In this document: one piece after another, positions 1-64,000 of the stretch
Layout: each line of letters opens with the position of its first letter
Position numbering within the stretch: the first letter of the stretch is position 1
DNA from: Candidatus Marinacidobacterales bacterium
Lineage (GTDB): Bacteria > Acidobacteriota > Vicinamibacteria > Marinacidobacterales > SMYC01
DNA: 64,000 nucleotides
Direction of reading: 5' to 3'
Assembly (NCBI GenBank): GCA_965197495.1
Contig: OZ240210.1
Location: forward strand, 7,998,481-8,062,480
Position numbers and translations under genes: made by a program
Notes under the pieces: generated by a model
What the model saw: the letters and a program-made list of their open reading frames with translations, nothing else
Database searches by the model: none
Told to the model about the DNA's origin: nothing

Positions 1-2382
1 CAGACCTTCGGCGAGCGCGCCGTCGTCGCCGCGCGCGCCTGCGCGCCTCATGTCGTTGGCCGCCTGCTCGAGGCGGCGCGCCGTGTCCTTTAGATCGGGA
101 GAAGAATGCTCGCGGGCGAGGCGCTCGAGCTCGCGCGCGAGCTCTTCGGTCTGCTCAGCAAGCTCGCGCTGGCTCATGCCTCCTCCGCCACCCATTTGGT
201 TGCGTAGGCGGTTCGCCTGGCGGCGCATCCGCTCGTTCTCCTGCTGCTGGCGGCGCGCAAGCTCTTGCAACCGCTGGAGCGCTTCATCGACTTCGTTGTC
301 GACACTCTGCTGCTGTCCGCGCTGCACCGTCTCGTATTGATTCCGAAGCTTGTCGAGCTCGAGCTCGAAGAGATCCGCGAGGTCCTCGGCGCTTGCAGCC
401 TGACCGCCGCCACCGCCGCCACCCTGTTGGAAGGAGACCTGCACTTCGCGAAAGAAGGCATCGGCCCGCTGCAGGTGTTGTAGCGCCCGCTGCTCGAACG
501 GCATCGCCTTATCCGGGTCCTTGGCCGTCAAGCTCTCCTCGGCCGGGCCCATCTCATCGATGGCCTTTTTCAAAGACTCGCTGATGGTCGCGAACTCGCC
601 AGCCAGACCCGTAATGCCGCGATTTCCCATGCGGCGCAGCAAGTTGGTAACTTGATCCCGAAGCCGGCCCTGCATGAGCGCTATCGTTGTGAGATTTTCT
701 TCCCAGTCCCGCTTTTTGTACTCGTCCTTGTCGCGAATGAGCTTGAACGTCGCCGCCACGATCTCGCGCTGTCGCAGGGACAACGTGCCTTCCATGCCGC
801 CGCCACCGCCGCCGCCACCGCCGCCCTGCGCTTGACGGTATTGGCGATCGAAGGGCCGCGCTTCGATGAAATAAATGTCCGTCATCGCCACTTGCGGGCC
901 GCCGACATCTTTGGCGCGCGCGTAATAGGAAATGAAATCGCCTGGTTGGAGCTCGTAATCTTCGAGGAAGAATGTGTAGCCCGCGATCATTTCTTTCTTC
1001 CCGCGGCCGTCATAGAGTGCGACGATCTGCTCGTCGCCGCCATTCACCGAAAAGACGAGCTCGAGGCGGCGCAGGCCGTAATCGTCTTCGCCTTTGATCT
1101 CGGTGAACACTTCCTCGATGGGATTCACTTTCAAATCCCTACCGGGCTTCACGATCGTCACCGAAGGCGGCTGGTCCGACAGAAGCTCGATGGCGTAGTC
1201 GGGAGATGCCGGCTGCAACGTTTCGTCGAAGGATTCGAGATCGATGCGATAGAAGCCGTCCTCGACGAGCTCGAGCGTCACCGACAAATTGCCGTCCGCG
1301 CCGAGCTCGAGCGGCGCCGGATCCTTTTCTTCGACCGCGAGCACGCCACCGGCGACGCGGACCGTCGGCACGATGCTCAGATGGACTTTGGTTCCTCGAA
1401 GCGCCGCGATGTCGCCCCCGTCCTCGACGCGCTGCGGAGAGAGCCCGGTATAGCTCGGAAACTCGTATTCGAGATCGATACGCCGCACGTAAGGCAGATC
1501 CGAGACATCCACGCGAAACAAATCTGAGCGGACGCCATGGGCCTCGACGTAATATTCCGTCGGATCCTCGAGATCGAAGAGCATGAACGAATAGCGTCCG
1601 GTCTCGTCGTCGAAGCTCATTGGGAGACGGCGCCACTCGTCCTCTCCTTCGCTCTTGACGGCGATATCCGACTCTGCGGCATCGAACCCCCGAAGCTCCG
1701 CGGTCACGAGCTGATCCGCACCGCGCGCGACGCCGACGTCGCCCGGCTCGACGACGATCATGTAAGGGCTCGCCGCTTGGGCGCTTCTCATCGGGTTGAG
1801 AAGAAGCCCTGCACCGTAGCGCAAGAAGCTCGGGCTGAGCAGGACCGCGATCATGCCGCCGACCGCGACAGCAAGGAACACGGCTGAGCTTTTCTTCAGA
1901 CCATCTTGCTCGATCGCGTGCCCGTAGTCGATAGCCTCACAGCGCTCCACCGTTTGCTCGACGAGCTTCTCGATGAGAGCCGGCGACACGCTCGCATCAG
2001 CCTTCTTCGTCCCGTCCTCACCATCCTTCAAAGAAGACCCGCCCACCTCGAGCGCGCTCGAGAGGGCCTCTTTCAAGGAAGGATCGTGTTCTTCGATATA
2101 GAGTGCGACTTGTTCGTGGGTGACCCGCTTTGCGAGAGGGCGTACGAGGAACCGCAAAGCGAGCCCTACGAGCGCCAGATAAGTAAAGATGCGGAAGAGC
2201 CGGACGGACCACGCGCTGTAGCGGAAATACTCCATCCCGTAAGCGGAGATGGCGAAGGCCACGAGCCCGAAGAGCAGAAGAAAGACGATGCCTTTGACCG
2301 TGTTCCGGATACGCCAACGGCTTCTCACGTAGCGGATGACTCGAAGTAACTGCGGGTAGCCCGACGTCTCGAAAATTTCCAT
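1..2382 (-). CDS. Large DUF4175-like protein, 5' end only (Met at 2382..2380, continues past window start). It has N-terminal transmembrane helices, coiled-coil Q/R-rich regions and poly-Gly runs, and is the last gene of the MoxR/VWA cluster.
   Basis: I checked every in-frame triplet of rows 1-2341 for minus-strand stops (plus-strand tta/cta/tca) and found none. The first upstream stop is cta at 2386-2388. The N-terminus MEIFETSGYPQLLRVIRYVRSRWRIRNTVKGIVFLLLFGLVAF is hydrophobic. Plus 781-840 encodes YRQAQGGGGGGGGGGMEGTL on the minus strand. The ORF track omitted it because it is open-ended. The plus-strand ORFs 652..1527, 1537..1887 and 1906..2349 share its codon phase and are antisense shadows. 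Confidence 0.55.
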   Translation of the reverse strand, partial: MEIFETSGYPQLLRVIRYVRSRWRIRNTVKGIVFLLLFGLVAFAISAYGMEYFRYSAWSVRLFRIFTYLALVGLALRFLVRPLAKRVTHEQVALYIEEHDPSLKEALSSALEVGGSSLKDGEDGTKKADASVSPALIEKLVEQTVERCEAIDYGHAIEQDGLKKSSAVFLAVAVGGMIAVLLSPSFLRYGAGLLLNPMRSAQAASPYMIVVEPGDVGVARGADQLVTAELRGFDAAESDIAVKSEGEDEWRRLPMSFDDETGRYSFMLFDLEDPTEYYVEAHGVRSDLFRVDVSDLPYVRRIDLEYEFPSYTGLSPQRVEDGGDIAALRGTKVHLSIVPTVRVAGGVLAVEEKDPAPLELGADGNLSVTLELVEDGFYRIDLESFDETLQPASPDYAIELLSDQPPSVTIVKPGRDLKVNPIEEVFTEIKGEDDYGLRRLELVFSVNGGDEQIVALYDGRGKKEMIAGYTFFLEDYELQPGDFISYYARAKDVGGPQVAMTDIYFIEARPFDRQYRQAQGGGGGGGGGGMEGTLSLRQREIVAATFKLIRDKDEYKKRDWEENLTTIALMQGRLRDQVTNLLRRMGNRGITGLAGEFATISESLKKAIDEMGPAEESLTAKDPDKAMPFEQRALQHLQRADAFFREVQVSFQQGGGGGGGQAASAEDLADLFELELDKLRNQYETVQRGQQQSVDNEVDEALQRLQELARRQQQENERMRRQANRLRNQMGGGGGMSQRELAEQTEELARELERLAREHSSPDLKDTARRLEQAANDMRRAGARGDDGALAEGL

Positions 2383-2480
2383 TGCCTAAGCCCCGAAAAA
2401 TCATCTAGCTGTTAGTGCCTAATGTTCGCCCCTCAGGCTGAGCACAGGCGCTTCACGCCTACTTACTAGTATAGCTCGGC

Positions 2481-4499
2481 TTAGCCGACACCAGCCACCA
2501 CGGTCCGAGTCCGCGATAAGCGATTCGAAAGGATTGTCTCCGTCATGAGCAGAATAAAAGCCGCGACGAGCAAATACCACCAATAGCCCTGCCGTCCTTC
2601 TTGGTCGGCCACTGTCTCGCCCGCGCCGGGAGCCGCGTCGTCGCTCAGCTCGCGAAACGTGACCGAAGCGACGAGCTCCTCCGGATCGAGCTTGGCGAGA
2701 TCCGACTCGGTCAAATCCAAGTTCGACGCGAGCGCCATGGCCTCTGCCGTCCCAGAGCCGCGCCCTGCCAGGCGAAGCTCGTAGAATCCTCGCTCCGAAA
2801 GCGACAAGAGCGCGCGTTCTTCGCTCGGCGGGATGATCGTGCGCGTTCCGGAAGGCGCCGAGACGACGAGATCGACTTTCCGTTCTCCATCGGGCGCAAC
2901 GTCCTCACCCATCCTGGCGAAAAATTGCTCGAGATCCGCTACATCGCCGACCGTGTGCCACGCGTTGGCCTCCGCGTAGCCGGCGGCATATTTCGTGAGC
3001 TGGTGAAGAAAAGGCAGAAACACGGGCTGCAGCGCCAAGTCGTTCCAGAAAGTGTCGAGCGTCGACGTCCACACGAGCACCCGACCGTCGCCGATGGTCT
3101 TCTCGGCCAGCGCGACGGCCCCATCATCGAAGCGTGCGAGTATGCCGCTTGCGATCGGCTCTTCGAAGGTGCGGTAGCGAAAAAATTTGGCCGCGGAGAA
3201 ATCGCCACTATGCGGTGCTCCGAAGATGTCGAAGACCGGCGATCCGTAATCCAAATAAGACAATGTCCCACCCCAATCTCGAGCGCGATCGGTCGAACCT
3301 CCGGGCGGCGCCGGCAAAAGAAGCGCGGCGTCTCCCGTGAAACTGTTCCGCCCGCTCGCTTCCCCGAGTGCTACGATGAGACCGCCGCCTTCGGAGACGA
3401 AGCGCTCGAGAAGACGCGCTCTAGCGGCCCCGATCGAGGCGACGTCGTTCAAGAGCACCACATGGCGGCCCTCCAGATCGGCCGCGCCCAACTGGCTCAT
3501 CCGTTTGCTCTCGAGGCGAAATGACGGCCGATCGCCTATCGCCAAGGCGCGATCCACGTACAGGCTTCTGCGACGATTTCCGTCGAGAGAAAGCACGTTC
3601 AACGATTGCCCTGGCCAGAGCACGAAGTGATAGGCGTTGTCGATCTCGAGTTTGTCGGCGTCGAGCTGAATCGTCCCGCGTGAGACGCCACCGGGGAGCG
3701 TCAACGGATCGAAGCTCACCGTGGTCGAGCTGTTCGGGGCGAGCTGGAGTTTTTTCGACTGGAGCGAGCGGCCGTTGAGCTCCAGTTTGATATTGGTCTC
3801 GAGCGGCGGATCACCGTCCGGCGCCTTGTAGGTGACACGCGCGGTAGCGACGAGCCGCTCGCGCACTGAGGATGACGCCTTTTTGGTCTTGTCGGTCTTG
3901 TTGCGCTCGAGAATCACACCCGTCACCGCGAGATTGTCGGACGTCGGGCTCCCGACATCAATGGGCGTGAAGCTCGTATCCGCAGGGAACCAAACGTCCT
4001 CATCGCCTTCCCAGCCGAGACGCTGAAAATCGGACAGCAGGACGACTTCCTTCCGCGTCAGCGACGATTCGTCAACAATCTTCTTCGCGAGCTTCAAGGC
4101 GGGGCCGTAGCGCGTCGTTCTTGCCGAAAGTGTGACGCCGTTCACGATCGCGTTCAGCTGATCCTTGTCGGAGGTCGGTTGATTCAAGATCTCCGCGCGA
4201 TCCGAGAAGACGACGAACGATGCGCGCTCGTCGGGCGAAAGCGTTCCAATCTGCCCGCGTATGTCGTCTTTGGCGCGCTCGAGCCGGTCCTCGTAGCCCA
4301 TGCTGTAGGAGTGATCGAGCACGAAAACCACCTCACGAGGTCCCAAAGGCAAAGCACTCGCTGCCGTCGGCGATTCGAGAAACGGGCGCGCGAAGGCCAA
4401 GATCAAGAGGAGCAGCGCGAGACAGCGCAGCGCAAAGAGAAACAAATGGCGGAGCCGTTGCCGGCGCACCGACCGATACGGGATGCGCCGGAGAAACAT
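2481..4499 (-). CDS. BatA-like membrane protein: aerotolerance-regulator N-terminal double-TM domain plus VWA domain.
   Basis: The N-terminus is two hydrophobic helices (LFLFALRCLALLLLILAFARPFL) followed by VVFVLDHSYSM (VWA MIDAS-like DxSxS). It sits downstream of DUF58 and MoxR. Confidence 0.7.
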   Translation of the reverse strand: MFLRRIPYRSVRRQRLRHLFLFALRCLALLLLILAFARPFLESPTAASALPLGPREVVFVLDHSYSMGYEDRLERAKDDIRGQIGTLSPDERASFVVFSDRAEILNQPTSDKDQLNAIVNGVTLSARTTRYGPALKLAKKIVDESSLTRKEVVLLSDFQRLGWEGDEDVWFPADTSFTPIDVGSPTSDNLAVTGVILERNKTDKTKKASSSVRERLVATARVTYKAPDGDPPLETNIKLELNGRSLQSKKLQLAPNSSTTVSFDPLTLPGGVSRGTIQLDADKLEIDNAYHFVLWPGQSLNVLSLDGNRRRSLYVDRALAIGDRPSFRLESKRMSQLGAADLEGRHVVLLNDVASIGAARARLLERFVSEGGGLIVALGEASGRNSFTGDAALLLPAPPGGSTDRARDWGGTLSYLDYGSPVFDIFGAPHSGDFSAAKFFRYRTFEEPIASGILARFDDGAVALAEKTIGDGRVLVWTSTLDTFWNDLALQPVFLPFLHQLTKYAAGYAEANAWHTVGDVADLEQFFARMGEDVAPDGERKVDLVVSAPSGTRTIIPPSEERALLSLSERGFYELRLAGRGSGTAEAMALASNLDLTESDLAKLDPEELVASVTFRELSDDAAPGAGETVADQEGRQGYWWYLLVAAFILLMTETILSNRLSRTRTVVAGVG

Positions 4500-4613
4500 G
4501 AGCGAGGGAAAGTCGACGACTTCCTTCTTCTCACGGTTTGTCAGATGGATGATGACCGGGATCGCGAGCGCGAGCGCGCCGAGAAAAAAAAAGGTGTCAG
4601 AAAGCTCATGGGC

Positions 4614-5540
4614 TCACCTCGTCCGCGTCAGCCGTTCACGGCTCGCAAGGAAATGAAAGAGTGCGAAGTCGAGCGGTGTGGATGTGTCCATGAGCGCATA
4701 ATCGATCCGATTATCGCCGAGCGTGTGGGTCAAGCGCAAGATGTGCTCTTGCACGAGCTTCCGATACTCGTCCCGCAAATATTCGGGAATAATCGGCTGA
4801 GCCTCACCCGATTCGAGGTCTCGATAGTTCGCGGCCTCGTCATAGGGAAAACTGAGCTCGGCGGGGTCGAGAACGTGGAAGACGATGAGGTCGTTCCCTT
4901 TGTACCGCAACCCCTTCACGGCGTCGAGGATGGCGTCCGGGTCGTCATAGAGATCCGAAATGAGCACGACGATGCTCCGCCGCTGGATCGCCCCAGCGAT
5001 TTTTTGCAAAGGCTTCCGGTAGCCGCCCGCCTTGGTGGACTTCAGACGATCGATGGTGTGAAGCACGATCTCGAGATGTTTCGCCGAAGGGGGTACGAAA
5101 TCCACGATGTCCTCGTCGAAGGTGACGAGGCCGATGCGATCGCGCTGTTGTTGCGAGAACACCGCGAGCGACGCCGCGAGGTAGCGCGCATAGTCGAGCT
5201 TCGTGATGCCTTCGCTCCCGAAGTTCATCGAGCGCGAGATGTCGAGGAGCACCGTCAGGCTCGTATTCGTATCCGCCTCGAACTGTTTCACGTAGAAGCG
5301 GTCGGTCCGCGCAAAGAGCTTCCAATCAATCTGACGGATGTCGTCACCCGGCATATAGGCCCGATGTTCGGCGAAATCGACCGAGCGCCCGAGATAAGTC
5401 GAGCGATGAAGCCCGCTAATAAACCCCTGCACCACACTACGCGCCAGCAACTTCAAATTCGAGATGCGCCCAAGCACATGAGGGTCAACAAACTGCCCGA
5501 GCCGTTCCCCATCTTGCCCATCTTGCTGAATTCCTGCCAT
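4614..5540 (-). CDS. DUF58 domain protein (MoxR-associated VWA-like).
   Basis: The motif FRGISPEFRELREY...VDWSRS is characteristic of DUF58. The gene lies immediately downstream of the MoxR ATPase with a 56-bp gap. Confidence 0.8.
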   Translation of the reverse strand: MAGIQQDGQDGERLGQFVDPHVLGRISNLKLLARSVVQGFISGLHRSTYLGRSVDFAEHRAYMPGDDIRQIDWKLFARTDRFYVKQFEADTNTSLTVLLDISRSMNFGSEGITKLDYARYLAASLAVFSQQQRDRIGLVTFDEDIVDFVPPSAKHLEIVLHTIDRLKSTKAGGYRKPLQKIAGAIQRRSIVVLISDLYDDPDAILDAVKGLRYKGNDLIVFHVLDPAELSFPYDEAANYRDLESGEAQPIIPEYLRDEYRKLVQEHILRLTHTLGDNRIDYALMDTSTPLDFALFHFLASRERLTRTR

Positions 5541-5596
5541 GCCCTACTAAATCCGAAAGTCCTGAATGCTGAATGCTGAACCCTGAATGCTGAAAA

Positions 5597-6628
5597 TCAC
5601 ATTCTCGATTTCGGAGCATCGACCGTCTCGAGAAGCTGGTCGAGGATCTTCTCCGAAGAAATCTTCTCCGACTGCGCGTGGAAATTGATCAGGATGCGGT
5701 GGCGAAAGACCGGCGGCGCGAGGGCGCGAATGTCCTCGTAGCTCACGTGATAGCGCCCATCCATGATCGCCCGGGCCTTGCTGCCGAGGATGATGTATTG
5801 CGCCGCCCGGACGCTCGCACCGTACTCGACCCACTTCTCGACGAACTCGGGAGCGCCCTCTTCCCCTGGCCGCGACGTCCGTGCGAGGCGCACCGCATAG
5901 CGCATGATCGACTCCGCCACCGGCACGCGCCGCACGAGCGTTTGGAAGGCGAGGATGTCTTCCCCGGTGATGACGTTGTCGAAGCTAATATCCTGTACCG
6001 CGGTCGTGTTCCGCACCACCTCTACTTCGTCCTCTTCCGGCATGTAATCAATAATAATGTTGAACATGAAGCGGTCGAGCTGTGCTTCGGGAAGCGGATA
6101 GGTGCCTTCGAGCTCGATCGGGTTCTGGGTCGCGAAGACGAAAAAAGGCTCTTCGAGCGTATAGGTGCGCCCTTGAATGGTGACCTGGTGCTCCTGCATG
6201 GCTTCGAGAAGCGCCGATTGCGTCTTGGGCGGGGTCCGGTTGATCTCGTCGGCGAGCACGATGTTGTTGAAGATGGGCCCGGGCATGAAGACGAGCTCGC
6301 GCTTACCCGTTTTCGGATCTTCCTGCACGAGGTCGGTGCCCGTGATGTCGGACGGCATCAGATCCGGCGTGAACTGGATCCGAGCGAATTTGAGATCCAA
6401 GACCTGGGCGACGGTGTGCACGATCATCGTCTTCGCAAGGCCGGGAACGCCTGTGATGATGGAATTGCCGCCGACGAATAGAGACAAGAGCACCTGCTCG
6501 ATCGGGCCTTCCTGGCCCACGATGAGCTTTTTGATCTCGCTCGTCACGTTCGAATAGGCGTCTTTCAGCTTGTCCGCGAGGGCGATGTCATCTTCGGATT
6601 CGAGAGCGACTTTTTCTTCTTCAGCCAA
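5597..6628 (-). CDS. MoxR-family AAA+ ATPase.
   Basis: Walker A GVPGLAKT and Walker B LLADEINRTPPKTQSALLEAMQE, with the typical ~320-aa MoxR architecture. Confidence 0.9.
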   Translation of the reverse strand: MAEEEKVALESEDDIALADKLKDAYSNVTSEIKKLIVGQEGPIEQVLLSLFVGGNSIITGVPGLAKTMIVHTVAQVLDLKFARIQFTPDLMPSDITGTDLVQEDPKTGKRELVFMPGPIFNNIVLADEINRTPPKTQSALLEAMQEHQVTIQGRTYTLEEPFFVFATQNPIELEGTYPLPEAQLDRFMFNIIIDYMPEEDEVEVVRNTTAVQDISFDNVITGEDILAFQTLVRRVPVAESIMRYAVRLARTSRPGEEGAPEFVEKWVEYGASVRAAQYIILGSKARAIMDGRYHVSYEDIRALAPPVFRHRILINFHAQSEKISSEKILDQLLETVDAPKSRM

Positions 6629-6688
6629 GACTAGCTTTCCTTTCTTTAAGTTTGGACTCTATTCATCCCGACATCAATAAGCAGGCCT

Positions 6689-7462
6689 TTAGTGCGTCAG
6701 CCCGTAAACGACGTAGTTGACGCCGAGCTTGAAAGCCTCGTTCGAGATATCGATGGGTACCCAGCCACTTCCCGACCATTCCCAATAGTCGCCGATATCG
6801 TGGTTATAGTTCGCAATCACCATGAGCCGCTTTTTGGGATCGTCGTCTTCAAAGATGCCGTAGTAAACGGGCTGGTATCCGGGAAAGGTGGGGTGCTCGA
6901 AATCGAGCGTTTCGATGTAGAAGAACGAATTGAAAATCGGATGCGAGACGTCCAGCTCCACGAGCTGGTAATCGGGCATCACTTTGCGCATCTGCTCGAC
7001 GTAGTTGTACCACTGCCATTCCGTGATGAAATCGTCGACGACGAGAAACCCGCCTTTGAGCAAATAAGTGCGCAGGCTTTCGGCTTCGGCCTCCGTCGGA
7101 TTCCAGAACCCGACCTCACAGAGATAGGCCCAGGGATAGCGGAACAGCTCGGGATCGTCGAGCGCGTAAATGTTGCTCTTCCCCATATTGGGCGCGATCG
7201 ACGTGTGATGCTTCAGGATCGTCATCAGATTCCGCTCGGCCCGGGGGTAGTCGTGATTCCATTTGAGATCCAGCCCCCATTGATACGGACCTCGCCCCCA
7301 TCGCGTCGGTTCGAACTTTACCCGGACGAAGGTGAACTTCCCGTTATAGGAGTGGTTGTCATAGGGAACGTCGAACCCTTGCAAGAGGCTCGCGGCGATC
7401 GGGACCGCGAGGCCCATGACGACGGAAGCCGCGATCGTGAGAAACAATTTCTTTTTCTTCAC
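6689..7462 (-). CDS. DUF4159 domain protein, paralogue 1, with a signal peptide.
   Basis: It shares the C-terminal motif GGFL(V)VDDF...(PI)F....(LMV(I/V)ANYNHD)IGD(Y/A)WEW with the ORF at 13414..14394. Its start overlaps the stop of the upstream TPR gene (7459/7462). Confidence 0.6.
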   Translation of the reverse strand: MKKKKLFLTIAASVVMGLAVPIAASLLQGFDVPYDNHSYNGKFTFVRVKFEPTRWGRGPYQWGLDLKWNHDYPRAERNLMTILKHHTSIAPNMGKSNIYALDDPELFRYPWAYLCEVGFWNPTEAEAESLRTYLLKGGFLVVDDFITEWQWYNYVEQMRKVMPDYQLVELDVSHPIFNSFFYIETLDFEHPTFPGYQPVYYGIFEDDDPKKRLMVIANYNHDIGDYWEWSGSGWVPIDISNEAFKLGVNYVVYGLTH

Positions 7463-10116
7463 GCTCCGTCGCCTTTCTCGGAACGTGAGAGCTTCAGCAA
7501 GAGCGCGAGGCCGTCTTTGAAAGCCGGGGCGAGCTCGAGAGCTTTCAGAAGCTCCTGGCGCGCCCGGATGTCGTCCCCCGCCTCGTGGTAGGCGAGCGCG
7601 AGCTCATAGAGTCCCTGCGCGCGGTCCGTCGTGAGCGCGAGGAGCGCGCGGCGCTCGACGATGACCTCATCCTTCCGCCCCACTTCGCGATAGAGCTCCG
7701 CGAGCTTTCTATGGTCCTCGAGCTCGAACGGGTAGATATAGAGTGCGCGCTTCAGGATCTCCGCGGCCTTCGCTTTCTCATCCAGATCCGCGTACAGCCC
7801 GGCGAGCATGACATGGGCATCGTAGTGGTTCTCGTTGATGTTGACGAAGGTCGCGAGCTCTTGGGCGGCACGGCGGATGTCACCCCGATCCTCGTGGATT
7901 TTCGCGAGTGCTAAATAGGCGTTGCCTTCGCCGGCATATTGGGGGAAGAGCTTCTTGGCACGCTCGAGAAGCTTCTCGGCCTTTTCGATGTCACCCTCTT
8001 CGAGGGCGCGCCGTCCGGTCTCGAGCTGAGCGATGAAATCGAACTCGTCTTCTTCGGCGCGGGTCGCGAGCTCCTCGACCGAGTCGGGAGTCGCGTCGTC
8101 TTCGGGCGGGAGCCGAAGGGTCGCGGCAATCGCGTCGAAGCGCTCGGCCAAATATTCATCGAAGCGCGTGTCGAACGCGTCGAGCGTCAGGCCGAGCACT
8201 TTCTCGAAAACTTCAGGCGTCGAGAGACCTTCACGATAGGCCGCCAACATGTCGCGGATCGCTTGAAACTCGAAGTCGCGCTCGATGAGCTCCGAGACGA
8301 GCGACGCCTGATAGTAAGAGATCCCGATCTGCTGCGGGTAAGTGGGACGCATGAAGCCATTATTGAGCTCCGCAACCTTCAGTAGCCGCTCGCGCTGATA
8401 GGCCGCGAGAAACCCGAGATTTACGTCGTCACCCCAACCCGGGCGCGCGCGCCGCTCTTCGAGCACGGAGAGACCCTCCGAGAACCAGCGAGGCACTTTG
8501 TGATCGGTCACGCCGAGCGTCACCGTGTGGGCGAGCTCGTGCCAGAGCGTCGACGCCCAATTGAACTGACCCTTCGGGCGAGCGGAAGGTGAATCGACCG
8601 CAATCACGAGGCCGAAGCAAACGCCGAGCGCGCCGAGCCCGGGAAGCCCGAGCGTGCGCACCGAGAAGTCGCCGTGCGACCGGAAGACCTCGATCCGGAT
8701 CGGCGTGGGCGGCTCGTATTGGTAGAGCTTCGACAGTTTTTCGTAGGCCTCTTCCGCAACGTTTGCGTAGTGGACCGAGAGCAGATCGGATTCTTGACCT
8801 TCGATGAAGATCTCAAAACGCTCGGTCGGCGTCGTTTCGTAGTCGACGAAGGTGTCGAGAAGGTCGAGCGTGTTCTTGTTCCAGATGTGGTAGGGGTCGC
8901 CTTTGAAGGAGAGCTCGAGATTTCTGGTCCCTTCTTCGATATCGCCGAGCCGGAGCTGATTGACGCCGAGAAGCCCGTAGCCCCACCACGAGCGCTCATC
9001 GAGCTCCACTGCCTTGGCGGCGAAATCCGCGGCGCGCTCGTAAAGACGATTGTTGACGGCGATCTCGGAGAGCTTGTTGTAGAAATCCGCGTGGCGCGGG
9101 TTCCGTTCGAGGGCGCGCGCCTCGACCGTGCGGAAGCCGGCTTCGTCGCCGCTCAAAAGCTCGGCCGCAGCCAGAATCGGGAGCGCATCGGGCGATAGCG
9201 GGTTCACTTCGAGGGCTTTTTCAGCTTCCTCTCTGGCGCTACCGTAATCCTCGAGCCCGAGATGCTGCTCGGCGAGAAACGCACGGGCCGCAACGTGATT
9301 CGGGTTCACTTCGAGCACTTTCTCGGCCAAAGTGAGCGCTTCGGGAGAGCCGGCGAAGGCCTTCACTTTGGCCATGCCGAAAAGAGCTTCGGGATGGTTC
9401 GCGTTCATGGAGAGCGCTTCCTCGAAGCTCGAGCTGGCGTCGGGGCTGTTATATTTCTCGAGAAACAAGGACCCCGCGAAAATCGTCGGCTCGATCGGCG
9501 TGGGGTCGGCCACTTTCGCTTCGTCGAGGGCTTTCAAGGCGTCCTTGAAGAGCTGCGGGTTCGTCGCCCCGAGATACCAGCACGCGACGCCCACGGCGAC
9601 GAGCTGGTCGGCGCGCAGCGACGAGCTGCGGTTGTAGACGTCGATGAACGCATCGAAACGGCGGAGCGCCTCGTCTACGTCGCCCTGCTCCCGGTAAAGG
9701 ATCGCGAGGTTGAGCTCCGCCGTCAGATGATTGCGCGCGCCCCCCGCAATCGCTTTCTCGAAGGCAGCACGGGCTTCATCGATACGCCCTGTCCCGTAAA
9801 GAATCTCGCCACGCACGTTCTCGAGCTCTACTGAGGCCGGCTCTTTCGCGATAAAGGCGTCGACGCGTTCGAGCGCGTCATCATTCTGGCCCGTAAGCCG
9901 AAGCGCTTCGATCCATCCGTGATAGAGACGCGGCGTCGGCATGCTGACCGATGCCGCCTCGAACGCCGCGATGGCGTCGTCATAACGCCCCTCGCCAAGC
10001 GCCAACTCAGCATCCTCGAGACTAGCCCCCGCCGTCCCAACGAAAACCCCAAATAGCAAGAGAACAACACTAAAAACACGCAGGTAGCCGGAACCAGGTA
10101 GCAGGTAGCGGGTCAC
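7459..10116 (-). CDS. TPR-repeat protein (885 aa) with an internal zincin-like HExxH motif (WHELAHTVTL...SEGLS) and a signal peptide.
   Basis: It has many TPR-like 34-mers (AxxxYxxxGxYDEAIxxFEKAL). HELAH is followed by a downstream SEG/E. Its stop and start codons overlap those of the neighbouring genes. Confidence 0.6.
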   Translation of the reverse strand: MTRYLLPGSGYLRVFSVVLLLFGVFVGTAGASLEDAELALGEGRYDDAIAAFEAASVSMPTPRLYHGWIEALRLTGQNDDALERVDAFIAKEPASVELENVRGEILYGTGRIDEARAAFEKAIAGGARNHLTAELNLAILYREQGDVDEALRRFDAFIDVYNRSSSLRADQLVAVGVACWYLGATNPQLFKDALKALDEAKVADPTPIEPTIFAGSLFLEKYNSPDASSSFEEALSMNANHPEALFGMAKVKAFAGSPEALTLAEKVLEVNPNHVAARAFLAEQHLGLEDYGSAREEAEKALEVNPLSPDALPILAAAELLSGDEAGFRTVEARALERNPRHADFYNKLSEIAVNNRLYERAADFAAKAVELDERSWWGYGLLGVNQLRLGDIEEGTRNLELSFKGDPYHIWNKNTLDLLDTFVDYETTPTERFEIFIEGQESDLLSVHYANVAEEAYEKLSKLYQYEPPTPIRIEVFRSHGDFSVRTLGLPGLGALGVCFGLVIAVDSPSARPKGQFNWASTLWHELAHTVTLGVTDHKVPRWFSEGLSVLEERRARPGWGDDVNLGFLAAYQRERLLKVAELNNGFMRPTYPQQIGISYYQASLVSELIERDFEFQAIRDMLAAYREGLSTPEVFEKVLGLTLDAFDTRFDEYLAERFDAIAATLRLPPEDDATPDSVEELATRAEEDEFDFIAQLETGRRALEEGDIEKAEKLLERAKKLFPQYAGEGNAYLALAKIHEDRGDIRRAAQELATFVNINENHYDAHVMLAGLYADLDEKAKAAEILKRALYIYPFELEDHRKLAELYREVGRKDEVIVERRALLALTTDRAQGLYELALAYHEAGDDIRARQELLKALELAPAFKDGLALLLKLSRSEKGDGA

Positions 10117-11138
10117 GGCCTCCTCTCCTCAATACTGGCCGTGACCCGAGCCAGCTCCAAAAGCATCTGCTCGAGCTCTTGCATATACAAATCTTCCGGC
10201 ATCGAGTCTTTCTGCTGCCGAAGCGCTACGACGCGCCCTTCGAGCTCACGCCGTTTCTCAACGAGCTTCGCGAGCTCGGGATCCGCCGCCAGGTCGACAT
10301 CACTAAACCCTTCGGCCAGCGCAGCGTCACCCATGAGATAAGCCGTGCCCGCCAGATCGCCCTCGTCCTCTGAAGGCTCATGAGCGCCCTCGCCGTCCCC
10401 GTTGCCGTCGAGAATCGAATGCTCGGTTTGAAGCATGTTCTCTTCGTCGTAGTACCCCTTCACGCGAATCCGGGCATAGGTGTAAGCTTCTAGCACCGAC
10501 ACACGCTCGTTCTTGTCGGTGTCCGCCCCGTCTCCAGAATAGGCCTCTACGAAATACTGCCCAAACTGCGATTCATTCCGCTCGTAGCCGCTCTTCGTCG
10601 CGGTCGCTACGATGCGATTGGGCCCCGAGAGAATGGGAAGAAAATTCCCACTCGCGCTCGACGTATTGACGAAAACGATTTGTTGCCCGCCAAAAGGCTT
10701 CAAGATCGCGGCGAAATCCTCGGCGGTTAGATCCGGCCCGGGCAAATTGAACCGCGACTGCTCCGAGCGGAAGCTGCCGTGACCGATGAGCAGCACATAG
10801 AGCTGGTCGCCCGGACGCACTCTTGTCTGGATTTTCTCGAAAATCGCGATGACGTTATCCTTGGTCGACTTCGCGTGCACGAGCTCGGGAGAAAGCTCGA
10901 CTTTCTCGGCGAGGTAGAAAACGTTGTCTTCGGGGACGGCCGCGTCCGTTAGCGCCGCTTCACGCATCGCGAGCGACCATTGGTGGAACCTCTCGCGGTA
11001 CCGCTCCTCGCCGCCGAGGCCCGAAATGATGACGAGGTAGGTCTGGTTAGCCGCCCCGACGGCGGCCAATGTCAAGATGAGGACGACGACGAACGCCCTC
11101 GCGATCATGCGAGGCCTCGGAGCTTTCGGTAGCCCCAC
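10113..11138 (-). CDS. Secreted hypothetical protein with a caspase/legumain-like (clan CD) signature. It has the HG dyad (LLIGHGSF), but the expected Cys position reads TSSASG.
   Basis: The beta-strand/HG/xAxS pattern YLVIISG...LYVLLIGHGSF...IVFVNTSSASG resembles C13/C14 peptidases. This is a weak, motif-only assignment. Confidence 0.3.
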   Translation of the reverse strand: MGLPKAPRPRMIARAFVVVLILTLAAVGAANQTYLVIISGLGGEERYRERFHQWSLAMREAALTDAAVPEDNVFYLAEKVELSPELVHAKSTKDNVIAIFEKIQTRVRPGDQLYVLLIGHGSFRSEQSRFNLPGPDLTAEDFAAILKPFGGQQIVFVNTSSASGNFLPILSGPNRIVATATKSGYERNESQFGQYFVEAYSGDGADTDKNERVSVLEAYTYARIRVKGYYDEENMLQTEHSILDGNGDGEGAHEPSEDEGDLAGTAYLMGDAALAEGFSDVDLAADPELAKLVEKRRELEGRVVALRQQKDSMPEDLYMQELEQMLLELARVTASIEERRP

Positions 11139-13417
11139 TCCGAGCCGACGAGGCCGACGAGCATCAAGAAGATGAAGGGCATGTCCCAGAGATCCCGGTG
11201 CTCGCGCACGGTCATCCCGCCTTCGGCGTAAGTCATGTCCTCTGGGAGACGGGCGACGGTCGCCGGCGTGTAAAACTGGCCACCGGTCTCGTGCGCGACG
11301 CGCTCCAAAAGAGGCGTGCGCATCTCGGCCTGAAAGTACTCGTCATCGAGGTCTTGGGACTCGGTGAAGCCGCGCGCGGTCCCGAGCTCGACACCGTCGC
11401 GCATGGCCGAGACGTCGATTTCATAGATGCCCTTTTCCCTGGGCAAGAAATTTCCGCGATACTCGCCGTCCTTGTCGACCGTCCACTCCATCGGGACGTC
11501 GAAACGCTCGCCCGAGGGTGTCCGCACGGTGGCCGTGACCTGGGCATTGTTTACTTTCAAGAAACGGTCGTCATCGGCTTCGGCGAGCAGCGAGACACTC
11601 TCACCGGGCGCATAGCGGTGTTTTTCGACGCTTATCGCTACTTGTTGGGGAACGTAGCTCACGAGCCACCGCAGAAGTTTTCGCCAGAGCAACTCGTGCG
11701 TCATGTCCTCGAGCGGCATGTCGTGATGCATCTGCCATTGCCACGAATCGTTGACCGTGAAGGCGATCGACTTTCCCCGACCGTAGCGCTGGAAGACAAG
11801 AACGGGCTGCTCGTCCACCCCCGGTCCCGAGCCTGTCAGAAGCGTGGTCGCGCCAGGCGTCACGGCGCTCACATCATTCAGCGTCGATAGCGGCGGCAGG
11901 GTCGCCCAACGTTCGCTGCTCGCATCGAGCTCCTGGCTGAACTGCGTGACAGGATGGGTCGTCCCAAACGGCGTCGGCTTCACCGTGAGCGTGCTGAAAA
12001 AAGCCGGGCCCGCGAGCTCCTCCGCTTCGGAGCGCTCTTTGGCCGGAGAGAGCACGACGGGAAGCACGTCCGCGACCGGTGTTCCGGCATAGCCGCCCTC
12101 GGAGAGCGCGAGACGGCCGCCGAGCACGAGCAAACCGCCGCCGCGCTGGCTGACGAAGTCCGCGATCATTCGGAGCTGGTCATGCGTGAAATGGCTCGCT
12201 TCGATACTGCCCAGGATGAGGCCCCGATATTTGAAGAGCTCCTCGCGCGTTTTGGGGAAGCCGCTCGCGAGCTCTTCGGAATCGTCGATGTCGAGCCGCA
12301 GGAACTTGTTCTCCGCGGTGCGATTGAGACAGACGACCTGCAGATTCTCGTCATCCGCGACCGCGCGGCGGATAAAGCCGAACTCGAAGCGCGGCTCGCC
12401 TTCGAAGTACAAAATCTTGGGCCGTTCATCTTCGACATAGATGAGCTGGTCGCGCTGATTGTTCTGCGAGACCATCTCACCCTCTTCGGTCGCAACGCGG
12501 AAGCGGAATATACGCGCTCCGGGATCCGCGGCGGTGAAATGAATCCGCACCGTCGTCGCCTCGGCGGAAAGCTCGACCTCGCGCGAGTTCACGATACGGC
12601 CGTCATCCTCGACGTCGAGGCGGACGGTCTCGCCGTTGAAGCCCCGCTGCGAGATCGTGACGTCCACGATGAGTGACGAGTCTACGAGAACGCTCCTTGG
12701 AGCTTCGACCCGAGAGACTTCGATGTCCCGCGTAAAGCGCTCCCGTCCGAGGCCGACGGTATAGACCGGAACTTTTTGCGCTTGAAGCTCGAGCAAAGTA
12801 TCGCTGATCGCCGCGTTCGAATTATCGGCGCCGTCGCTTATGACGACGAGGCCCGCGAGAGGAACGTTCGAAAGCTCTTCGGCGCTTCGGGTGAGAGCGC
12901 GCGCTAGGTGCGTCCGTGATCCTGCGAAGCCGAGAGCCGCGGGATCGTTCAAGCGTTGCGCTGTCTCCGAGAAGCGGAAAAAACGCAGCATGAACTTGTC
13001 GGAGAGCGCTTTCGCGAGCGCGCTCCCCTCAGGACCAAAGGTTTCCTGAATGAAACCGCCGCGAGGCTCGCCCTCGACATCCGCGATTTGCATGCTGCGT
13101 GAGTCATCGAGCAGAATGCCTACAAAGCTCCGCTGCGGAACGATCGTCGACAAGATGAGCGAAGGACGGAACAGGCAGAACAAGACGAGCAGCAATGCCG
13201 CCGTCCTCAAACCGGTGAGTACGAGACGATCGCGGGCGGTGCTCTTGCCGCGCACGTCGCGATAACGCAGCACCGTGGGCACCGCGAGAACCACCGCCAC
13301 GACGCCTGCCAGGATGATCGGCCAGGAGACTCCGAGACTGAGCTCGCCTCGCTCGAAGAGCAACGGGCGGTACTTGAATAGAAACTCGAAAACGCTTTCG
13401 AACCAAGATGCCATCAA
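11105..13417 (-). CDS. BatA-N double-TM + VWA-like + class-I glutamine-amidotransferase-like domain membrane protein (770 aa).
   Basis: The N-terminus has two TM helices followed by ILLDDSRSM (VWA). The C-terminal half (GGGLLVLGG...YGRGKSIAF) is typical of the large 'BatA/hypothetical membrane' proteins of Planctomycetes and Acidobacteria. Confidence 0.6.
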   Translation of the reverse strand: MMASWFESVFEFLFKYRPLLFERGELSLGVSWPIILAGVVAVVLAVPTVLRYRDVRGKSTARDRLVLTGLRTAALLLVLFCLFRPSLILSTIVPQRSFVGILLDDSRSMQIADVEGEPRGGFIQETFGPEGSALAKALSDKFMLRFFRFSETAQRLNDPAALGFAGSRTHLARALTRSAEELSNVPLAGLVVISDGADNSNAAISDTLLELQAQKVPVYTVGLGRERFTRDIEVSRVEAPRSVLVDSSLIVDVTISQRGFNGETVRLDVEDDGRIVNSREVELSAEATTVRIHFTAADPGARIFRFRVATEEGEMVSQNNQRDQLIYVEDERPKILYFEGEPRFEFGFIRRAVADDENLQVVCLNRTAENKFLRLDIDDSEELASGFPKTREELFKYRGLILGSIEASHFTHDQLRMIADFVSQRGGGLLVLGGRLALSEGGYAGTPVADVLPVVLSPAKERSEAEELAGPAFFSTLTVKPTPFGTTHPVTQFSQELDASSERWATLPPLSTLNDVSAVTPGATTLLTGSGPGVDEQPVLVFQRYGRGKSIAFTVNDSWQWQMHHDMPLEDMTHELLWRKLLRWLVSYVPQQVAISVEKHRYAPGESVSLLAEADDDRFLKVNNAQVTATVRTPSGERFDVPMEWTVDKDGEYRGNFLPREKGIYEIDVSAMRDGVELGTARGFTESQDLDDEYFQAEMRTPLLERVAHETGGQFYTPATVARLPEDMTYAEGGMTVREHRDLWDMPFIFLMLVGLVGSEWGYRKLRGLA

Positions 13418-14394
13418 TGACTCATTGCGTAGATAATGAAATTTACTCCCATTTGGTAAGCATAAGTCGAGAACTTGAGCGGGTAATAGGGATTTTCAGC
13501 CCACTCCCAAGCGTCTCCGAGGTCCGTGTTCCAATTGATCACGACCATGAGCCGCCCGTGCTCATCGAAAACACCTTTCACGGCCGGATAATAGCCATCC
13601 GACTCCCACGTCGGACCACCTTGCATACCTTGACCTACGTTGGGAACTTGAATGATCTCGTCCACGTCGTAGAAGCAGCTGAAAATCGGATGATCGAGCG
13701 GGAGGTCCACAATCGGATATCCGGGAAGAATGCGCTGAAACTGGTTCTGGAAGTTCTCGAACTCGAACGTGCCCCAGAAATCATCGACGACGAGAAAGCC
13801 GCCCGCCTGGAGATAGCGCCTCAGCCCCTTGACCTCGAGCGCGGTGAGCGCCATATAGCCGACCTCGACCGTATATAGGAACGGAAAGCGTCCGAGGTCT
13901 GGGTCGGTGAGCCGCACCGGATTCTCGGCCTCGAACGCATCGAGATTCGTGAGGCGCCGGAGCCCGATCAAGAACTGCCGATCCGCCTTCGGAAAATCGA
14001 CGCTCCAGCTGCGATAGTCCCGAAAACGGTAATAGCCGGTATAGGCCGCGCGCGAGAAATAAAACTCACGAGGAACACGTGGGTCGCTAATCTCAGGGTT
14101 CCGGTGCTGCTGAAGCGCTTGCGGCAGCGTGAAGAGGTCTTGCGGGGAACCCGATGTTTGTGGCGGTTCGTTATTAGCTGGTTTAGCTGGTTTGACTGGT
14201 CTAACTGGCTTAGCTGGTGCTCCGGGCTTGCCGAGCATTCCCGAAAAGCCCAGCAGGCGCTCTGGCAGGCCGTACTGCGCGGCCGCGCCCAGGCATGCGA
14301 AGAGCGCAATGACACTGACAGCGCCGACCGCCAACGTTCGGCGGCTCCGCCAACGCGTTGCCACGTACTGGCCTTCGTACAGGGGCACAGCCAT
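13414..14394 (-). CDS. DUF4159 domain protein, paralogue 2. It is the first gene of the cluster and has a signal peptide. A PAKPVRPVKPAKP stretch is encoded by a DNA tandem repeat at 14168-14232.
   Basis: It shares GGFLVVDDFWG...HPIF...MVVINWNTDLGDAWEW with 6689..7462. An ATGA start/stop overlap at 13414/13417 joins it to the next gene. Confidence 0.55.
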   Translation of the reverse strand: MAVPLYEGQYVATRWRSRRTLAVGAVSVIALFACLGAAAQYGLPERLLGFSGMLGKPGAPAKPVRPVKPAKPANNEPPQTSGSPQDLFTLPQALQQHRNPEISDPRVPREFYFSRAAYTGYYRFRDYRSWSVDFPKADRQFLIGLRRLTNLDAFEAENPVRLTDPDLGRFPFLYTVEVGYMALTALEVKGLRRYLQAGGFLVVDDFWGTFEFENFQNQFQRILPGYPIVDLPLDHPIFSCFYDVDEIIQVPNVGQGMQGGPTWESDGYYPAVKGVFDEHGRLMVVINWNTDLGDAWEWAENPYYPLKFSTYAYQMGVNFIIYAMSH

Positions 14395-14586
14395 CCTTTT
14401 TTTGACCGCCCCGGGACTGTTCTGTTTACCCGAGGGCGCCGGCCCAGCGATTTCGAAGTGGTAGCTTCCTGAGTCTGTTTGGTTTGCCTACGTCTTTATT
14501 ATACGTCACGGCACGCGCTCGATCATGAGGACTTCGTCACAGTCGTGCGGCAACACTATTAGGTTCAAGGATTTGAACTACGCGAC

Positions 14587-14928
14587 TCAGCCGAGCCAGC
14601 GATGGTCGACCACGAAAGAGAAATCCGGCTCGAGCTTTCGAATCACGAGCTCCGAAGCGAGCGACTTCCCACAAGCTCGAGCGAGGAGATCGCCCGAGGA
14701 AACGTTTTCAGAGCTGGTACGCTCCTCCGCGAGCTTTAGAGCGTCGTCGGTGATTCGGCAGGTACCCGCGACGTTGCCGCCGGGCTGCCCGGAGACCGTG
14801 GCGCCGTAGGGGTTGAACTTGTCACCTTCGCTGCGCTCTTTCTTCTCGAGCACGACTTCATATTGCGTATCTTGCACCGTGAACTTGGATTTCATAACAC
14901 CCGTATCGTAGCAGTCACCGCCCGTCAC
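14587..14928 (-). CDS. Small hypothetical protein (113 aa; probable start at MKSKF, position 14892).
   Basis: The ORF is in a GC3-rich frame. I recognise no domain. Confidence 0.3.
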   Translation of the reverse strand: MTGGDCYDTGVMKSKFTVQDTQYEVVLEKKERSEGDKFNPYGATVSGQPGGNVAGTCRITDDALKLAEERTSSENVSSGDLLARACGKSLASELVIRKLEPDFSFVVDHRWLG

Positions 14929-14981
14929 CCGCCAGTCTCTCTCTAGGCTGCCTAGCAGCTAATTCTGACGGGTTAGAGCTA

Positions 14982-15282
14982 GATCAACATTAAGCGCAAA
15001 GGCGCAAAGGCGCAAAGAAAAAGCAAGAAAAGAAGATGAGAGGAAACGCTCTTGTCGCTAAGTTGTTGGCCCCTGACCAACTCAGAACCGAGGGGCGCCG
15101 TCAGAATGTCACTGAGAGCGATAGAAATGAAGGACTGCGCAGGCTGTGGCGCGCGAGCCTAATCAACCTAACCAATGCCTTCGAGCAGTGAAAGTCTCAT
15201 ACCGCGCAAGCGGCTTTTCTTTCTTTTTCTTCGCGTCTTTGCGTCTTTGCGCCTTTGCGTTACGCTTTTCTTAACATTGATC
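14982..15282. repeat. MITE-like element: ~300 bp bounded by ~55-bp imperfect terminal inverted repeats (GATCAACATTAAGCGCAAAGGCGCAAAGG...), non-coding.
   Basis: 14982-15036 (gatcaacattaagcgcaaaggcgcaaaggcgcaaag...) matches the reverse complement of 15216-15282 (...ctttgcgtctttgcgcctttgcgttacgcttttcttaacattgatc). It lies between convergent genes. A partial copy of one arm is at 21907-21948. Confidence 0.5.
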
Positions 15283-15314
15283 TTGCTCCAAAACGGGCTC
15301 AGCTGGGCTGTGGG

Positions 15315-16289
15315 CTATTGGTTCGTTGGTGGGGGCTCCGGGCCGAAATAGCCGCGGCGATGGCGTATCTTGACATCGTCCACATCGACCTTGACTTTGA
15401 TCTTCCGGTACTTCCCGTTGGTCTCGTCATTCGAGGATAGGTAGGCGATGTTGTATTGGCTGAAGAGCTCATCGAGGATTTTGTCGAAGAGCTCGTCGAT
15501 TCCCTTCAGCGACTGGCCCTGCGCGTAGGTGCCCCCTGTCTCGCGCGCGAGTTGGCGCAGAAAACGGCTCTCTTGGAAACGGCGGCTCGCACTGGAGCTT
15601 CCGGCGAAATGGATGGAGTGCATCGTGACGTTGGAAAGCTTCACCATTTCGTAGATCTCGCCGATGCCCAAGGTGCTTCGCGAGTCGACGCCGTCGCTGA
15701 AAATGACGAGCGTCTTGCGGCCATCAAGGTCGTAAACACGCTCGAGAAAAGTCGCAACCGCATCGTAGAGTGCCGTCCAGCCCTCGGACTCGACCTCGTA
15801 GATACGATCGGCAATGACCCGTTGATCGTCGGACGAGTACCGCGACAGACGTATGTTCTCGTCGAAATCCATGATGAACAAGTTCTCGGTCTTGGGGATA
15901 TTCATCAGGAACTTGATGGCGGCGCTTTGCAAAAGGGGCATGTCGTCTTCCATGCTCCCGCTCGCGTCCAGGATAAGCCCGATGACTTGCCGGCCCGAGA
16001 GCTCGTCCTTGACCTCTGGAGGCAGCTCCACCCAGGACTCGTCGAGTCCCGAAGCAAAGAGCTCGATCTTCTGCTCGACGCCGTCCTCGTACACTTTGAA
16101 CTGATCGGCGGTGAGGTCCCTCACGAAGTTGCCGTCGCGGTCTTGAACGGCGATCGCGACCGACACCATCTCGACGTCGATCGTGAACGTGGGGATGTGT
16201 TGATCTTCCTCTTGCGCGAGCGCCGTCGCCGCGCAAAGAACGAGAAGACCAACGAGATTCAGCGAACCCATGATTCCTTTGTAACACAC
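15315..16289 (-). CDS. Secreted VWA-domain protein of the Acidobacteria-type VWFA family (TIGR03436-like).
   Basis: Signal peptide MGSLNLVGLLVLCAATALAQ, the VWA MIDAS motif LILDASGSM, and a conserved C-terminal domain. Confidence 0.65.
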   Translation of the reverse strand: MCYKGIMGSLNLVGLLVLCAATALAQEEDQHIPTFTIDVEMVSVAIAVQDRDGNFVRDLTADQFKVYEDGVEQKIELFASGLDESWVELPPEVKDELSGRQVIGLILDASGSMEDDMPLLQSAAIKFLMNIPKTENLFIMDFDENIRLSRYSSDDQRVIADRIYEVESEGWTALYDAVATFLERVYDLDGRKTLVIFSDGVDSRSTLGIGEIYEMVKLSNVTMHSIHFAGSSSASRRFQESRFLRQLARETGGTYAQGQSLKGIDELFDKILDELFSQYNIAYLSSNDETNGKYRKIKVKVDVDDVKIRHRRGYFGPEPPPTNQ

Positions 16290-16307
16290 CGCACGTCGAG
16301 CTTAAAC

Positions 16308-18033
16308 TGAAGTTCCTTGCTGAAAAAACCAAGATCCGGTGTTGATCCAATAAGATAGATGGAATCAATGGTGCTGGCTTCTGTCTACACGGTGATACCT
16401 TTGAGCAAGTCGTAGGCTCTCTGCTGTTTCGAGTCCGGAGTTGTCGTGACATCGAAGGTGGGCTCGTCGGGTCCGGCTTCCGGTCGCCGACATTTGTTTC
16501 GGACGATGTTGCTGAGAAGGCGCAGCAGCGTGCGGAAGCTGGAAGCTGGTCTCCCATCGTCAAGCTTCTTGGTGTGTATCTTGCGCAGGGCGGCCTCGGA
16601 GCGTTGCGCCGGAGCGACGGGGTCACGCTCGGCCTTCGCCTGCTGCTCCTCGTCAGAGAATACTAGCGGGCGCCAAACCTCCATCATGTGCCACAGGACG
16701 TAGTAGGCCAGCATGCACAAGAAGATGTGCGCCCGGACTCGGTTTTCGCGCCGGTGACGAATCGGCCGCACCTTTAGGTCCATGCTCTTGAAGGAACGAA
16801 ACGCCCTCTCGACCTGGGTCAGCAACTTGTAGCTGCGCACTGTGTCGTCGGTTTTCATCCGCTGCTCAGCAAGACTGGTGCGGATCACGTAGATGCCGTC
16901 AAGGGCAGCTTCCGTAGTGACCTTTGTGTCGTCGATTTCGAAGCTAAAGCTGTCGTCGCGAATGTCCAGCTTGAAGTGCTTGCCGACTTTGTACTTGTTG
17001 AGAACTTTGCCTACCCGCACACCGATTTTATCTTTACCATGCAGCTGACCTCGCCCGATCCGTTGGCGAATCCGTTCCAACTGCTTAACGATCGTCCCCA
17101 TGTGTCGCTTCCACCGCTGGAGCCGTTTGTTGGCGAGCTCAGAGTTGCCGTTGGCGAGGCGCGAGGCGTCGGCAGCCATCGTTGTCTCGTCTAGCTCGAA
17201 GTCGAAACCGTCGTCACGGATGTCGAGCCTATAGTACTTGCCGACCTTGTACTTGTTGAGGAGCTTTTTCACTGCAGCACGGATGTCCTCCTTGCCCTGC
17301 AAACGGCGCCGCTCGACCATCCGACAAACCTTCTCCAGCTCTTTGCAGGTTGCTTCGAGCAGAGCACGACGCTTGTGACGCCGCCTCTCGGCCAGCTCCG
17401 GATTGCGGCAAGCGACCAGCCTCTCGTTGGGGAAATCCGGGTGCGTCAACTCAAACAGGTTCCGCCTGTCGAATAGCCCCATCTGGATCACCCCATCGTT
17501 AATGAGCTTGCGAATCGGTTCGGGACGCAGAGCGGTAATCCAGTCGATACCGTCCATCTCCCGTAACTCGTCGATCTGGGTCTGGGTGATCATTCCGCGG
17601 TCGCCCACCATCACAAACTGCTCGATGCCGAACCGCTCTTGCGCATTTTCTACCTGAGGCAACAGCGTTTTGGGATCGCCCGTGTTGCCCTCAAAGACGG
17701 ATACCGACACGGGGATGCCGCGTTCGTTGGTCAGCAGGCCGTAGTTGACCTGCAGCTTGCCTTTCTTGCCGTCACGGTTGTATCCGAGCCTGGCCAGCGG
17801 ACAACTCACCCCCTCGAAGTAGCTTGAGGTTAGGTCATAGAGCGCGAGGCCGTCGTTTTGGAGATGGCGCGCCGCGAGTTTCTTTTCGATGACCTCCTGG
17901 CGTTTGAGAACCCAGTCCATGGCGGCATAGAGATCGTCTTCGTCGGCATCGCTCACCCCCAGGATTTCGGGCAGTGTGGTTGTGTGCCACCACAGGCTAG
18001 TCGCCAGCTTCGACTGCGGTTCGAGGATCCGGG
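16308..18033 (-). mobile_element. IS1634-family element copy 1, 3' portion (transposase aa ~112-663, ORF 16385..17956). It is separated from its 5' portion (24482..24973) by an inversion.
   Basis: It is >98% identical to the full copy 54656..56867, including the end CTGAAGTTCCTTGC. Homology stops at 18033 inside the tnp gene. Confidence 0.85.
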
Positions 18034-18425
18034 AGATCTGTGCTCGGAACCAGATAGAAATACTGAAGGGTCATGTGCGGCCTGAGCACGTGCACCTGTT
18101 GCTGAGCGTGCCGCCGAATTTGTCGCCGAGTCGAGTGATGCAGTTGATCAAGGGTAAGACGTCGAATCGTCTGATGCGCGACTTACGGACGATGCGGAAG
18201 GAGTTCTGGGGTCGGCACCTACGGGCACGGGGTTACTTCGTGGTGACAACGGGCAACGTGACGGATGAGGTGATAGCGAAGTATATAGAGTTGCAGGGTG
18301 CCGTGCCCCAGGACGACGATTCTTTCAAGGTCAGTGAGTAGTGAAACGAGGCAAGGACAAGCCGACTTTAGTCGGCGACGTGAACCCATCGCCTTTAGGC
18401 GATGGAGCGCACGCGCTCAGTCTTT
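18034..18425 (+). mobile_element. tnpA: IS200/IS605-family element fragment: tnpA C-terminal half (18034..18341, ...EICARNQIEILKGHVRPEHVHLLLSVPP...FWGRHLRARGYFVVTTG...) plus the right-end subterminal hairpins.
   Basis: The Y1 HUH transposase signature (HVHLL, YFVVTTG) is present. Hairpins ccgactttagtcgg and tcgcctttaggcga follow the stop. The matching N-terminal half is at 24974..25111 on the opposite strand. Confidence 0.75.
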
Positions 18426-18643
18426 CTTGTATATATATCAGGAGGGGCCTGTGGGCGCTCGTGGGAAACGCGAAGCGTTTTCCAAGCGATTGTGGAAAAC
18501 GCCGCTCCACGTTTGTACGTGCTCACAACCTTTCCCTAAACGCCTCTCTCGCCCGGAGTTTCCGGCGTTTTCCACAATCGCGGCAGCGTCCATAGGCCAT
18601 GCCCTCCAACACAAATCAGATCCCCCGAAACGACAGGAGAACC
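18426..18643 (-). mobile_element. Left terminal region of the ISL3-family element, including the inverted-repeat terminus (IRL) ending at 18643. The inversion displaced it from the ISL3 body at ~25.2-28.57 kb.
   Basis: Terminus GGTTCTCCTGTCGTTTCGGGG (reverse complement of 18623-18643) matches the right end GCCTCTCCTGCCATTTCAGTGG at 28570 in 15 of 21 positions. The 8-bp ACAGTTTT at 18644-18651 is duplicated as its reverse complement at 28571-28578. Confidence 0.55.
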
Positions 18644-20233
18644 ACAGTTTTTATCACGTCACGAGGATCGAATCACAGGGGTACTGAGCGGATTCGACCG
18701 GTTGGTGTTCCGCGGAACCCTACGCCACATTTCTTATACGGACGGCATGGGTAAGTACCTTTCCTACCAGAAAATCCTTCTGAAGGAGTTCGCGGAGTTC
18801 GCACTGCAGCGTACCTCCGAGCTCAAGCAGGCCTTGTATCAGCAGGCGGAGCGACTCGAGCGTCCGGTCGTCTATCTGGAGTCTTCCCGTAAGAACAAGG
18901 AGGCCATCGCACGCGAGATTGCACAACAAGACAATGTCCGCAGTGGTCTCATCGCAGCGCTGAGCTGCGTGGAACCTTGTATCACCTTCAGCATACGTCG
19001 CAACCGCCAGAAGAAGCGGTTGGAGCTCGTGCAATTCCTCAGAAAGTGCCTAAACTTTTACCACTACTGCATGGACCCTATTTTTGGTTTCATGCATGCC
19101 CGTATCCAAAGCTGGTTTCCATTCAATGTTCAGGTCTACGTCAACGGCCGTGAATGGCTCGCCGTTGAGATGGATAAGGCTGGCATTCAATATCGGCGCC
19201 GGGAAAACTGCTTTACCTGGGTTGAGGATGCCCACGCGGCACAGCAGCTTCTCGATGAGCAGCTCAAAACCAACTGGCCTCACATCCTGAATCGCCTGAG
19301 TCGATTCGTCAATCCATTGCAAGACAAATTATTCCCGCCGAGTAGCCTCGACTACTACTGGAGTGTCTACAGCAGCGAATGGGCCACCGACGTCACGTTT
19401 CGTAACAGCTCTAGCCTCGCGGAGATCTATCCCGCTCTTGTACATCATGCGATCACAAACTTTTCGAGCCCCGACGTGATGCGCTTTCTCGGAAAACGGA
19501 TTCGAACCGACTTTTCAGGGGAAGTCGTCAGCCGATTTCGCGACCGGCCCGAGGGTCTGCGTATCAAACATGCCCTCGACCTCAATTCCGTCAAACTCTA
19601 CGACAAACAAGGTTCCGTGCTCCGTGTGGAGACAACCATCCAGCGTGCCGAGGGTATGCGCTGCTACCGGCCAAAGGAAGGCGACCCCAACGGCCCTCTC
19701 GAGTGGCGTCCGCTCCGTCGTGGCATCGCAGACCTGCATCGTCGTGCCCAGCTCTCCCAGGACTCCAATGAGCGCTACCTCGACGCTCTCGCCGCTTGTG
19801 ATACCTCAACCCCACTCGGTCGACTCCTCGCTCGCGTCAGCCAAAAAACTCAATGGAATAGCTCCACCCTCCGAGCTCTTCGCCCTTGGGACGCTCTGGA
19901 CGCCCGACTCCTCGCCGCTATTTCCCGTGGAGAGTTTCATCTGCGAGGCTTTCGCAACAGGGAACTCCGTGCCTTGCTCTTTCCAAAGACTTCGGACGAC
20001 CCTCTCGAAACCAGGCGGCTAAGCGGACGCGTCACCCGGCTCATTCGCATCCTCCGAGCCCACCGTCTTGTCAAAAAGTTCCCAAAACTTTTCGCTACAG
20101 ACTCACAAAGCGCGGTCAGCAACTTTGCTCCGCATTACTTACCGCAAACTCTCTCTCCCTCGATAAACTCCACGCTGCTGCCGCATGATTTTTCTTCTTC
20201 TCAAAACAAGCTTTTCAGGGTTAGTAGTACAGA
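18644..20233 (+). mobile_element. 'ISx' copy A: an unclassified ~1.7-kb repeat element that lacks its first ~110 bp. ORF 18702..20336 encodes a ~530-aa protein 99% identical to 40321..41907, with a frameshifted C-terminus (A5G at 20074-20079 versus A7 in copy B).
   Basis: It is 99% identical at the nucleotide level to 40367..41951, with flank-dependent divergence at both ends. The missing 5' piece is at 28571-28680 on the other strand. Confidence 0.7.
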
Positions 20234-20483
20234 GAAAGCGAAAGCGAGAGCGAGGAAGAGCACTCGGCGGGCTCTATTGATGCTTCTGTGTTCGACGCTG
20301 CTAGCAGCGTCATCCCGGCGGACGGTGACGTCGTGAGCTCCCTGGAAGATCTCGTCGCGCCCAGCGGAAATGGTAAGTGTTTTCGAAACTCTGTGTCTCT
20401 GTGGGCATTCTTAAGGCGCCTCATGCACACGATTTGGGGAGCGGCCGAGCTTTCAGGTTTACCTGGATAGCATTAGTAGTACG

Positions 20484-21893
20484 GTGCGCTACGCTGATTT
20501 ATCATGGGCGCGCATGGCGAGCTTCTCCGAGTTCAGCACCCATCGACGGACAGCCGCGATTCTTCTCGGCGAAGGCACGTCGGCTGCCTATCTCGCAGGC
20601 GTCATGAGCGCGCTCAAGAATGCCGGCGTGCGTGTCGACATGATCCTCGGCAAAGGCGCCGGGGCACTCGTCGCGGTTTTCAGCTCCATCGATGCCGAAG
20701 AGCGACTTCATGGAGACGCGGGACTGCTGGCCCGGGCCAGTGGCGAACACCCATGGCGCTTGCGACCCTTATACAAGAAGATGCTTGCCTGTCTTCTGGT
20801 TGCACTGGCCGCATTTCTCTCGCCGGTTTTGTTCGGGCTCGCGGCCGTTCTCGCGCTTCCGCTTCAAGCCTTGGGCCGCCTTCTGTTGGGGGGGGCGGAG
20901 ACGGCGCTCCCGGGGGTCGGGGCGCAATGGTTGCCCGCGCTGTTAGAGGCCGCCGAGCCGGTCTATCTCCGCGTGATGGTGCTCCCGCTCGCTGCGCTGT
21001 GCGCGATTTGGGTCGCGTGGTGGCTATCGAGCTTCGCGCGGCAACGTGGCGCGCCCTCGCTTCCCGAGCTCTACGACCTCGAGCCGCTCGCGGCGCTCGT
21101 CGAGACCAAGCTATGGCAAGCTGTGCGGGGCGCGTCGACCGGCGATCGGCCACGGGAGCGAAGGGATATCGGCGGCGCCTATCAAGAACTTCTGTCGGGA
21201 AGCCTCGGGCAGCTCGGTTTTCGCGAGCTCGTCTTCTACGCTCTCGATACCGATAGCGGTCGCGAAGTCTCTTTTGCGCTCTTGAAGGATCATTTTCTCA
21301 AAAAGCTTTCATCGAACGGCGCGGGGCGAGCGCGGCGCCGGGAGACGATCGATCTCGCCAAAGACGGTGGCCCGCTATTGTTCGATGCTTTGATGGCGGC
21401 GTTGAGCCCAGTTGGCCTCGTGCCGACCGTGCCGATCAAGCTTCCGCTCGATACCACCTTCGGGGGCGAGGTTCACCGCTTCGCCGGGAGCCTCCTAACC
21501 GGCTCGAGCGCGGTTCAGGACGCCGTGGCCGCGGGCGCCGAACAAATCATCTATGTCGCCGGCTGCGCTCCCAGCGACCGCCCGGGCGGCAATGCGATCG
21601 AGCGGTTCATCGAGGCGTCGGTGCGGCGAACTTTGAGCGACGATCTCGCCGAAGCGACGAGACATACCGACCTCCCTGTTTTCCTGATCCGCCCCGACAA
21701 GCAACGACTGAACCCGTTCGAAGTGACGGGCCGCGCGCAGATTGGAAACGAGCGGCTCGACTTGAACGCGCTGATCGCGCATGGACGCCGCGACGCGCTG
21801 CGGCTGTTCGTAGAGCCCGTGCTGGGTGACGATGCTTCCGAGCACGACCGGAGCTTGATGAAGGTGCCGCAAGCGGGGCCTCGCGAGCTTTAG
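20484..21893 (+). CDS. Patatin-like phospholipase-family protein with degenerate motifs (GEG for GGG; GKGAGA instead of GxSxG) and two central TM helices. Probable start M at 20514.
   Basis: LLGEGTSAAYLAGVMSAL...ILGKGAGALVA has patatin-like spacing, but the nucleophile Ser reads Ala. The C-terminal region has DGG...D resembling the patatin Asp motif. Confidence 0.4.
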   Translation: MRYADLSWARMASFSEFSTHRRTAAILLGEGTSAAYLAGVMSALKNAGVRVDMILGKGAGALVAVFSSIDAEERLHGDAGLLARASGEHPWRLRPLYKKMLACLLVALAAFLSPVLFGLAAVLALPLQALGRLLLGGAETALPGVGAQWLPALLEAAEPVYLRVMVLPLAALCAIWVAWWLSSFARQRGAPSLPELYDLEPLAALVETKLWQAVRGASTGDRPRERRDIGGAYQELLSGSLGQLGFRELVFYALDTDSGREVSFALLKDHFLKKLSSNGAGRARRRETIDLAKDGGPLLFDALMAALSPVGLVPTVPIKLPLDTTFGGEVHRFAGSLLTGSSAVQDAVAAGAEQIIYVAGCAPSDRPGGNAIERFIEASVRRTLSDDLAEATRHTDLPVFLIRPDKQRLNPFEVTGRAQIGNERLDLNALIAHGRRDALRLFVEPVLGDDASEHDRSLMKVPQAGPREL

Positions 21894-21906
21894 GGTCCGG
21901 GCTGCG

Positions 21907-21960
21907 AGATCTAGAGAAAAGCGTAACGCAAAGGCGTCAAGGTTCAAAGACGCGAAGGTT
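21907..21960 (+). repeat. Solo copy of the MITE terminal repeat (aaaagcgtaacgcaaaggcg...caaagacgcgaagg) overlapping a hairpin gaaggttcaaaccttc. It lies 14 bp downstream of the patatin-like gene and may act as a terminator.
   Basis: A 20-nt and a 13-nt exact match to the 15216-15275 arm. The hairpin has a 6-bp stem. Confidence 0.4.
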
Positions 21961-21980
21961 CAAACCTTCAGCGCTGTACA

Positions 21981-22565
21981 ATGGGACCAGTTATGTCCAG
22001 TGTTCTCGATTTGACCTTTATCGGCCTCGCGGGGCTCTTTACGGTGTGGAACGTCTTTTTTCTAGCTCGCTACGCGCGATATCGGCGCCTCATGCCCACC
22101 GCCGAGCTCACGTGGCGGCCCACCCGGCCGTGGTTTTACAACATGTGCATCGGCATCGGTTTTTTCATGGTGAGCATGACGGCGTTGAGCCTCTTCGTTT
22201 TGGATAGGCCAATCCTCTCGAGCGTGGCCCAGGGCCTGATGGCCATCTACTACACGATCGCCTTTCCTCTCTCGTTTCAAATTCAACCTGGTTTCTACAA
22301 GTCGGGCATCTGGTTCGACCGCTCCTTCGTGCCTTATACGAAAGTGCGGCGTTTGGGGTGGCGCGAACAGCCGGACATCGTTCTGATCGTCACGAAGGAA
22401 ACAGGCCTGATGGAGCAGGACTACGCGCGGCTTCAAGTTCCGAGAGAGCGCTACGGCGAAGCGCGGCGCATTCTGGCGAGCCATATCGATGACCAGAGTC
22501 TCTCCATCGAAACGGGAATTCTGGGGCTCGACGAGGGCGACATGCCGGCGCAGGAGCGCGTATGA
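21981..22565 (+). CDS. Hypothetical integral membrane protein (194 aa, ~4 TM). It overlaps the start of the downstream HMT/MTHFR gene by 4 bp.
   Basis: Hydrophobic segments LTFIGLAGLFTVWNVFFLA, FYNMCIGIGFFMVSMTALSLFVL and LMAIYYTIAFPLSF. An ATGA overlap at 22562 links it to the next gene. Confidence 0.4.
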   Translation: MGPVMSSVLDLTFIGLAGLFTVWNVFFLARYARYRRLMPTAELTWRPTRPWFYNMCIGIGFFMVSMTALSLFVLDRPILSSVAQGLMAIYYTIAFPLSFQIQPGFYKSGIWFDRSFVPYTKVRRLGWREQPDIVLIVTKETGLMEQDYARLQVPRERYGEARRILASHIDDQSLSIETGILGLDEGDMPAQERV

Positions 22566-24412
22566 CGTCGTTTGGACGAGACGCCTTCCGAAAGCGGCTA
22601 TCATCGGCGCCGCTCGTTTGCGACGGCGCCATGGGCACGTCGCTCTACGGCAAGGGCGTGATGGTCAACCGCTGTTTCGACGAGCTCAACCTCTCGAATC
22701 GCGAGCTCGTCCGGTCGGTGCATCGTGACTACCTCGGCGTCGGTGTCGACATCCTCGAGACGAACACATATGGCGCCAACCGTTTCAAGCTCGAGTCTCA
22801 CGGGTTCAAAGACCGCGTCCGTGAGATCAACGAGGCGGGCGCGGCCGTCGCGAGAGACGCCATCGGGGATAAGGATGGGCCCGTTCTCGTTGCAGGTTCC
22901 ATCGGTCCGCTCGGAAAACCGATCGCGCCGATCGGAACGATTTCCGAAGAGGAGGCGCTCGCGAGCTTTGGCGAGCAAAGCGAGGGATTGATCGCTGGCG
23001 CTGTCGATTTCGCGATTCTCGAAACGTTCTCGGATCTGCGGGAGCTCGGTCTCGCCATCCGCGCGCTGCGCGAGGTGGCGCCCGATCTGGCGATCGTCGC
23101 GCAGATGACTTACGGCGACGACGGATCGACACCGCTCGGCGCCAAGCCCGAGCACGTCGCCCGCAAGCTCTCGGAGCTCGACATCGACGCCATCGGCGCG
23201 AATTGTAGCGTCGGTCCCGAGCTCATGCTGCGCGTCGTCGAGCGGCTTGCGACCGCGACGAAGCTTCCGATCTCCGTGCAGCCGAACGCCGGTCTCCCCG
23301 AGCTTGTCGAAGGACGCGTCATCTACTTGAGCTCACCCGAGTACATGGGCCATTATGCGAAGCGTTTCTTGAAGGCTGGTGCCACGATTCTCGGCGGCTG
23401 TTGTGGCACGGCGCCCGACCATATCGGCGCGATGGTCGGCGTCGTTCGCGCGCTCGGCCCCGCGCGAAAGCAAATCGAAGTCGCCCCCGCCGAAGAGCGC
23501 GTCGAGCGCGAGCCCGTGCCGCGCGAGAAAAAATCACGTCTCGCGAGAAGCCTTGGGCGCAAATTCGTCGTCTCGGTCGAGATGGATCCGCCCAAAGGCG
23601 CGGACCCGGGACTCTTCCTCGAGAAAGCGCAGTGGCTGAAAGAGAACGAGGTCGACTACATCAATGTCGGCGACGGCCCGCGCGCGAGCGCCAGGATGAG
23701 CGCGCTGAGCTTCGCCGTCCTTCTCGAGCAACGTGTCGGCTTGGAGACGATCCTTCACTATCAATGCCGCGACCGGAACCTCATCGGCATCCAGTCGGAT
23801 CTGCTGGGGGCGCAGTCACTCGGCTTGCGCAACATCCTCGCGGTAACAGGCGATCCCCCCAAGCTCGGAGATTACCCATATGCCACCGCGGTCTTCGACG
23901 TCGACTCCGTGGGCCTCACGAAGATCCTCGGACGGTTGAATCGTGGTCTCGATCTTTCGGGAAATCCTCTCGGTCTTGCGCTACCGTTCCACATCGGTGT
24001 CGGGGTCAACCCTGGAGCGACCGACTTCGACGCCGAGATTCAGAAGTTCCAGAACAAAGTGGAAGCGGGCGCGGAATATTGCTTGACGCAGCCCGTCTAC
24101 GAGGCGCGCTATCTCGAACGGTTTCTCGAAGCGATCGAGAGCTACAGGATCCCCGTGCTCGTGGGCATCCTGCCGCTCGTGAGCTCACGCAACGCCGAGT
24201 TTCTCCACAACGAGGTGCCCGGCATGGCCGTCCCGCAGGAGATTCGCGACCGGCTAAGGAGCGCCTCGACGAAAGAAACCGCCCAGCAAGCCGGCGTGGA
24301 TATCGCGCGCGATGCTTTGCGAGCCGCGCGAGACCTCGCCGACGGTGCTTATGTGTTGCCGCCGTTCAATCGATTCGAGCTCGCGGTCAAGGTCATCGAA
24401 CACATTATCTGA
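22562..24412 (+). CDS. Bifunctional homocysteine S-methyltransferase / 5,10-methylenetetrahydrofolate reductase (N-terminal Hcy-binding domain fused to a C-terminal MetF domain).
   Basis: The N-terminus LVCDGAMGTSLY...GVDILETNTYGAN...GCCGT is an S-methyl_trans Hcy domain with Zn-binding Cys residues. The C-terminus HYQCRDRN...LAVTGDPP...VGVNPG is an MTHFR fold. Confidence 0.8.
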   Translation: MTSFGRDAFRKRLSSAPLVCDGAMGTSLYGKGVMVNRCFDELNLSNRELVRSVHRDYLGVGVDILETNTYGANRFKLESHGFKDRVREINEAGAAVARDAIGDKDGPVLVAGSIGPLGKPIAPIGTISEEEALASFGEQSEGLIAGAVDFAILETFSDLRELGLAIRALREVAPDLAIVAQMTYGDDGSTPLGAKPEHVARKLSELDIDAIGANCSVGPELMLRVVERLATATKLPISVQPNAGLPELVEGRVIYLSSPEYMGHYAKRFLKAGATILGGCCGTAPDHIGAMVGVVRALGPARKQIEVAPAEERVEREPVPREKKSRLARSLGRKFVVSVEMDPPKGADPGLFLEKAQWLKENEVDYINVGDGPRASARMSALSFAVLLEQRVGLETILHYQCRDRNLIGIQSDLLGAQSLGLRNILAVTGDPPKLGDYPYATAVFDVDSVGLTKILGRLNRGLDLSGNPLGLALPFHIGVGVNPGATDFDAEIQKFQNKVEAGAEYCLTQPVYEARYLERFLEAIESYRIPVLVGILPLVSSRNAEFLHNEVPGMAVPQEIRDRLRSASTKETAQQAGVDIARDALRAARDLADGAYVLPPFNRFELAVKVIEHII

Positions 24413-24481
24413 TTCGTGCGTGGCCGGTGCTGCTTCCGGCTGCCCGCTACCTGCACATCATTCAAGTCGCACCGCTTTAAG

Positions 24482-24973
24482 CTGAAGTTCTGCCCAGTAA
24501 GCCCTCCCACGCTTCGGTAAAGTACCTTTAGTCGCATGGAGTTACAGCGCTAGAGGTGTGATTTTTGCCTGCAATTGGTAGCCATGTTGTATTGTATTTT
24601 TTATTGTTATATATGCCTATATAGTGTATATAGTAGCCATGCACATCGATATCGTGCCCAACCGCAACTCCAAACCCGCCGTTTTGCTCCGTGAGTCCTA
24701 TCGGGATGCCAAGAGCAAGAAACCGCGCAAGCGCACACTTGCCAACCTGTCCAAACTGCCGAGCGAGCAGGTCGATGCCATCCGACGCATACTCAAGGGG
24801 CAAAAGCTCGTTTCGCTCGAAGACGCCTTCGAAATCGTCGAGAACGGCTCCCGGCACCATGGCCACGTCGACGCGGTGCTCAGTGCCATGAGACAGCTCG
24901 GTTTCGAAAAACTCGTTGGCTCTCGACACTCACCAGAGCGGGATTTGGTCGTGGCCATGGTAGTCGCCCGGAT
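24482..24973 (+). mobile_element. IS1634-family copy 1, 5' portion (end CTGAAGTTCTGCCC, leader, and transposase aa 1-117 from ORF 24624..).
   Basis: It matches the reverse complement of 56376..56867 of the full copy. Homology ends at 24973 (CCCGGAT). It complements the 16308..18033 fragment exactly, with a 7-bp overlap. Confidence 0.85.
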
Positions 24974-25195
24974 GAGATCCCGGAGACGAACCGCTACATC
25001 CCCTCTCAAGGCCGGCTTGCGGTACTTCGTGATAAATACGAAGTGATAGTTTAACTGATACGTCGTGTGCGATGATTTACGATATCCTTTCACCTGGGGA
25101 TCGTACCCCAAGCCTCCTAAAGGCTTCGCCTAAAGGCGAGGGATTTCAACCATCCCCGAGTGGGACATTAATTCATATGGAATAAGGAAGGGGGG
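24974..25195 (-). mobile_element. tnpA: IS200/IS605 fragment: tnpA N-terminal half (25111..24974, MGYDPQVKGYRKSSHTTYQLNYHFVFITKYRKPALRGDVAVRLRDLIR) plus left-end hairpins (tcgcctaaaggcga).
   Basis: It contains the Y1 transposase N-terminal HUH region (YHFVFITKYR). Joined through the shared ATCCGGG to 18034.., it gives an intact ~140-aa TnpA. Confidence 0.7.
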
Positions 25196-25744
25196 GCTCG
25201 ATTAGTGGAGGCTATGGAAAACGCCCTTCCAGGCTTCGAAGAGAACTCAGTCGTGAGCAAGGTCTGAACGACCAGAACCGTGGGGGCGTTTCCCACAGCC
25301 TCGTCTCCCGCTGAGGGGCAGTGGCATTTGGTGAGGCCCGTGGGTTGAGAGGGTAAGCCATGTGTAGATGCGCATCGGCGAGAACGCTAGAATCTTTTTT
25401 TCCGAAAGAGAAAAGAGCGTTCCCGCGATGCGCGTTACTACGTTAGTCAACAAGCTCATCGGATTGCAAGGCCTGTGGGTCCGAGGTTTCCACTTCCAGG
25501 CGGACAAAGCCAGAGTGGTGGTGGATGTAGTACCACGGAGGAGGAAGCCTCTGTGCGGGATTTGCGGACGAAAGGTCCGCAAGAACAAAGATCGCTACAA
25601 TCGCTACTGGCGGCACTTGGACCTGTTCGGAGTCCGGACCTATCTTCGCTACTCGATCCGACGAGTGGTATGTCGGCGGTGTGGAGTGGTCAGAGAAAAG
25701 GTGCCTTCCCTCTGTGCCAACATCGCTGAGACACTTCGCCCCTT

Positions 25745-27385
25745 GAAATTAGTGTAGAGGGCGGAGGAGGATCAATGCATGAGTATGTTGATTGAGAGAG
25801 AGACCTCGGCGGGATCGGAGGGAGCCCGTAGGGCGACTGGAGATCCCGCCGGCCGCGATGCGGCGGGGGTCCCGGATCCCGAAGTGAGCGAGCAAGCGAA
25901 GCGTCGACGCTTTACCGCGGAGTACAAGCTGCGGATAGTGCGTGAGGCCGATGCCTGCAAGGGTGACGGTGACGTTGCTGCTCTTCTGCGTCGAGAGGGC
26001 CTGTACTCGTCGCATTTATCGAGTTGGCGCCGCCAACGTGACGAGGTCGCCAAAGCGGGGTTGGCGTCGAGAAAGCGAGGCCGGAAGGCAAAGGCCGAGG
26101 ATCCACGGGTCAAGGAGCTCGAGCGCGAGAACGCCCGGCTCCAACGTCGCCTGGCTCGGGTGGAGACAATGTTGGAGACCAAAAAAAAACCTCCGAATTA
26201 CTGGGGATCCCCCTGAATCCACTCGACAGCTACGAGAACGACTGATGGTGGCGGCCGAGGAGCTGGCGGGGCAGATTGGGCAGACGACGGAAGCCTGCGA
26301 GGCTCTGGGTGTGGCTCGTTCCACGCTGTATCGCAGGCGCCAGGTGACGCCCGAACCGAAGCGGCGTCCTCGGCCGCACCGAGCCTTCGACGAGACTGAG
26401 CGCGAGGAAGTCCTCGGGGCCTCGCACTGTGAGCGGTTCGTCGACAAGGCGCCCGCCCAGGTGTGGGCCACGCTTCTGGACGAGGGAACCTACCTCTGCT
26501 CGATTCGCACGATGTATCGGATTTTGGAGGAGCACGGCGAGGTCCGAGAGCGCCGGAACCAACGGCGCCATCCGAACTACACGAAGCCGGAGCTGCTGGC
26601 CGAAGCGCCCAACCAGGTTTGGTCGTGGGATATTACGAAGCTTCGTGGCCCCGTCAAGTGGACCTACTACTACCTCTACGTCATCCTCGACATCTTCTCC
26701 CGCTACGTGGTTGGCTGGATGCTGGCTCACCGAGAAAGTGCGGCGCTCGCGCAACGCCTCATCGCCGAGAGCTGTCGCAAGCAGGACATTGAACCCGACC
26801 AGCTCACCCTTCACGCGGACCGTGGCAGCTCGATGAGAAGCAAGCCCGTGGCTCTGCTCCTGGCTGACCTCGGAGTTACCAAGACCCACTCCAGACCTTA
26901 TGTCTCGAACGACAATCCCTACTCCGAGTCCCAGTTCAAGACGATGAAGTACTGCCCTCAGTTTCCGAGCCGTTTTGGTTCCGCCGAAGACGGCCGGCTG
27001 TTCTGCGGCGGTTTCTTCGACTACTACAACTACGAGCACCGGCACTCAGGAATCGGCTTCATGACGCCGGCCGACGTTCACTATGGTCGCGCCGAACAGC
27101 TCACCACCGCTCGGCGCCAGATCCTTCTCGAAGCTCATCGGACTCATCCCGAACGCTTCGTTCGCGGAACGCCACAACCTCCCGTTTTGCCTCCTCAGGC
27201 TTGGATCAACCCGCCGACGGAGAAAACGACGCTCCTGAATGCCGCACAAGCCACTCTCGCGGCGGCGTCCATACCTGGGGTACCCCCTTTTTCTGCTCCA
27301 CGAAACGAGATCTCGATCGATGCAGATGTGGACCGCACCGGCGCCACGAGCCTCCCGACGCTAATCGAGGCTCACTAAATGCAGC
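25745..27385 (+). mobile_element. IS3-family element nested in the ISL3 transposase gene. orfA is 25779..26216 (HTH + leucine zipper). orfB is ~26186..27378 (DDE integrase core, e.g. NQVWSWDITKL...DNPYSESQF...YNYEHRHSGIG). An A9 run at 26182-26190 is at the orfA/orfB junction.
   Basis: This is the classic IS3 two-ORF organisation with an A-run slippery site. In this sequence orfB lies in the +1 frame relative to orfA, not the canonical -1 frame. Confidence 0.85.
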
Positions 27386-27654
27386 TCGCGAGTGTCTCAA
27401 AGTTGTTGACACGTACCGCTTGGGCCGACAAGGGAAGCCGCTTTACCAAAAGCTTCGAACAAGAGGTAGCGTGGCTGGCACAGAGGACGGACGTCAGCGC
27501 CGTAGCGAACTATTTCCGAGTGACGTGGCGTTCGGTGCGACGGATCATCCAGCGAGTGGTTGCCGAGCAGCGGGATGAGCGGCGCGAGCTCGATGGATTG
27601 CGGGTGATTGGGATGGACGAGATCAGCTACCGCAAACGCCACAAGTACTTAACC

Positions 27655-27840
27655 CTAATCGCAAAATCTTCGAAGCACGAAAACGCGAAACAGCCGCACT
27701 GGGCGCAGGCGAGAAGCTCGTGCTGGGGCACCCGCTCGCCGCCACTATAGGTGATTCTGCACGGTGTATGCAGAACCTGGAAAAGGTGCTATTCACGGGG
27801 CCAAAGACCTCAGACACGGTGACGTTTATTTGCGATTAGG
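27655..27840. repeat. 186-bp region: a 17-bp perfect inverted repeat (aaccctaatcgcaaa / tttgcgattagggtt) bracketing a ~155-bp insert that interrupts the ISL3 transposase reading frame.
   Basis: Removing 27670-27825 restores ...HKYLTL|VVIDHLSGRVVW.... It is either a hairpin-type micro-insertion or a local inverted duplication. Confidence 0.45.
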
Positions 27841-28570
27841 GTTAACAGTGGTAATAGACCATCTCAGCGGCCGGGTCGTCTGGGCGGGAAAGGAGCGCAA
27901 GGCCAAGACGCTGCTGCGGTTTTTCCGCAAGCTCGGACCACAAAGAGCCGCGGAGCTCGAAGCGGTCAGCATGGACATGTGGGAGCCGTACATAACTGTC
28001 GTCGGCAAAAAGGCTCCTCAGGCACGGGTGATCTTTGACCGCTTCCACATCGTCAAGCATCTGAACGAGGCCGTGGATAAGACCCGGCGCGAGCTGGTGC
28101 GCGAGCTCAAAGGGACTGCCCGGCGGAACCTCAAAAACACCAAGTTTCCCCTTCTCAAGGCCAAACACAACCGCAGCGCGAAAGACAAACGGGTGCTCCG
28201 CGAGCAGGTGCGAGCTAATCGTCGCCTCTACCGCGCCATGCTTCTGCGCGACGACTTCATGGACCTCTACACCTACAAAACCGAGACATGGGCCAAGAAG
28301 TTTCTCCGAGGATGGCTGCGGCGCGCTATGAGCTCGAGGATAGAGCCCGTCAAACGCGCGGCGAAGATGATCCGCAGCCACTTCGATGGCGTCATCGCGT
28401 GGGTCACGTGGAGACTCAGCAACGGCCGACTCGAAGGAATGAACAACAAAATCCGGCTGCTGAGCCACCGCAGCTTTGGACTCCACTCTGCCGAAGCTCT
28501 CATCAGTCTCGTCTACCTAAACTGTGGCGGTCTCACCCTCGAGAGGATCCACTGAAATGGCAGGAGAGGC

Positions 28571-28680
28571 AAAACTGTTTCACGGCGTCCTCCAGCGTGG
28601 GAAAGGGTTGTCGTGACATCTTCCTACTCTGGATGTGGCGCCGTGTCTACTTCACGCCCAGATTGTGCATCGAGCCCGCG
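28571..28680 (-). mobile_element. Detached 5' end of ISx copy A (first ~110 nt, including codons 1-16 MSRQPFPTLEDAVKQF). The ISL3 insertion separated it from 18644..20233.
   Basis: It matches the reverse complement of 40262-40371, then abuts the ISL3 right end. ACAGTTTT is duplicated at both ISx/ISL3 junctions. Confidence 0.65.
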
Positions 28681-28721
28681 TTGGGCTGACGTGGTGAGCG
28701 AGCCGACAGCGAAGAGTCAGG

Positions 28722-29087
28722 ATGAAAGACTTTCGAGATCTAAAGGTTTGGGAGAAGGCCCATCAGCTAGTCAAGGGTTTGTACCAGGCCACCGGCCACT
28801 TCCCAACCGAAGAGAAGTTCGGCTTGACGGCTCAGATGCGCCGAGCGGCGGTTTCCATCCCGGCGAATATTGCTGAGGGCTGTGGACGCGGTTCAGACCG
28901 GGATATGGCCCGCTTTCTTCAAATGAGTATGGGCTCAGCAAGCGAGCTCGAATACGAACTGCTCCTTGCCCACGAGCTCGGGTTGCTCGATAGCCAAAGT
29001 CTTCAGGAGCTTGCCGAGCGAACCACCGAGGTCAAGCGTATGCTCGCCTCTCTCATCCGGAGGCTCGAATCCGGAGCTGACCGCTGA
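28722..29087 (+). CDS. Four-helix-bundle protein of the TIGR02436 family ('23S rRNA intervening-sequence protein', Avd-like fold), copy 1.
   Basis: MKDFRDLKVWEKAHQLVKGLY...FPTEEKFGLTAQMRRAAVSIPANIAEG...GSASELEYELLLA is a family signature. It is 99% identical to 39853..40218 on the minus strand. Confidence 0.8.
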   Translation: MKDFRDLKVWEKAHQLVKGLYQATGHFPTEEKFGLTAQMRRAAVSIPANIAEGCGRGSDRDMARFLQMSMGSASELEYELLLAHELGLLDSQSLQELAERTTEVKRMLASLIRRLESGADR

Positions 29088-29192
29088 ATGCTGACCGCTG
29101 ACCGCTCGCGGCGGAGCCGTCCTCCAATTTGGTTGCGGCTCCGCCGCGCTGTGCCTCTGTGGCCATCCCCTTTGGTTGCGGCCACAGGCTGC
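29075..29192 (+). repeat. Hairpin repeat element copy a. The motif gctgaccgctga(atg)ctgaccgctgaccgctcg is followed by a 12-bp GC stem GCGGCGGAGCCG with a 16-nt loop TCCTCCAATTTGGTTG, then ...CGGCTCCGCCGC and gctgtgcctctgtggccat. It starts inside the last codons of the 4HB gene.
   Basis: Copies with the same core are at 39735-39866 (minus), 41931-42030 and 42169-42298. Confidence 0.7.
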
Positions 29193-29288
29193 GCTTGGAC
29201 GAAGTTCGAAAGTGTGAACAAGATCCTCGTTTCTGAGCAGTTAGATGGTAGTGGCGTCTGCCATTCTGCGCCTGTGTATAATCCGCTA

Positions 29289-31238
29289 ATGAGCGAAGGA
29301 GGAGTTCATCGAAAGCTGCGGCGAGCGCTCCGCGACGCGGTCCAAGAGAATTATGGCGTTCTGATCGACGACATCGCGCAAGAGCGACCGCCGAAATCGA
29401 GCTTGGGAGATGCAGCTTTTCCAGTAGCTTTCGATCTCGCTCGGATCGCGAAAATGGCTCCGCGAAAGATCGCTGAGATCTTGGCCCCCGCTCTAGAAAG
29501 CGTCCAAGGTGTGGAACGCGTCGACATCGCGGGCGCGGGCTATCTCAACGTTTTCCTCGACCGAGCAAGCTACGTCGAGGACTTCCTCGCGCCGAGAGCC
29601 GGAGACGAGCCCGAAACGCACGGAAAGACGATCGTCGAGCACACGAACATCAATCCGAACAAAGCCGCTCATATCGGCCATCTCAGAAACGCGGCGCTCG
29701 GCGACAGCTTCGTGCGCGTATTGCGGTACTGCGGTCGCGACGTCGAAGTGCAGAACTACATTGACGATACCGGCGCGCAGGTCGCGGACGTCGTGGTCGG
29801 CTTTCTCCATATCGAGAAGAAAACGCTCGACGACGTGCGCGCCATAGCCGATGAAGGGCGTTTCGACTACGTTTGCTGGGATCTGTATGCACGTGTCTCC
29901 GGTTTCTACGCGGAGGATCGTGAGCGTCTGAAGCTTCGCGAGAACACGCTCAAGGCAATCGAAGAAGGCGCTGCCCCGGAAGGACCCCTCGGCGAGCTGA
30001 TCGCCGAGACGATCGTGCGCTACCACCTCGCGACGATGGAGCGCATCGACGTCCGCTACGACCTTCTGCCTTGGGAGAGCGATATTCTTCAATTGCATTT
30101 CTGGGAACGCGCCTACGAGCTCCTCAAAGAAAAAAAAGCCATCCGGCTCGCGACGAAAGGCAAGAACGAAGGCTGCTGGATCATGGGCCTCGGCACACAA
30201 GGCGAGGAGGCGAGCGAACAAGACGAAAAAGTCATCGTGCGCTCGAACGGAACCGTGACTTACGTCGGCAAGGACATCGCCTATCAAATGTGGAAGTTGG
30301 GGCTTCTCGACCGCCACTTCCAATACGAGACCTTTCACCGCTACCCCGACGGGCACACGGTGTGGTCGACGACGGCGAACGGCGCGAAGGACGCGCCGAG
30401 CTTCGGTGACGGCGAGAGTGTCTACAACGTCATCGACGTTCGGCAAGCCTACCTTCAAGACATCGTGCAGCGCGGCGTCGCCTTGCTCGCTTCGGAACGT
30501 GCGCGAGACCGTTCCCATCACTTTTCTTACGAAATGGTCGCTCTCACACCGGCGACCTGTCGCGAGCTCGGCTTCCCCCTAAGCCCCGAGGAAGAGAAGA
30601 AACCTTACCTCGAAGTGTCGGGACGCAGAGGTCTCGGCGTGAAAGCGGACGATCTGCTCGGCGCACTCGAGGCCAAGGCGCGCGCCGAGGTCGACAAGAG
30701 AAACCCCGAGTTGACAGGAGACGAGCAACGCGACATCGCCAAGGCGATCGCCCGAGGAGCGCTACGCTACTTCATGGTCAAGTACACGAAGAACAAGGTC
30801 ATCGCCTTCGATTTCGATGAAGCCTTGAGCTTCGATGGCGACAGCGGTCCCTATCTGCAATACGCCGCGGTGCGCGCCGCCAAGATCCTTCAGAAGATGA
30901 GCACTTCGTCCGTGGACATCACTTTTCCAGAAACGTTGGCCGAGAGCTTCGAAACCCTCGGCGCCGCGGAAGCGGACGAGATTTGGAGTGTCATGTACGA
31001 AGCGATGGAGCTTCGAGCGATGACGGAGACGGTCTTGCGCACCGAAGAGCCCGCCCATTTGGCGCGATTCGCTTTGGGCCTCGCGCAAAAGTTCAACGGG
31101 TTCTACCACCGCTTCAAGATCGCCACCGAGCCGAACGAAGCGAAGCGCGTGCTGCTTCTTCTAGTGGTACAGCTGTTTCACTGTCAGCACAAAACGGTGC
31201 TCGCGCTGATGGGAATCCCGGTTCCAGACCGTATGTGA
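29289..31238 (+). CDS. argS: Arginine--tRNA ligase. The ORF is open from 29088, but the probable start is MSEGG at 29289.
   Basis: HIGH motif PNKAAHIGHLRNAALGD, class-I aaRS architecture, and a C-terminal anticodon-binding DALR-like region. Confidence 0.9.
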   Translation: MSEGGVHRKLRRALRDAVQENYGVLIDDIAQERPPKSSLGDAAFPVAFDLARIAKMAPRKIAEILAPALESVQGVERVDIAGAGYLNVFLDRASYVEDFLAPRAGDEPETHGKTIVEHTNINPNKAAHIGHLRNAALGDSFVRVLRYCGRDVEVQNYIDDTGAQVADVVVGFLHIEKKTLDDVRAIADEGRFDYVCWDLYARVSGFYAEDRERLKLRENTLKAIEEGAAPEGPLGELIAETIVRYHLATMERIDVRYDLLPWESDILQLHFWERAYELLKEKKAIRLATKGKNEGCWIMGLGTQGEEASEQDEKVIVRSNGTVTYVGKDIAYQMWKLGLLDRHFQYETFHRYPDGHTVWSTTANGAKDAPSFGDGESVYNVIDVRQAYLQDIVQRGVALLASERARDRSHHFSYEMVALTPATCRELGFPLSPEEEKKPYLEVSGRRGLGVKADDLLGALEAKARAEVDKRNPELTGDEQRDIAKAIARGALRYFMVKYTKNKVIAFDFDEALSFDGDSGPYLQYAAVRAAKILQKMSTSSVDITFPETLAESFETLGAAEADEIWSVMYEAMELRAMTETVLRTEEPAHLARFALGLAQKFNGFYHRFKIATEPNEAKRVLLLLVVQLFHCQHKTVLALMGIPVPDRM

Positions 31239-31247
31239 GTTCAATAA

Positions 31248-32024
31248 CTACTGGACCAGGCCGACGTCGATCAGTGGCCAGATTCGCACGAAGGCTTTGC
31301 CGTAAATGTAGCGCTCGGGCACCAGGCCCCAGCTTCGGCTGTCATTGCTTCCGCGCCGATTGTCTCCCAAGACGAAATAATGTCCGGGGCGAATCTCTTG
31401 GCTCGGGTGAGACCTGCGGTCGGCATGCGCGATCGTTACATAGGATTCGTCGATCTGAACCCCATCGACGAAAACGTCCCCGCTTTTGATCTCGACGGTT
31501 TCACCGGGTAGCGCGACTACCCGTTTGATGAAAGACAGCTCTGGGTCTTCCGGATACCAAAAGACCACGACATCTCCACGTGCGATATCGCTGAAGTGAT
31601 ACATGAACTTGTTGACCAGAATCCGCTCGCCGTCTTGAAGCTCCGGGGACATACTCGTGCCCTGCACTTTGAACGCCTGAACCACATAAGTGATTAGCAG
31701 CACGCAGACCACGACCGCGATGGCCAAGTCGTGAATCAGCTCGACGAGCGAGTGAAACGTGCCTTGTTTTGGCGGTGCATCCTCTCCTGCTTCAGGCGGG
31801 TCGAGTGTGTCACGAGGGCTCTCTACCTGCTTCGGCTCGCGCGACAGGGCAGGGTCAGGCTCGAGAACAGCAGCGGCTCGGGACGGGATTGCGGGCTCGG
31901 GCCTGACGGCCTCGCCTTTGGCTTCGTCTTCAATGGCGGTTTTCGGCATCTCGGTGTTCGGGATTGCGATTTTCGACGTCTCGATATTCGGCTCGTTCGG
32001 TGGTAAGCGCGTTGGTGTCGTCAA
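31248..32024 (-). CDS. lepB: Signal peptidase I (S26) with a Pro/Ala/Glu-rich N-terminal extension.
   Basis: GTSMSPEL (the Ser box)...VVFWYPEDPELSFIKRVVALPGE...YFVLGDNRRGSNDSRSWGLV. Confidence 0.8.
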   Translation of the reverse strand: MTTPTRLPPNEPNIETSKIAIPNTEMPKTAIEDEAKGEAVRPEPAIPSRAAAVLEPDPALSREPKQVESPRDTLDPPEAGEDAPPKQGTFHSLVELIHDLAIAVVVCVLLITYVVQAFKVQGTSMSPELQDGERILVNKFMYHFSDIARGDVVVFWYPEDPELSFIKRVVALPGETVEIKSGDVFVDGVQIDESYVTIAHADRRSHPSQEIRPGHYFVLGDNRRGSNDSRSWGLVPERYIYGKAFVRIWPLIDVGLVQ

Positions 32025-33139
32025 AGGTTCCTCATCACGCGGGTGCCGGCGATGCGATCGTGGAGTCCGCGTTTGTCGTCAGAAAAGGCGATCAGGAGGA
32101 ACCCCAATCCCATTATAAGGAAGCTTGCGACGTAGCCTAGTGCTCTGAGCGCGGCGCGTTGATAGCCGATCGGGCTTTCTCCCTCTTCCGATTCAACGAC
32201 GATAGCGAGGAGGCTCTTGCCAGGTGTCGCTCCACGATACCCCCAGAAGAAAACGAAATAGATGAGACAGAGCATCGGAAACGCGATCGCAAGGAGCGGG
32301 AGGCTGAAAGAAGGCACGGAGCGAAGCCCGGTATCCGTGGCGCCCAACGCAAAAGTCCCCCAAACCAACGTCGTCAAAAAGAGAGGAGTCCCCAAGATCA
32401 TGCCGTCCACGACCGCGGCGACAAGTCGAACACCGAACCCAGCGGGCTCTTCGTTCTTCTTGGCGCGCACACCCGGTTTCCAGGGTTTATCGGGCCGGTC
32501 GGGATCGGTGTTCTTGAGATCGAGCTCCGCGGCATCGGCGGGGTGCGGCGACGACACCTTGTCTTTAGCGGGTAGCTCGTGGCCACAATGGCCGCAGAAC
32601 TCCGCAGGGAGCTGTACGCGGCGACCGCAAGCGGTACAAACGGCGACCTGCTTTCTGGCTAGCTCCGCGCCGCACTTCCGGCAAAAACGATCTTTGGTGA
32701 GCGCAGGCGCATCACAGGACGGGCAGCGCAACTTCCCGCTCGGGCTACCCTTGTCCGCTTCGGCGTTTCGCACATCGGACGCGGCTTTCGCGCTCGCCTC
32801 GCCGTCCTCCGCGGGCGGATCGGTCGCGGCGGCCCCCAAACCTCGCGGAGTGTCGAGTTGAAAGAGCAGACGAGCGGAGCCGATCGCGACGAGATCGCCG
32901 TCTCGCAAAGTGTGCTCGCTATCCACCTTGTCGCCGTTCACCAGCGTGCCGTTAGCGCTGCCGTTGTCGCGCAGGACGAAAACATCGTCGCGCTGCTCTA
33001 GAATCGCGTGGCGGCGCGAGACCATCGAGTCCGACAAGACGAGATCATTCGACGGATCACAGCCAATCGAGATCACTCGAGCAGCAATCGAGATCTCTTT
33101 CTTGTTGCCGGAGGTCGGGTTGACGACGAGCTTGGGCAA
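32021..33139 (-). CDS. FHA domain – double zinc-ribbon – RDD-family membrane protein.
   Basis: N-terminal FHA (ISIGCDPSNDLVLSDSMVSRRHAIL...GSANGTLVNG). CPSC...CRKCG / CTACG...CGHCG zinc ribbons. C-terminal RDD (GATPGKSLLAI...RGLHDRIAGTRV). Confidence 0.7.
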   Translation of the reverse strand: MPKLVVNPTSGNKKEISIAARVISIGCDPSNDLVLSDSMVSRRHAILEQRDDVFVLRDNGSANGTLVNGDKVDSEHTLRDGDLVAIGSARLLFQLDTPRGLGAAATDPPAEDGEASAKAASDVRNAEADKGSPSGKLRCPSCDAPALTKDRFCRKCGAELARKQVAVCTACGRRVQLPAEFCGHCGHELPAKDKVSSPHPADAAELDLKNTDPDRPDKPWKPGVRAKKNEEPAGFGVRLVAAVVDGMILGTPLFLTTLVWGTFALGATDTGLRSVPSFSLPLLAIAFPMLCLIYFVFFWGYRGATPGKSLLAIVVESEEGESPIGYQRAALRALGYVASFLIMGLGFLLIAFSDDKRGLHDRIAGTRVMRNL

Positions 33140-33144
33140 AGTGT

Positions 33145-33609
33145 CTACCTACCCCGTCGAAATCGAAAGCGCTGAATCCAGCGTATCCTCACAGGGACCC
33201 CGTTCTTGGTCGCCGGTTGATAGCGCCATTCTTGGACTGCCCGGGTCGCGTTGGCGTCGAACATCTCGCCGCCCGACTTTTGAACCGTGACATCTTGGAC
33301 CGCGCCGTTTTCGTCGATGACATAGCTCAGCTCGACCAACCCTTCCATTCCTCGTCGCCGCGCCTCTTCTGGATAGGGGGCTGCTCTACACTCGAGACAT
33401 TTGGGATCGATAACACCAGAGTCCCCGCGCTCGACGAGCGTCCCAGATGAGACCGATGCGACCTTCGGCGCTTTTGTCGTCGGCGACGGGGAGGGGTTAC
33501 GCGCGGCACGACCATCCCGCGTCAACATCGCGTCGACATGGTGTCCGCACAATCGGGCCAGACGATCAATGTCTTCCCACGGCAAATAGCCTCGACGCTC
33601 AATGCGCAC
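33145..33609 (-). CDS. TonB C-terminal-domain protein. The true start is probably M at ~33528; the annotated start would overlap the upstream kinase by 88 nt.
   Basis: PYPEEARRRGMEGLVELSYVIDENGAVQDVTVQKSGGEMFDANATRAVQEWRYQP matches the TonB_C fold consensus. Confidence 0.5.
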   Translation of the reverse strand: MRIERRGYLPWEDIDRLARLCGHHVDAMLTRDGRAARNPSPSPTTKAPKVASVSSGTLVERGDSGVIDPKCLECRAAPYPEEARRRGMEGLVELSYVIDENGAVQDVTVQKSGGEMFDANATRAVQEWRYQPATKNGVPVRIRWIQRFRFRRGR

Positions 33610-35513
33610 GACCCGGTTCCCTGGAGGGACCCCGTACTTTTCTGTGGGTGTCGTCCCGACCCTCTGGCCGTCGATGGCAACCCGCGCGCCGCCGGTACCA
33701 GCACCAGTTCGAAGTTCGCGAGAGGCTCTTCTCCCGTCAACGCGGCGCTGAGCTCTTCCGGAAGATAGCCCGATCGTTCGACTCTCAGCGCGTAGTCACC
33801 AAACGGGAGTGCTTCGAGCTCGAGGGGCGTGGTGCCGCGTTTCACACCGTCGAGAAAGACAAGAGCGCCCTCCGGTTCCGTCGTCACCGTCAACGTACCG
33901 GATTCGACGGCCGTCGACGCGGTCACAGCGTCCGGGATCGGCTCTCCGCCCGAAAAAATGAGGAACAAAGCGAAAATCATCGCAACGAAGACCCCCGCTC
34001 CGAGAGCCAGCCGCCTGGGAGGCAAAGCACGCAGCCTGGCAATAGCAGTCCGGGCAGTCCGGGCGGGCGGGCCTTGGATGACGGTTTCGTCCGCCGCGTC
34101 GAAGGCGCGGAGCGTTTCGTCCAGCTCGGTTTCCGCGTACAAAGTCGCTTCAACGTCACCCCGCGGAGCCATGAGCACCGTGTCCTCGCCGATTTCTTCC
34201 TCGCTCGGTCGGGCCTCGCGGTTCGTATCCGCCGACACGTCGACGAGCGTGCGATCACGCCTGAGGGTCATCGTCACGCCTTCGAGCGATTCGTCTCGGC
34301 CGGCCGCGGTGGGGGCGCTTTCGGTGGCGAGCGCGTCAACGGATAGGACCACGGTATCGCTCGAGGCATTCTCAACTGGCTCAACTGGCTCAACTGGCTC
34401 AACTGGCTCAACTGGCTCAACTGGCTCAACTGGCTCAACTGGCTCAACTGGCTCAACTGGCTCAACTGGCTCAACTGGCTCAACTGGCTCAACTGGCTCA
34501 ACCGGCTCAACCGGCTCAACCGGTTCAACCGGCGTCGACGACACCGAGCGAACGGGGGCGGCGTCGAAGCGAACATCTTTCATGACGATGGTCTCGCCCT
34601 CGAGACCACCGAACCAGGACCCGAGGCAATGTTCGAGGTGCACGACGAACTCCGCTGCCGTGGAAAAACGCTCGTCCGCCTCTTTCGCGAGCACTATCGA
34701 GAAAACGTCGTGCCATTTGTCGGGCAGAAGACCCAACACTTCCAAATCGTCCGGGCGGACGGGATCGGCGTGGACAAGCTTGTATAGGATCGACGTGACG
34801 TTGTTGCCCGGAAAAGGTTGCTGTCCGGAGAGCATCTCGAACGCAACGACACCGAGCGAAAAAATGTCGCTCCGGCCGTCGAGATCCTCTCCCATCGCTT
34901 GCTCCGGTGACATGTAGCTCGGTGTCCCAAGCATGAGGCCCGAGTTCGTCATATCGGCATCCATGAGCTTCGCGATCCCGAAATCCGCGACTTTCACTTT
35001 CTCGCCGCCAAACACAATAATGTTGGACGGTTTGATGTCGCGATGGATGACACCTTCGCCATGGGCGTAGTCGAGCGCGCTCCCGATCTGGGAGACGAGA
35101 CCGACGACGACTGCGGGGCGGAGCTTTTCACCTTCGAGCAAGTCGGCGACGGTCTCGCCCTCGATGAACTCCATCGCAAGCCAGGGAAGCTGGTCGTCCG
35201 TGTGGCCGACATCGTAGAGAGTGATGATGTTCGGGTGCGACAAACGGCCCGCGGTGCGCGCCTCTGTCGCAAAGCGTTCGAGAAAAGCTTTGTAATCAGG
35301 ACTCTGCGACGGCACATCGACGCGCAACGTTTTCACCGCGACGGGTCGCTTGATCAGCGGGTCGAAGGCTTTGTAGACTGCTCCCATGGCACCGAAACCG
35401 ACCGCCTCGATGATCTCGTAGCGGTCGATCTTCTTCGGGATTTGGGCACCACGCTGCGTCAACGGGGTTCTCCTGTCGTACGGCTCGAATCTCTGGTCAG
35501 AACCGCCGGGCAC
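33522..35513 (-). CDS. Ser/Thr protein kinase with a 21x VEP tandem repeat, a TM segment and a C-terminal PEGA domain.
   Basis: Kinase motifs [29 protein letters not shown]. The DNA repeat (ggctcaact)n at 34370-34533 encodes (VEP)n. The C-terminus [35 protein letters not shown] is a PEGA domain. Confidence 0.8.
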
Positions 35514-35603
35514 GCCTGCCCAATGTACAGTTAAGTTACTCTAACATAACCTTTTAACAGGTGTCAACGCGCCCGAGCCTGGCCTCACGTCATTGAGAAC
35601 GCT

Positions 35604-37265
35604 ATGATAGATGGGCCTTACGCTAGCTTGGAGCCGCCGAGAATTTCCATGCCGCACATTTCTACTCTCGATTACCGCAAGTTGCCCTCTTACAAGCCCC
35701 TCTTCCTCGACTACCTGAACAAGTTCGACGCCCTTTCACCTTTCTTCGCCGCCGATCCGTTCGATGCGGCCGCGTGGGGCGATGTGGCGGCGAAGCTCGA
35801 GGGCAAGAGCGCCACCCTCGGCCCACTGCGAAAGCTCAATGTCTCGCTGGGGGCCGACGAATCTGCCCTCGCATCGCTCGACGCACTCTCCGATGGCGCG
35901 CTCGTGGTCGTGAGCGGACAACAAGTCGGAATTTTCGGTGGGCCGCTCTACACGATCGCGAAAGCCCTCACCGCCGTGCGGCTCGCCGGCCTCGCCGAGC
36001 AACGGCTCGAAAGACGGGTTGTGCCGCTGTTTTGGATGGACGCAGACGATCACGATTTCGCCGAGGTTCAAAAGACCTCCATGCTCACACGCGGGAACGA
36101 GCTCTTGGACCTCCGCTACGAGCCGCCTCTGGCGCACGGTCGTCAGTCGGTTGGGCAGCTAGCGCTCGCGCCCGAGATCAGCGCCGTGATCGACGAGGCC
36201 GGCGAGGCGCTCGCCGACAGCGAGTTCAAACAAGACGTGCTCACGTCTCTCCGCTCGAGCTACGCCCCGGGGCGGTCGATGGCCGATGCTTTCGGCGCAT
36301 GGCTGCTCCGCATGACGCGCGGGACGGGGCTGGCCGTCGTCGACCCGACACTCCCCGAGCTCAAGGCCATCGGCACCGCGCTCTTTGAGCGCGAGCTCGA
36401 GGAGGGGTCCGAAAGCAGCGCAATCCTCAGGAAGACGAGTGAAGAGCTCGTCGCCCGCGGTTATCACGTCCAGGCGAGCCCTACAGACGGACAGCTGAAT
36501 CTTTTCTACGCGCATCCCGACAGAACCGCGATCGGCGTGTCGGAAGGCGGCATGCGTCTCGCCGCGGACGGAAACACTGTGTCGAAAGAGGACGTTCTAA
36601 GGCGGCTCCGGGACGAGCCAAGCCGTTTCAGCCCCAACGTATTACTGCGGCCTATCTATCAGGACACTTTACTTCCGACGCTCGCCTATGTCGCCGGCCC
36701 CAGCGAGATCGCCTATTTCGCCCAGCTCCGGGGCCTTTACGAGCATTTCGGCGTCGTCATGCCGCTCATCGCGTCACGTGCGAGCTTCACGATCGTCGAG
36801 CGCGCGCCAGCTCGCTTCCTCGAGCGCTACGACGTCCCGTTCGTGGAGCTCAAATCAAACGACGAATCGATTCTGAACGACATCTTGCGTCAACACACCC
36901 CACCACAGCTCGACGAAGATCTCACGCGCGCTCGAAATTGCATTGAAGACATCACGCGCGCGCTCGAGCGCGATCTCGCCCCCGTCGACGCGAGCCTCGT
37001 GCCGACGGTCAAATCGACGCGCGGCAAGCTGCTGCACCACCTCACGGAGCTCGAGTCGAAGGCGCTTCGCGCGGTGAAGCGCAAGAACGAGACCGTGCGC
37101 CATCAATTTCTTGCTGCACGGACGGCGCTGTTCCCGGGCTTCGCGTTCCAGGAGCGCCGTCTATCCCCTCTCGGATTTCTCGCAAAATATGGTTGGCACT
37201 TCGCCACGATGATCGAAGAGAGCGTCGACCCGCAGTCCAGGACCCACACGCTGTTCTACCCGTGA
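35604..37265 (+). CDS. BshC-like protein (putative bacillithiol biosynthesis cysteine-adding enzyme family, DUF472).
   Basis: VVSGQQVGIFGGPLYTIAKALTAVRLA resembles the conserved BshC GQQ motif. It is ~540 aa with C-terminal coiled-coil, matching the family. Confidence 0.55.
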   Translation: MIDGPYASLEPPRISMPHISTLDYRKLPSYKPLFLDYLNKFDALSPFFAADPFDAAAWGDVAAKLEGKSATLGPLRKLNVSLGADESALASLDALSDGALVVVSGQQVGIFGGPLYTIAKALTAVRLAGLAEQRLERRVVPLFWMDADDHDFAEVQKTSMLTRGNELLDLRYEPPLAHGRQSVGQLALAPEISAVIDEAGEALADSEFKQDVLTSLRSSYAPGRSMADAFGAWLLRMTRGTGLAVVDPTLPELKAIGTALFERELEEGSESSAILRKTSEELVARGYHVQASPTDGQLNLFYAHPDRTAIGVSEGGMRLAADGNTVSKEDVLRRLRDEPSRFSPNVLLRPIYQDTLLPTLAYVAGPSEIAYFAQLRGLYEHFGVVMPLIASRASFTIVERAPARFLERYDVPFVELKSNDESILNDILRQHTPPQLDEDLTRARNCIEDITRALERDLAPVDASLVPTVKSTRGKLLHHLTELESKALRAVKRKNETVRHQFLAARTALFPGFAFQERRLSPLGFLAKYGWHFATMIEESVDPQSRTHTLFYP

Positions 37266-37312
37266 TTGGATGTATAAGTTCGAGCTGCGGACGATCGGCA
37301 AAGAACTCTCAA

Positions 37313-37681
37313 TCAGCAACGGTAGTCGTAGACCTGTTTGTCGTCCTGAATCGGTCCCACGATCTCCTTGACGAATCGCTGGTGCTGGGGATGCACCTGG
37401 TACGCCTTTAGAGCCGCCTCGTCCTCGAAATCCATGATGAGTGCGATGGGATGCGATCGCTCGGACTTCACCCCCAAGCCGGATCCCACGCGCAAGTTCT
37501 GAACGCCGGGTATCGGTCCGAGAACTTCACGCGCCTCGTTGATGAAGGCGTCGGTTTGCTGCGGAGTGATGTCCGCCTTGAGCCGCAGGAGTACGAAATG
37601 GTGGAGCATGGTGGCCCTCCAGAGAGCCATCTTATCAAGCTCGCGGCGCGGGCCCTCAGGCCGTCCGTGCGAGGCTCGCAA
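37313..37681 (-). CDS. Dabb (stress-responsive dimeric alpha+beta barrel) domain protein. The likely start is MLHHFVLLRLK at ~37609.
   Basis: HHFVLLRLKADITPQQTDAFINEAREVLGPIPGV...VHPQHQRFV is the Dabb signature. Confidence 0.55.
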   Translation of the reverse strand: MRASHGRPEGPRRELDKMALWRATMLHHFVLLRLKADITPQQTDAFINEAREVLGPIPGVQNLRVGSGLGVKSERSHPIALIMDFEDEAALKAYQVHPQHQRFVKEIVGPIQDDKQVYDYRC

Positions 37682-38417
37682 ACAAGAGGTGACGGCCGAG
37701 ACGTTTCCGCAACGTGCGCACCGCTTTTTTGTGAATCTGCGAGACCCGAGACTCGTTCACACCGAGAACCTCGCCCACCCCTTTCATGGTGAGGTCTTCG
37801 TAGTAGTAAAGCGTCATCACGAGCCGCTCCTTCTCGGTGAGGCTCTCGACGAGAATCCGGAATAGCTCGCGATGGGCCAAAACTTCGTGGGGATCGATCG
37901 CGTTCGGATCGCGCACAAGGCTGTCGAGCTCGTCGGTGCTTTCCACCATCTCGGCGGCCGGCTGTGAACGACTGAGGTCGCTGACGGCGAGGTCGAGCTC
38001 GGCGGCAAGCTCCGTTTCACTCGGCGAACGTCCCAAGCGCGCCTCGAGCCTCTCGGACGCCGCTTCGAGCTCGCGCCGGCGACGCCTCACGGAGCGAGGC
38101 ACCCAATCGAGCTCACGCAGGCCGTCGAGGATGGAGCCTCGAATGCGCAGCTCAGCATAGGTCGAGAAACGAACGCCCTTCGCCTCGTCGTATTTCGACG
38201 CGGCATCGAGTAGCCCGAGAACCCCCGCCTGGGTCAGATCGGAAAGCTCCACTTGCATGGGCAGGCGGCTCGCGACTTGTAGCGCGACGCGGCGTACGAG
38301 AGGCAAGGATTTCTGGACGAGCGTATCGCGCGGCGTGCGCATGCTTTCAATGATGCAAGAAGACTGCCAGGGAAAAGCGTATGGAAATGAGGAATTTGAT
38401 GGAACAGGTGGGGGCAA
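37656..38417 (-). CDS. RNA polymerase sigma factor, FliA/WhiG (sigma-28) subfamily. The probable start is MRTPRD at ~38343.
   Basis: Region 2 (LPLVRRVALQV...), region 3, and region 4 (LTEKERLVMTLYYYEDLTMKGVGEVLGVNESRVSQIHKKAVRTLR). Confidence 0.75.
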   Translation of the reverse strand: MPPPVPSNSSFPYAFPWQSSCIIESMRTPRDTLVQKSLPLVRRVALQVASRLPMQVELSDLTQAGVLGLLDAASKYDEAKGVRFSTYAELRIRGSILDGLRELDWVPRSVRRRRRELEAASERLEARLGRSPSETELAAELDLAVSDLSRSQPAAEMVESTDELDSLVRDPNAIDPHEVLAHRELFRILVESLTEKERLVMTLYYYEDLTMKGVGEVLGVNESRVSQIHKKAVRTLRKRLGRHLLFASLARTA

Positions 38418-38458
38418 AACCCCTTAGCTTGGATTTAAATGCGCGATGTTCAGAAACA

Positions 38459-39811
38459 TCACGCGACGGCCTCGTCGGCCTCAATCGCGGTCGAGTCGAT
38501 CTCGCCTTCCGCGGCCGCGACATAGCTCGCGTTCACGAGGTGCCCGATGAGATTGGTCGACGAGCGCGCCATATCGAGCGGCCGCTCGACGCCGAGGATG
38601 AGGGCGGCGCCTTCGAGAGGCAGCCCAAGCGCGGCGAGGATGATCGTCAAGTTCACGAAGCTCGCGGCGGGTACGGAGGCGACGGCGAGCGCCGATAGCA
38701 TCGCGGTAAAGATGAGCGTCCCCAAATCCTGGGCGCCGAGCGTGACACCGTAGACCTGCGCGATGAACATCACGGAGATCCCCTGGTACATGGCACTTCC
38801 GTCGCGGCCTATCGCCGCACCGAGCGGTATAACAAAGCTCGCGACGCGCGAGGAGATCCCCATCCCTTTCTGCATCGTCGACAGCGAAACGGGCAGTGCC
38901 GCGGCCGTCGAGCACGTGGCGAAGGCAATGAGAAGAGGAGGTTTAGCGGCATCGACGAAACGCTTCGGACTCTGGCGCGCCACGACGCGAAGCATCACGC
39001 CGTAAACGAAGACGATATGCAATATCAGTGCGAGCACGACGACACCGACATAGGCCGAGAGGCTGAGGAGCACCGAAAGACCGGAGCGACCCACGACCGC
39101 CGCCATGAGACCGAAGATGCCGAACGGCGCAAGCTCGAGGATCCAGCCTGTCACTTTGAAGAGCGTCTCGGCGAGGCTTCTCGCAAGCTCGACCACCGGC
39201 TTGCGGCGATCTTCGGGAAGCGCGCTCGCGGCGAGACCGAGCAAAATCGACACGAGCAGAATCTGCAGCACGTTGCCTTCCGCCGCTGCGCGCACCGGGT
39301 TGTCCGGCACAATAGCGAGAATCGTATCGACGATCGCATCGACGACAGATGGCTTCGGCGCATTGGAGTCCACGACCGGGATGGCTTTGCCCTCGAGCAG
39401 CGCGCTCCGTGCTTCCGAGGAGAGCATCTTCCCAGGCTGGATCACGTGGCCCACCGCGATGCCGATACACAGGGCCACAAAGAGGCTGATTACGATGAAA
39501 CCGAAGGCACGCACACCCATCCGTCCGAGCGCGGACCGGCCCGGGAGACCCGCAATGGCCATGATGAGCGACGAGGCAATGAGCGGAACGATGACCATGC
39601 GGATGAGCTTGATGAACAAAGTCCCGAGCGGCTCGAGGACCGACGCGCTCGGCCCGGCCACGACGCCGACGAGGACGCCGGCGAGAAGCCCGATCGCGAC
39701 GCGGTTGTGGATCTTCAAAGCGGTCCGGAACTTATCACAATCACGGCCGTTCGACCCAAACCAAAAAATGGCCACAGAGACACGGAGGCACAGCGGCGGA
39801 GCCGCAACCAA
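38459..39811 (-). CDS. Dicarboxylate/amino-acid:cation symporter (DAACS; GltP/DctA-like). The annotated ATG lies inside the hairpin repeat; a TTG start at ~39722 (MKIHNRVAIGLL) is plausible.
   Basis: LGTLFIKLIRMVIVPLIASSLIMAIAGL..., 8-10 TM, and the conserved GAAIGRDGSAM region. Confidence 0.8.
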   Translation of the reverse strand: MVAAPPLCLRVSVAIFWFGSNGRDCDKFRTALKIHNRVAIGLLAGVLVGVVAGPSASVLEPLGTLFIKLIRMVIVPLIASSLIMAIAGLPGRSALGRMGVRAFGFIVISLFVALCIGIAVGHVIQPGKMLSSEARSALLEGKAIPVVDSNAPKPSVVDAIVDTILAIVPDNPVRAAAEGNVLQILLVSILLGLAASALPEDRRKPVVELARSLAETLFKVTGWILELAPFGIFGLMAAVVGRSGLSVLLSLSAYVGVVVLALILHIVFVYGVMLRVVARQSPKRFVDAAKPPLLIAFATCSTAAALPVSLSTMQKGMGISSRVASFVIPLGAAIGRDGSAMYQGISVMFIAQVYGVTLGAQDLGTLIFTAMLSALAVASVPAASFVNLTIILAALGLPLEGAALILGVERPLDMARSSTNLIGHLVNASYVAAAEGEIDSTAIEADEAVA

Positions 39812-39866
39812 ATTGGAGGACGGCTCCGCCGCGAGCGGTCAGCGGTCAGCATTCAGCGGTCAGCTC
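39735..39866 (-). repeat. Hairpin repeat element copy b, in the same relationship to the 4HB gene as copy a (starts in the last 4HB codons). Its 3' flank ctgtgcctccgtgtctctgtggccat...atcacggccgttc is shared with copy c.
   Basis: The reverse complement of 39738-39866 aligns with 42169-42298 over ~120 bp. Confidence 0.7.
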
Positions 39867-40218
39867 CGGATTTGAGCCTCCGGATGAGAGAGGCGAGCAT
39901 ACGCTTGACCTCGGTGGTTCGCTCGGCAAGCTCCTGAAGACTTTGGCTATCGAGCAACCCGAGCTCGTGGGCAAGGAGCAGTTCGTATTCGAGCTCGCTT
40001 GCTGAGCCCATACTCATTTGAAGAAAGCGGGCCATATCCCGGTCTGAACCGCGTCCACAGCCCTCAGCAATATTCGCCGGGATGGAAACCGCCGCTCGGC
40101 GCATCTGAGCCGTCAAGCCGAACTTCTCTTCGGTTGGGAAGTGGCCGGTGGCCTGGTACAAACCCTTGACTAGCTGATGGGCCTTCTCCCAAACCTTTAG
40201 ATCTCGAAAGTCTTTCAT
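39853..40218 (-). CDS. Four-helix-bundle protein (TIGR02436 family), copy 2, with one amino-acid difference from copy 1.
   Basis: Identical to 28722..29087 apart from E->K near the C-terminus. The upstream 100 bp are also identical. Confidence 0.8.
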   Translation of the reverse strand: MKDFRDLKVWEKAHQLVKGLYQATGHFPTEEKFGLTAQMRRAAVSIPANIAEGCGRGSDRDMARFLQMSMGSASELEYELLLAHELGLLDSQSLQELAERTTEVKRMLASLIRRLKSGADR

Positions 40219-41951
40219 CCTGACTCTTCGCTGTCGGCTCGCTCACCACGTCAGCCCAACGCGGGCTCGATGCACAATCTGGGCGTGAAGTAGACACGGC
40301 GCCACATCCAGAGTAGGAAGATGTCACGACAACCCTTTCCCACGCTGGAGGACGCCGTGAAACAGTTTTTATCACGTCACGAGGATCGAATCACAGGGGT
40401 GCTGAGCGGATTCGACCGGTTGGTGTTCCGCGGAACCCTACGCCACATTTCTTATACGGACGGCATGGGTAAGTACCTTTCCTACCAGAAAATCCTTCTG
40501 AAGGAGTTCGCGGAGTTCGCACTGCAGCGTACCTCCGAGCTCAAGCAGGCCTTGTATCAGCAGGCGGAGCGACTCGAGCGTCCGGTCGTCTATCTGGAGT
40601 CTTCCCGTAAGAACAAGGAGGCCATCGCACGCGAGATTGCACAACAAGACAATGTCCGCAGTGGTCTCATCGCAGTGCTGAGCTGCGTGGAACCTTGTAT
40701 CACCTTCAGCATACGTCGCAACCGCCAGAAGAAGCGGTTGGAGCTCGTGCAATCCCTCAGAAAGTGCCTAAACTTTTACCACTACTGCATGGACCCTATT
40801 TTTGGTTTCATGCATGCCCGTATCCAAAGCTGGTTTCCATTCAATGTTCAGGTCTACGTCAACGGCCGTGAATGGCTCGCCGTTGAGATGGATAAGGCTG
40901 GCATTCAATATCGGCGCCGGGAAAACTGCTTTACCTGGGTTGAAGATGCCCACGCGGCACAGCAGCTTCTCGATGAGCAGCTCAAAACCAACTGGCCTCA
41001 CATCCTGAATCGCCTGAGTCGATTCGTCAATCCATTGCAAGACAAATTATTCCCGCCGAGTGGCCTCGACTACTACTGGAGTGTCTACAGCAGCGAATGG
41101 GCCACCGACGTCACGTTTCGTAACAGCTCTAGCCTCGCGGAGATCTATCCCGCTCTTGTACATCATGCGATCACAAACTTTTCGAGCCCCGACGTGATGC
41201 GCTTTCTCGGAAAACGGATTCGAACCGACTTTTCAGGGGAAGTCGTCAGCCGATTTCGCGACCGGCCCGAGGGTCTGCGTATCAAACATGCCCTCGACCT
41301 CAATTCCGTCAAACTCTACGACAAACAAGGTTCCGTGCTCCGTGTGGAGACAACCATCCAGCGTGCCGAGGGTATGCGCTGCTACCGGCCAAAGGAAGGC
41401 GACCCCAACGGCCCTCTCGAGTGGCGTCCGCTCCGTCGTGGCATCGCAGACCTGCATCGTCGTGCCCAGCTCTCCCAGGACTCCAATGAGCGCTACCTCG
41501 ACGCTCTCGCCGCTTGTGATACCTCAACCCCACTCGGTCGACTCCTCGCTCGCGTCAGCCAAAAAACTCAATGGAATGGCTCCACCCTCCGAGCTCTTCG
41601 CCCTTGGGACGCTCTGGACGCCCGACTCCTCGCCGCTATTTCCCGTGGAGAGTTTCATCTGCGAGGCTTTCGCAACAGGGAACTCCGTGCCTTGCTCTTT
41701 CCAAAGACTTCGGACGACCCTCTCGAAACCAGGCGGCTAAGCGGACGCGTCACCCGGCTCATTCGCATCCTCCGAGCCCACCGTCTTGTCAAAAAAATTC
41801 CCAAAACTTTTCGCTACAGACTCACAAAGCGCGGTCAGCAACTTTGCTCCGCATTACTTACCGCAAACTCTCTCTCCCTCGATAAACTCCACGCTGCTGC
41901 CGCATGATTTTTCTTCTTCTCAAAACAAGCTTTTCAGGGTTAGTAGTACAG
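40219..41951 (+). mobile_element. ISx copy B (left boundary uncertain). It encodes a 528-aa protein (40321..41907) of unrecognised family. It has no obvious DDE, HUH, recombinase, RT or nuclease motifs, and its C-terminus is Arg/Lys-rich.
   Basis: A second 99% identical copy is at 18644..20233. Flanks diverge after ...gggttagtagtacagaga. It is divergently paired with a 4HB gene in both copies. Confidence 0.65.
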
Positions 41952-42030
41952 AGACACAGCGCGGCGGAGCCGTCCTCCAATTTGGTTGCGGCTCCGCCGC
42001 GCTGTGCCTCTGTACTACTAACCCGAAAAA
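41931..42030 (+). repeat. Hairpin repeat copy d, embedded in a near-perfect 42-bp-arm palindrome (ttttcagggttagtagtacagagacacagcgcggcggagccg / loop / ...cgggttagtagtacagaggcac...). It is immediately 3' of the ISx gene and incorporates the ISx right-end sequence.
   Basis: Arms match in 40 of 42 positions. The loop is the same 16-nt TCCTCCAATTTGGTTG. Confidence 0.7.
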
Positions 42031-42168
42031 GCTTCTATTTCTTGCAAGAATTTGAGCGGCTGCGGCCGGATCCGCAAGAGGGTAAATCAGTTAGAAGAGG
42101 CACCGCGGCGAAGAATTGGGACGGCGCACACTGAGAATGGGACCGAGGCGCGAAGCGCCGAGCACCAC

Positions 42169-42298
42169 GAGCTGACCGCTGAATGCTGACCGCTGACCGC
42201 TCGCGGCGGAGCCGTCCTCCAATTTGGTTGCGGCTCCGCCGCGCTGTGTCTCTGTGGCCATGCTTTTGGGCGTTGAAGATCTATAATCACGGCCGTTC
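42169..42298 (+). repeat. Hairpin repeat copy c. It carries only the last 14 nt of a 4HB 3' end (gagctgaccgctga) and lies in the metH 5' leader.
   Basis: Matches copies a and b. It is followed by ~120 nt of leader before the metH ATG at 42420. Confidence 0.65.
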
Positions 42299-42419
42299 CA
42301 TCCACTGGAAGGCGCCCGTTGGCCCCGACGGAGGGGCCACCGGATGCTCCAACCAAACCGTTGCGCGCACGAAGCTTGCGTCGCGAGGGCGAAGTTGTTA
42401 TCAACTTAGAACGACAACG

Positions 42420-45400
42420 ATGAAAGAAAAACAGGTCTCGGCCGCACTCGGAAAGCTTCAGGCGCTCGCCCAGGAGCGCATCCTCGTCTTCGACGGCGCC
42501 ATGGGAACGATGATCCAGAGCTACGGCCTCGACGAAGACGGGTATCGCGGCGAGAGTTTTCGCGATCACCCGAAATCTCTCAAAGGCGCCAACGATCTCT
42601 TGTCGCTCACAAATCCGCAGATCATCGAGGAGATCCACCAACGCTTTCTCGACGTGGGCGCTGACATCATCGAGACCAATAGCTTCAACGGCACGTCCAT
42701 CGCCATGGCCGATTACGATCTCGAGCCTTACGTCTACGAGATCAACCGGCAAGCCGCGAGGATCGCCCGCCGCGCCGCGGATGCCGCCACTGAAAAAACT
42801 CCCGACAAACCGCGTTTCGTCGCGGGGTCGATGGGGCCGACCAACCGCACGGCTTCGATTTCACCCGACGTGACCAACCCGGCGTTTCGCGGGATCACGT
42901 TCGACCAACTGAAAGAGGCGTATCACGAACAAGCGCGCGGGCTCGTCGATGGCGGCGCCGACCTCCTGCTTGCGGAGACTGCCTTCGACACGCTGAACAT
43001 CAAAGCTGCCCTCGCCGGAATCCAGCAGGTGTTCGACGAGCGCGGCATCTTGCTCCCGGTCATCGCCTCGGTCACCATCGTCGACGAGAGCGGACGAAAC
43101 CTCTCGGGCCAGACACCCGAAGCCTTCTGGATCTCGGTCTCGCACGCGCCGCTCCTGGCGGTGGGGATCAACTGCGCGCTCGGGCCGTCCACGATGCGCC
43201 CCTATGTCGAGGATCTCGCAACGGTCTCCGATCGTTTCGTCGCCTGCGTCCCGAATGCCGGCCTTCCCAACGCCTTCGGAGGCTACGATGAGAGTCCCGA
43301 GCAAATGGCAGGGGCGCTGTCGGAGTTCGCGAGCGAAGGCTGGCTCAACTTCGCCGGCGGCTGTTGCGGTACTACCCCGGAGCACATTGCCGCGATCGCC
43401 GAAGGCGTCGCGCGATACGCGCCGCATGCACGCTCGGAGCGATCGAGCTTTACCCAGCTATCGGGCTACGAACCATTGACGATCCGCCCCGATTCGAACT
43501 TCATCCTCATCGGCGAGAGAACCAACGTCACCGGCTCGCGAAAATTTGCCCGCCTCGTCAAGAGCGGCGCGCTCGAAGAAGCTCTCGAGGTCGCCCGCCA
43601 TCAAGTCGAAGGCGGCGCCAATATCCTCGACGTCAACATGGACGAAGGGCTCCTCGACTCCGAAAAAGAGATGACGACGTTTCTCAACCTCATCGCCTCG
43701 GAGCCCGATATCGCGCGGCTGCCGATCATGGTGGACAGCTCCAAGTTCTCGGTGATCGAGGCGGGACTGCGCTGCCTCCAAGGGAAAGGGATCGTCAACT
43801 CGCTGAGCCTCAAAGAAGGCGGGGAGGTCTTTACGGAGCAGGCGCGGACCGTTCGTCGATACGGCGCCGCAGTCGTCGTGATGGCGTTCGACGAACAAGG
43901 GCAAGCGACGGAGACGGATCGCAAGGTTGCGATTTGCGAGCGCGCCTATCGCATCCTGACCGAAGAGATCGGTTTCCCGCCGCAGGACATCGTGTTCGAC
44001 CCCAATGTTCTCACCGTCGCGACCGGGATGGAGGAGCACAACGGCTACGCGCTCGCTTTCATCGAGGCCGCGAGCAAGATCCACGAAAAATGTCCCGGAG
44101 CCAAGATTTCGGGAGGCATCAGCAATCTTTCGTTCTCGTTTCGCGGCAACGACTTTGTGCGTGAAGCGATGAACTCCGCATTTCTCTACCACGCGATCCG
44201 CGCCGGGCTCGATATGGGTATCGTTAACGCGGGACAGCTCACCGTCTATGACGAGATCAAGCCCGATTTTCGAGAGCTCATCGAGGACGTGCTCTTCAAC
44301 CGCCATCCCGAAGCTACCGAGAAGCTCATCACCTTCGCTCAGGACCATGCAGGCCCGGGCAAGAAACAGGAAAAAGACGAGTCGTGGCGCGAGGGCACGA
44401 TCGAAGAGCGGCTGAGGCATGCGCTCGTCCGCGGGATCGTGGACCACATCGAAGCCGACGCCGAAGAGGCACGGCAAAAATACGACCGTCCGTTGAAGGT
44501 CATCGAAGGCCCCTTGATGGACGGCATGAACGTCGTCGGAGATCTGTTCGGCGCGGGCAAGATGTTCTTACCCCAAGTCGTGAAGAGCGCGCGGGTGATG
44601 AAAAAAGCCGTCGCCTATCTCGAGCCGTTCATGGAAGAAGAAAAAAAGCGGACGGGCCGGACGGAGAGCAAAGCGAAGCTCGTCATGGCCACCGTCAAGG
44701 GCGACGTTCACGACATCGGCAAGAACATCGTCGGCGTCGTGCTCGCGTGCAACGGCTATGAGATCATCGACCTCGGCGTCATGGTGCCGGCGGAGAAAAT
44801 TCTCGACTGCGCGGAGAAAGAACGAGCCGATTTCATCGGGCTTTCGGGGCTCATCACGCCGTCGCTCGACGAGATGGTGCATGTCGCCACCGAGCTCGAG
44901 CGGCGCGATCTCGAAGTATCTCTCCTCATCGGTGGCGCCACGACGTCGCGCATGCACACCGCCGTAAAAATCGCGCCGCGTTACAGCCAGGATACGTTGC
45001 ACGTGCTCGACGCGTCTCGGGCCGTGACCGCGGTGAGCGGTCTACTGAGCAGCGACGCGCGTGCGGCGTTCATCGCCGATAATCGCCGCGAGCAGGAACG
45101 TCTTCGGAAAAGCTTCGAGGAACGCGACCAGAAGCTTCTCGCCTACGGGACCGTCCGCGATCGGAGGCCCGATCTCGCGTGGACTTCGGAGACGATCGCA
45201 AAACCCGATTTTCTCGGCACCCGCGTCCTCGACCCCGTGCCGCTCGCGGACATCGTCGACTATATCGACTGGACGCCTTTTTTCAACGCCTGGGAGCTTC
45301 GGGGAGTCTATCCGGACATTCTCGATAAACCCGATCTCGGCGAGGCGGCCCGCGAGTTATTCGAGAATGCCCAGACGTTGCTCGGCGAGATTGTCGAGGG

Positions 45401-46100
45401 CGGCAAGCTCACGGCGCGCGCGGTCTACGGGTTTTTCCCTGCAAACCGGGACGACGACGACATTATTGTTTATGAAGACGAGACTCGCACCGTCGAAAAA
45501 GCGCGCTTCCACACGTTGAGGCAGCAGCAGGAAAAGAAGAGCGACAAACCCTATCTCGCCCTCGCGGATTTTCTCGCTCCGGTGGGCCATCCGGATTATT
45601 TGGGCGGCTTCGTCGTGACCGCAGGCTTCGGCACGGACACGCTCGCGAAGCAATACGAGTGCGACAACGACGACTACCACGCCATCATGGTCAAAGCCCT
45701 CGCCGACCGGCTCGCCGAAGCGCTCGCCGAAAAAGTTCACGAGCAGGCACGGCAGGACTGCGGATTCGGTCGCGACGAGAATCTCACGAAACAGGAACTG
45801 GTCCGCGAGCGCTATCGCGGCATCCGTCCCGCGCCCGGCTATCCCGCATCGCCCGATCACAGCGAAAAAGGGCTCTTGTTCGAGCTCCTTTCTGCCGCGA
45901 GCGCGACCGGCGTGAGCTTGACCGAGACCTACGCGATGCTCCCGGCGGCATCCGTGAGCGGTCTCTACTTCAATCATCCCGAAGCCCACTATTTCAGCGT
46001 CGGCAAAATCGGACGCGACCAAATCGAAGACTACGCCCGGCGCAAGGGTGAGACAGTGGACGCCGTCGAGCGCTGGATACGCGGAAACCTCGGCTACTAG
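42420..46100 (+). CDS. metH: Cobalamin-dependent methionine synthase MetH (Hcy-binding, pterin-binding, B12-binding and AdoMet-activation domains).
   Basis: [24 protein letters not shown], the B12 cap/binding motif [10 protein letters not shown]...GLSGLIT, and the C-terminal reactivation domain. It is 1226 aa from MKEKQ. Confidence 0.9.
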
Positions 46101-46161
46101 TTTTCGCGATCCGGGTTGCTACCGGCTTTCGGCTACCTGCTTCCTGGTCTTGGGTTTTAGG

Positions 46162-46860
46162 TTAGAGGATTATGCAGCGCCGCAGCATCAAATCGCTGTA
46201 GCGCTTGCCGATCACCTCGACGATGAGGTGTACGGGCTGCCAATCACGTAACGGTTGATCTGACGGCTGGGCGAGGCGGCATTCCACGAACGAGAGCTCG
46301 TAGTCGATTGCGAGTAGCAGAGGGTCGTGGACGTACGGATCTTGGTCGACGAGCTTGAAACCGTCCGCAAAGTCTCTCATGTTGGCCGGGGCGACCGTCC
46401 CCTCTAGAAGCACGAGCTTGCCTTTGTACTTGGCGTCTACCTCGGCCGTGACGTTCGGGAACAAGTATTCAGCGTAGAGCACCTCGACGTCCCGGTACGC
46501 GAGTTTGCCGTCCCGCGCAAGATCGGTTGCGAGCTCCCGGATGCCGGCCGCGGCGTCCGGATCGGAGCGTTTCCCGAATGCCTTCACGAGAACATCTAGC
46601 TCACGCTGGGCCGCGCGGAAAGCGTCGGGGCCGAGCGCCTCGGCGCGGGCCGCCGCCGCGGCGGCCTCCGCCTTGTCCAGAAGCGGCGGTATCGGCGGCG
46701 GGAGACCCGGCGTATCTGGCGACGGCCTTTGCGTGAACCCCTGTTTCAGGGGCCGGCTCTCGGTGACGTCTGGGGCCGGCTCCCGCAGCGAGGGTGGCGA
46801 CGGATCCGGAGCCTGGCAGCCACCAACGAAAGCCACGAGCGCGAGGAGCCAACGGGTCAT
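46162..46860 (-). CDS. Hypothetical lipoprotein.
   Basis: Lipobox LVAFVGGC followed by a Pro-rich linker. No recognised domain. Confidence 0.4.
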   Translation of the reverse strand: MTRWLLALVAFVGGCQAPDPSPPSLREPAPDVTESRPLKQGFTQRPSPDTPGLPPPIPPLLDKAEAAAAAARAEALGPDAFRAAQRELDVLVKAFGKRSDPDAAAGIRELATDLARDGKLAYRDVEVLYAEYLFPNVTAEVDAKYKGKLVLLEGTVAPANMRDFADGFKLVDQDPYVHDPLLLAIDYELSFVECRLAQPSDQPLRDWQPVHLIVEVIGKRYSDLMLRRCIIL

Positions 46861-47022
46861 CTCGTCGCGAGGCTAACACAGCACGGCAGGCCGCACCAAA
46901 ATCGAGCCGCCGAGCGCCCGGAAGCCGCTCTCGCAGCAGGCTCGCCATGTCCACGGCGTCGTGCAGGAGCTCGAGCGCCGCGTCACGTAGCGACAACGAC
47001 ATAGAACAGGTAACCTTGTCGT

Positions 47023-47445
47023 GTGAAGAAGCTCCTGTGGTTGTTCATTATCTTCGCCGCCGCAACCGCGGTGCGGGAAGCGGTTGAATATTTCGGACCG
47101 ATGGCCGCGGCGTTTCGGGCTTATCGGGACGAGGCACACGCCCAGGCGCTCGAGCGCGGCAAGAAGAAGTCTTTCCGCGACATCGAGGGTAACATCGTGA
47201 GAGTCAGCCATAAGCTCGAATCGTCAGAGCGATCCGCTGAGGACAAAGTGAGGCTCGTCGTGCTCGAGGCGGTTCATTTCCAGAAGAGCAGCGAAAGGCG
47301 GGCGTTCGGCAACCGCCGTGTCGCCCAAACCCGGCAATACGTGCTCATGACCCGCATCGATGGTGAGTGGCTCATCTCTCAGCTCGAGGAAGACGCGACC
47401 GAGATCGTCGAGCTCTCGGAGGTTGCCGAGAGCCTGCTCGAGTAA
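47023..47445 (+). CDS. Hypothetical secreted protein (140 aa).
   Basis: Signal peptide MKKLLWLFIIFAAATA and a codon-biased ORF. Confidence 0.35.
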   Translation: MKKLLWLFIIFAAATAVREAVEYFGPMAAAFRAYRDEAHAQALERGKKKSFRDIEGNIVRVSHKLESSERSAEDKVRLVVLEAVHFQKSSERRAFGNRRVAQTRQYVLMTRIDGEWLISQLEEDATEIVELSEVAESLLE

Positions 47446-47499
47446 CCGCGAGCAGGCTCTGCTGACCCCGGGTGTGCTATTCTTCGCGGGGCGAACCTG

Positions 47500-47940
47500 T
47501 TGGAGCAAAGAATGAAGCGACTTTTCTGTTTCCTATCCGTTTTTGCCGTCATCGTTGCCGTGGCCCAAGTGCTCACGGCCCAGGACCAGGACGGCCCGGC
47601 CTCGGTGCAAGCTGGCGTCTATTCCGACGCCCAGGCCGAACGAGGCGAGAAGTTTTTTGGCGAAGCGTGCATGGTGTGTCACCAGCCCGAGGAGTTCAGC
47701 GACGGCGGTTACATGGACGGCTGGTCCGGACAATCCGTCAACGACTTCGTGGAGTTCGTGCGCTCGACCATGCCCGAGGACAACCCCGGCCGGCTCAAGC
47801 GTCGAGAATATATCGACATCATCGCCTACTTCTTCAAATTGAACGGACTACCCAGCGGAGAGAACGACTTGGAGCGCAAATCGCTTCGAGGCATTCAGAT
47901 CGAGGGTCCCTACGGCGACGCGAGCCAAGACGGACATTAG
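47500..47940 (+). CDS. c-type cytochrome domain protein (monohaem).
   Basis: Signal peptide plus the haem-binding motif CMVCHQ, and a distal Met in ...STMPEDNPG. Confidence 0.6.
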   Translation: MEQRMKRLFCFLSVFAVIVAVAQVLTAQDQDGPASVQAGVYSDAQAERGEKFFGEACMVCHQPEEFSDGGYMDGWSGQSVNDFVEFVRSTMPEDNPGRLKRREYIDIIAYFFKLNGLPSGENDLERKSLRGIQIEGPYGDASQDGH

Positions 47941-47994
47941 AGCGACTTTTTCCGGCGATCGCGCAAGACCGTCGCCGACACGGCAAGGACCGCG

Positions 47995-48879
47995 ATGATA
48001 ACCAAAGGCATCATCCTCGCCGGAGGCTCGGGAAGCCGTCTCTATCCCATGACGACGGTGGTGAGCAAACAGCTCCTCCCCGTCTACGACAAGCCCATGA
48101 TCTATTTCCCGCTGAGCACACTGATGCTCGCCGGGATTCGGGACATTCTCGTCATTACGACCCCACACGATCAGCCGCTGTTCGAGGACTTGCTCGCCGA
48201 CGGAAGCCAGCTAGGCATTCAGATCCGTTATGCCGTACAGCCGAAGCCAGAAGGTTTAGCCCAAGCTTTCATCATCGGCACTGACTTCATCGACGGCCAA
48301 GGCGCCGCACTCATCCTCGGAGACAACCTTTTTTACGGTCACGAGCTCACGCAGCACTTGCGCTCCGCGGCGGAGCGCCGCTCGGGGGCGACCGTCTTCG
48401 CGTACTGGGTTCGTGATCCGGAGCGCTACGGTGTTGTCACACTCGATGGGGACGGCCAAGCCATGAGCCTCGAAGAAAAGCCCGAGAATCCCGCGTCGAA
48501 CTTCGCCGTCACCGGTCTCTATTTCTACGACGAGCGGGTGGTGGATTATGCCTCGGCGCTGAAACCATCCGCGCGCGGCGAGCTCGAGATCACGGATTTG
48601 AATCAACTTTATCTGGACGATGGCGAGCTACATGTCGAGACTCTGGGTCGCGGTTACGCATGGCTCGATACCGGAACCAAGGAGTCGCTCCTCCAGGCCG
48701 CGACGTTCATCGAGTCCATCGAACAGCGCCAGGGGCTCAAGATTTGTTGCCCGGAAGAAATCGCCTATCGCATGGGGTTTATCGAAGCCAAGGCGCTCCG
48801 CGAGCTCGGTGAGGCCCGCGCCGAGAGCGAGTACGGACAATATTTGATCTCCATTGTCGAACAGGACAGCTCATCTTGA
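47995..48879 (+). CDS. rfbA: Glucose-1-phosphate thymidylyltransferase.
   Basis: [17 protein letters not shown]...[28 protein letters not shown] is near-canonical RmlA. Confidence 0.9.
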
Positions 48880-49433
48880 AGGTCACGACGACAGCTCTAC
48901 CAGAGGTTCTGCTCGTCGAGCCCATACGGTACGAGGACGCGCGCGGGTTCTTCGTCGAGACTTTTCGAGAAGGCCGATACCGCGACGCCGGCGTCGACGC
49001 GCGCTTCGTCCAGGACAATCTTTCCCACTCGACGAAGCACGTGCTGCGCGGGCTGCACTTCCAGCGGCGCCAGGGAAAGCTCATCAGCGTGGTTCGAGGG
49101 GAAGTCTTCGATGTCGCGGTGGACATTCGCCCCGACTCGGAGCGTTTCGGCCAATGGGTCGGAAGCCAACTGAGCGCGAGCAACCATCGGCAGCTCTACG
49201 TTCCGCCGGGGTTTGCGCACGGATTTTACGTTCTATCCGACGAAGCGGACGTTTGGTACAAGACGACCGACATCTATCGGCCGGAGGAAGAAGGCGGCAT
49301 TCTCTGGAACGACACGCGGCTCGCGATCGATTGGCCCACTTCCGATCCACTATTGTCCGATCGCGACGGTGAGAATCCCCGACTCGATGAGCTCGACCAC
49401 TCGGCGCTCATCACTTGCGCCGAGCTTGCTTAG
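48876..49433 (+). CDS. rfbC: dTDP-4-dehydrorhamnose 3,5-epimerase.
   Basis: RGLHFQ...[19 protein letters not shown]...[11 protein letters not shown] is a cupin RmlC. It overlaps the rfbA stop codon. Confidence 0.85.
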
Positions 49434-49471
49434 CGATCGGTCTTGGGCTCCTCATGGCTCACCTGTCAAGG

Positions 49472-52400
49472 CTAGTCATTCGTGGGCACCAGCCGTTTTA
49501 GTTCTTCGGTCCAGTTGAGGACGACATGGATTTCGCGGGCATCGACGTCACCGCTCCAGCGAATCATGAGGAAACGCTTGCCATCGGGAGTGATGTCGAA
49601 CTGACGGCCGCCTCCGCGGACGTAGTTACCGCCAAACAACTTCTGTGGCGTCCCCGATTCGAACGTCGGCTCCGTCCGAATCGGTACGGCAACGTAAGCG
49701 TCCTCCTCTGTCGAGAAATAGAAGAGCTCCGAACCATCGGGTGCCCATAAAGGCCAGTTACCCCCGTGCGGCGCCGGTTGGTATCGGCCACCATTCACGT
49801 CAGGGAAGGTTCGGACGTCGATCTGCATTCGCCCCGCTTCTTCGGCGGCATAGGCCATGAATCTGCCGTCGGGAGATAGCGCCGGCCAGCGCTCGGCATA
49901 CGGCTCGTTCAAGAGGGGCTCATGCGACGGCTCATCCATGAGCGTGAGTTTCCCGATGTCGAGGCGGTTGCCGGCAGCGTTCCGCTCCACCGTCAGAAGC
50001 GTCTTTCCATCAGGGGTGAACGCGTAAGGTCGGATCCCTAGCCTGAAGTTCCTTGGTCGAATGAACCCACTGACAGTGTGAATCCCCAATGATTACGCGT
50101 CTTTAGGGAACGCCGAGAGGCTGATTTTGGGTTGCAATATATAGGCATGTCTAAAGCCTTTTATGGTTTGATATACATTGATATATAGGCTATTATGGTG
50201 GGCATGCATACCCACATCATCCCCAATCGCAACTCTACCCCCGCGGTCCTGCTGCGTGAGTCCTATCGGGTGGGCGGAAACGTCCGCAAGCGCACGCTCG
50301 CTAACTTGTCCAAATTGCCCATGGACGCAGTCGACGCCATCCGACGCATTCTCAAAGGGGAAAAGCTCGTCTCGGTTGAAGTCGCCTTCAAAATCGTCGA
50401 GAACGGCTCCCGGCACCATGGCCACGTCGACGCGGTGCTCAGCGCCATGAGACAGCTCGGTTTCGAAAAGCTCGTTGGTTCTCGACACTCACCAGAGCGG
50501 GATTTGGTCGTGGCCATGGTAGTCGCCCGGATCCTCGAACCGCAGTCGAAGCTGGCGACTAGCCAGTGGTGGCACACAACCACACTGCCCGAAATCCTGG
50601 GGGTGAGCGATGCCCGCGAAGACGATCTCTATGCCGCCATGGACTGGGTTCTCAAACGCCAGGAGGTCATCGAAAAAAAACTCGCGGCGCGCCATCTCCA
50701 AAACGACGGCCTGGCGCTCTATGACCTAACCTCAAGCTACTTCGAGGGTGTGAGTTGTCCGATCGCCCGCCTCGGATACGACCGTGACGGCAAGAAAGGC
50801 AAGCTGCAGATCAACTACGGTCTGCTGACCAACGAACGCGGCATCCCCGTGTCGGTATCCGTCTTTGAGGGCAACACGGGCGATCCCAAAACGCTGTTGC
50901 CTCAGGTAGAAAAGGTGCAAGAGCGCTTCGGCATCGAGCAGTTTGTGATGGTGGGCGACCGCGGAATGATCACCCAGACCCAGATCGACGAGTTGCGGGA
51001 GATGGACGGTGTCGACTGGATTACCGCTCTGCGTCCCGAACCGATTCGCAAGCTCATCAACGATGGGGTGCTCCAGATGGGGCTATTCGACGAGCGGAAT
51101 CTGTTTGAGGTGACGCACCCGGATTTCCCCAACGAGAGGCTGGTCGCTTGCCGCAATCCGGAGCTGGCCGAGAGGCGGCGTCACAAGCGCCGTGCTCTGC
51201 TCGAAGCGACCTGCAAGGAGCTGGAGAAAGTTTGTCGGATGGTCGAGCGGCGCCGTTTGCAGGGCAAGGAGGACATCCGTGCTGCAGTGAAAAAGCTCCT
51301 CAACAAGTACAAGGTCGGCAGGTACTACAGGCTCGACATCCGTGACGACGGTTTCGACTTCGAGCTAGACGAGACAACGATGGCTGCCGACGCCTCGCGC
51401 CTCGCCAACGGCAACTCTGAGCTCGCCAACAAACGGCTCCAGCGGTGGAAGCGACACATGGGGACGATCGCTAAGCAGTTGGAACGGATTCGCCAACGGA
51501 TCGGGCGGGGTCAGCTGCATGGTAAAGATAAAATCGGTGTGCGGGTAGGCAGAGTTCTCAACAAGTACAAAGTCGGCAAGCACTTCAAGCTGGACATTCG
51601 CGACGACAGCTTTAGCTTCGAAATCGACGACACAAAGGTCACTGCGGAAGCTGCCCTTGACGGCATCTACGTGATCCGCACCAGTCTTGCTGAGCAGCGG
51701 ATGAAAACCGACGACACAGTGCGCAGCTACAAGTTGCTGACCCAGGTCGAGAGGGCGTTTCGTTCCTTCAAGAGCATGGACCTAAAGGTGCGGCCGATTC
51801 GTCACCGGCGCGAAAACCGAGTCCGGGCGCACGTCTTCTTGTGCATGCTGGCCTACTACGTCCTGTGGCACATGATGGAGGCTTGGCGGCCGCTGCTATT
51901 CTCTGACGAGGACCAGCAGGCGAAGGCCAGCGTGACCCGGTTGCTCCGGCGAAGCGCTCCGAGGCCGCCCTGCGCAAGATACACACCAAGAAGCTTGACG
52001 ATGGGAGTCCAGCTTCCGCACGCTGCTGCGCCTTCTCAGCAACATCGTCCGAAACAAATGTCGGCGACCGGAAGCCGGACCCGACGAGCCCACCTTCGAT
52101 GTCACGACAACTCCGGACTCGAAACAGCAGAGAGCCTACGACCTGCTCAAAGGTATCACCGTGTAGACAGAAGCCAGCACCATTGATTCCAACTATCTCA
52201 TTGGATCAACACCGGATCTTGGCTTTTTCAGCCAGGAACTTCAGACTAGCAGTTCATCCGACCGCGGAAACTCGACTGGCTCGGCTTTCCCACTCCCGTC
52301 CCCCGCCTTCGAAAACAATTGCGCTCGGCCTCCCCGTTGCGACTGGAAAAACACAGGGTGCCGTCGGGCGTCCAGAGTGGATTGATGTCGACGGCCGGAT

Positions 52401-54300
52401 CGAATGTGAGTCGAGCGGAGGTTTGTTGCTCAACATCATGAATCCAGATGTCGCCGTCCCGCTCGAAGGCGATGCGCCCACCATCGGGCGAGATCCTGGG
52501 TCGAGCGTAACCGCCCGGTTCCACGGGCAGTGGCTCCTCCCGTCCTTCACGATCCACCCAGACGAGGATACGTCTCCCGTCGTCACGCCTCTCGATGTAA
52601 GCGAGAGTTTCCCCGTTGGACACCGCAAAGTCCGGGCGGACATTCTGTATCAGGGAAACCGCCTCGCCACGAAATTCGAGTCGACCGAGATCGAACGGCG
52701 CGACCCATAAGACGCCGTTTGCACCAAACACCAAATGCCCGGTAGCCACGTAGCGAGCGCGACGTCCTTGTTCAAGAAGGGTCTTCCGTTGCCCCGTCTC
52801 CAGGTCGAGGACGACGACTTTCCACGCGTCTCCGGCCTCGTTGAAAAGCAGGTGTTTCCCGCCGGGTAGGAGCTGGGGTGAGTCTCGAAAAAACGAGCCG
52901 GCCAGGCTCGACAACAGCTCCGGTTCGCCGCCGTCCGACGAGATGGCGTAGAGGAACCCGTCATTGGCGGAAAACACGATCGTGCCGTCGTCGCCCCAAC
53001 TGGCCTCGTTGAGCCCGGTGCGAAGGCGGCCGATCGTCGTCGTGAAACCACTGCTTACAGATACCTTCTTCAAGAGGAGCTCACCGGTAACATAAACACC
53101 GAGCCACTCTCCGTCAGGTGAAAAGAACGGAGAGCGAAGGACGCGGTCGCTTGCCTCGGCAATCATGAGAGGCCTTACCTCCAGATCGTCGACGCTACGC
53201 AGGTAGACGTTGCCGGTGGGTTTCTCCCCCACAAAGGCGATGGTTTTGCCGTCGGGCGAGACGGCAAAGTCGGTATGGTCCACGCGGACCAACAAACTGT
53301 CGCCGTCGGGCGGGCGCACAGAAAACCGTACTGTAGTCTTTGGTTCAGGTTGAGAGAGGAACCAACTGGCGGTTCCCACGACGATGGCAGCAACGAGAGC
53401 GCTCGCGGCAGCGATAGGCACGGAGGACGCCTTCTTGATCGGAGGCGGCGCATCGCTCACGTCTTCGAGCTCGAGCCGCGCGTCACCGATGTCTCTCAAC
53501 CGTCGCGTGCGGTCTTTCTCCAAAGCGCGGCGAAGCAGATCGCGCACGCGCCAAGGTGTCTTCGACAGGAAGCTTGTCCCAGTCCGGCTCCAGCTTGATC
53601 ACCGAAGCCAGCACTTCCGAGACATCTCCGCCCGGAAACGCCTTCTTCCCCGCGAGCATTTCGTAGAGCAACGCGCCGAAAGCGAAGATGTCGGTGCGCT
53701 TATCGACCTTCTTGCCCTTCGCTTGCTCGGGACTCATATAAGCAGCCGTTCCGAGGATCACGCCAACTCGCGTCGCATCTCTCGTGATGGTCGGGGACAT
53801 CGAGCTGTCGGCGTCGGGCGCGTCCTCCGTGAATGCCTTGGCGATGCCGAAGTCGAGGACCTTGACCTTGTCGTCTGGTGTCAGCATGACGTTGGCCGGC
53901 TTCAGATCCCGATGGATGATCCCTTGCTCGTGTGCTGCTTCGAGCGCGTCCGCAATCTGGGTGGCGATCGCGCGAGCCTCTTCAATGGAAAGGGGACCAC
54001 GTGCAAGTCGTTCCGCGAGCGTCTCACCGGGAACGAACTCGAGAACCAGATAGTGCGTTCTCTCGGACTGCTCCAGGCCATAAATCGACGCGATGTTCGG
54101 ATGGTTCAGAGATGCGAGGAGCTTCGCCTCGCGCTTGAATCGGGCGAGTCGTTCGGCGTCCTGGGAAATTCTTCGGGGAGAACTTTGATCGCGACGTCAT
54201 CGCGGAAAACACCACAACTCTGCCCTGTGCATCATCGCCAACCGCTCGCTGATCCCACGCATCCTCGCAGTGCTCCGCGAGCAGCGTCCCTATGAGCTCC
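49472..54300 (-). pseudogene. Ser/Thr kinase – TM – PD40 (WD40-like beta-propeller) gene, a paralogue of 57015..59624. It is disrupted by IS1634 copy 3 (50042..52244). It has at least one frameshift near 53483-53547 and a degenerate N-terminal ATP-binding loop with another frame change near 54190-54210.
   Basis: The minus-strand fragments are 49472..50041 (PD40 C-terminus), 52246..53547 (PD40 repeats), 53483..53887 (HRDLKPANV...DFGIAK...SPEQ) and ~53890..54300 (RFKREAKLLASLNHPNI...) in shifting frames. Confidence 0.6.
50042..52244 (+). mobile_element. IS1634-family copy 3 (sub-variant, ~90-95% identical to copies 1 and 2). The transposase 50195..52186 has two frame-altering indels near the 3' end (~51920-52000). 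Flanking CTAGC is direct-repeated.
   Basis: Ends are CTGAAGTTCC / GGAACTTCAG. The C-terminal 80 aa differ from copy 2 by a frame change, while the copy-2 C-terminal coding sequence is still present out of frame. Confidence 0.8.
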
Positions 54301-54644
54301 AAGACCTCGAAGGCAACTCGATTACTAAACCCGAGGCTCGCGCGCTGGCAGAGCAGTGGAAGGTGACTGAGGAAGTGCGCAAGCGCCTGCGCAACAAAAA
54401 GACGTTAGCGCAAGAGCGCTGGGAAGCGCCGCCATCTGTCACGAGCGAACCAAAGGCTCCTCGAAATGGTCGGCCCTCCCAGCCCGCCGATCCTAACCCC
54501 GAGACGCTGTCTGTGACAACGGACCAGCTCAAGATGCTCGTCTTCAAGAGCCTCGAGCAAATGTTGAACGCCGGTGGAAATCTTGAGGAAATCCGACTAC
54601 AACTCAAAGAAGAGGCTGCTAATTTTTTTCAAGAAAGGGCTTGA
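54270..54644 (+). CDS. Hypothetical protein (124 aa).
   Basis: ORF only, in a moderately GC3-biased frame. Confidence 0.25.
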   Translation: MLREQRPYELQDLEGNSITKPEARALAEQWKVTEEVRKRLRNKKTLAQERWEAPPSVTSEPKAPRNGRPSQPADPNPETLSVTTDQLKMLVFKSLEQMLNAGGNLEEIRLQLKEEAANFFQERA

Positions 54645-54655
54645 CACGGATTAGA

Positions 54656-56867
54656 CTGAAGTTCCTTGCTGAAAAAACCAAGATCCGGTGTTGATCCAAT
54701 AAGATAGATGGAATCAATGGTGCTGGCTTCTGTCTACACGGTGATACCTTTGAGCAAGTCGTAGGCTCTCTGCTGTTTCGAGTCCGGAGTTGTCGTGACA
54801 TCGAAGGTGGGCTCGTCGGGTCCGGCTTCCGGTCGCCGACATTTGTTTCGGACGATGTTGCTGAGAAGGCGCAGCAGCGTGCGGAAGCTGGAAGCTGGTC
54901 TCCCATCGTCAAGCTTCTTGGTTTGTATCTTGCGCAGGGCTGCGTCGGAGCGTTGCGCCGGAGCGACGGGGTCACGCTCGGCCTTCGCCTGCTGCTCCTC
55001 GTCAGAGAATACTAGCGGGCGCCAAACCTCCATCATGTGCCACAGGACGTAGTAGGCCAGCATGCACAAGAAGATGTGCGCCCGGACTCGGTTTTCGCGC
55101 CGGTGACGAATCGGCCGCACCTTTAGGTCCATGCTCTTGAAGGAACGAAACGCCCTCTCGACCTGGGTCAGCAACTTGTAGCTGCGCACTGTGTCGTCGG
55201 TTTTCATCCGCTGCTCAGCAAGACTGGTGCGGATCACGTAGATGCCGTCAAGGGCAGCTTCCGTAGTGACCTTTGTGTCGTCGATTTCGAAGCTAAAGCG
55301 GTCGTCGCGAATGTCCAGCTTGAAGTGCTTGCCGACTTTGTACTTGTTGAGAACTTTGCCTACCCGCACACCGATTTTATCTTTACCATGCAGCTGGCCT
55401 CGCCCGATCCGTTGGCGAATCCGTTCCAACTGCTTAACGATCGTCCCCATGTGTCGCTTCCACCGCTGGAGCCGTTTGTTGGCGAGCTCAGAGTTGCCGT
55501 TGGCGAGGCGCGAGGCGTCGGCAGCCATCGTTGTCTCGTCTAGCTCGAAGTCGAAACCGTCGTCACGGATGTCGAGCCTATAGTACTTGCCGACCTTGTA
55601 CTTGTTGAGGAGCTTTTTCACCGTAGCACGGATGTCCTCCTTGCCGTGCAAACGGCGCCGCTCGACCATCCGACAAACCTTCTCCAGCTCCTTGCAGGTT
55701 GCTTCGAGCAGAGCACGACGCTTGTGACGCCGCCTCTCGGCCAGCTCCGGATTGCGGCAAGCGACCAGCCTCTCGTTGGGAAAATCCGGGTGCGTCAACT
55801 CAAACAGGTTCCGCCTGTCGAATAGCCCCATCTGGATCACCCCATCGTTAATGAGCTTGCGAATCGGTTCGGGACGCAGAGCGGTAATCCAGTCGATACC
55901 GTCCATCTCCCGTAACTCGTCGATCTGGGTCTGGGTGATCATTCCGCGGTCGCCCACCATCACAAACTGCTCGATGCCGAACCGCTCTTGCGCATTTTCT
56001 ACCTGAGGCAACAGCGTTTTGGGATCGCCCGTGTTGCCCTCAAAGACGGATACCGACACGGGGATGCCGCGTTCGTTGGTCAGCAGGCCGTAGTTGACCT
56101 GCAGCTTGCCTTTCTTGCCGTCACGGTTGTATCCGAGCCTGGCCAGCGGACAACTCACCCCCTCGAAGTAGCTTGAGGTTAGGTCATAGAGCGCGAGGCC
56201 GTCGTTTTGAAGATGGCGCGCCGCGAGTTTCTTTTCGATGACCTCCTGGCGTTTGAGAACCCAGTCCATGGCGGCATAGAGATCGTCTTCGCGGGCATCG
56301 CTCACCCCCAGGATTTCGGGCAGTGTGGTTGTGTGCCACCACAGGCTAGTCGCCAGCTTCGACTGCGGTTCGAGGATCCGGGCGACTACCATGGCCACGA
56401 CCAAATCCCGCTCTGGTGAGTGTCGAGAGCCAACGAGTTTTTCGAAACCGAGCTGTCTCATGGCACTGAGCACCGCGTCGACGTGGCCATGGTGCCGGGA
56501 GCCGTTCTCGACGATTTCGAAGGCGTCTTCGAGCGAAACGAGCTTTTGCCCCTTGAGTATGCGTCGGATGGCATCGACCTGCTCGCTCGGCAGTTTGGAC
56601 AGGTTGGCAAGTGTGCGCTTGCGCGGTTTCTTGCTCTTGGCATCCCGATAGGACTCACGGAGCAAAACGGCGGGTTTGGAGTTGCGGTTGGGCACGATAT
56701 CGATGTGCATGGCTACTATATACACTATATAAACATATATAACAACAATAAATACAATACAACATGGCTACTAATTGCAGGCAAAAATCACACCTCTAGC
56801 GCTGTAACTCCATGCGACTAAAGGTACTTTACCGAAGCGTGGGAGGACTTACTGGGCAGAACTTCAG
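54656..56867 (-). mobile_element. IS1634-family copy 2: the complete element (2212 bp) with an intact 663-aa transposase (54734..56725) and a 6-bp target-site duplication ATTAGA.
   Basis: ATTAGA at 54650-54655 and 56868-56873. Terminal inverted repeats CTGAAGTTCCTTGC / GGGCAGAACTTCAG. The DDE region includes VMVGDRGM and LRPE. Confidence 0.85.
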
Positions 56868-56873
56868 ATTAGA

Positions 56874-57000
56874 AACTCTATCCCACCTTTCCCAATGGGC
56901 TCGCGGATCTCGTAGTGGGCGAGCTTCTGACCGTTTTCAAGCGACACAGCGCAACGATCCTAAGACGATGAGGGTCGTCGTGGCAACGTCTTTGCGGGGC
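56874..57000 (-). other. ~110-bp duplicate of the 5' end and upstream region of the kinase gene 57015..59624 (encoding ...SLENGQKLAHYEIREPIGKGG), abutting IS1634 copy 2.
   Basis: 56880-56990 aligns with 59545-59655 at ~85% identity. The reading frame dies inside the IS target duplication. Confidence 0.5.
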
Positions 57001-57014
57001 TCGAGCCAGCGTCG

Positions 57015-59624
57015 TCAGTGCTGCGCTGCGACGTCCATGACCCAGATGTCGCCGAGCGTCTCGTCCCACGTGAAGTAGAGGTAGTCGCCATCGGTTGCAA
57101 GCGAAAGTGCGCCCAGAGATCCTCGCCTACCACTCAGCTTGGTCACGGGTCTCTCGGTCCCGTGCTCCATGGATAGGGCCCAGATGTTGCCCCGGCGCTC
57201 TCTTGTGCCCGTGAAGAACATCGTCTTGTCGTCTCGGGACCAAACGACTCTGGCACGACCTGGCCCCGCGTTCAAAGGTTCGGGTTCCCCGCCCTCCCGT
57301 GGCACCCGCATCAGCCGGCCGTCTGCACTTCCGACGATAACCCACGCTCCGTCACGCGACCACGCGGAGAAACCTCCCTGGGCTATCGTGGAAAGTTCGC
57401 CATCATCCATACTCAAGAGCCAGAGTTCCCCGCTGCCGCTTCGCGACGAACCGAATGCAATTTGATTCCCACGGGGAGACCAGGCTGGCATCGAGTCCGC
57501 CGCTTCGTGCAGAGTGAGCTGTCTTGCTGGTCCACCTTCGATGGGCATCGTCCAAAGATCCCGGTTGCCGCTCCGATAGGCATAAAACACGAACTCACTG
57601 CCGTCGGGTGACCATGAGAGGGCCCAATCGGGAGTCGGATGATGGGTGAGCTGGACCATTTCACCGCCGTCCATGGGCAGCATCCAGATGTCCACGTTGC
57701 CGCTCCGATCTGAGCTCAGAAGCAAGTGCTTGCCGTCGGGAGACATCTCCATGAACTGGATGCGGGCCTGCTCGAAGGTGATCTGTTCGGCGTCATCCCA
57801 AGTGGCTGGTCGGTCGCGAAGCATGGGAACACGCCAGACATTCGCTACGAGACGGCCGCGCGTGTAGGCGAGCTTCGTCCGATCCGGCGAAAAGAAAGCG
57901 TCCATCATGCCGATACCCGTGGTCAATCGTTCCGGGAACCCGTCACGTCCGAGACGCTGCCGCCAGAGATCCATCGCGCCACCCCGGTTGGAGACGAAGT
58001 AAAGCGTCTCTCCGTTGGGAGACCAGCTCGGGCTGCGGTCATTGAAGAGTCCGTCGGTCACGAGACCACCCATGCCGTCGTCCAACGAGACGACCAATAG
58101 GCGTGTTACGTCAGGACTGCGAAACGAGTCGACAAAGGCAAAATTCCGACCGTCTGGCGACCAGCTGAGCTCGAGCCCCGTACCGCTCTTAGCGGGAAGG
58201 GAAACGCTTCGAGCTTCTCGCGTCTCGAGGGAAACGATTTCCACGAGGACGCCGGACTCTTCTCGGACGAGGCAGGCGAACTCGGTGCCGTCGGAAGACC
58301 AGACAGGCGCGCTCGTCGGCAGCGCAGCGACCCGGCTGACGCGACGAGCCGGGCCGCCGAGCGCTGACATCACGAAGCAACTAGGTCCATCACGGTCCGA
58401 GTGAAACGCGATCTGATTTCCGTCGGGTGACCAGGCGGGAAATCGGTCCACGCTTTCATAGTCGGCAGTCAAATTCAACGGCTGGCCGCCTCCAACCTGC
58501 GCTACCCAAATGTCGAAGTCACCGTCCTGTTCGGAATGGTAAGCGAGTCTTCCCCCATCGGGTGACCAAGTCGGGTTGCCCTCAACCCCCACTGCCGCGG
58601 TGATCTGGGTGGGATTGCTAAATGCGGTCGTCACCCGCGGCGCGCTCGTTCTGCTTCCTACGACGTAGCCGATGAGCGCGCCTAGCAGTAGCACGGCGAC
58701 GGTAACCTTCGGAAGCGTGACGCGCCCGTCATGTGGACGGTCGGCGCTCGCGTCGAGCTCTCCGGAATTGATCTCTTGCTCGAGCTCTCGAAGCTCGTTG
58801 AGCACGTCGAGCGCGCTCTGAAAACGCCGCGCCGGTACCTTGGCCAAACATCGCCGCACGATTCTCGCCACATCGCGCGGAAGGGAAGGAGCTCGCGCCG
58901 TGACGGGCTCCGGGTTGTCCTTGAGGATCGCCGAGAGGACCGACGCCGGTGTTTCCCCTTGGAACGGCCGCTGGCCCGTGAGCATTTCGTAGAAGACGAC
59001 GCCCAGAGAAAAGATGTCGGAGCGCGCGTCGATGTCTTTGCTTTCCACTTGCTCCGGCGACATGTAGTGAAGCGTTCCCGCCAGAGTGCCCTCGCGTGAC
59101 TTGAGCTCCGTGGGCGATTCGCTGTCGAGGCTCTCCTCTGTGCTCGCGTCCATATGCGCGAGCCCAAAGTCGAGGATCTTGATGCGGCCGTCTTCCGTAA
59201 CCATGAAGTTTCCCTGTTTCAAATCCCGGTGGACGATGCCTTCCTCGTGCGCGGCCGCCGCCGCGTCCGCAAGGGGAATCGCGATCTCGAAAAACTTGTC
59301 GAGGGCGAAGCCTTTTTTTGGAAGAAGCTCCGCCAGCGTCTTCCCCTTCACGAGCTCCATGGTGATGAAGTGGACGGCGTCCGCCTCTTCGACGGAGTAG
59401 ACGGTTACGATGTTGGGGTGGTTGAGAGCGGCGATCGCTTTCGCTTCTCGCTTGAACCGGGCCCGCCGTTCCTCGCTCCCGGCCAGCTGCGGAGGGAGAA
59501 CCTTGAGCGCGACCTTTCGATCTAGCTTCGTGTCCTCGGCTAGATAGACCTCACCCATTCCGCCTTTGCCAATGGACTCTCGGATCACGTAGTGCGCGAG
59601 CTTCTGACCATTTTCAAGCGACAC
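57015..59624 (-). CDS. Ser/Thr protein kinase – TM – PD40/WD40-like beta-propeller protein (869 aa), intact.
   Basis: GKGGMGEVYLA, HRDLKQGNFMV, DFGLAHM, SPEQ, a TM helix VTVAVLLLGALIGYVV, and many W(S/A)PDG PD40 repeats. Confidence 0.85.
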   Translation of the reverse strand: MSLENGQKLAHYVIRESIGKGGMGEVYLAEDTKLDRKVALKVLPPQLAGSEERRARFKREAKAIAALNHPNIVTVYSVEEADAVHFITMELVKGKTLAELLPKKGFALDKFFEIAIPLADAAAAAHEEGIVHRDLKQGNFMVTEDGRIKILDFGLAHMDASTEESLDSESPTELKSREGTLAGTLHYMSPEQVESKDIDARSDIFSLGVVFYEMLTGQRPFQGETPASVLSAILKDNPEPVTARAPSLPRDVARIVRRCLAKVPARRFQSALDVLNELRELEQEINSGELDASADRPHDGRVTLPKVTVAVLLLGALIGYVVGSRTSAPRVTTAFSNPTQITAAVGVEGNPTWSPDGGRLAYHSEQDGDFDIWVAQVGGGQPLNLTADYESVDRFPAWSPDGNQIAFHSDRDGPSCFVMSALGGPARRVSRVAALPTSAPVWSSDGTEFACLVREESGVLVEIVSLETREARSVSLPAKSGTGLELSWSPDGRNFAFVDSFRSPDVTRLLVVSLDDGMGGLVTDGLFNDRSPSWSPNGETLYFVSNRGGAMDLWRQRLGRDGFPERLTTGIGMMDAFFSPDRTKLAYTRGRLVANVWRVPMLRDRPATWDDAEQITFEQARIQFMEMSPDGKHLLLSSDRSGNVDIWMLPMDGGEMVQLTHHPTPDWALSWSPDGSEFVFYAYRSGNRDLWTMPIEGGPARQLTLHEAADSMPAWSPRGNQIAFGSSRSGSGELWLLSMDDGELSTIAQGGFSAWSRDGAWVIVGSADGRLMRVPREGGEPEPLNAGPGRARVVWSRDDKTMFFTGTRERRGNIWALSMEHGTERPVTKLSGRRGSLGALSLATDGDYLYFTWDETLGDIWVMDVAAQH

Positions 59625-59644
59625 AGCGCGCCGATCTTAGGACG

Positions 59645-60265
59645 ATGAGGGTCGGCAGGCAACCGCGTCGTACCGATTTGGGCTATGATCGACTAATGAC
59701 GCGATCGGCCACTCTCCACGCGTACACCTACGCTGATTACCTCGCCCACGAAGCTGCGAGTAATGTAAAGCACGAGTACCTAGAGGGTGAGATCTATGCC
59801 ATGGCGGGAGGCTCTCCGGCACATGCCGAGCTTTCGTTGGCTGTCGGCGCGGCGCTGCGGGCGCAGCTCCAAGACAAGCCGTGCCGGGTGTTCAGCTCCG
59901 ATTTAAGGTTCCGAGTCGGCGCAACGGGTCTTACGACCTATCCAGACGTGACCGTAGTTTGCGGGGCTCTCGAGCGAGACAAAGAAGGGCACGACACCGT
60001 GCTGAACCCCAAAGTGCTCGTCGAAGTCTTGAGTGACAGCACCGAGCGCTACGATCGCGGCGAGAAGTTCGAACACTATAAACAAATCCCTTCTCTTGAT
60101 GAATACGTCCTCTTATCGCAGAAGGAAGCGCATTTGGAAACTTGGCGCCGTGAGGGCGGTTCGTGGCACCGCCGCGAGGTGAGATCCGGGGAGCGCCTCA
60201 CACTCGAGTCGATTGAGTGCGAGCTGGTCGTCGACGCGTTATACCAGGGCGTGTTCGACGAATAG
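59645..60265 (+). CDS. Uma2-family (DUF820) putative endonuclease. The probable start is MTRSATL at 59696.
   Basis: YTYADYL...KHEYLEGEIYAMAGGSPAHAELSL...FSSDLRF...PDVTVVCG...VEVLSDST is the PD-(D/E)xK Uma2 pattern. Confidence 0.6.
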   Translation: MRVGRQPRRTDLGYDRLMTRSATLHAYTYADYLAHEAASNVKHEYLEGEIYAMAGGSPAHAELSLAVGAALRAQLQDKPCRVFSSDLRFRVGATGLTTYPDVTVVCGALERDKEGHDTVLNPKVLVEVLSDSTERYDRGEKFEHYKQIPSLDEYVLLSQKEAHLETWRREGGSWHRREVRSGERLTLESIECELVVDALYQGVFDE

Positions 60266-60562
60266 CCGTATCGACTCGTCTCTACTCGATCGGCTGCCCC
60301 GTGCGAGGCGGAATTCGCAAAATTCTTGAAAAAAAGCTGGGAAATCGAAAAACGCGCGTCCGTAAGTGCTTGTTCAGGAGCAAGTTACGAACACTCAATT
60401 CGACGATTTCACTCGAATTTCGCCTGCATCTTGTTGTTAGACAACCACTTACCGCTGCGTTGATTTGACATCCTCCTGTTGATCACCTAAACTCTACTTC
60501 ACCTTGAGCAGCTCGGTGTGGGGTTTTGTTCTCGAACACATTCTTCAGGAGAGGTGTGTCCC

Positions 60563-61403
60563 ATGAGCGTGTCTATTTACAATGATGTCGTTACCCAAAT
60601 GCCCGACGTCACGGACGAGGAGGTGGACCTAAAACTGGAGGAAGCCGTCATCCAGAGCGAGAAGGCCGAGATGCTCGTCTGCTGCTACCTGGCCGAGGTG
60701 CGCGAGAGGCGGCTCTTTATAGACTTTGGCTACGCGAACATCTCGGACTACGCGTTTTGCACGCTTCGCATTCAAGGAGCGCAAGACCCACTATCTGGTT
60801 CGCCTCGGCAAGAGGATCAAGAAACTTCCGAAGCTCCGCGAAGCGATGGCGAACGGAAAAATCGGCTGGTGCAAGGCACGCCGGCTCGCCGACATCGCCG
60901 CTCCCGAGAACGAGGTGATGTGGATCGAATCCGCGTTGTCCTCGACGGTGCAGCAACTCGAGAAAAAAATCAAGGACGGTACGGACACGCTCGCGACGAT
61001 GCTTCACTTCCCTTTGTCGGAGGGAATGCGTCTTTTGTGGGAGGACACGCTCGAGATTTTCCGCCGCCGTGCGGGCGCCGAGATATCGCCCCTCGCCGTC
61101 TTCGAATACATGCTCGCTGAGAATGTCGCGGGATGGGGTCACTACCTTGCCCCCGACAAAACGCCGGAAACGCCCGAACCAGAAACAACCGAACCCGAAA
61201 CCGACGCTACCGAAGCCGACCGACCGGCAGAAAGCGAGACCGAAACCGGTCCCGTCTTCCCGTGGGCTGAAAAAATCGACACCGACTCCATCTCGCAGCT
61301 GGGCCTGTTCGAAAGCGAGGCCGCGTCCGAGGCGGACTACGAGGACGACCCAGAGTACAAGCGGATGCGCGATCTCGTCCTAGCCGGAACTTCCGCCGGC
61401 TAG
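60563..61403 (+). pseudogene. N-terminal (DUF222-like) portion of an HNH-endonuclease gene. It carries a frameshift at ~60750-60780 and is truncated at 61403 by insertion of the IS1634-like element. The matching HNH C-terminus is at 63282..63650.
   Basis: Frame 1 gives ...LAEVRERRLFIDFGYANISDYAF. Frame 2 gives ...ERKTHYLVRLGKRIKKLPKLREAMANGKIGWCKARRLADIA (DUF222-like). It has an acidic PETPEPETTEPE linker. Confidence 0.4.
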
Positions 61404-61419
61404 ACGCATGTAAACCCGT

Positions 61420-63281
61420 ACGTTTAAAGCAGATGCGGCGGTTCTAAATGTAATGTGTAAGCATGTAATAGTGACAGAACAGTTATTTTACTGATTTAAT
61501 CCTGTATAGTCGGCGCATGTACATCGCCAAGGTGCCGAACCGCAACTCGCCCCCAGCGATTCTCATCCGCGAAAGCTACCGCGAAGGCGGTGCGCCCAAA
61601 ACGAGGACCGTCGCCAACATCTCGAAGTGGAAGCCCGCGCGAATTGAAGCTCTTCGCCAGTTGCTAAAGGGCAACGTGGATTTGGGTGAGGCTCAGCAGT
61701 TCGAGATCACCAGAAGCAAGCCTCACGGACATGTTGCGGCCGTGCTGGGAACGCTGCGCAAAGTTGGCCTCGAGCGAATCATCCATAGCCGCCAGCGCCG
61801 AGAGCGTGACCTCGTCGTGGCGATGATTGTGGCGCGAATCGTAGAGCCGGGCTCCAAGTTGGCCACGGCCCGTGGTCTATCGAAACAGACCTTGACTTCG
61901 TCATTGGGTGAGTGTGTTGGAGTTGAAGACACCAACGAGGATGAGTTGTATGATTCCCTGGATTGGCTTTTGAGCCGCCAAGCAGCCATAGAGAAGAAAC
62001 TGGCGAAACGCCATCTGCAGCAGGGCAGCCTGGTTCTCTACGACTTGACGTCGACTTGGGTAGAAGGTCGGTCGTGCCCTCTGGCGAAGCTCGGTTACTC
62101 GAGAGACGGCAAGAAAAACAAGTTGCAGGTCGTGTTCGGCTTACTGTGTGAGCGTGATGGTCGGCCGGTCGGGGTAGAGGTGTTCGAAGGCAACACCGGA
62201 GATCCCGCAACACTGGGGAGCCAAATTCGCAAAGTCCGAGAACGTTTTGAGCTTGACAGTATCGTCTTCGTAGGTGACCGAGGGATGATCACCGAAGCCC
62301 GGATTCGCGAGGAACTTCGACCGGAGGAAGGTCTCGAGTGGATCAGCTCACTTCGTGCCCCTCAGATTCAGCGACTTGCAAAAGACGGAATGCTGCAGCC
62401 TTCTCTGTTCGATGAACTCGACCTAGCGGAGATCCATCATCCTAGCTTCCCTGGTGAGCGACTCATCGCCTGCCGCAACCCTCTTCTTGCTACCGAGCGG
62501 GCGCGGAAGCGAGAAGAGATGCTTGTGTCGACGGAGTCAAAGCTAGAAGTGATTAGCAAAGCGACGAAGCGAGACCAACGTCCTTTGCGAGGCAAAGATA
62601 CCATCGGCATACGATTGGGTCGAGTGTTCGCTCGGAGCAAGATGGGCAAGCACTTTCGCTACACCATTACGGACGACGGCTTCGACTTCGAGCGCGACAA
62701 CGAAAACATCGAGCGTGAGGCGGCCCTCGACAGCATCTATATCATCCGAACAAGCCTCACCGAAGAGGCCATCTCCGCAGACGAAGCTGTCAGGACCTAC
62801 AAAGGCTTGGCAGTCGTTGAACGCGCTTTTCGTTGCTGCAAAACCGTGGATTTGAAAGTACGGCCCATCTATCACTACAACGCTGAGCGAGTTCGAGCTC
62901 ACATCTTTCTTTGCATGCTCGCCTACTACGTGGAATGGCACATGCGAAAAGCCCTCGTCCCGATCTTGTTTGACGACGACGACCCTGACGGTGCCCATGC
63001 CAAACGCTCATCCATCGTCAGCCCAGCAACGCCTTCAGACTCCGCCCAGGCAAAGGCTTCTACCAAGAAGACTCCCGACGGGTTGCCCGTCCACAGTTTC
63101 AGAACGCTTCTTTCTGATCTTGCTACGGTCACGAAAAATCAGGTCGAAAACGAAGCCCGCGGCCTGTCCTTCGTCAGCATCACTCGCCCCACACCCTTGC
63201 AGCACAAAGCATTCAACCTGCTCGAAATCAACCCCCGCACGATGTAAGCAGTACACACACCTCTCTTCAAAAACAAAGCCA
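61420..63281 (+). mobile_element. Divergent IS1634-family element (#4). Its transposase 61517..63247 (576 aa) is ~45% identical to copies 1-3. Boundaries are approximate.
   Basis: Collinear conserved blocks (PNRNSPPAILIRESYREGG, GYSRDGKK, VGDRGM, LRAP, DLKVRPIYH, HIFLCMLAYYVEWHMR). It sits between the two halves of the HNH gene. Confidence 0.7.
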
Positions 63282-63650
63282 ATGATGCCCACACTTACGC
63301 TTGTTCATCCGTGGAAGGTCCGACTAGAAAGGGACGGCTGGAAATGCACGGTTCCCTGTTGCAGTGCCCGCTCGCAATTAACGGTCCATCACATTCAGTA
63401 TCGCAGCCGTGGCATCGGCCACTCGCCGTGGAATTTGACGACCACCTGCACGTTCCATCATTCTCTGATCCACGCCGAGCGCATCGGCGTGAAAGGACGC
63501 GCACCGCAAGATCTCAAATGGACTTTTCCGAAATTGATGCAGGCGGTTTTGGAACGCCGTCGCAACCGTCCGAGCATTTGGCTCGGCGAGTCGGACGTGC
63601 TCGAGTGCTCTCTCGAAACGCGCGCAGGTCCAAAGACGACCGATACATAG
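63282..63650 (+). CDS. HNH endonuclease domain ORF (122 aa), probably the C-terminal remnant of the IS-disrupted DUF222/HNH gene.
   Basis: RDGWKCTVPCCSAR...TVHHIQYRSRGIGHSPWNLTTTCTFHHSLIHAERIG is an HNH motif (C-x2-C...HH...N...C...HH). Confidence 0.6.
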   Translation: MMPTLTLVHPWKVRLERDGWKCTVPCCSARSQLTVHHIQYRSRGIGHSPWNLTTTCTFHHSLIHAERIGVKGRAPQDLKWTFPKLMQAVLERRRNRPSIWLGESDVLECSLETRAGPKTTDT

Positions 63651-64000
63651 ACGCTGCCACCGAGGCCTATCCGATGGACTCGACCAAACGATGCCGTTCT
63701 GCCTGTCACAGCGTTTTCCGTCCTTTTTCAGTCGATCTAGCAACGAATCCATTCTTGCATGCCCGTTTCATACTCGATGCCGTCGAAAGCGACACGCCAT
63801 CAAAACCGAACATGTGTTCGGTTTTGATGCGACTCGAACGCTTGGAGCGCCCCCTTACTCCTCCACCCACCGAGCTGTTCGCTCCCAGCCACCACACAGA
63901 CGCGCGCGCAGGTCCCAAGCCGACCGTTTTACCTCCCGGATCGTTTTTACGCCTTTCCGAGTCGATCCAGCGCCAAATCCATCCTCGCATGTCCCTCTCG
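63600..64000. repeat. Tandem ~280-bp direct duplication (unit 1 ~63610-63790; unit 2 ~63890-64000+, truncated by the window end). It starts in the HNH 3' end. Unit 1 contains a 32-bp perfect palindrome catcaaaaccgaacatgtgttcggttttgatg (63797-63828).
   Basis: cgcgcgcaggtccaaagacgaccg / cgcgcgcaggtcccaagccgaccg, and tttttcagtcgatctagcaacgaatccattcttgcatgcccg / tttccgagtcgatccagcgccaaatccatcctcgcatgtccc. Confidence 0.5.

Follow-up and report, generated by a model that had tools for sequence, protein, structure and literature searches.

The window, by which we mean the whole 64,000-nt stretch of contig OZ240210.1 analysed here, contains a block of three genes on the plus strand that is surrounded by fragments of one IS1634, one IS200 and one ISL3 element and of a 2.2-kb repeat that we named X (Table 1). 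One of the genes encodes a homocysteine S-methyltransferase/MTHFR fusion (HMT/MTHFR), as had been stated in the initial annotation of this DNA and as is borne out by its two Pfam domains. The 'patatin-like' identity given there to another gene of the block does not hold up, since its Pfam match is not significant (E 0.17; 12.5 bits, cutoff 27.7), and we use the term below as a mere label.

Table 1. Features at and around the two junctions (J1 and J2), in window coordinates
Feature	Position	Strand	Basis and remarks
IS1634 copy A target-site duplication, first copy	16301-16306	-	CTTAAA on the plus strand = TTTAAG on the element strand
IS1634 copy A 3' part	16307-18033	-	terminal inverted repeat CTGAAGTTC, tnp codons ~115-663; gapless alignment to copy B, NCBIfam
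J1 crossover core	18027-18033		ATCCGGG; 7 bp common to IS1634 and IS200, mismatches on both sides
IS200 3' part	18034-18421	+	tnpA codons 50-150 (stop 18341), right-end hairpin region
ISL3 left end (IS200 host), detached by the inversion	18422-18643	-	comparison with intact ISL3
Repeat X right part	18644-20235	+	versus 40362-41954, 99.5%
Hypothetical protein, 459-469 aa ('patatin-like')	20484-21893	+	orthologue in conserved order in L007, L034, L097, L098
Hypothetical protein, 190-194 aa (putative membrane protein)	21981-22565	+	no match in Pfam or NCBIfam
HMT/MTHFR fusion gene, 616 aa	22562-24412	+	PF02574 (E 3e-68), PF02219 (E 9e-36)
IS1634 copy A target-site duplication, second copy	24476-24481	+	TTTAAG
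IS1634 copy A 5' part	24482-24973	+	terminal inverted repeat, tnp codons 1-117
J2 crossover core	24967-24973		CCCGGAT, reverse complement of ATCCGGG; same in ENA contig_57
IS200 5' part	24974-25166	-	left-end hairpins, tnpA codons 1-46 (start 25111)
IS200 target TTAAT	25167-25171		comparison of IS200 copies
ISL3 remainder	25167-28570	+	interrupted twice: IS3-family element (25708-27418), 194-bp miniature element (~27650-27843)
Repeat X left part	28571-29161	-	ISL3 target-site duplication 28571-28578; colinear with 18644-20235 only after undoing the flip
23S_rRNA_IVP-like gene	28722-29087	+	within repeat X left part
IS1634 copy B, intact, 2,212 bp	54656-56867	-	target-site duplication ATTAGA; tiling reference

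The two IS1634 fragments, which lie in opposite orientation, belong to a single element (copy A). At present the 3' part holds a truncated ORF (16385-17956), and the 5' part reads through into a fusion ORF of 135-140 aa (24624/24639-25046); a further new fusion ORF lies at 17976-18341. When the segment between them is flipped in silico, a 2,212-bp IS1634 with an unbroken ORF of 658/663 aa is rebuilt, the fragments overlapping by exactly 7 bp when tiled. With these 7 bp counted once, the rejoined copy aligns without gaps to copy B (54651-56871) over 2,221 bp including flanks, with 2200/2221 positions identical. The restored transposase matches NCBIfam NF033559 with 328.7 bits (cutoff 100; E 7e-98) and Pfam DDE_Tnp_1 with an E-value of 1e-11, and the restored element is contiguous, running from CTGAAGTTC to GAACTTCAG between 6-bp duplications of TTTAAG. 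The initial annotation had already described the split into 16308-18033 (minus) and 24482-24973 (plus), and the tiling it proposed as a test leaves no overlap beyond the 7 bp; only the start of the larger fragment at aa 112 has to be revised, as homology begins at about aa 115. Inverted pairs of IS1634 are many in this IS-rich genome, and copies B and C form arms of 1,644 bp with 96% identity.

The same flip rebuilds an IS200 of 588 bp. Its tnpA is currently divided into a 5' half (25111->24974, 46 codons) and a 3' half (18027->18341), and these join in frame to give 150 aa. The restored TnpA covers positions 2-121 of the 121 in Pfam Y1_Tnp (PF01797; E 1e-38) and 1-125 of the 126 in the NCBIfam IS200 profile NF033573 (144 bits, cutoff 55), and runs colinear with intact homologues (97% identity); the exact 150-aa protein is also present in intact form on 6 other contigs, all of them other loci. 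At the DNA level, four intact IS200 copies follow the window from 25171 to 24964 and then continue directly from 18027 to 18421. In 4/4 independent copies TTAAT precedes the element, which ends in ...GCGCTCAGT without a duplication, and palindromes that could form hairpins are visible at both ends. The restored element has the features of the IS200 group, i.e. a single Y1 (HUH) transposase of the expected size (about 130-150 aa), a fixed target and no terminal inverted repeats. The division of tnpA into a C-half and an N-half that fuse in frame to a complete TnpA of the IS200 type had thus been recognised correctly from the start, and the profiles support it; the protein measures 150 aa, or 144 aa if the alternative start is used, and not ~140 aa. 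We also considered other truncated IS200 genes (L087-L090) as signs of a breakpoint hotspot, but they are accounted for by tandem copies, an IS256 insertion or point changes, and are never broken at ATCCGGG.

The elements around IS200 behave in the same way. IS200 lies inside ISL3 and ISL3 inside repeat X, a nesting that the initial annotation had missed, and undoing the flip realigns both ISL3 and X; the duplications TTTAAG (IS1634) and ACAGTTTT (ISL3 in X, at 18644-18651 inside the right part of X) then become direct repeats. An intact ISL3 found on L092 corresponds to rc(18421-18644) followed by 25167-25707, 27419-27653 and 27842-28570. Besides the three genes, the inverted segment holds 224 bp of the left end of ISL3 and 1.6 kb of repeat X, with a truncated X ORF at 18702-20336. 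The 528-aa protein of repeat X belongs to a large family that lacks annotation, and its confidently predicted fold has no match in the PDB.

From these reconstructions, the DNA that was actually inverted spans 18027-24973 or, which amounts to the same, 18034-24966, each junction being credited with a single 7-bp core; it is a segment of ~6.9 kb with a 7-bp inverted match between two unrelated mobile elements. Both the inversion itself and the presence of ATCCGGG/CCCGGAT at the two junctions had been noted in the initial annotation and are confirmed here; the interval proposed there, 18034-24973, holds one of the two repeats only, and flipping it leaves the reading frame broken. We rejected this flip together with three other off-by-repeat variants because the IS1634 frame stays unrestored in each. 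In alignments the junction microhomology is exactly 7 bp long, with mismatches immediately on either side and no further homology. Microhomology of at least 7 bp would be expected at random blunt breakpoints with a probability of ~7e-4, and both tilings are exact to the base; the exact split and tiling of both elements is therefore far beyond chance. The exchange was also reciprocal, as undoing the flip restores IS1634, IS200, ISL3 and repeat X and yields the gene order of the relatives (see below). GC and AT skew, calculated for 10-34 kb, gave no usable strand-reversal signal.

The ancestral order can be read from related genomes. L007 and L034 stem from two other species, and their HMT/MTHFR has 94% and 73% amino acid identity, respectively, to that of the window. 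In both, ArgRS on the minus strand is followed by the genes for the 'patatin-like' protein, the membrane protein, HMT/MTHFR, VWA, ORF113 and DUF4159, all on the plus strand. The genes also stand in the restored order on L097 and L098, two conspecific contigs with 99.5-99.8% nucleotide identity, where window position 24483 joins straight to 16306 via one TTTAAG, without IS1634. The empty IS1634 site is likewise a single TTTAAG in L007, L097 and L098. As both the other species and the conspecifics have the restored order, and the latter a single TTTAAG, the inversion is, as judged from sequence comparison, derived and strain-specific. The comparison of synteny in related genomes that the initial annotation had asked for thus places the restored order in L007, L034, L097 and L098.

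J2 is base-identical in a second assembly (ENA ERZ25072075, contig_57), whose strain can be told apart from that of the window through an IS256 insertion in VWA, and both assemblies that bear the IS insertions have the inverted form only. For J1 the window genome is the sole source; in the second assembly contigs end at window positions 15610 and 18606, flanking J1. Exact look-ups of the J1 ORFs in the protein collection returned no record, the J1 21-mer was absent from 99/99 fetched loci, and neither J1 nor the IS1634/flank junction was hit in scans of JGI metagenomes (0 matches). One might suspect an artefact of the assembly or library, that is, chimeric reads or a mis-join in repeated IS DNA, all the more so as each junction sits in 3.9-4.7 kb of multi-copy DNA and J1 is found in one assembly only. 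However, an overlap of 7 bp is far too short for a graph mis-join, a single chimera would yield one junction and not a balanced pair of exactly reciprocal ones, and J2 recurs to the base in an independent assembly, made from a strain that can be distinguished. An artefact of this kind is hardly credible.

Taken together, we regard the locus as very probably the product of one recent inversion of 18027-24973, reciprocal and exact to the base, by short-homology illegitimate recombination in one strain lineage of an uncultured acidobacterium of the class Vicinamibacteria, whose nearest named relative in the data is a 'Ca. Marinacidobacterales' MAG. The starting order was the 'patatin-like' ORF, the small hypothetical (possibly membrane) protein, HMT/MTHFR, VWA, ORF113 and DUF4159 on one strand. 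Beforehand, an intact IS1634 had inserted between HMT/MTHFR and VWA, duplicating TTTAAG, and a nested pile had formed upstream of the 'patatin-like' ORF, consisting of X broken by ISL3, which itself carried IS200 as well as IS3-family and miniature elements. IS1634 and IS200 were then co-oriented and ~6.9 kb apart, each with one ATCCGGG, the two standing opposite on the duplex. A crossover within the heptamer flipped the intervening DNA and left one heptamer per junction with zero bases lost or gained. It may have proceeded by a heptamer-guided break-and-join crossover or by two replication template switches. The heptamer is one of 5,662 inverted repeat pairs of at least 7 bp in the 12.8-kb interval. 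Three points weigh against this reading: 1,572 inverted repeats longer than 7 bp (up to 15 bp) in the same interval were left unused, J1 comes from one genome, and an un-inverted allele with IS1634 did not turn up in the exact protein search. As most of this interval is dispensable IS DNA, an inversion here would survive, which may account for both breakpoints lying in transposase genes.

In a related scenario each IS suffered a double-strand break, and the fragment between them was put back the other way round by non-homologous or microhomology-mediated end joining. Alternative end joining typically leaves microhomology at the junctions, and 7 bp per junction is compatible with the annealing of resected ends. 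Two independent joins would rarely share one heptamer without a single base change, though, and joining after resection normally deletes sequence, whereas here both parental elements are rebuilt to the base. We consider this course of events improbable.

With regard to transposition, the initial annotation had preferred microhomology-mediated illegitimate recombination over a transposition product, and our data agree with it: the homology is limited to 7 bp and the breakpoints fall within the two transposase genes, far from the IS ends (in IS1634 they lie 1.7 kb and 0.5 kb from the ends, in IS200 midway through tnpA). As in inversions by intramolecular transposition (replicative or with alternative ends), an IS-adjacent segment has been inverted; such events, however, put an IS end at each breakpoint and leave inverted duplications. 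We rejected an inversion generated by transposition, as the breakpoints lack IS termini and the event made no new or extra IS copy. Inversions by homologous recombination between two inverted copies of the same IS also resemble our case in having IS DNA at both breakpoints in an IS-rich genome, but such an event keeps the two copies whole, unlike the split ones here, and the partners, IS1634 (DDE) and IS200 (HUH/Y1), are unrelated and have only 7 bp in common.

A tyrosine recombinase working on pseudo-sites would produce the same picture, a perfectly conservative exchange within 7 bp. The overlap region of these enzymes typically measures ~7 bp, which matches the conservative and reciprocal exchange within the heptamer, and the IS200 core is framed by a perfect 6-bp dyad (GATCTC-ATCCGG-GAGATC). 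The inversion might accordingly have been catalysed by such an enzyme at two pseudo-sites, or have followed cutting by the HUH/Y1 TnpA of IS200 or the DDE transposase of IS1634. The IS1634 partner site, however, has no comparable dyad and no similarity beyond the core. At the IS200 breakpoint the hairpin has no significant stability (z -1.8; 12/200 shuffles fold as well), and folding revealed no hairpin at the IS1634 breakpoint. Moreover, the breakpoint resembles neither the TTAAT target nor the ends of IS200 or IS1634 (CTGAAGTTC), for which reason we rejected cutting by either transposase, and a recombinase was not found among the annotated ORFs of the window. Catalysis by any of these enzymes is therefore very unlikely, and it is just as doubtful that ATCCGGG within the GATCTC...GAGATC dyad serves as a pseudo-core for a recombinase or a structure-specific nuclease. 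If it did, IS200 and IS1634 copies across the genome could recombine repeatedly or reversibly and would be a hidden source of recurrent inversions.

The segment could also be a programmed, reversible element of the phase-variation type, caught in one orientation. Like Hin/Gin/Fim-type invertons it is bounded by inverted repeats and arose by reciprocal exchange, and the orientation of a gene block changes relative to its neighbours. Unlike them, it has no extended repeats and no switching logic: the repeats measure merely 7 bp and are one of thousands of such pairs in the interval, and the flip wrecks a transposase gene at each end and switches no promoter. Neither the segment nor the other annotated ORFs of the window yielded an invertase gene. 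Furthermore, the un-inverted state is seen solely in strains without the IS1634 insertion; the un-inverted, IS1634-bearing intermediate was not found, its exact 658-aa transposase being absent from a collection of 15 billion proteins. A switch of this kind can be dismissed almost entirely.

The class of exchange favoured here, inversion by short-homology illegitimate recombination, is already known, and the locus does not reveal a new mechanism. Spontaneous inversions between short inverted repeats in enterobacteria were reportedly described by Schofield, Agbunag and Miller in 1992. In Salmonella chemostats, every verified spontaneous inversion had short inverted repeats at its endpoints; these were 12-18 bp long, and candidates with 7 and 9 bp failed verification (Sun et al. 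2012, PLoS One, PMC3411829), so that the precedent supports our reading while the repeat length weighs against it. Our case shares with these the short identical inverted endpoints, the simple balanced product and the lack of a mobile-element end or recombinase site at the breakpoints. It differs in the length of the repeat (7 bp vs 12-18 bp; PMC3411829), in being a natural, apparently fixed event in an uncultured acidobacterium and not one in a laboratory population, and in having both breakpoints inside transposase genes of unrelated IS families.

The inversion has destroyed both transposase genes, and the IS1634, IS200 and ISL3 copies are immobilised because their ends are left in the wrong relative orientation. 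The three-gene block now faces away from its former downstream neighbours. The initial annotation had inferred a change in the strand and operon context of these genes, which is right in direction, since the six genes are co-directional in the relatives; the added effect on the operon is smaller than implied there, as IS1634 had already put 2.2 kb between HMT/MTHFR and VWA. For annotation, the fragments of IS1634, IS200, ISL3 and X at 16307-29161 should be read as one disrupted nest and not as separate pseudogenes. The locus offers a clean natural case of a balanced inversion at just 7 bp of inverted microhomology, in which four nested mobile elements serve as internal rulers to demonstrate that no base was lost, and for which the ancestral allele (un-inverted and without the IS1634 and ISL3/IS200 insertions) survives in conspecifics at 99.5-99.8% identity. 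It indicates that an IS-laden genome can rearrange via its IS DNA without IS homology or transposase action, and that one such event can permanently immobilise several IS copies together.

Joining the two pieces of IS1634 copy A in silico, with the heptamer ATCCGGG counted once, yields an element that aligns with the intact copy B, one of three IS1634-family copies in the window, with 2200 identities over 2,221 bp and zero gaps. Its open reading frame comes to 658/663 aa and scores 328.7 bits against the NCBIfam IS1634 model (cutoff 100). Likewise, the two halves of the IS200-type tnpA join into a protein of 150 aa, which spans Pfam Y1_Tnp 2-121/121 and NCBIfam IS200 1-125/126, is colinear with and 97% identical to intact database proteins and occurs in exactly this sequence as an intact protein on 6 other contigs. 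Intact IS200 DNA on related metagenome contigs reads as window 25171->24964 directly followed by 18027->18421. Neither restored transposase ORF contains stops or frameshifts. The initial annotation had proposed that one inversion split both transposase genes, and this is borne out; its interval of 18034-24973 needs correction, as the inversion is real but these literal coordinates hold one of the two heptamers and do not restore the frame. In-silico flips define the inverted unit as 18027-24973 or, equivalently, 18034-24966. The crossover is confined to ATCCGGG, the bases directly on either side differing between the partners.

Mobile elements and repeats at and around the inversion
Feature	Position	Strand	Remarks
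IS1634 copy A, two pieces	16307-18033; 24482-24973	-; +	
IS1634 copy B	54656-56867	-	intact
IS1634 copy C	about 50038-52250	+	5' end diverged
IS200-type tnpA halves	25111->24974; 18027->18341		codons 1-46; rest
ISL3 left end	18422-18643/4		224 bp; intact copy in locus L092
IS3-family element within window ISL3	25708-27418		
Miniature element within ISL3 transposase gene	about 27650-27843		194 bp; TTAA duplication
X, intact copy	39781-41961		2.2-kb repeat; ORF 40321-41907 (+), 528 aa
X, copy interrupted by ISL3	rc(28571-29161) + 18644-20235		

Two elements beyond the initial annotation, ISL3 and the repeat X, are repaired by the same flip. At present the ISL3 left end and the right half of X are wrongly oriented with respect to the remainder of each element. 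ISL3, which interrupts X with the 8-bp duplication ACAGTTTT, and X itself become colinear after the flip, and both duplications are then direct repeats; the same holds for the TTTAAG target-site duplication of copy A (24476-24481 and rc(16301-16306)). The intact ISL3 of L092 corresponds to rc(18421-18644) + 25167-25707 + 27419-27653 + 27842-28570, i.e. to window pieces on either side of IS200, which places IS200 inside ISL3, 3' of a TTAAT. Since several loci share the combination of ISL3 with IS200 at this internal TTAAT (window 18422-18643 + 24974-28570; L093 8256-10756; L094 8464-10754), IS200 seems to travel within ISL3 as a composite. The IS3-family insertion is an extra of the window copy. 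The miniature element, whose empty site is present in L092, has perfect 13-bp TIRs (CCCTAATCGCAAA...TTTGCGATTAGGG) and is mobile, with copies at unrelated sites that are 99-100% identical (L002/L003 4096-4293; L004 9951-10148, in an IS200; L091 17449-17642; L094 6769-6966).

Further arrangements of these families were observed. Copies B and C face each other as inverted arms of 1,644 bp with 96% identity around ~2.4 kb including a PD40 beta-propeller gene (52246-53547), a composite-transposon-like arrangement and a substrate for homologous inversion. Another DDE transposase of 576 aa (Pfam DDE_Tnp_1) lies at 61517-63247 (+) and in L095 (9199-11146), where it adjoins an IS1634 copy; its 5' end is ~62% similar to IS1634, which makes it a distant IS1634/IS4-like element. 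Head-to-tail tandem IS200 copies (L004 9247-10620; L087 2151-3347; L096 9933-11129) join the right end ...CTCAGT to GTCCCAC of the next copy, without a TTAAT target.

The first junction, J1, is known from the window genome only; in a second assembly, ENA ERZ25072075, its position coincides with a gap separating two contig ends (window 15610 and 18606) within 3.9 kb of multi-copy DNA, a situation that might point to misassembly as the source of the inversion. This is very unlikely, because a 7-bp overlap cannot produce a graph mis-join, J1 and the second junction, J2, are exactly reciprocal, and J2 is identical to the base in contig_57 of ERZ25072075 (99.994% identity to the window over 15.8 kb). 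The latter is a distinguishable strain or assembly, since its contig_145 (L099 360-1819, = window 15252-15259) carries an IS256-family insertion with an 8-bp duplication in VWA, whose window counterpart is intact.

Scanning species-representative genomes with the HMT/MTHFR protein gave two informative relatives, a 'Ca. Marinacidobacterales' chromosome (L007, 94% aa identity) and an Acidobacteriota MAG (L034, 73%). In both, ArgRS(-) is followed on one strand by the patatin-like ORF, a small hypothetical (membrane?) protein, HMT/MTHFR, VWA, ORF113 and DUF4159, without any IS and exactly in the order of the restored window, so that the synteny comparison suggested initially agrees with the inversion. 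Stronger evidence on polarity comes from two conspecific contigs of other samples, L097 and L098 (99.5-99.8% nucleotide identity to the window), in which window ...24483 runs straight into 16306... via one TTTAAG; in L097, an X free of ISL3 precedes the patatin-like ORF on its upstream side. Thus the insertions of IS1634 and ISL3::IS200, like the inversion, all postdate a divergence of <0.5%. As the restored elements are intact with direct duplications, the insertions came first and the inversion last.

The breakpoints fall 1.7 kb and 0.5 kb inside IS1634, counted from its two ends, and in the middle of tnpA in IS200. They coincide with no IS end, are accompanied by no new copy and resemble neither TTAAT nor CTGAAGTTC, which excludes transposition chemistry; the lack of homology beyond 7 bp likewise excludes ordinary homologous recombination. 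The chance of at least 7 bp of microhomology at random blunt breakpoints in the interval is about 7e-4, and the microhomology was used in the exchange. That two independent end-joining events formed the junctions is less likely given the perfect base conservation, with zero bases gained or lost. With a 7-bp core only and no IS ends, the best-supported reading of the sequence is illegitimate short-homology recombination, as initially proposed; we infer that either a reciprocal crossover or a pair of template switches acted. The heptamer site is not special among the inverted repeats of the interval: the restored 12.8 kb contain 5,662 exact inverted repeats of at least 7 bp, including 1,572 longer ones. 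A dyad at the IS200 core (GATCTC-ATCCGG-GAGATC) does not fold into a hairpin of significant stability (z -1.8); at the IS1634 breakpoint there is no such dyad. None of the other damaged IS200 copies examined is broken at the ATCCGGG position, and no recombinase gene is found among the annotated window ORFs. The location of both breakpoints in transposase genes probably reflects tolerance of such inversions, since dispensable IS DNA makes up ~60% of the interval.

The ORF of X matches nothing in Pfam, NCBIfam or PDB sequences. Its homologues of ~516 aa number at least 7,988 and are all unannotated; most of them lie on contigs of just 1.7-2.7 kb, as is typical of multi-copy elements that have been collapsed. 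X is also present in L093 and L097. Its AlphaFold model is confident (pLDDT 86.6, pTM 0.81), and Foldseek returned no PDB match at E <=0.001 (TM <0.2). The protein is a candidate for the transposase of an IS family not yet recognised. A palindromic REP-like module of ~54-70 nt (CACAGCGCGGCGGAGCCG-loop-CGGCTCCGCCGCGCTGTG) borders the two X copies and is also found upstream of metH (42183-46100), its positions being 29107-29160, 39782-39833, 41948-42001 and 42202-42255. Homocysteine-methyltransferase genes are close to each of the X copies, possibly by coincidence.

Both transposase genes are now truncated, and new fusion ORFs arise at 24624/24639-25046 and 17976-18341. With their ends misfacing, the IS1634, IS200 and ISL3 copies are immobilised. 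The patatin-like/membrane/HMT-MTHFR block is now antiparallel to VWA/ORF113/DUF4159; in relatives, VWA follows it after 75-99 bp. The expected change of strand and operon context therefore holds for orientation, but the 2.2-kb IS1634 insertion had already split the blocks, and it is uncertain what the flip added in regulatory terms. The label 'patatin-like' for 20484-21893 (+) has no significant Pfam support, since Patatin gives only E 0.17 and 12.5 bits (cutoff 27.7). On visual inspection its glycine-rich motif and its nucleophile motif look degenerate (GEGTSA, GKGAG), and the ORF is kept in synteny across the order. Elsewhere, a Ser/Thr kinase gene with a PEGA domain (33522-35513, -) contains ~19 tandem 9-bp units (CTCAACTGG, then CTCAACCGG) at 34371-34540, an in-frame tripeptide repeat whose length could vary.

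When tested against known classes, the inversion falls outside invertons, transposition-generated inversions and IS-IS homologous inversions. In Salmonella chemostats all verified inversions had short inverted repeats of 12-18 bp at their endpoints, and 7- and 9-bp candidate repeats failed verification (PMC3411829). The window event resembles such spontaneous enterobacterial inversions in lying between short inverted repeats, at the short end of the range; in contrast to them it is naturally fixed, conspecific strains keep the ancestral, un-inverted order without the IS1634 insertion, and the host is an uncultured acidobacterium of the class Vicinamibacteria. It is a new instance of a known inversion class, a neat textbook example rather than a surprise, and the IS256 insertion in VWA of ERZ25072075, the sister strain or assembly with the identical J2, indicates that IS activity is still ongoing in this lineage.

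Follow-up and report, generated by a model that had tools for sequence, protein, structure and literature searches.

Insertion sequences (IS) of the ISL3 family encode a DDE transposase, have imperfect terminal repeats beginning with GG and duplicate 8 bp of their target, which is the usual signature of DDE cut-and-paste or staggered-cut transposition in this family. Those of the IS200/IS605 family encode the Y1 HUH transposase TnpA and move by a single-strand peel-and-paste mechanism. The IS110/IS1111 and IS91/ISCR elements are target specific and lack classical inverted repeats or duplications. Here, we analyzed a stretch of 64,000 nucleotides of a Candidatus Marinacidobacterales bacterium (the window), in which an element termed ISx hosts an ISL3 element that is itself host to further insertions. 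That these nested insertions are real, and that they are split by an inversion, is confirmed. The locus is very probably a nest of transposable elements, three levels deep, which an illegitimate inversion later disrupted. As a nest, this pile-up of IS is ordinary. The notable part is its bottom layer, ISx, which belongs to a very large family and whose protein is unlike any known transposase.

RESULTS

Anatomy of the nest

All the boundaries are fixed by two intact references, an ISL3 copy on a related metagenome contig (L001) and a relative of the IS200 insert (L107). The features are, in window coordinates:

16302 to 18033, minus strand: 3' 1,732 bp of an IS1634-family element (copy A), with the C-terminal 523 aa of the transposase at 16385-17956 (NF033559, E=1.5e-84).
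18034 to 24973, no strand: inverted segment of ~6.9 kb, breakpoints ambiguous within 7-8 bp of microhomology.
18034 to 18420, plus strand: 3' part of an IS200/IS605-family element, with TnpA residues ~40-140 and right-end hairpins (NF033573, E=1e-25; 97% identical to L107 216-611).
18421 to 18643, minus strand: ISL3 left end, with its inverted repeat and the initial 223 bp of the leader, split off by the inversion.
18644 to 20234, plus strand: right part of ISx copy A, with the second copy of the target duplication (18644-18651), the remainder of the ORF and the right end (...GTTAGTAGTACAGAG).
24478 to 24973, plus strand: 5' 496 bp of IS1634 copy A, now in reverse orientation to its 3' part, transposase start at 24640; 98.6% identical to the reverse complement of 56376-56871.
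24974 to 25166, minus strand: 5' part of the IS200/IS605-family element, with left-end hairpins and TnpA residues 1-~40; empty site in L001.
25167 to 25707, plus strand: remainder of the ISL3 leader and N-terminal Zn-ribbon of the transposase, start codon at 25429.
25708 to 27418, plus strand: IS3-family element of 1,711 bp, with OrfA (25779-26216), OrfB with an rve domain (to 27378) and a 3-bp CTT duplication.
27419 to 27652, plus strand: HTH segment of the ISL3 transposase, including the right CTT copy (27419-27421) and the left TTAA copy of the miniature element (27649-27652).
27653 to 27841, no strand: miniature inverted-repeat element of 189 bp, with 13-bp perfect terminal repeats (CCCTAATCGCAAA) and a TTAA duplication.
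27842 to 28570, plus strand: DDE domain and right inverted repeat of ISL3, including the right TTAA copy (27842-27845) and ending in ...GAAATGGCAGGAGAGGC at 28570.
28571 to 29153, minus strand: left part of ISx copy A, with the left-end hairpin motif CACAGCGCGGCGGAGCCGCAACCAAA (29153-29128), a gene for a 121-aa four-helix-bundle protein (28722-29087, plus strand of the window) and the ORF up to codon ~16.
~39789 to 41953, plus strand: ISx copy B, the uninterrupted reference of 2,165 bp, with the left-end motif (39789-39812), the four-helix-bundle gene (39853-40218, minus strand), a 528-aa ORF (40321-41907, plus strand) and the right end TTAGTAGTACAGAG (41940-41953).

The preliminary description of this DNA, made from its letters, placed copy B at 40262-41951 (1.69 kb); the element extends ~480 bp further left and measures 2.17 kb. 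In self-BLAST, 18644-20235 matches 40362-41954 on the same strand (99.5% identity) and 28571-29161 matches the reverse complement of 40369-39781 (99.3%). The two pieces of copy A therefore tile copy B, as had been anticipated, and overlap by exactly 8 bp. This overlap is the ISL3 target duplication: ACAGTTTT at 18644-18651 and its reverse complement, AAAACTGT on the plus strand, at 28571-28578, present as a single copy in the uninterrupted ISx (40362-40369). ISL3 entered ISx at about nt 581, in codons 14-16 of the ORF, and not at nt ~110 as first proposed, since ISx is longer than was thought.

The proposed ISL3 termini, at 18643 and 28570, were both found, with imperfect inverted repeats (GGTTCTCCTGTCGTTTC and GCCTCTCCTGCCATTTC), and the assignment of 18426-18643 to an ISL3 end holds, 18421-18643 being 99.6% identical to the left end of the L001 element (1138-1360). 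The latter maps colinearly onto 18643-18421, 25167-25707, 27419-27653 and 27842-28554, and the overlaps of 1, 3 and 5 bp between successive pieces define the boundaries of the inserts and their duplications. Once the three inserts are removed, the ISL3 element is 1,719 bp long, differs from the L001 copy at 6 of 1,703 positions and encodes the transposase in one uninterrupted ORF of 406 aa. The three pieces of this ORF match the Zn_ribbon_ISL3 (PF14690, 2e-11), HTH_Tnp_ISL3 (PF13542, 4e-15) and DDE_Tnp_ISL3 (PF01610, 3e-64) domains (Pfam/NCBIfam), which, with the imperfect repeats and the 8-bp duplication, places the element in the ISL3 family.

Three elements interrupt ISL3. The IS200 insert (~590 bp) lies in the 5' leader, as the preliminary description had it. 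It is 223 bp away from the left inverted repeat of ISL3, on the 3' side of TTAA(T), and is oriented opposite to the ISL3 gene. The empty site in L001 reads AAGAAAGA/TTAATTC, with a 1-nt ambiguity, and TTAAT precedes the left end of the element in both the window and L107. The Y1 HUH TnpA (NF033573, 1.2e-25), the subterminal hairpins, the short motif 5' of the element and the lack of inverted repeats and of target duplication all identify it as a member of the IS200/IS605 family. The second insert is an IS3-family element by its OrfA (HTH), its OrfB with rve domain and its 3-bp duplication (NF033516, 4.7e-55; PF00665, 2e-22). Its CTT copies (25705-25707 and 27419-27421) correspond to a single one in L001. 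Its family and its site, between the Zn-ribbon and the HTH of the transposase, stand as described; its bounds, given as 25745-27385, were ~30 bp off. The small hairpin insert also exists, with the features of a MITE: it is short and non-coding, with terminal inverted repeats and a TTAA duplication (single in L001), and separates the HTH from the DDE domain. Its reported size (~170 bp), repeats (17 bp) and position (27655-27840) are replaced by those listed above. Self-BLAST found no second copy of it in the window.

The arrangement is thus ISx hosting ISL3, which hosts IS200, IS3 and the miniature element. The preliminary description counted four layers of nesting; there are three, from four insertion events. 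Its central reading (an ISL3 with its 8-bp duplication inside ISx; within this ISL3, IS200 in the leader, IS3 where the Zn-ribbon and the HTH meet and a small inverted-repeat element downstream; and an inversion) is borne out at base-pair resolution.

The order of events was ISx, ISL3, IS200 and then the inversion. In L001 the left end of ISL3 adjoins the same ISx position (GTGAAACAGTTTT/GGTTCTCCTG) and the element lacks IS200, IS3 and the miniature element, which supports the entry of ISL3 into ISx before the three inserts. The inversion cuts the IS200 tnpA and is therefore later than IS200. The proposed chronology is supported in these respects but not in placing IS3 before the inversion: IS3 and the miniature element may each have come before or after it. 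In L001, the right inverted repeat of ISL3 is missing its final 16 bp, and another ISx copy comes after the element; hence, this contig does not show the ancestral state cleanly and may be a chimera of low coverage.

The inversion

One breakpoint lies in the IS200 tnpA and the other, ~7 kb away, in the transposase gene of an element that the transposase type assigns to the IS1634 family (IS4-related; NF033559, 1.5e-84; PF01609, 8e-12). The preliminary description was silent on this second breakpoint and on the 8-bp microhomology exchange, which is not between IS copies. The microhomology, GATYCGGG, occurs in near-identical inverted copies at 18026-18033 (GATCCGGG) and 24966-24973 (CCCGGATG). 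The sequence across the breakpoint is ...CGGGATCTGATTCGGGAGATCTG... in the intact IS200 of L107 and ...GAGGATCCGGGCGAC... in IS1634 copy C, which is intact too. As L107 and the local IS200 share only 96-97% identity, the two mismatches inside and beside the microhomology cannot be assigned. The inverted segment contains the IS200 3' part, the ISL3 left end, most of ISx copy A, the 5' 496 bp of IS1634 copy A and three chromosomal genes (20484-24412).

As had been argued, the inversion must be undone to restore the nest. We did so in silico, with the crossover set inside the microhomology. IS1634 copy A can then be aligned with copy C over its full length (2,221 bp, 99.05% identity, 0 gaps), as can IS200 with L107 (593 bp, 97.0%, 0 gaps), and all the pieces of ISx and ISL3 lie in order on one strand. 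The cause suggested by these junctions is microhomology-mediated illegitimate recombination.

The topology of the flanks might at first sight fit another process, since each ISL3 end has half of ISx beside it, each breakpoint has half of IS1634 and a 7-bp sequence is inverted at both junctions. Two ISL3 copies, one in ISx and one in IS1634, could have recombined homologously, or ISL3 could have undergone intramolecular replicative transposition, leaving an inversion with hybrid ISL3 flanks. Yet the sequences inside the breakpoints (from 18034 and from 24974 onward) are halves of the IS200 tnpA and not ISL3 inverted repeats, 18421-18643 and 25167-28570 complement each other without overlap as parts of one and the same ISL3, and the 7 bp are a microhomology common to IS1634 and IS200 rather than a target duplication. 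We rejected an ISL3-mediated inversion on these grounds, and give it almost no chance of being correct.

It is also unlikely that an assembly artefact or minority variant accounts for the inversion and that the genome really carries a colinear nest. The region is dense in multi-copy IS, and an independent assembly (ENA contig_57, L106) breaks at 18606, inside the ISL3 left end, so that the 18033/18034 junction is spanned by the window only. However, this contig matches window positions 18606-34412 with 1 mismatch and shows the same 24973/24974 junction, the same IS3 and miniature element and the same ISL3/ISx junction. Moreover, mis-joins normally occur in long repeats, whereas both junctions fall at an 8-bp microhomology, at otherwise unique sites in two elements that are unrelated. 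The exchange is also perfectly reciprocal, neither adding nor removing a base.

The element at the bottom of the nest

ISx has conserved, asymmetric ends. No terminal inverted repeats were found in three clades, and the flanks of identical copies share no target duplication; a 41-bp inverted repeat around copy B corresponds to a solo left end next to it. All ISx elements have only one gene in common, the large ORF. A divergent gene, between the left end and this ORF, encodes the 121-aa four-helix-bundle protein, which belongs to PF05635/TIGR02436 in the window; in other clades, the small gene belongs to PF13366. The family of the 516-aa ISx protein counts 11,266 cluster representatives. It matched no Pfam, NCBIfam, PHROG or PADLOC family at the thresholds used, nor any PDB profile, and winged-helix matches, all weak, appeared in 22 of 34 relatives. 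Foldseek returned 0 hits at E<=1e-3 for the full model (pLDDT 85) against PDB and BFVD, and 0 for the N-terminal 289 aa (pLDDT 83) against PDB; likeness of fold is confined to a C-terminal winged helix. We recognized no DDE, DEDD, HUH (Y1/Y2), serine-recombinase or tyrosine-recombinase domain, and the protein falls in no described IS or transposase family. No Rfam family matched anywhere in the window, a search that is no test for bridge or seek RNAs.

The lack of a detectable transposase or recombinase domain, of terminal inverted repeats and of a target duplication would suit an ISx that is not autonomous, i.e., a pair of chromosomal genes that was duplicated, or a cassette that another enzyme moves in trans, with the 516-aa winged-helix protein acting as a regulator. 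Distant plasmid homologues are annotated at NCBI as ArsR-family regulators or hypothetical proteins. We find this possible but rather doubtful, given the signs of mobility. Relatives 99.9% identical occur in at least four different flanks with sharp common boundaries, and most homologues lie on contigs of 1.7-2.5 kb, as expected for repeats that break assemblies. The two end motifs are kept across proteins only ~50% identical, the left one in 37 of the 37 loci with enough upstream sequence and the right one in 54 of 66 (vs ~5 expected by chance). There are also a ~300-bp miniature derivative running from left end to right end and abutted right-end/left-end junctions, and only the large ORF accompanies every element. 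Constant ends in different flanks are those of an insertion sequence in the broad sense, of which ISx lacks the terminal inverted repeats and the target duplication. We favor a mobile ISx, with the 516-aa protein as the putative catalyst of its movement.

DISCUSSION

The following history is very probable. A 2.17-kb ISx-family element lay on the minus strand, just upstream of argS. ISL3 transposed into codons 14-16 of its ORF, duplicating 8 bp, and the IS200/IS605-family, IS3-family and 189-bp miniature elements subsequently landed in ISL3. Each family presumably used the transposition chemistry known from ISL3, IS3 and IS200/IS605 elements. A reciprocal exchange between the inverted GATYCGGG copies, in the IS200 tnpA and the IS1634 transposase gene, inverted ~6.9 kb. 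The ISL3 left end and the 3' part of IS200 were thereby carried to the far side, together with three chromosomal genes and the greater part of ISx, and neither the IS200 nor the IS1634 gene survived intact.

The ISL3 copy resembles its family in its three domains, its length, its imperfect inverted repeats of ~17-25 bp and its AT-rich 8-bp duplication. It differs in its long leader, ~450 bp ahead of the transposase start, and in having been inactivated by three insertions and split by the inversion. The IS200 insert is typical of IS200/IS605 elements in its Y1 transposase, subterminal hairpins and insertion 3' of a short motif with no duplication.

The resemblance of ISx to the latter family is purely one of analogy. 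Its two ends are asymmetric, without terminal repeats, and the left one has a hairpin; it makes no duplication and keeps a constant orientation with respect to a short target motif. Unlike these elements, its protein has no Y1_Tnp/HUH match by sequence or fold, and the right end of the window copy has no stable hairpin. With IS110/IS1111 and IS91/ISCR, ISx shares one orientation next to a repeated short sequence (CACAGAG type), different left and right ends and abutted right-end/left-end junctions, but it lacks the DEDD/Transposase_20 and Y2 HUH domains, and its protein is larger and ends in a winged helix. The small gene belongs with those for 23S rRNA intervening-sequence/bAvd four-helix-bundle and PDDEXK_3 (GxxExxY) proteins; in ISx, however, it is cargo inside a mobile unit, with neither a reverse transcriptase, as in diversity-generating retroelements, nor an rRNA context.

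Finally, as in the nested IS clusters of IS-rich bacterial genomes, elements lie within one another, their own target duplications give a relative chronology and a rearrangement followed. Here, in contrast to such clusters, the rearrangement joined two unrelated IS genes by reciprocal exchange at 8 bp of microhomology rather than by homologous recombination between IS, and the bottom layer is an unclassified element.

Nested insertions in ISx copy A

The bottom-layer element of the nest, ISx, occurs in the window as an uninterrupted copy B (39789-41953) and a split copy A (28571-29153 and 18644-20234). When the window was compared with itself, 18644-20235 aligned to 40362-41954 on the same strand with 99.5% identity, and 28571-29161 to the reverse complement of 40369-39781 with 99.3% identity. 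The two pieces of copy A tile copy B and overlap by exactly 8 bases, ACAGTTTT, as the preliminary description had proposed in postulating an 8-bp target duplication. Directly outside these bases lie related sequences, GGTTCTCCTGTCGTTTC... (inward from 18643) and GCCTCTCCTGCCATTTC... (inward from 28570).

Features of the nest (coding pieces from Pfam/NCBIfam matches)
40362-40369, 18644-18651 and, as reverse complement, 28571-28578: the 8-base ACAGTTTT
25368-25757: ISL3 coding piece, zinc ribbon
27379-27750: ISL3 coding piece, HTH
27764-28555: ISL3 coding piece, DDE
25779-27378: IS3 coding piece
18036-18341: IS200 coding piece
16385-17956: IS1634-family coding piece
18034-18420 plus 24974-25166: IS200, inserted 3' of TTAA(T) without duplication
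25708-27418: IS3-family element, 1,711 bp, with a CTT duplication
27653-27841: miniature element (hairpin insert), 189 bp, with 13-bp perfect inverted repeats CCCTAATCGCAAA and a TTAA duplication

A close relative's metagenome contig (L001), reached through the ISx protein, carries an uninterrupted ISL3 at the identical ISx position (GTGAAACAGTTTT/GGTTCTCCTG). This ISL3 is colinear with four window pieces, 18421-18643 (reverse complement), 25167-25707, 27419-27653 and 27842-28554, and the insert boundaries follow from the overlaps of 1, 3 and 5 bp between successive pieces mapped from L001. Once the three inserts are removed, the ISL3 measures 1,719 bp, its 406-aa transposase frame is open throughout, and it differs from L001 at 6 of 1,703 positions. 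The earlier reading of an ISL3 inside ISx stands, with new boundaries for the IS3, the small insert and the left side of ISx. For the IS3, ends at TG...CA (25713-27411) were considered and dropped, since the empty site in L001 and the CTT duplication define 25708-27418.

L001 is not a clean ancestor. In this contig (1138-3049), the right inverted repeat of the ISL3 lacks its last 16 bp, and a few odd bases link the element to part of the four-helix-bundle gene, with a second complete ISx behind it. It may reflect a deletion in a tandem ISx pair, or the contig, of low coverage (2x), may be chimeric. A second assembly (ENA ERZ25072075, contig_57) matches window positions 18606-34412 with 1 mismatch and contains the 24973/24974 junction, the IS3, the miniature element and the ISL3/ISx junction; as it begins at 18606, the 18033/18034 junction is known from the window alone. 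A scan of the genome contigs for further ISx copies in the source genome gave only one distant locus; exact look-ups of proteins P0002 and P0131 gave no record, and the proteins of the window itself pointed again to contig_57. Adjoining the right end of copy A are 155 bp (20240-20394) with ACAGAG and CTCTGT flanks, which have the opposite orientation in L001 (4619-4774).

An inversion at short microhomology

Inward of the breakpoints at 18034 and 24974 the sequence is IS200 tnpA, one half at each. Outward of them lies an IS1634-family element in two parts (copy A, 16302-18033 and 24478-24973), of which an intact copy (copy C) lies at 54651-56871. Across the break, an intact IS200 relative (L107, 96-97% identical to the local IS200) reads ...CGGGATCTGATTCGGGAGATCTG..., and the intact IS1634 at the matching point reads ...GAGGATCCGGGCGAC... 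Both share GATYCGGG, in inverted relative orientation before the event, and a copy is retained at each junction:

18026-18033: microhomology copy, GATCCGGG
24966-24973: microhomology copy, the reverse complement of CATCCGGG

In silico re-inversion, with the crossover placed within the microhomology, makes IS1634 copy A whole (2,221 bp, 99.05% identical to copy C) and IS200 whole (593 bp, 97.0% identical to L107), both gap-free, and places ISx A, the ISL3 and all inserts on one strand in the expected order. Breakpoints set naively at the edges of the microhomology give a discrepancy of +7/-7 bp. A 7-bp duplication with filler at the junctions was rejected, because L107 has four more codons (RLRDLIREICAR) and the microhomology is clean, with 0 gaps. 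Recombination between two ISL3 copies, or intramolecular replicative transposition, was rejected because it is IS200, not ISL3 ends, that lies inside the breakpoints. The event is thus a clean reciprocal illegitimate inversion of ~6.9 kb and did not arise by recombination between IS copies. Inversions in IS-dense regions need no homologous recombination between IS elements: 8 bp of microhomology were enough here.

The window holds other IS1634-family sequence. Copies 50160-52248 and 54651-56871 are 94% identical and inverted around ~2.4 kb, in an arrangement resembling a composite transposon, and copy A matches the one at 54651-56871 with 99% identity.

Order of events

ISx preceded the ISL3, because ISx sequence was duplicated by the ISL3; the ISL3 preceded IS200, IS3 and the miniature element, because all three lie inside it and none is in L001; and IS200 preceded the inversion, which cuts it. 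The chronology proposed in the preliminary description agrees with this for ISx, ISL3 and IS200; IS3, which it placed before the inversion, may have come before or after it, and so may the miniature element. The depth of nesting is three layers, not the four first counted. The footprints are direct observations, and family knowledge suggests the chemistries: ISL3 (8 bp) and IS3 (3 bp) would have moved by standard DDE transposition, IS200 by single-strand Y1 transposition without duplication, and the miniature element by mobilisation in trans, and the inversion would be illegitimate recombination mediated by microhomology.

The nest is confirmed and its interpretation is supported with corrected boundaries. 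One intact reference copy made a history of four insertions and an inversion readable to the base, and for this lineage the locus yields exact ends and duplications of one ISL3, one IS3, one IS200 and one miniature element. Taken as a nest of IS elements, the locus is ordinary. The wider value lies in ISx, whose protein family carries no annotation beyond "hypothetical" or "ArsR regulator," and which deserves a separate follow-up.

The ISx unit and its accessory genes

Comparison of the two window copies extends their homology ~480 bp past the left end first assigned. The unit is longer by that amount and takes in an opposite-strand gene:

28722-29087 (copy A) and 39853-40218 (copy B): 121-aa four-helix-bundle gene (TIGR02436/PF05635)

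In relatives at 74% protein identity this divergent gene recurs in two different genomic contexts, and both share one left boundary. In the more distant P0080 clade, a 2.23-kb unit is 99.9% identical across at least 4 flanks and has a PDDEXK_3 gene where the window ISx has the four-helix-bundle gene. Accessory genes lie between the left end and the ORF in 12 of the 41 loci with enough upstream sequence, and are either four-helix-bundle (23S_rRNA_IVP/bAvd-like) or PDDEXK_3 genes (e.g., L008 693-1127; L023-L094). This suggests that these two orphan gene families ride on ISx.

The ArgS ORF (29088-31238) is 716 aa long, exceeding the 603-606 aa of its cluster mates by ~110 aa, and its NCBIfam match begins at residue 73. 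Translation of the ISx left-end/repeat region supplies the extension, which is therefore probably an artefact of ORF calling caused by the insertion. Elsewhere in the window, a tandem array of ~18 copies of a 9-bp unit, CTCAACTGG (CTCAACCGG in the final copies), occupies 34371-34533 inside long ORFs on both strands.

Ends, target and derivatives of ISx

The ends of ISx are asymmetric, and their DNA sequence is conserved. Their motifs were checked in 80 metagenome loci, where identity to the window ISx protein is only ~50%. The left-end motif, CACAGCGCGGC-loop-GCCGCAACCAAA, occurs in all 37 loci that have sufficient upstream sequence, always distal to the accessory gene where one exists; it forms a hairpin, and an ACCA-like tail comes after it. 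The right-end motif, TTAGTAGTAC, is found 38-131 nt past the stop codon in 54 of the 66 loci examined (~5 expected by chance), with AGAG next in 27 of the 54. The right end itself is GTTAGTAGTAC, AGAG being its commonest continuation, and left flanks often terminate in CACAGAG(N1-3). We found neither terminal inverted repeats in ISx nor a target duplication common to the flanks of the copies. Pairing left and right flanks of the P0080 clade in search of a duplication was abandoned, these pairs being unreliable because flanks are shuffled between contigs.

In the window copy, the left-end DNA hairpin is strong (-23.3 kcal/mol, z = -4.6) and a right-end hairpin is unsupported (z = +1.8). The conserved left end (39789-39835) is a GCGGC/GCCGC stem with AACCAAA after it and bears a superficial resemblance to a tRNA acceptor minihelix ending in ACCA; the window copy lengthens the stem to 18 bp (-23 kcal/mol).

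Several loci carry rearranged or partial units. In L074, one of the loci of ISx relatives (L002-L102), a non-coding miniature of ~300 bp (~1860-2130) runs from left end to right end and follows a full copy in tandem (right end-AT-left end). In another, L079 (~2375), a right end is joined directly to a left end, GTAGTACAG followed by CGCGGCC, which could be a tandem or circle-type junction. The window has further solo ends:

41927-42050, minus strand: solo right end of another ISx variant, one G, and a solo left end
42169-42261: further solo left end, ~95 bp
20474-20482: solo right-end-like TTAGTAGTAC, just ahead of a 469-aa ORF

The right-end/left-end junction (41954-42050) directly abuts the right end of copy B, making a 108-bp palindrome. 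The solo ends near copy B resemble what tandem or repeated insertion at one site would leave behind.

The ISx protein and the nature of the family

The ISx protein had no family match in Pfam, NCBIfam, PHROG or PADLOC, and Rfam matched no family in the whole window. A word-indexed search gave at least 7,988 proteins at E ≤ 0.001 (8,000 candidates scored), and a full HMMER scan of 50%-identity cluster representatives in public data gave 11,266, 6,172 and 1,811 at E ≤ 1e-3, 1e-10 and 1e-30, respectively. Among the 120 matches listed, most are on contigs of 1.7-2.5 kb and named only "hypothetical"; distant homologues on plasmids, at 23-29% identity, bear the label ArsR regulator or hypothetical. 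The sole domain signal in the family is a weak C-terminal winged helix. Its invariant residues include D32, E124, Y153/H154/Y155, E259/D263, K322/H323, D334/K335 and Y392 of the protein. AlphaFold2 models were confident (pLDDT 85 at full length, 83 for residues 12-300). A profile search of PDB sequences gave no match, and Foldseek searches of the models against PDB (twice) and BFVD gave nothing at E ≤ 1e-3 beyond local winged-helix similarity. Literature searches on the end motifs, the accessory families and new IS families turned up no description of ISx; most subscription journals lay outside these searches, so this is not proof of its novelty.

Conserved ends, several contexts, miniature derivatives and assembly-breaking behaviour are signs of mobility. 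We give an even chance that ISx stands for autonomous mobile elements with optional cargo, forming a very large family that is as yet undescribed, and that its protein is a transposase or recombinase of a new class. The elements are ~1.7-2.2 kb long and share a single conserved protein of ~516 aa (an N-terminal ~430 aa of unrecognised fold plus the C-terminal winged helix); they would insert in fixed orientation into short CACAGAG-type repeats, and their derivatives comprise tandem right-end/left-end junctions and miniatures. If the protein is the transposase, current IS annotation overlooks a common class of bacterial mobile DNA, and two abundant orphan families of small genes, 23S_rRNA_IVP four-helix-bundle and PDDEXK_3, gain a vehicle that would partly explain their spread.

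Finally, our best guess, at about even odds, is that ISx inserts orientation-specifically, without duplication, beside CACAGAG-type repeats. The 516-aa protein, as putative catalyst, would act on the hairpin at the left end and the motif at the right. This proposed mode is akin to those of the IS200/IS605, IS110 and IS91 types, and ISx falls outside each of the three when their membership tests are applied.

Follow-up and report, generated by a model that had tools for sequence, protein, structure and literature searches.

A gene for a four-helix-bundle (4HB) protein and a divergent open reading frame (ORF) of 528 codons lie side by side, in two copies, in the window, that is, the whole 64,000-nucleotide stretch of contig OZ240210.1 analysed here. 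This raises the questions of whether the pair is a transposable unit, as the original prediction held, and which enzyme would move it. The segment 39794–41951 is an intact element (Table 1). It belongs to a family of small transposable elements that is very widespread among bacteria and has no name. The reading preferred here, with a probability of roughly 60%, is that the 528-aa protein is a non-HUH tyrosine-nickase transposase that acts by a rolling-circle or single-strand route. The 4HB gene moves along with the element.

Two Copies of the Element and an ISL3 Insertion

Self-BLAST of the window recovers the two copies, more than 99% identical and one of them fragmented, that had been predicted: 40362–41954 matches 18644–20235 on the same strand (99.5% over 1593 nt), and 39781–40369 matches 29161–28571 in inverted orientation (99.3% over 591 nt). 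Both matches share 8 bp, ACAGTTTT, at 18644–18651 and 28571–28578, and this overlap between the halves of copy A arose as a target duplication when ISL3 inserted at codons 14–16 of the large ORF. The ISL3 pieces in the window encode DDE_Tnp_ISL3 domains (3.1e-64), and in the related contig L082 an uninterrupted ISL3 likewise splits a copy of the element; the predicted ISL3 insertion with a target duplication inside one copy is thus borne out. Copy A is a decayed second copy that was split by ISL3 and afterwards scrambled by more insertions. Its large ORF is frameshifted close to the 3′ end, so that the frame 18702–20336 overruns the normal stop, and its right end (RE) terminates in ...TTAGTAGTACAG at 20232. 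A fragment of ISL3 is also present in the flank of locus L099.

The divergent genes had been predicted to be about 100 bp apart, and the distance between the start codons is 102 bp; a scan for the sigma-70 consensus found no promoter-like site in this spacer. AGGAAG directly precedes the ATG of the large ORF.

Table 1. Features of the element, its second copy and its derivatives in the window.
Feature	Positions	Strand	Remarks
Copy A, right part	18644–20232	+	remaining large ORF and RE; starts with the ISL3 duplication 18644–18651
Copy A, left part	28571–29148	-	left end (LE), 4HB gene and first 16 codons of the large ORF; stops at the ISL3 duplication 28571–28578
4HB gene, copy A	28722–29087	+	1 amino acid differs from copy B
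Degenerate solo LE hairpin stub	29171–29197	-	CAAGCGCAGCC-TGT-GGCCGCAACCAAA; right outside the copy A LE
Target pentanucleotide CACAG, left junction	39789–39793	+	flank, outside the element
Element, copy B, intact	39794–41951		2.16 kb
LE	39794–39866	+	conserved motif, long hairpin, four heptamers
4HB gene, copy B	39853–40218	-	121 aa; PF05635 / TIGR02436
Spacer between divergent start codons	40219–40320		102 bp
Large ORF, copy B, putative transposase	40321–41907	+	528 aa
RE	41908–41951	+	short A/T-rich hairpin region 3′ of the stop, then terminal TTAGTAGTACAG (41940–41951)
Solo LE-type hairpin	41955–42006	-	CACAG CGCGGCGGAGCC GCAACCAAATTGGAGGAC GGCTCCGCCGCG CTGTG
Non-autonomous (MITE-like) derivative	42010–42244	-	235 nt; local alignments to both copy B ends

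Ends, Target, and Junctions

The LE of copy B carries the motif CG(CG)GCGGA-GCCGCAACCAAA, which includes a small hairpin with the arms GCGGC and GCCGC. Across the family the LE begins with CGCGGC-loop-GCCGCAACCAAA, and the exact 12-mer GCCGCAACCAAA stands upstream of the large ORF in 65 of 84 copies. Inspection of the sequence further reveals a long hairpin (39793–39832; 11-bp arms, 18-nt loop) and four heptamers at 39837–39864 (GGTCAGC, GGTCAGC, ATTCAGC, and GGTCAGC), which are candidate sites for binding by the winged-helix domains of the large protein. The LE of copy B is 2 nt shorter than that of other copies (CACAG/CGGCGG versus CACAG/CGCGGCGG, where the slash marks the junction).

The left junction is defined by an empty allele. 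The empty allele in L092 (...GCGCAGATCCACAG/GGTCG) and the occupied one in L084 (...GCGCAGATCCACAG/CGCGGCGG) are 100% identical through the G, which means that CACAG is host DNA, that the LE starts with CGCGGC, and that insertion takes place precisely 3′ of a host CACAG. Of the termini that empty-site comparison had been expected to define, this pair covers the left one only, as the right flank of L084 is another locus. Among 61 left ends, the bases that precede AGCG are C (95%), A (68%), and C (65%) or T (32%). In the lineage of the window, the 16 nt ahead of the LE (GGCCACAGAGRCACAG) are almost invariant and could belong to the element instead of being a preferred target; octamer-like units precede the CACAG of copy B (GGCCACAGAG ACACGGAGG CACAG).

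At the right, TAGTAGTACAG is found about 32 nt past the stop in 37 of 84 copies, an 11-mer being conserved at the RE and a 12-mer at the LE, and past the ACAG of the RE the base composition is close to random. When 50 distinct RE sequences were folded, most formed a hairpin between the stop and the terminal motif; its sequence varies, and it could alternatively be a mere transcription terminator. The tetranucleotide left of the junction is unlike the right-terminal one in 34 of 63 copies, and insertion therefore creates no target duplication. Exact head-to-tail (RE/LE) junctions occur in L012, L036, L048, L073, and L096, and a tandem in L077. The elements of this family are thus seen to be mobile, with defined ends, a defined target, and neither terminal inverted repeats nor target duplications.

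These properties bear on whether the element is an ordinary DDE insertion sequence (IS4, IS701, ISAzo13, IS1182, or ISNCY-like) beyond the reach of profiles. A size of 1.7–2.2 kb with one ORF of about 520 aa is typical of many IS families, but this explanation is highly improbable, because terminal inverted repeats and target duplication are absent and because the 528-aa protein matches neither the DDE insertion-sequence profiles nor the RNase-H fold. The original prediction had named a hit to a known transposase family such as ISAzo13, IS701, or IS1182 as the mark of an ordinary IS, and the protein has none.

The Right Palindrome and a Miniature Derivative

Hairpin repeats had been thought to bound the unit on both sides. 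The left hairpin does belong to the element, whereas the right palindrome (41927–42034, 88% over 109 nt) is real but lies outside it, and consists of a solo LE hairpin and the RE of a minus-strand derivative (42244 to 42010). The solo hairpin sits tail-to-tail between the RE of copy B and that of the derivative, and a solo LE hairpin between two REs accounts for the 42-bp arms of the palindrome. The derivative keeps the two ends only, with an LE that extends up to GGTCAGCTC, then 134 nt of unrelated sequence, and then 27 nt of RE (AAGCTTTTTCGGGTTAGTAGTACAG); by BLAST, 42169–42269 matches 39866–39761. A solo stub beside an LE, as found next to copy A, recurs in L085, L088, L097, and L099.

The 4HB Gene as Cargo of One Lineage

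The 4HB protein is assigned to PF05635 (1.4e-38; 131.8 bits, curated cut-off 33.8) and TIGR02436 (2.1e-38; 130.9 bits, curated cut-off 24). As predicted, its gene ends within a hairpin repeat: homology to a gene-less LE copy reaches 39866, which places the last four codons and the stop inside the LE. Seven further copies, 99.5% identical and in six unrelated contexts (L095–L100), run unbroken from LE through 4HB gene and large ORF to RE while their flanks diverge, and the prediction of a transposable unit is thereby upheld. The 4HB gene occupies the equivalent position in L084–L089 and L095–L101. It is always present in the relatives at 74% protein identity (L084–L089), which lie in at least three different contexts, and it was found in 10 of the 10 relatives' loci examined; L084 and L085 are different loci in which both genes are 100% identical. 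The identity of the 4HB protein (79–88%) follows that of the large ORF (74–90%), which indicates co-divergence. The gene differs between the window and L088 by 40 synonymous and 23 non-synonymous codons, an excess of synonymous change, and is under purifying selection.

A hairpin and 4HB gene that formed an older repeated genomic unit, targeted by a single-gene element, would make the 4HB gene a neighbour and not cargo. Solo hairpin copies do occur, the family inserts beside LE-like hairpins, and 4HB genes are multi-copy in many genomes. This very improbable explanation is largely refuted by the seven unbroken copies, by the co-divergence of the two genes, by the miniature derivative, which has an LE and no 4HB gene, and by L084, where LE and 4HB gene were inserted straight into a gene for an amidohydrolase that lacks both in its intact allele.

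Loss of the 4HB gene beside other copies, which according to the original prediction would break the module, was not seen in the copies of this lineage examined. The gene is cargo or an accessory of this lineage that transposes with the large gene. It is not core to the wider family, to which the idea of a module does not extend: most members are single-gene elements of 1.7–1.9 kb without a 4HB gene. A role of the 4HB protein as a chaperone of nucleic acid or of the transposase is a guess.

The Avd-like character of the 4HB protein also suggested a DGR remnant or variant, the least probable of the explanations weighed here. The protein weakly matches bAvd (PF22296, 3e-6) and DivGenRetAVD (4e-6), but in both cases the score falls far short of the curated cut-off, whereas the scores for PF05635 and TIGR02436 are far above theirs; for the DGR Avd equivalog NF033474 the cut-off is 80 bits and the score 27. 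As for the DGR connection that was to be excluded, no reverse transcriptase was found in 14 gene-called contexts and no template/variable repeat pair in the self-comparison of the window.

Size and Distribution of the Family

Homologues of the 528-aa protein form more than 7,900 clusters at 90% identity, mainly on contigs of 1.7–2.5 kb, and 11,517 clusters at 50% identity. Species-representative genomes contain 297 loci, in Acidobacteriota, delta- and alpha-proteobacteria, Spirochaetes, Planctomycetes, and Elusimicrobia. There are 3–5 near-identical copies with differing flanks per genome, and one contig of 9.2 Mb contains at least 12 sequence variants of the element.

It is unlikely, though less so than the alternatives above, that these elements are non-autonomous and mobilised by a transposase encoded elsewhere (an IS200/IS605-type Y1 TnpA or a RAYT), with the 528-aa protein as an accessory DNA-binding factor, comparable to TnpB-only IS1341-type elements. 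The ends have an IS200/IS605-like architecture (hairpin, fixed target, no target duplication), a distant relative is called an ArsR-family regulator by PGAP, and the window contains a split IS200-like TnpA gene (24698–25111 and 17976–18341). That gene, however, is an unrelated insertion within ISL3. No IS200-type Y1 TnpA was found in or beside about 100 family loci, and the 14 gene-called contexts have no other transposase gene between the element ends except ISL3 in L082. In addition, nucleotide-exact conservation of the ends extends across phyla and goes together with the 528-aa protein family only, and conservation within the protein is of an active-site type, which is more than a DNA-binding surface would entail.

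Fold and Conserved Residues of the 528-aa Protein

The protein had been described as belonging to no recognisable family. This is correct with respect to sequence, as no match was found in Pfam, NCBIfam, PHROGs, PADLOC, or PDB, but the fold is recognisable. High-confidence predicted models contain a double TBP-like beta-sheet domain (residues 11–400) followed by winged-helix domains (residues 405–528). The modelled fold is TBP-like and Rep_trans-like and resembles the tyrosine nicking enzymes that initiate rolling-circle plasmid replication, with a fold match to non-enzymatic TBP that equals the match to Rep proteins. An HMM search of PDB retrieved only MarR-type winged helices, and no profile or fold match to HUH or Y2_Tnp was obtained. 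The Rep_trans profile PF02486 gave no Pfam match at E<=1, nor did the Rep-Arvir/DUF7845 profile PF25227 match in Pfam. Comparison with a shallow RepD alignment by hhalign gave a probability of 0.1, and local alignment of the motif region with RepD was no better than with shuffled sequence (z = 0.09).

Among members of 27–36% identity, every residue that remains invariant is on a beta strand and is either acidic or a Tyr, Lys, or Arg. These residues include K331-x-Y333-x-K335, R341-x-E343, D32, E259, and D263; in total, five acidic residues (D32, E124, E259, D263, and E343) and three tyrosines (Y153, Y155, and Y333) are invariant. K331-L-Y333-D-K335 and L-R341-V-E343 resemble R-I-Y188-N-K and W-R-V-E211 of RepD, which are the motifs III (YxK) and IV (RxE) listed for Rep_trans proteins (PMC5714925). 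In Rep_trans proteins a tyrosine on a strand is combined with three carboxylates on separate strands (Carr et al., PMC4797284). By their pattern, Y333, E343, E259, and D32 may correspond to the active site of Rep_trans, and Y153 or Y155 could serve as the nucleophile just as well. The conservation pattern appears to be that of an active site, beyond a DNA-binding surface alone.

Other chemistry is the most serious alternative, although clearly less probable than a tyrosine nickase: the protein could be, for example, a metal-dependent hydrolytic nuclease or strand-transferase that uses no covalent tyrosine and moves the element by double-strand cut-and-paste or copy-out. The five invariant acidic residues would suit such an enzyme, sequence similarity to Rep_trans is not significant, and the match to the non-enzymatic TBP fold is as good as that to Rep. 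However, double-strand transposition of the DDE/DEDD type normally gives a target duplication and requires two similar ends, whereas this element has unrelated ends and inserts on the 3′ side of a fixed pentanucleotide without target duplication; a tyrosine nickase also agrees with the three invariant tyrosines, of which one lies in a K-x-Y-x-K strand with R-x-E after it.

A Model for Transposition

In the preferred tyrosine-nickase model, the 528-aa protein would itself be the catalyst, using tyrosine and metal chemistry in a single-strand or rolling-circle route. Its first ~400 residues form a double TBP-like sheet of the type used by Rep_trans and Rep-Arvir rolling-circle initiators, and its C-terminal part, with two winged-helix domains, probably recognises the heptamer repeats or the hairpin of the LE. 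The first nick would fall in one strand, directly between CACAG and the base of the LE hairpin (CACAG/CGCGGC-loop-GCCGCAACCAAA), and the second behind the ACAG that matches it in the right terminus (TTAGTAGTACAG/). The nucleophile would be a tyrosine, for which Y333 of the K-x-Y-x-K strand is the likeliest choice, with a metal held by carboxylates from separate strands (D32, E259/D263, and E343). The freed or replicated strand, joined RE to LE, would then enter a new site of the CACAG type, again on its 3′ side, and neither inverted repeats nor a target duplication would be involved. This would be IS91/Helitron- or IS200/IS605-like behaviour brought about by a non-HUH enzyme.

Comparison with Known Systems

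The TBP-like double beta sheet is shared with the Rep_trans initiators and MOBT relaxases (RepC/RepD of pT181/pC221, RepSTK1; PF02486). Neither sequence nor profile comparison detects any similarity of the 528-aa protein to these; it exceeds them in length by about 200 residues, has helical inserts, and is encoded by multi-copy chromosomal IS-like elements, whereas Rep_trans proteins are found on plasmids, phages, or ICEs. Rep-Arvir/DUF7845 proteins (RepSNJ2, of archaeal viruses and plasmids) are built in the same order, with a TBP-like catalytic domain at the N-terminus and MarR-like winged helices after it, and also act with a hairpin cis element (PMC13107129). Their essential residues, a single Tyr and carboxylates distributed over the domain (E25, D207, Y283, and E303; PMC13107129), compare with the pattern D32, E259/D263, Y333, and E343 of the present protein. 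DUF7845 is reported to be exclusive to archaea (PMC13107129) and stands in a replicon context, whereas the present family is bacterial, stands in a transposon context, and does not match PF25227.

The elements of the IS91, ISCR, and Helitron groups likewise lack inverted repeats and target duplications, insert beside a fixed short sequence, and have a target-like right terminus, a subterminal hairpin, and head-to-tail tandems. They use HUH Y2 transposases, whereas the present element has no HUH motif or fold, and of its two ends it is the one upstream of the gene that carries the conserved hairpin. IS200/IS605 elements likewise insert 3′ of a lineage-specific tetra- or pentanucleotide that is kept at the left flank, without duplication; their left and right cleavage sequences need not match, and they have hairpin ends and miniature derivatives. 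In contrast to these, the present element has neither Y1 TnpA (PF01797) nor TnpB, and its ends lack similar hairpins.

The 121-aa protein is a clear member of PF05635/TIGR02436, which comprises the 23S rRNA IVS proteins and the fold of DGR Avd, but is encoded outside an rRNA intervening sequence and not beside a reverse transcriptase, as a conserved passenger of a DNA transposon, a context of which no description was found. In REP elements with RAYT (REPtrons), GC-rich hairpin repeats are likewise dispersed and akin to the ends of a mobile gene, with solo hairpins and short derivatives near the copies. RAYTs are single-copy domesticated HUH Y1 genes, whereas the protein-coding element described here is multi-copy and its enzyme is unrelated.

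Family Size, Distribution, and Annotation

Homologs of the 528-aa protein fall into at least 7,988 clusters at 90% identity, nearly all of about 516 aa and without a Pfam domain, most of them on contigs of 1.7-2.5 kb, and into 11,517 clusters at 50% identity (E ≤ 1e-3), 1,843 of which reach E ≤ 1e-30. The 297 confirmed loci (one-genome-per-species contigs) come from Acidobacteriota, delta- and alpha-proteobacteria, Spirochaetes, Planctomycetes, Elusimicrobia, and others. Within single genomes, three to five copies are 99-100% identical over just 1.68-1.87 kb, a stretch comprising the ORF with about 70-190 bp before it and about 50-100 bp after it, and have unrelated flanks; on a single 9.2-Mb contig, the window's large protein is represented by at least 12 sequence variants. 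The family is thus a multi-copy, single-gene transposable element, and it fragments metagenome assemblies into ~2-kb contigs.

The protein has no match in Pfam, NCBIfam, PHROGs, or PADLOC, and PDB sequence searches with the single sequence or a profile returned only weak MarR-type winged-helix and chance WD40 matches. PGAP and JGI annotate family members as hypothetical, and a distant plasmid relative is labeled as an ArsR regulator. Exact-sequence look-ups of proteins P0002 and P0519 returned no record, and no published description of the family, its end motifs, or a TBP-fold transposase was found in the literature searched.

Element Ends and Target Site

In 65 of 84 copies, the ORF is preceded at a distance of 44-206 nt by the exact 12-mer GCCGCAACCAAA, and in 37 of 84, TAGTAGTACAG lies about 32 nt past the stop codon. 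Aligned left ends read C-A-C/T-A-G^CGCGGC-(3-5 nt)-GCCGCAACCAAA (a caret marks a junction or nick) and contain a short GCGGC(C)/(G)GCCGC hairpin stem, with occasional compensatory GTGGCC/GGCCAC variants. Right ends read TTAGTAGTACAG, past which the sequence is near random, and a hairpin of variable sequence is located between the stop codon and this terminal motif. No terminal inverted repeats are present in the family elements.

An empty allele of an amidohydrolase gene (contigs L092-L094) reads ...GCGCAGATCCACAG^GGTCGAAG, and the occupied allele (L084) matches it at 100% as far as the junction G, beyond which it continues with CGCGGCGGAGCCGCAACCAAA. At the left junction, to which this empty-site evidence is confined (the right flank of the L084 contig belongs to another locus), the comparison assigns CACAG to the host and makes CGCGGC the start of the element. 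The possibility that ACAG is a target duplication was rejected, because in 34 of 63 copies the four nucleotides to the left of the junction do not match the last four of the right end; all five CAWBUN copies have CTAG on the left and GCAG on the right. The AG common to both junctions is not a target duplication. Precise head-to-tail junctions (TAGTAGTACAG^CGCGGC...) are present in four loci (L012, L036, L048, and L073), and near-adjacent tandems in two (L077 and L096).

Left ends of the window's lineage are almost invariably preceded by the 16 nt GGCCACAGAGRCACAG. These are similar to the verified L084 host site, GGCGCAGATCCACAG, a similarity which suggests that target preference in this lineage extends beyond the pentanucleotide. 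Scans of 39650-42350 for sigma-70 and terminator consensus sequences found nothing.

Two Copies and Their Insertion History

The intact element in the window (copy B) contains the two genes described in the original prediction, a divergent 121-aa four-helix-bundle (4HB) protein gene and the large 528-aa ORF, and this description is borne out, with 102 bp between the two start codons (Table). Self-comparison of the window also defines a decayed second copy (copy A): 18644-20235 matches 40362-41954 at 99.5% over 1593 nt on the same strand, and 29161-28571 matches 39781-40369 at 99.3% over 591 nt in inverted orientation. Both matches share an 8-bp overlap, ACAGTTTT, found at 18644-18651 and 28571-28578. 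ISL3 transposase domains are encoded in the DNA adjoining both break points, and a contiguous ISL3 is present in the same copy on a related metagenomic contig (L082); together with the 8-bp overlap, these observations show that an ISL3 inserted into copy A at codons 14-16 of the large ORF, duplicating 8 bp and splitting the copy. This ISL3 later became the target of two elements, one of the IS3 family and one IS200-like; an IS4-like element then entered the IS200-like one, and an inversion parted the halves. The third IS4/IS1634-like copy exists as two pieces in opposite orientations that overlap by 7 bp (56376-56382) and probably marks the inversion breakpoint.

In L082 (806-3049), a low-coverage (2x) long-read contig, the element sequence duplicated directly on both sides of ISL3 is 197 bp long (window 40173-40369), not merely 8 bp, and neither the left end nor the 3′ half of the 4HB gene is present; the arrangement reflects either faulty assembly or additional rearrangement.

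Table. Coordinates of the element copies, their genes, and neighboring features in the window
Feature	Position	Strand	Remarks
Copy B	39794-41951		
4HB gene	39853-40218	-	121 aa; PF05635/TIGR02436, E about 1e-38
Large ORF	40321-41907	+	528 aa
Solo left-end hairpin	41955-42006		Directly after copy B right end
235-nt derivative	42244 to 42010	Other strand	Left end through GGTCAGCTC; 134 nt unrelated DNA; 27 nt right end
CACAG-unit arrays	39770-39793; 42250-42262; 29149-29165		Also at many loci (L011, L027, L031, L045, L059)
IS nest with inversion	16302-29148		
ISL3 pieces splitting copy A	18421-18643; 25167-25707; 27419-27653; 27842-28570		
IS3-family element inside ISL3	25779-26216; 25942-27378		orfA; rve-domain ORF
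Y1 TnpA gene of IS200-like element inside ISL3	24698-25111; 17976-18341	-; +	N-terminal part; C-terminal part (split and inverted)
IS4/IS1634-like element, three copies	54651-56871; 50160-52248; 16302-18033 plus 24478-24973		2.2 kb, 523-aa DDE_Tnp_1 protein; one full, one 94%-identical inverted, one split
~155-bp repeat	20240-20394		Directly past element right end
Right-end-like motif ATTAGTAGTACGG	20466-20486		About 240 bp downstream of copy A right end
469-aa ORF	20484-21893		No Pfam match; just preceded by ATTAGTAGTACGG
9-bp tandem repeat CTCAACTGG	34371-34533		Perfect, 18 copies; encodes (PVE)18
663-aa ORF containing (PVE)18	33522-35513	-	Resembles Ser/Thr protein kinase
108-bp direct repeat	56880-56987; 59557-59663		86% identity; unrelated to element

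Hairpins and Repeats Around the Copies

The 42-bp-arm palindrome after the large ORF is explained by two right ends, that of copy B and that of the 235-nt derivative, facing one palindromic hairpin. Rfam yielded nothing at gathering thresholds, and its sole relaxed match, a plant miRNA model on the palindrome, is spurious.

Short arrays of octamers or decamers that contain CACAG (CACAGAGA, CACAGAGG, CACGGAGG, and CACAGATGAA) occur before left ends and often after right ends. Any of the units could serve as a target, and the arrays may be footprints or products of element activity. They also yield spurious ORFs (e.g., 42091-42261).

The ~155-bp repeat is bounded by inverted ACAGAG/CTCTGT motifs, and its orientation in the window, L097, and L098 is the reverse of that in L082, L095, and L099. 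These orientations could have arisen from inversion catalysed at two cleavage motifs or from independent insertions on either side. The far end of the repeat (20385-20408, minus strand: ATGCCCACAGAGACACAG^AGTTTCG) resembles a target site without an insertion. In the CAXXWT genome (L044-L053), every right end is followed by the hairpin ACAGGCGCCCTCGCCTGT, a second right-end-like sequence bears compensatory changes (ACAGCCGCCCTCGGCTGT), and the left flanks likewise come from one repeat family; in this genome the element appears to be lodged within the stem of a particular REP-like hairpin.

The 4HB Gene as Cargo

The original prediction regarded the 4HB gene and the large ORF as one mobile module. 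The module is real and selected, and it is lineage-specific. A 4HB gene is nearby in just 2 of 80 species-level loci. All closest relatives (P0003, P0004, and P0005, 74% identity; loci L084-L089) have the gene, with at least three different flanking contexts visible, and both genes are 100% identical between the different loci L084 and L085. The gene also accompanies P0524, a protein of the same 90% cluster as the window protein, in six contexts (L095-L100) and in L101, and these loci are 99.5% identical to the window from left end through right end. The 4HB protein identities (79-88%) follow those of the large protein (74-90%), and codon differences in the 4HB gene comprise 40 synonymous and 23 non-synonymous changes. 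The mobile unit almost certainly includes the 4HB gene. The alternative that the 4HB gene and hairpin were a pre-existing target was rejected on the basis of the empty and occupied alleles at the L084 site and of the 99.5% identical copies in L095-L100.

L052 (3462-5584), a distant member of about 49% identity from an uncultured delta-proteobacterium, is alone among the 80 species-level loci in having the 4HB gene placed as in the window, between the left-end motif and the ORF. In both, the gene comes after a long hairpin and four heptamer repeats, which in L052 are of the TCGAGAG type, and the two 4HB genes are 46% identical. In a neighbor-joining tree, the window clade is monophyletic and L052 is separate, with a sister (L073) that has no 4HB gene. 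The 4HB gene of L052 may be an independent gain; in the family, the gene is cargo of a sub-lineage, and the module either arose twice or was lost many times.

PF05635 proteins are also encoded within hairpin-bounded rRNA intervening sequences. A DGR connection, raised in the original prediction, is unsupported, since no gene-called context contains a reverse transcriptase and DGR Avd models score the 4HB protein far below their cut-offs. The strict co-mobility of a PF05635 gene offers a simple genetic system for probing the role of Avd-like proteins.

Predicted Fold and Conserved Residues of the 528-aa Protein

AlphaFold models the full protein with pLDDT 86.4 and pTM 0.78, and residues 1-400 with pLDDT 92.2 and pTM 0.89; a Foldseek search of the PDB with the full model returned nothing meaningful (best E 0.016, TM 0.1). 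Among members that are 27-36% identical, the invariant residues of the N-terminal domain are Asp32, Arg33, Gly38, Gly115, Glu124, Tyr153, Tyr155, Gly162, Pro173, Asn181, Asn202, Trp253, Glu259, Asp263, Lys331, Tyr333, Arg341, and Glu343, of which the charged residues and tyrosines are all located on predicted strands.

Rep_trans proteins have a tyrosine on one strand and three metal-binding carboxylates, each on its own strand (Carr et al., PMC4797284), and their motifs are N′ (D), I (RxD), II (T/SxY/ExG), III (YxKxxE), and IV (W/LxRxE) (PMC5714925). The stretch K331-L-Y333-D-K335 followed by L-R341-V-E343 appears to parallel R-I-Y188-N-K ... W-R-V-E211 of RepD, and E259-W-A-T-D263 may likewise correspond to D-L-A-F-D of RepD. 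None of the sequence methods tried links the protein to Rep_trans: hhalign against the RepD alignment failed, with a shallow template in which RepD homologs are all staphylococcal and at least 85% identical, and pairwise motif alignment to RepD was no better than shuffles.

In archaeal Rep-Arvir (DUF7845) initiators, MarR-like winged helices come after a TBP-like catalytic domain; Tyr283, Glu25, and Glu303 are the essential residues of these initiators, and their kinship to Rep_trans is seen in structure alone (2026, PMC13107129). The 528-aa protein has the same domain order, TBP-like and then winged helices.

Proposed Mechanism and Comparison with Known Systems

The element displays the behavioral features of rolling-circle/single-strand transposons, and the Rep_trans fold feature is found in its protein. 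Protein tests for named IS families (DDE, HUH Y1/Y2, and TnpB) were all negative, as were sequence-level tests for Rep_trans and DUF7845. On the grounds of single-strand-type genetic behavior and a protein resembling non-HUH tyrosine nickases, a Rep_trans-like transposase is proposed. The 528-aa protein is likely the transposase, and tyrosine-nickase chemistry is slightly favored. The enzyme would nick after CACAG at the left-end hairpin (putative site GGCCACAGAGACACAG^CGCGGCGGAGCCGCAACCAAA) and after ACAG at the right end (putative site GGGTTAGTAGTACAG^N), the right end would be joined to the left end, and the joined product would integrate at another CACAG site. The winged helices would likely bind the GGTCAGC heptamers or the hairpin.

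The element is rated here as a hairpin-ended, duplication-free transposon whose driving enzyme class has not previously been tied to transposition. In a bolder reading, to which a probability of roughly 45% is assigned, a TBP-fold tyrosine nickase related to Rep_trans and Rep-Arvir constitutes a sixth chemical class of prokaryotic transposase, beside DDE, DEDD, HUH, serine, and tyrosine-recombinase enzymes, and drives rolling-circle/single-strand transposition, the Avd-like 4HB protein having been recruited as a transposition cofactor in some lineages. If so, the enzyme would move one of the commonest unannotated mobile elements of soil and sediment bacteria, and the PF05635 family would gain its first testable function outside DGRs. 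If the proposed transposase role holds, a very abundant gene family of more than 11,000 clusters (50% identity), whose members are routinely labeled hypothetical, would become readable as a transposase. The conserved ends, CGCGGC-loop-GCCGCAACCAAA ... TTAGTAGTACAG, could serve the annotation of elements and miniature derivatives, and the element's duplication-free insertion at a fixed point 3′ of a short motif might make it attractive as a tool for sequence-specific DNA insertion.

As in IS91, Helitron, and IS200/IS605, the ends are unrelated to each other, a hairpin lies at the cleavage site, insertion causes no duplication, and head-to-tail junctions occur; as in those elements, too, insertion is 3′ of a fixed pentanucleotide that is kept at the left flank, and the cleavage motif is repeated at the right terminus. 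If the proposal holds, Rep_trans/TBP-fold nickases would extend from the replication and transfer of plasmids, phages, and ICEs to transposition, an extension that parallels that of the HUH enzymes.
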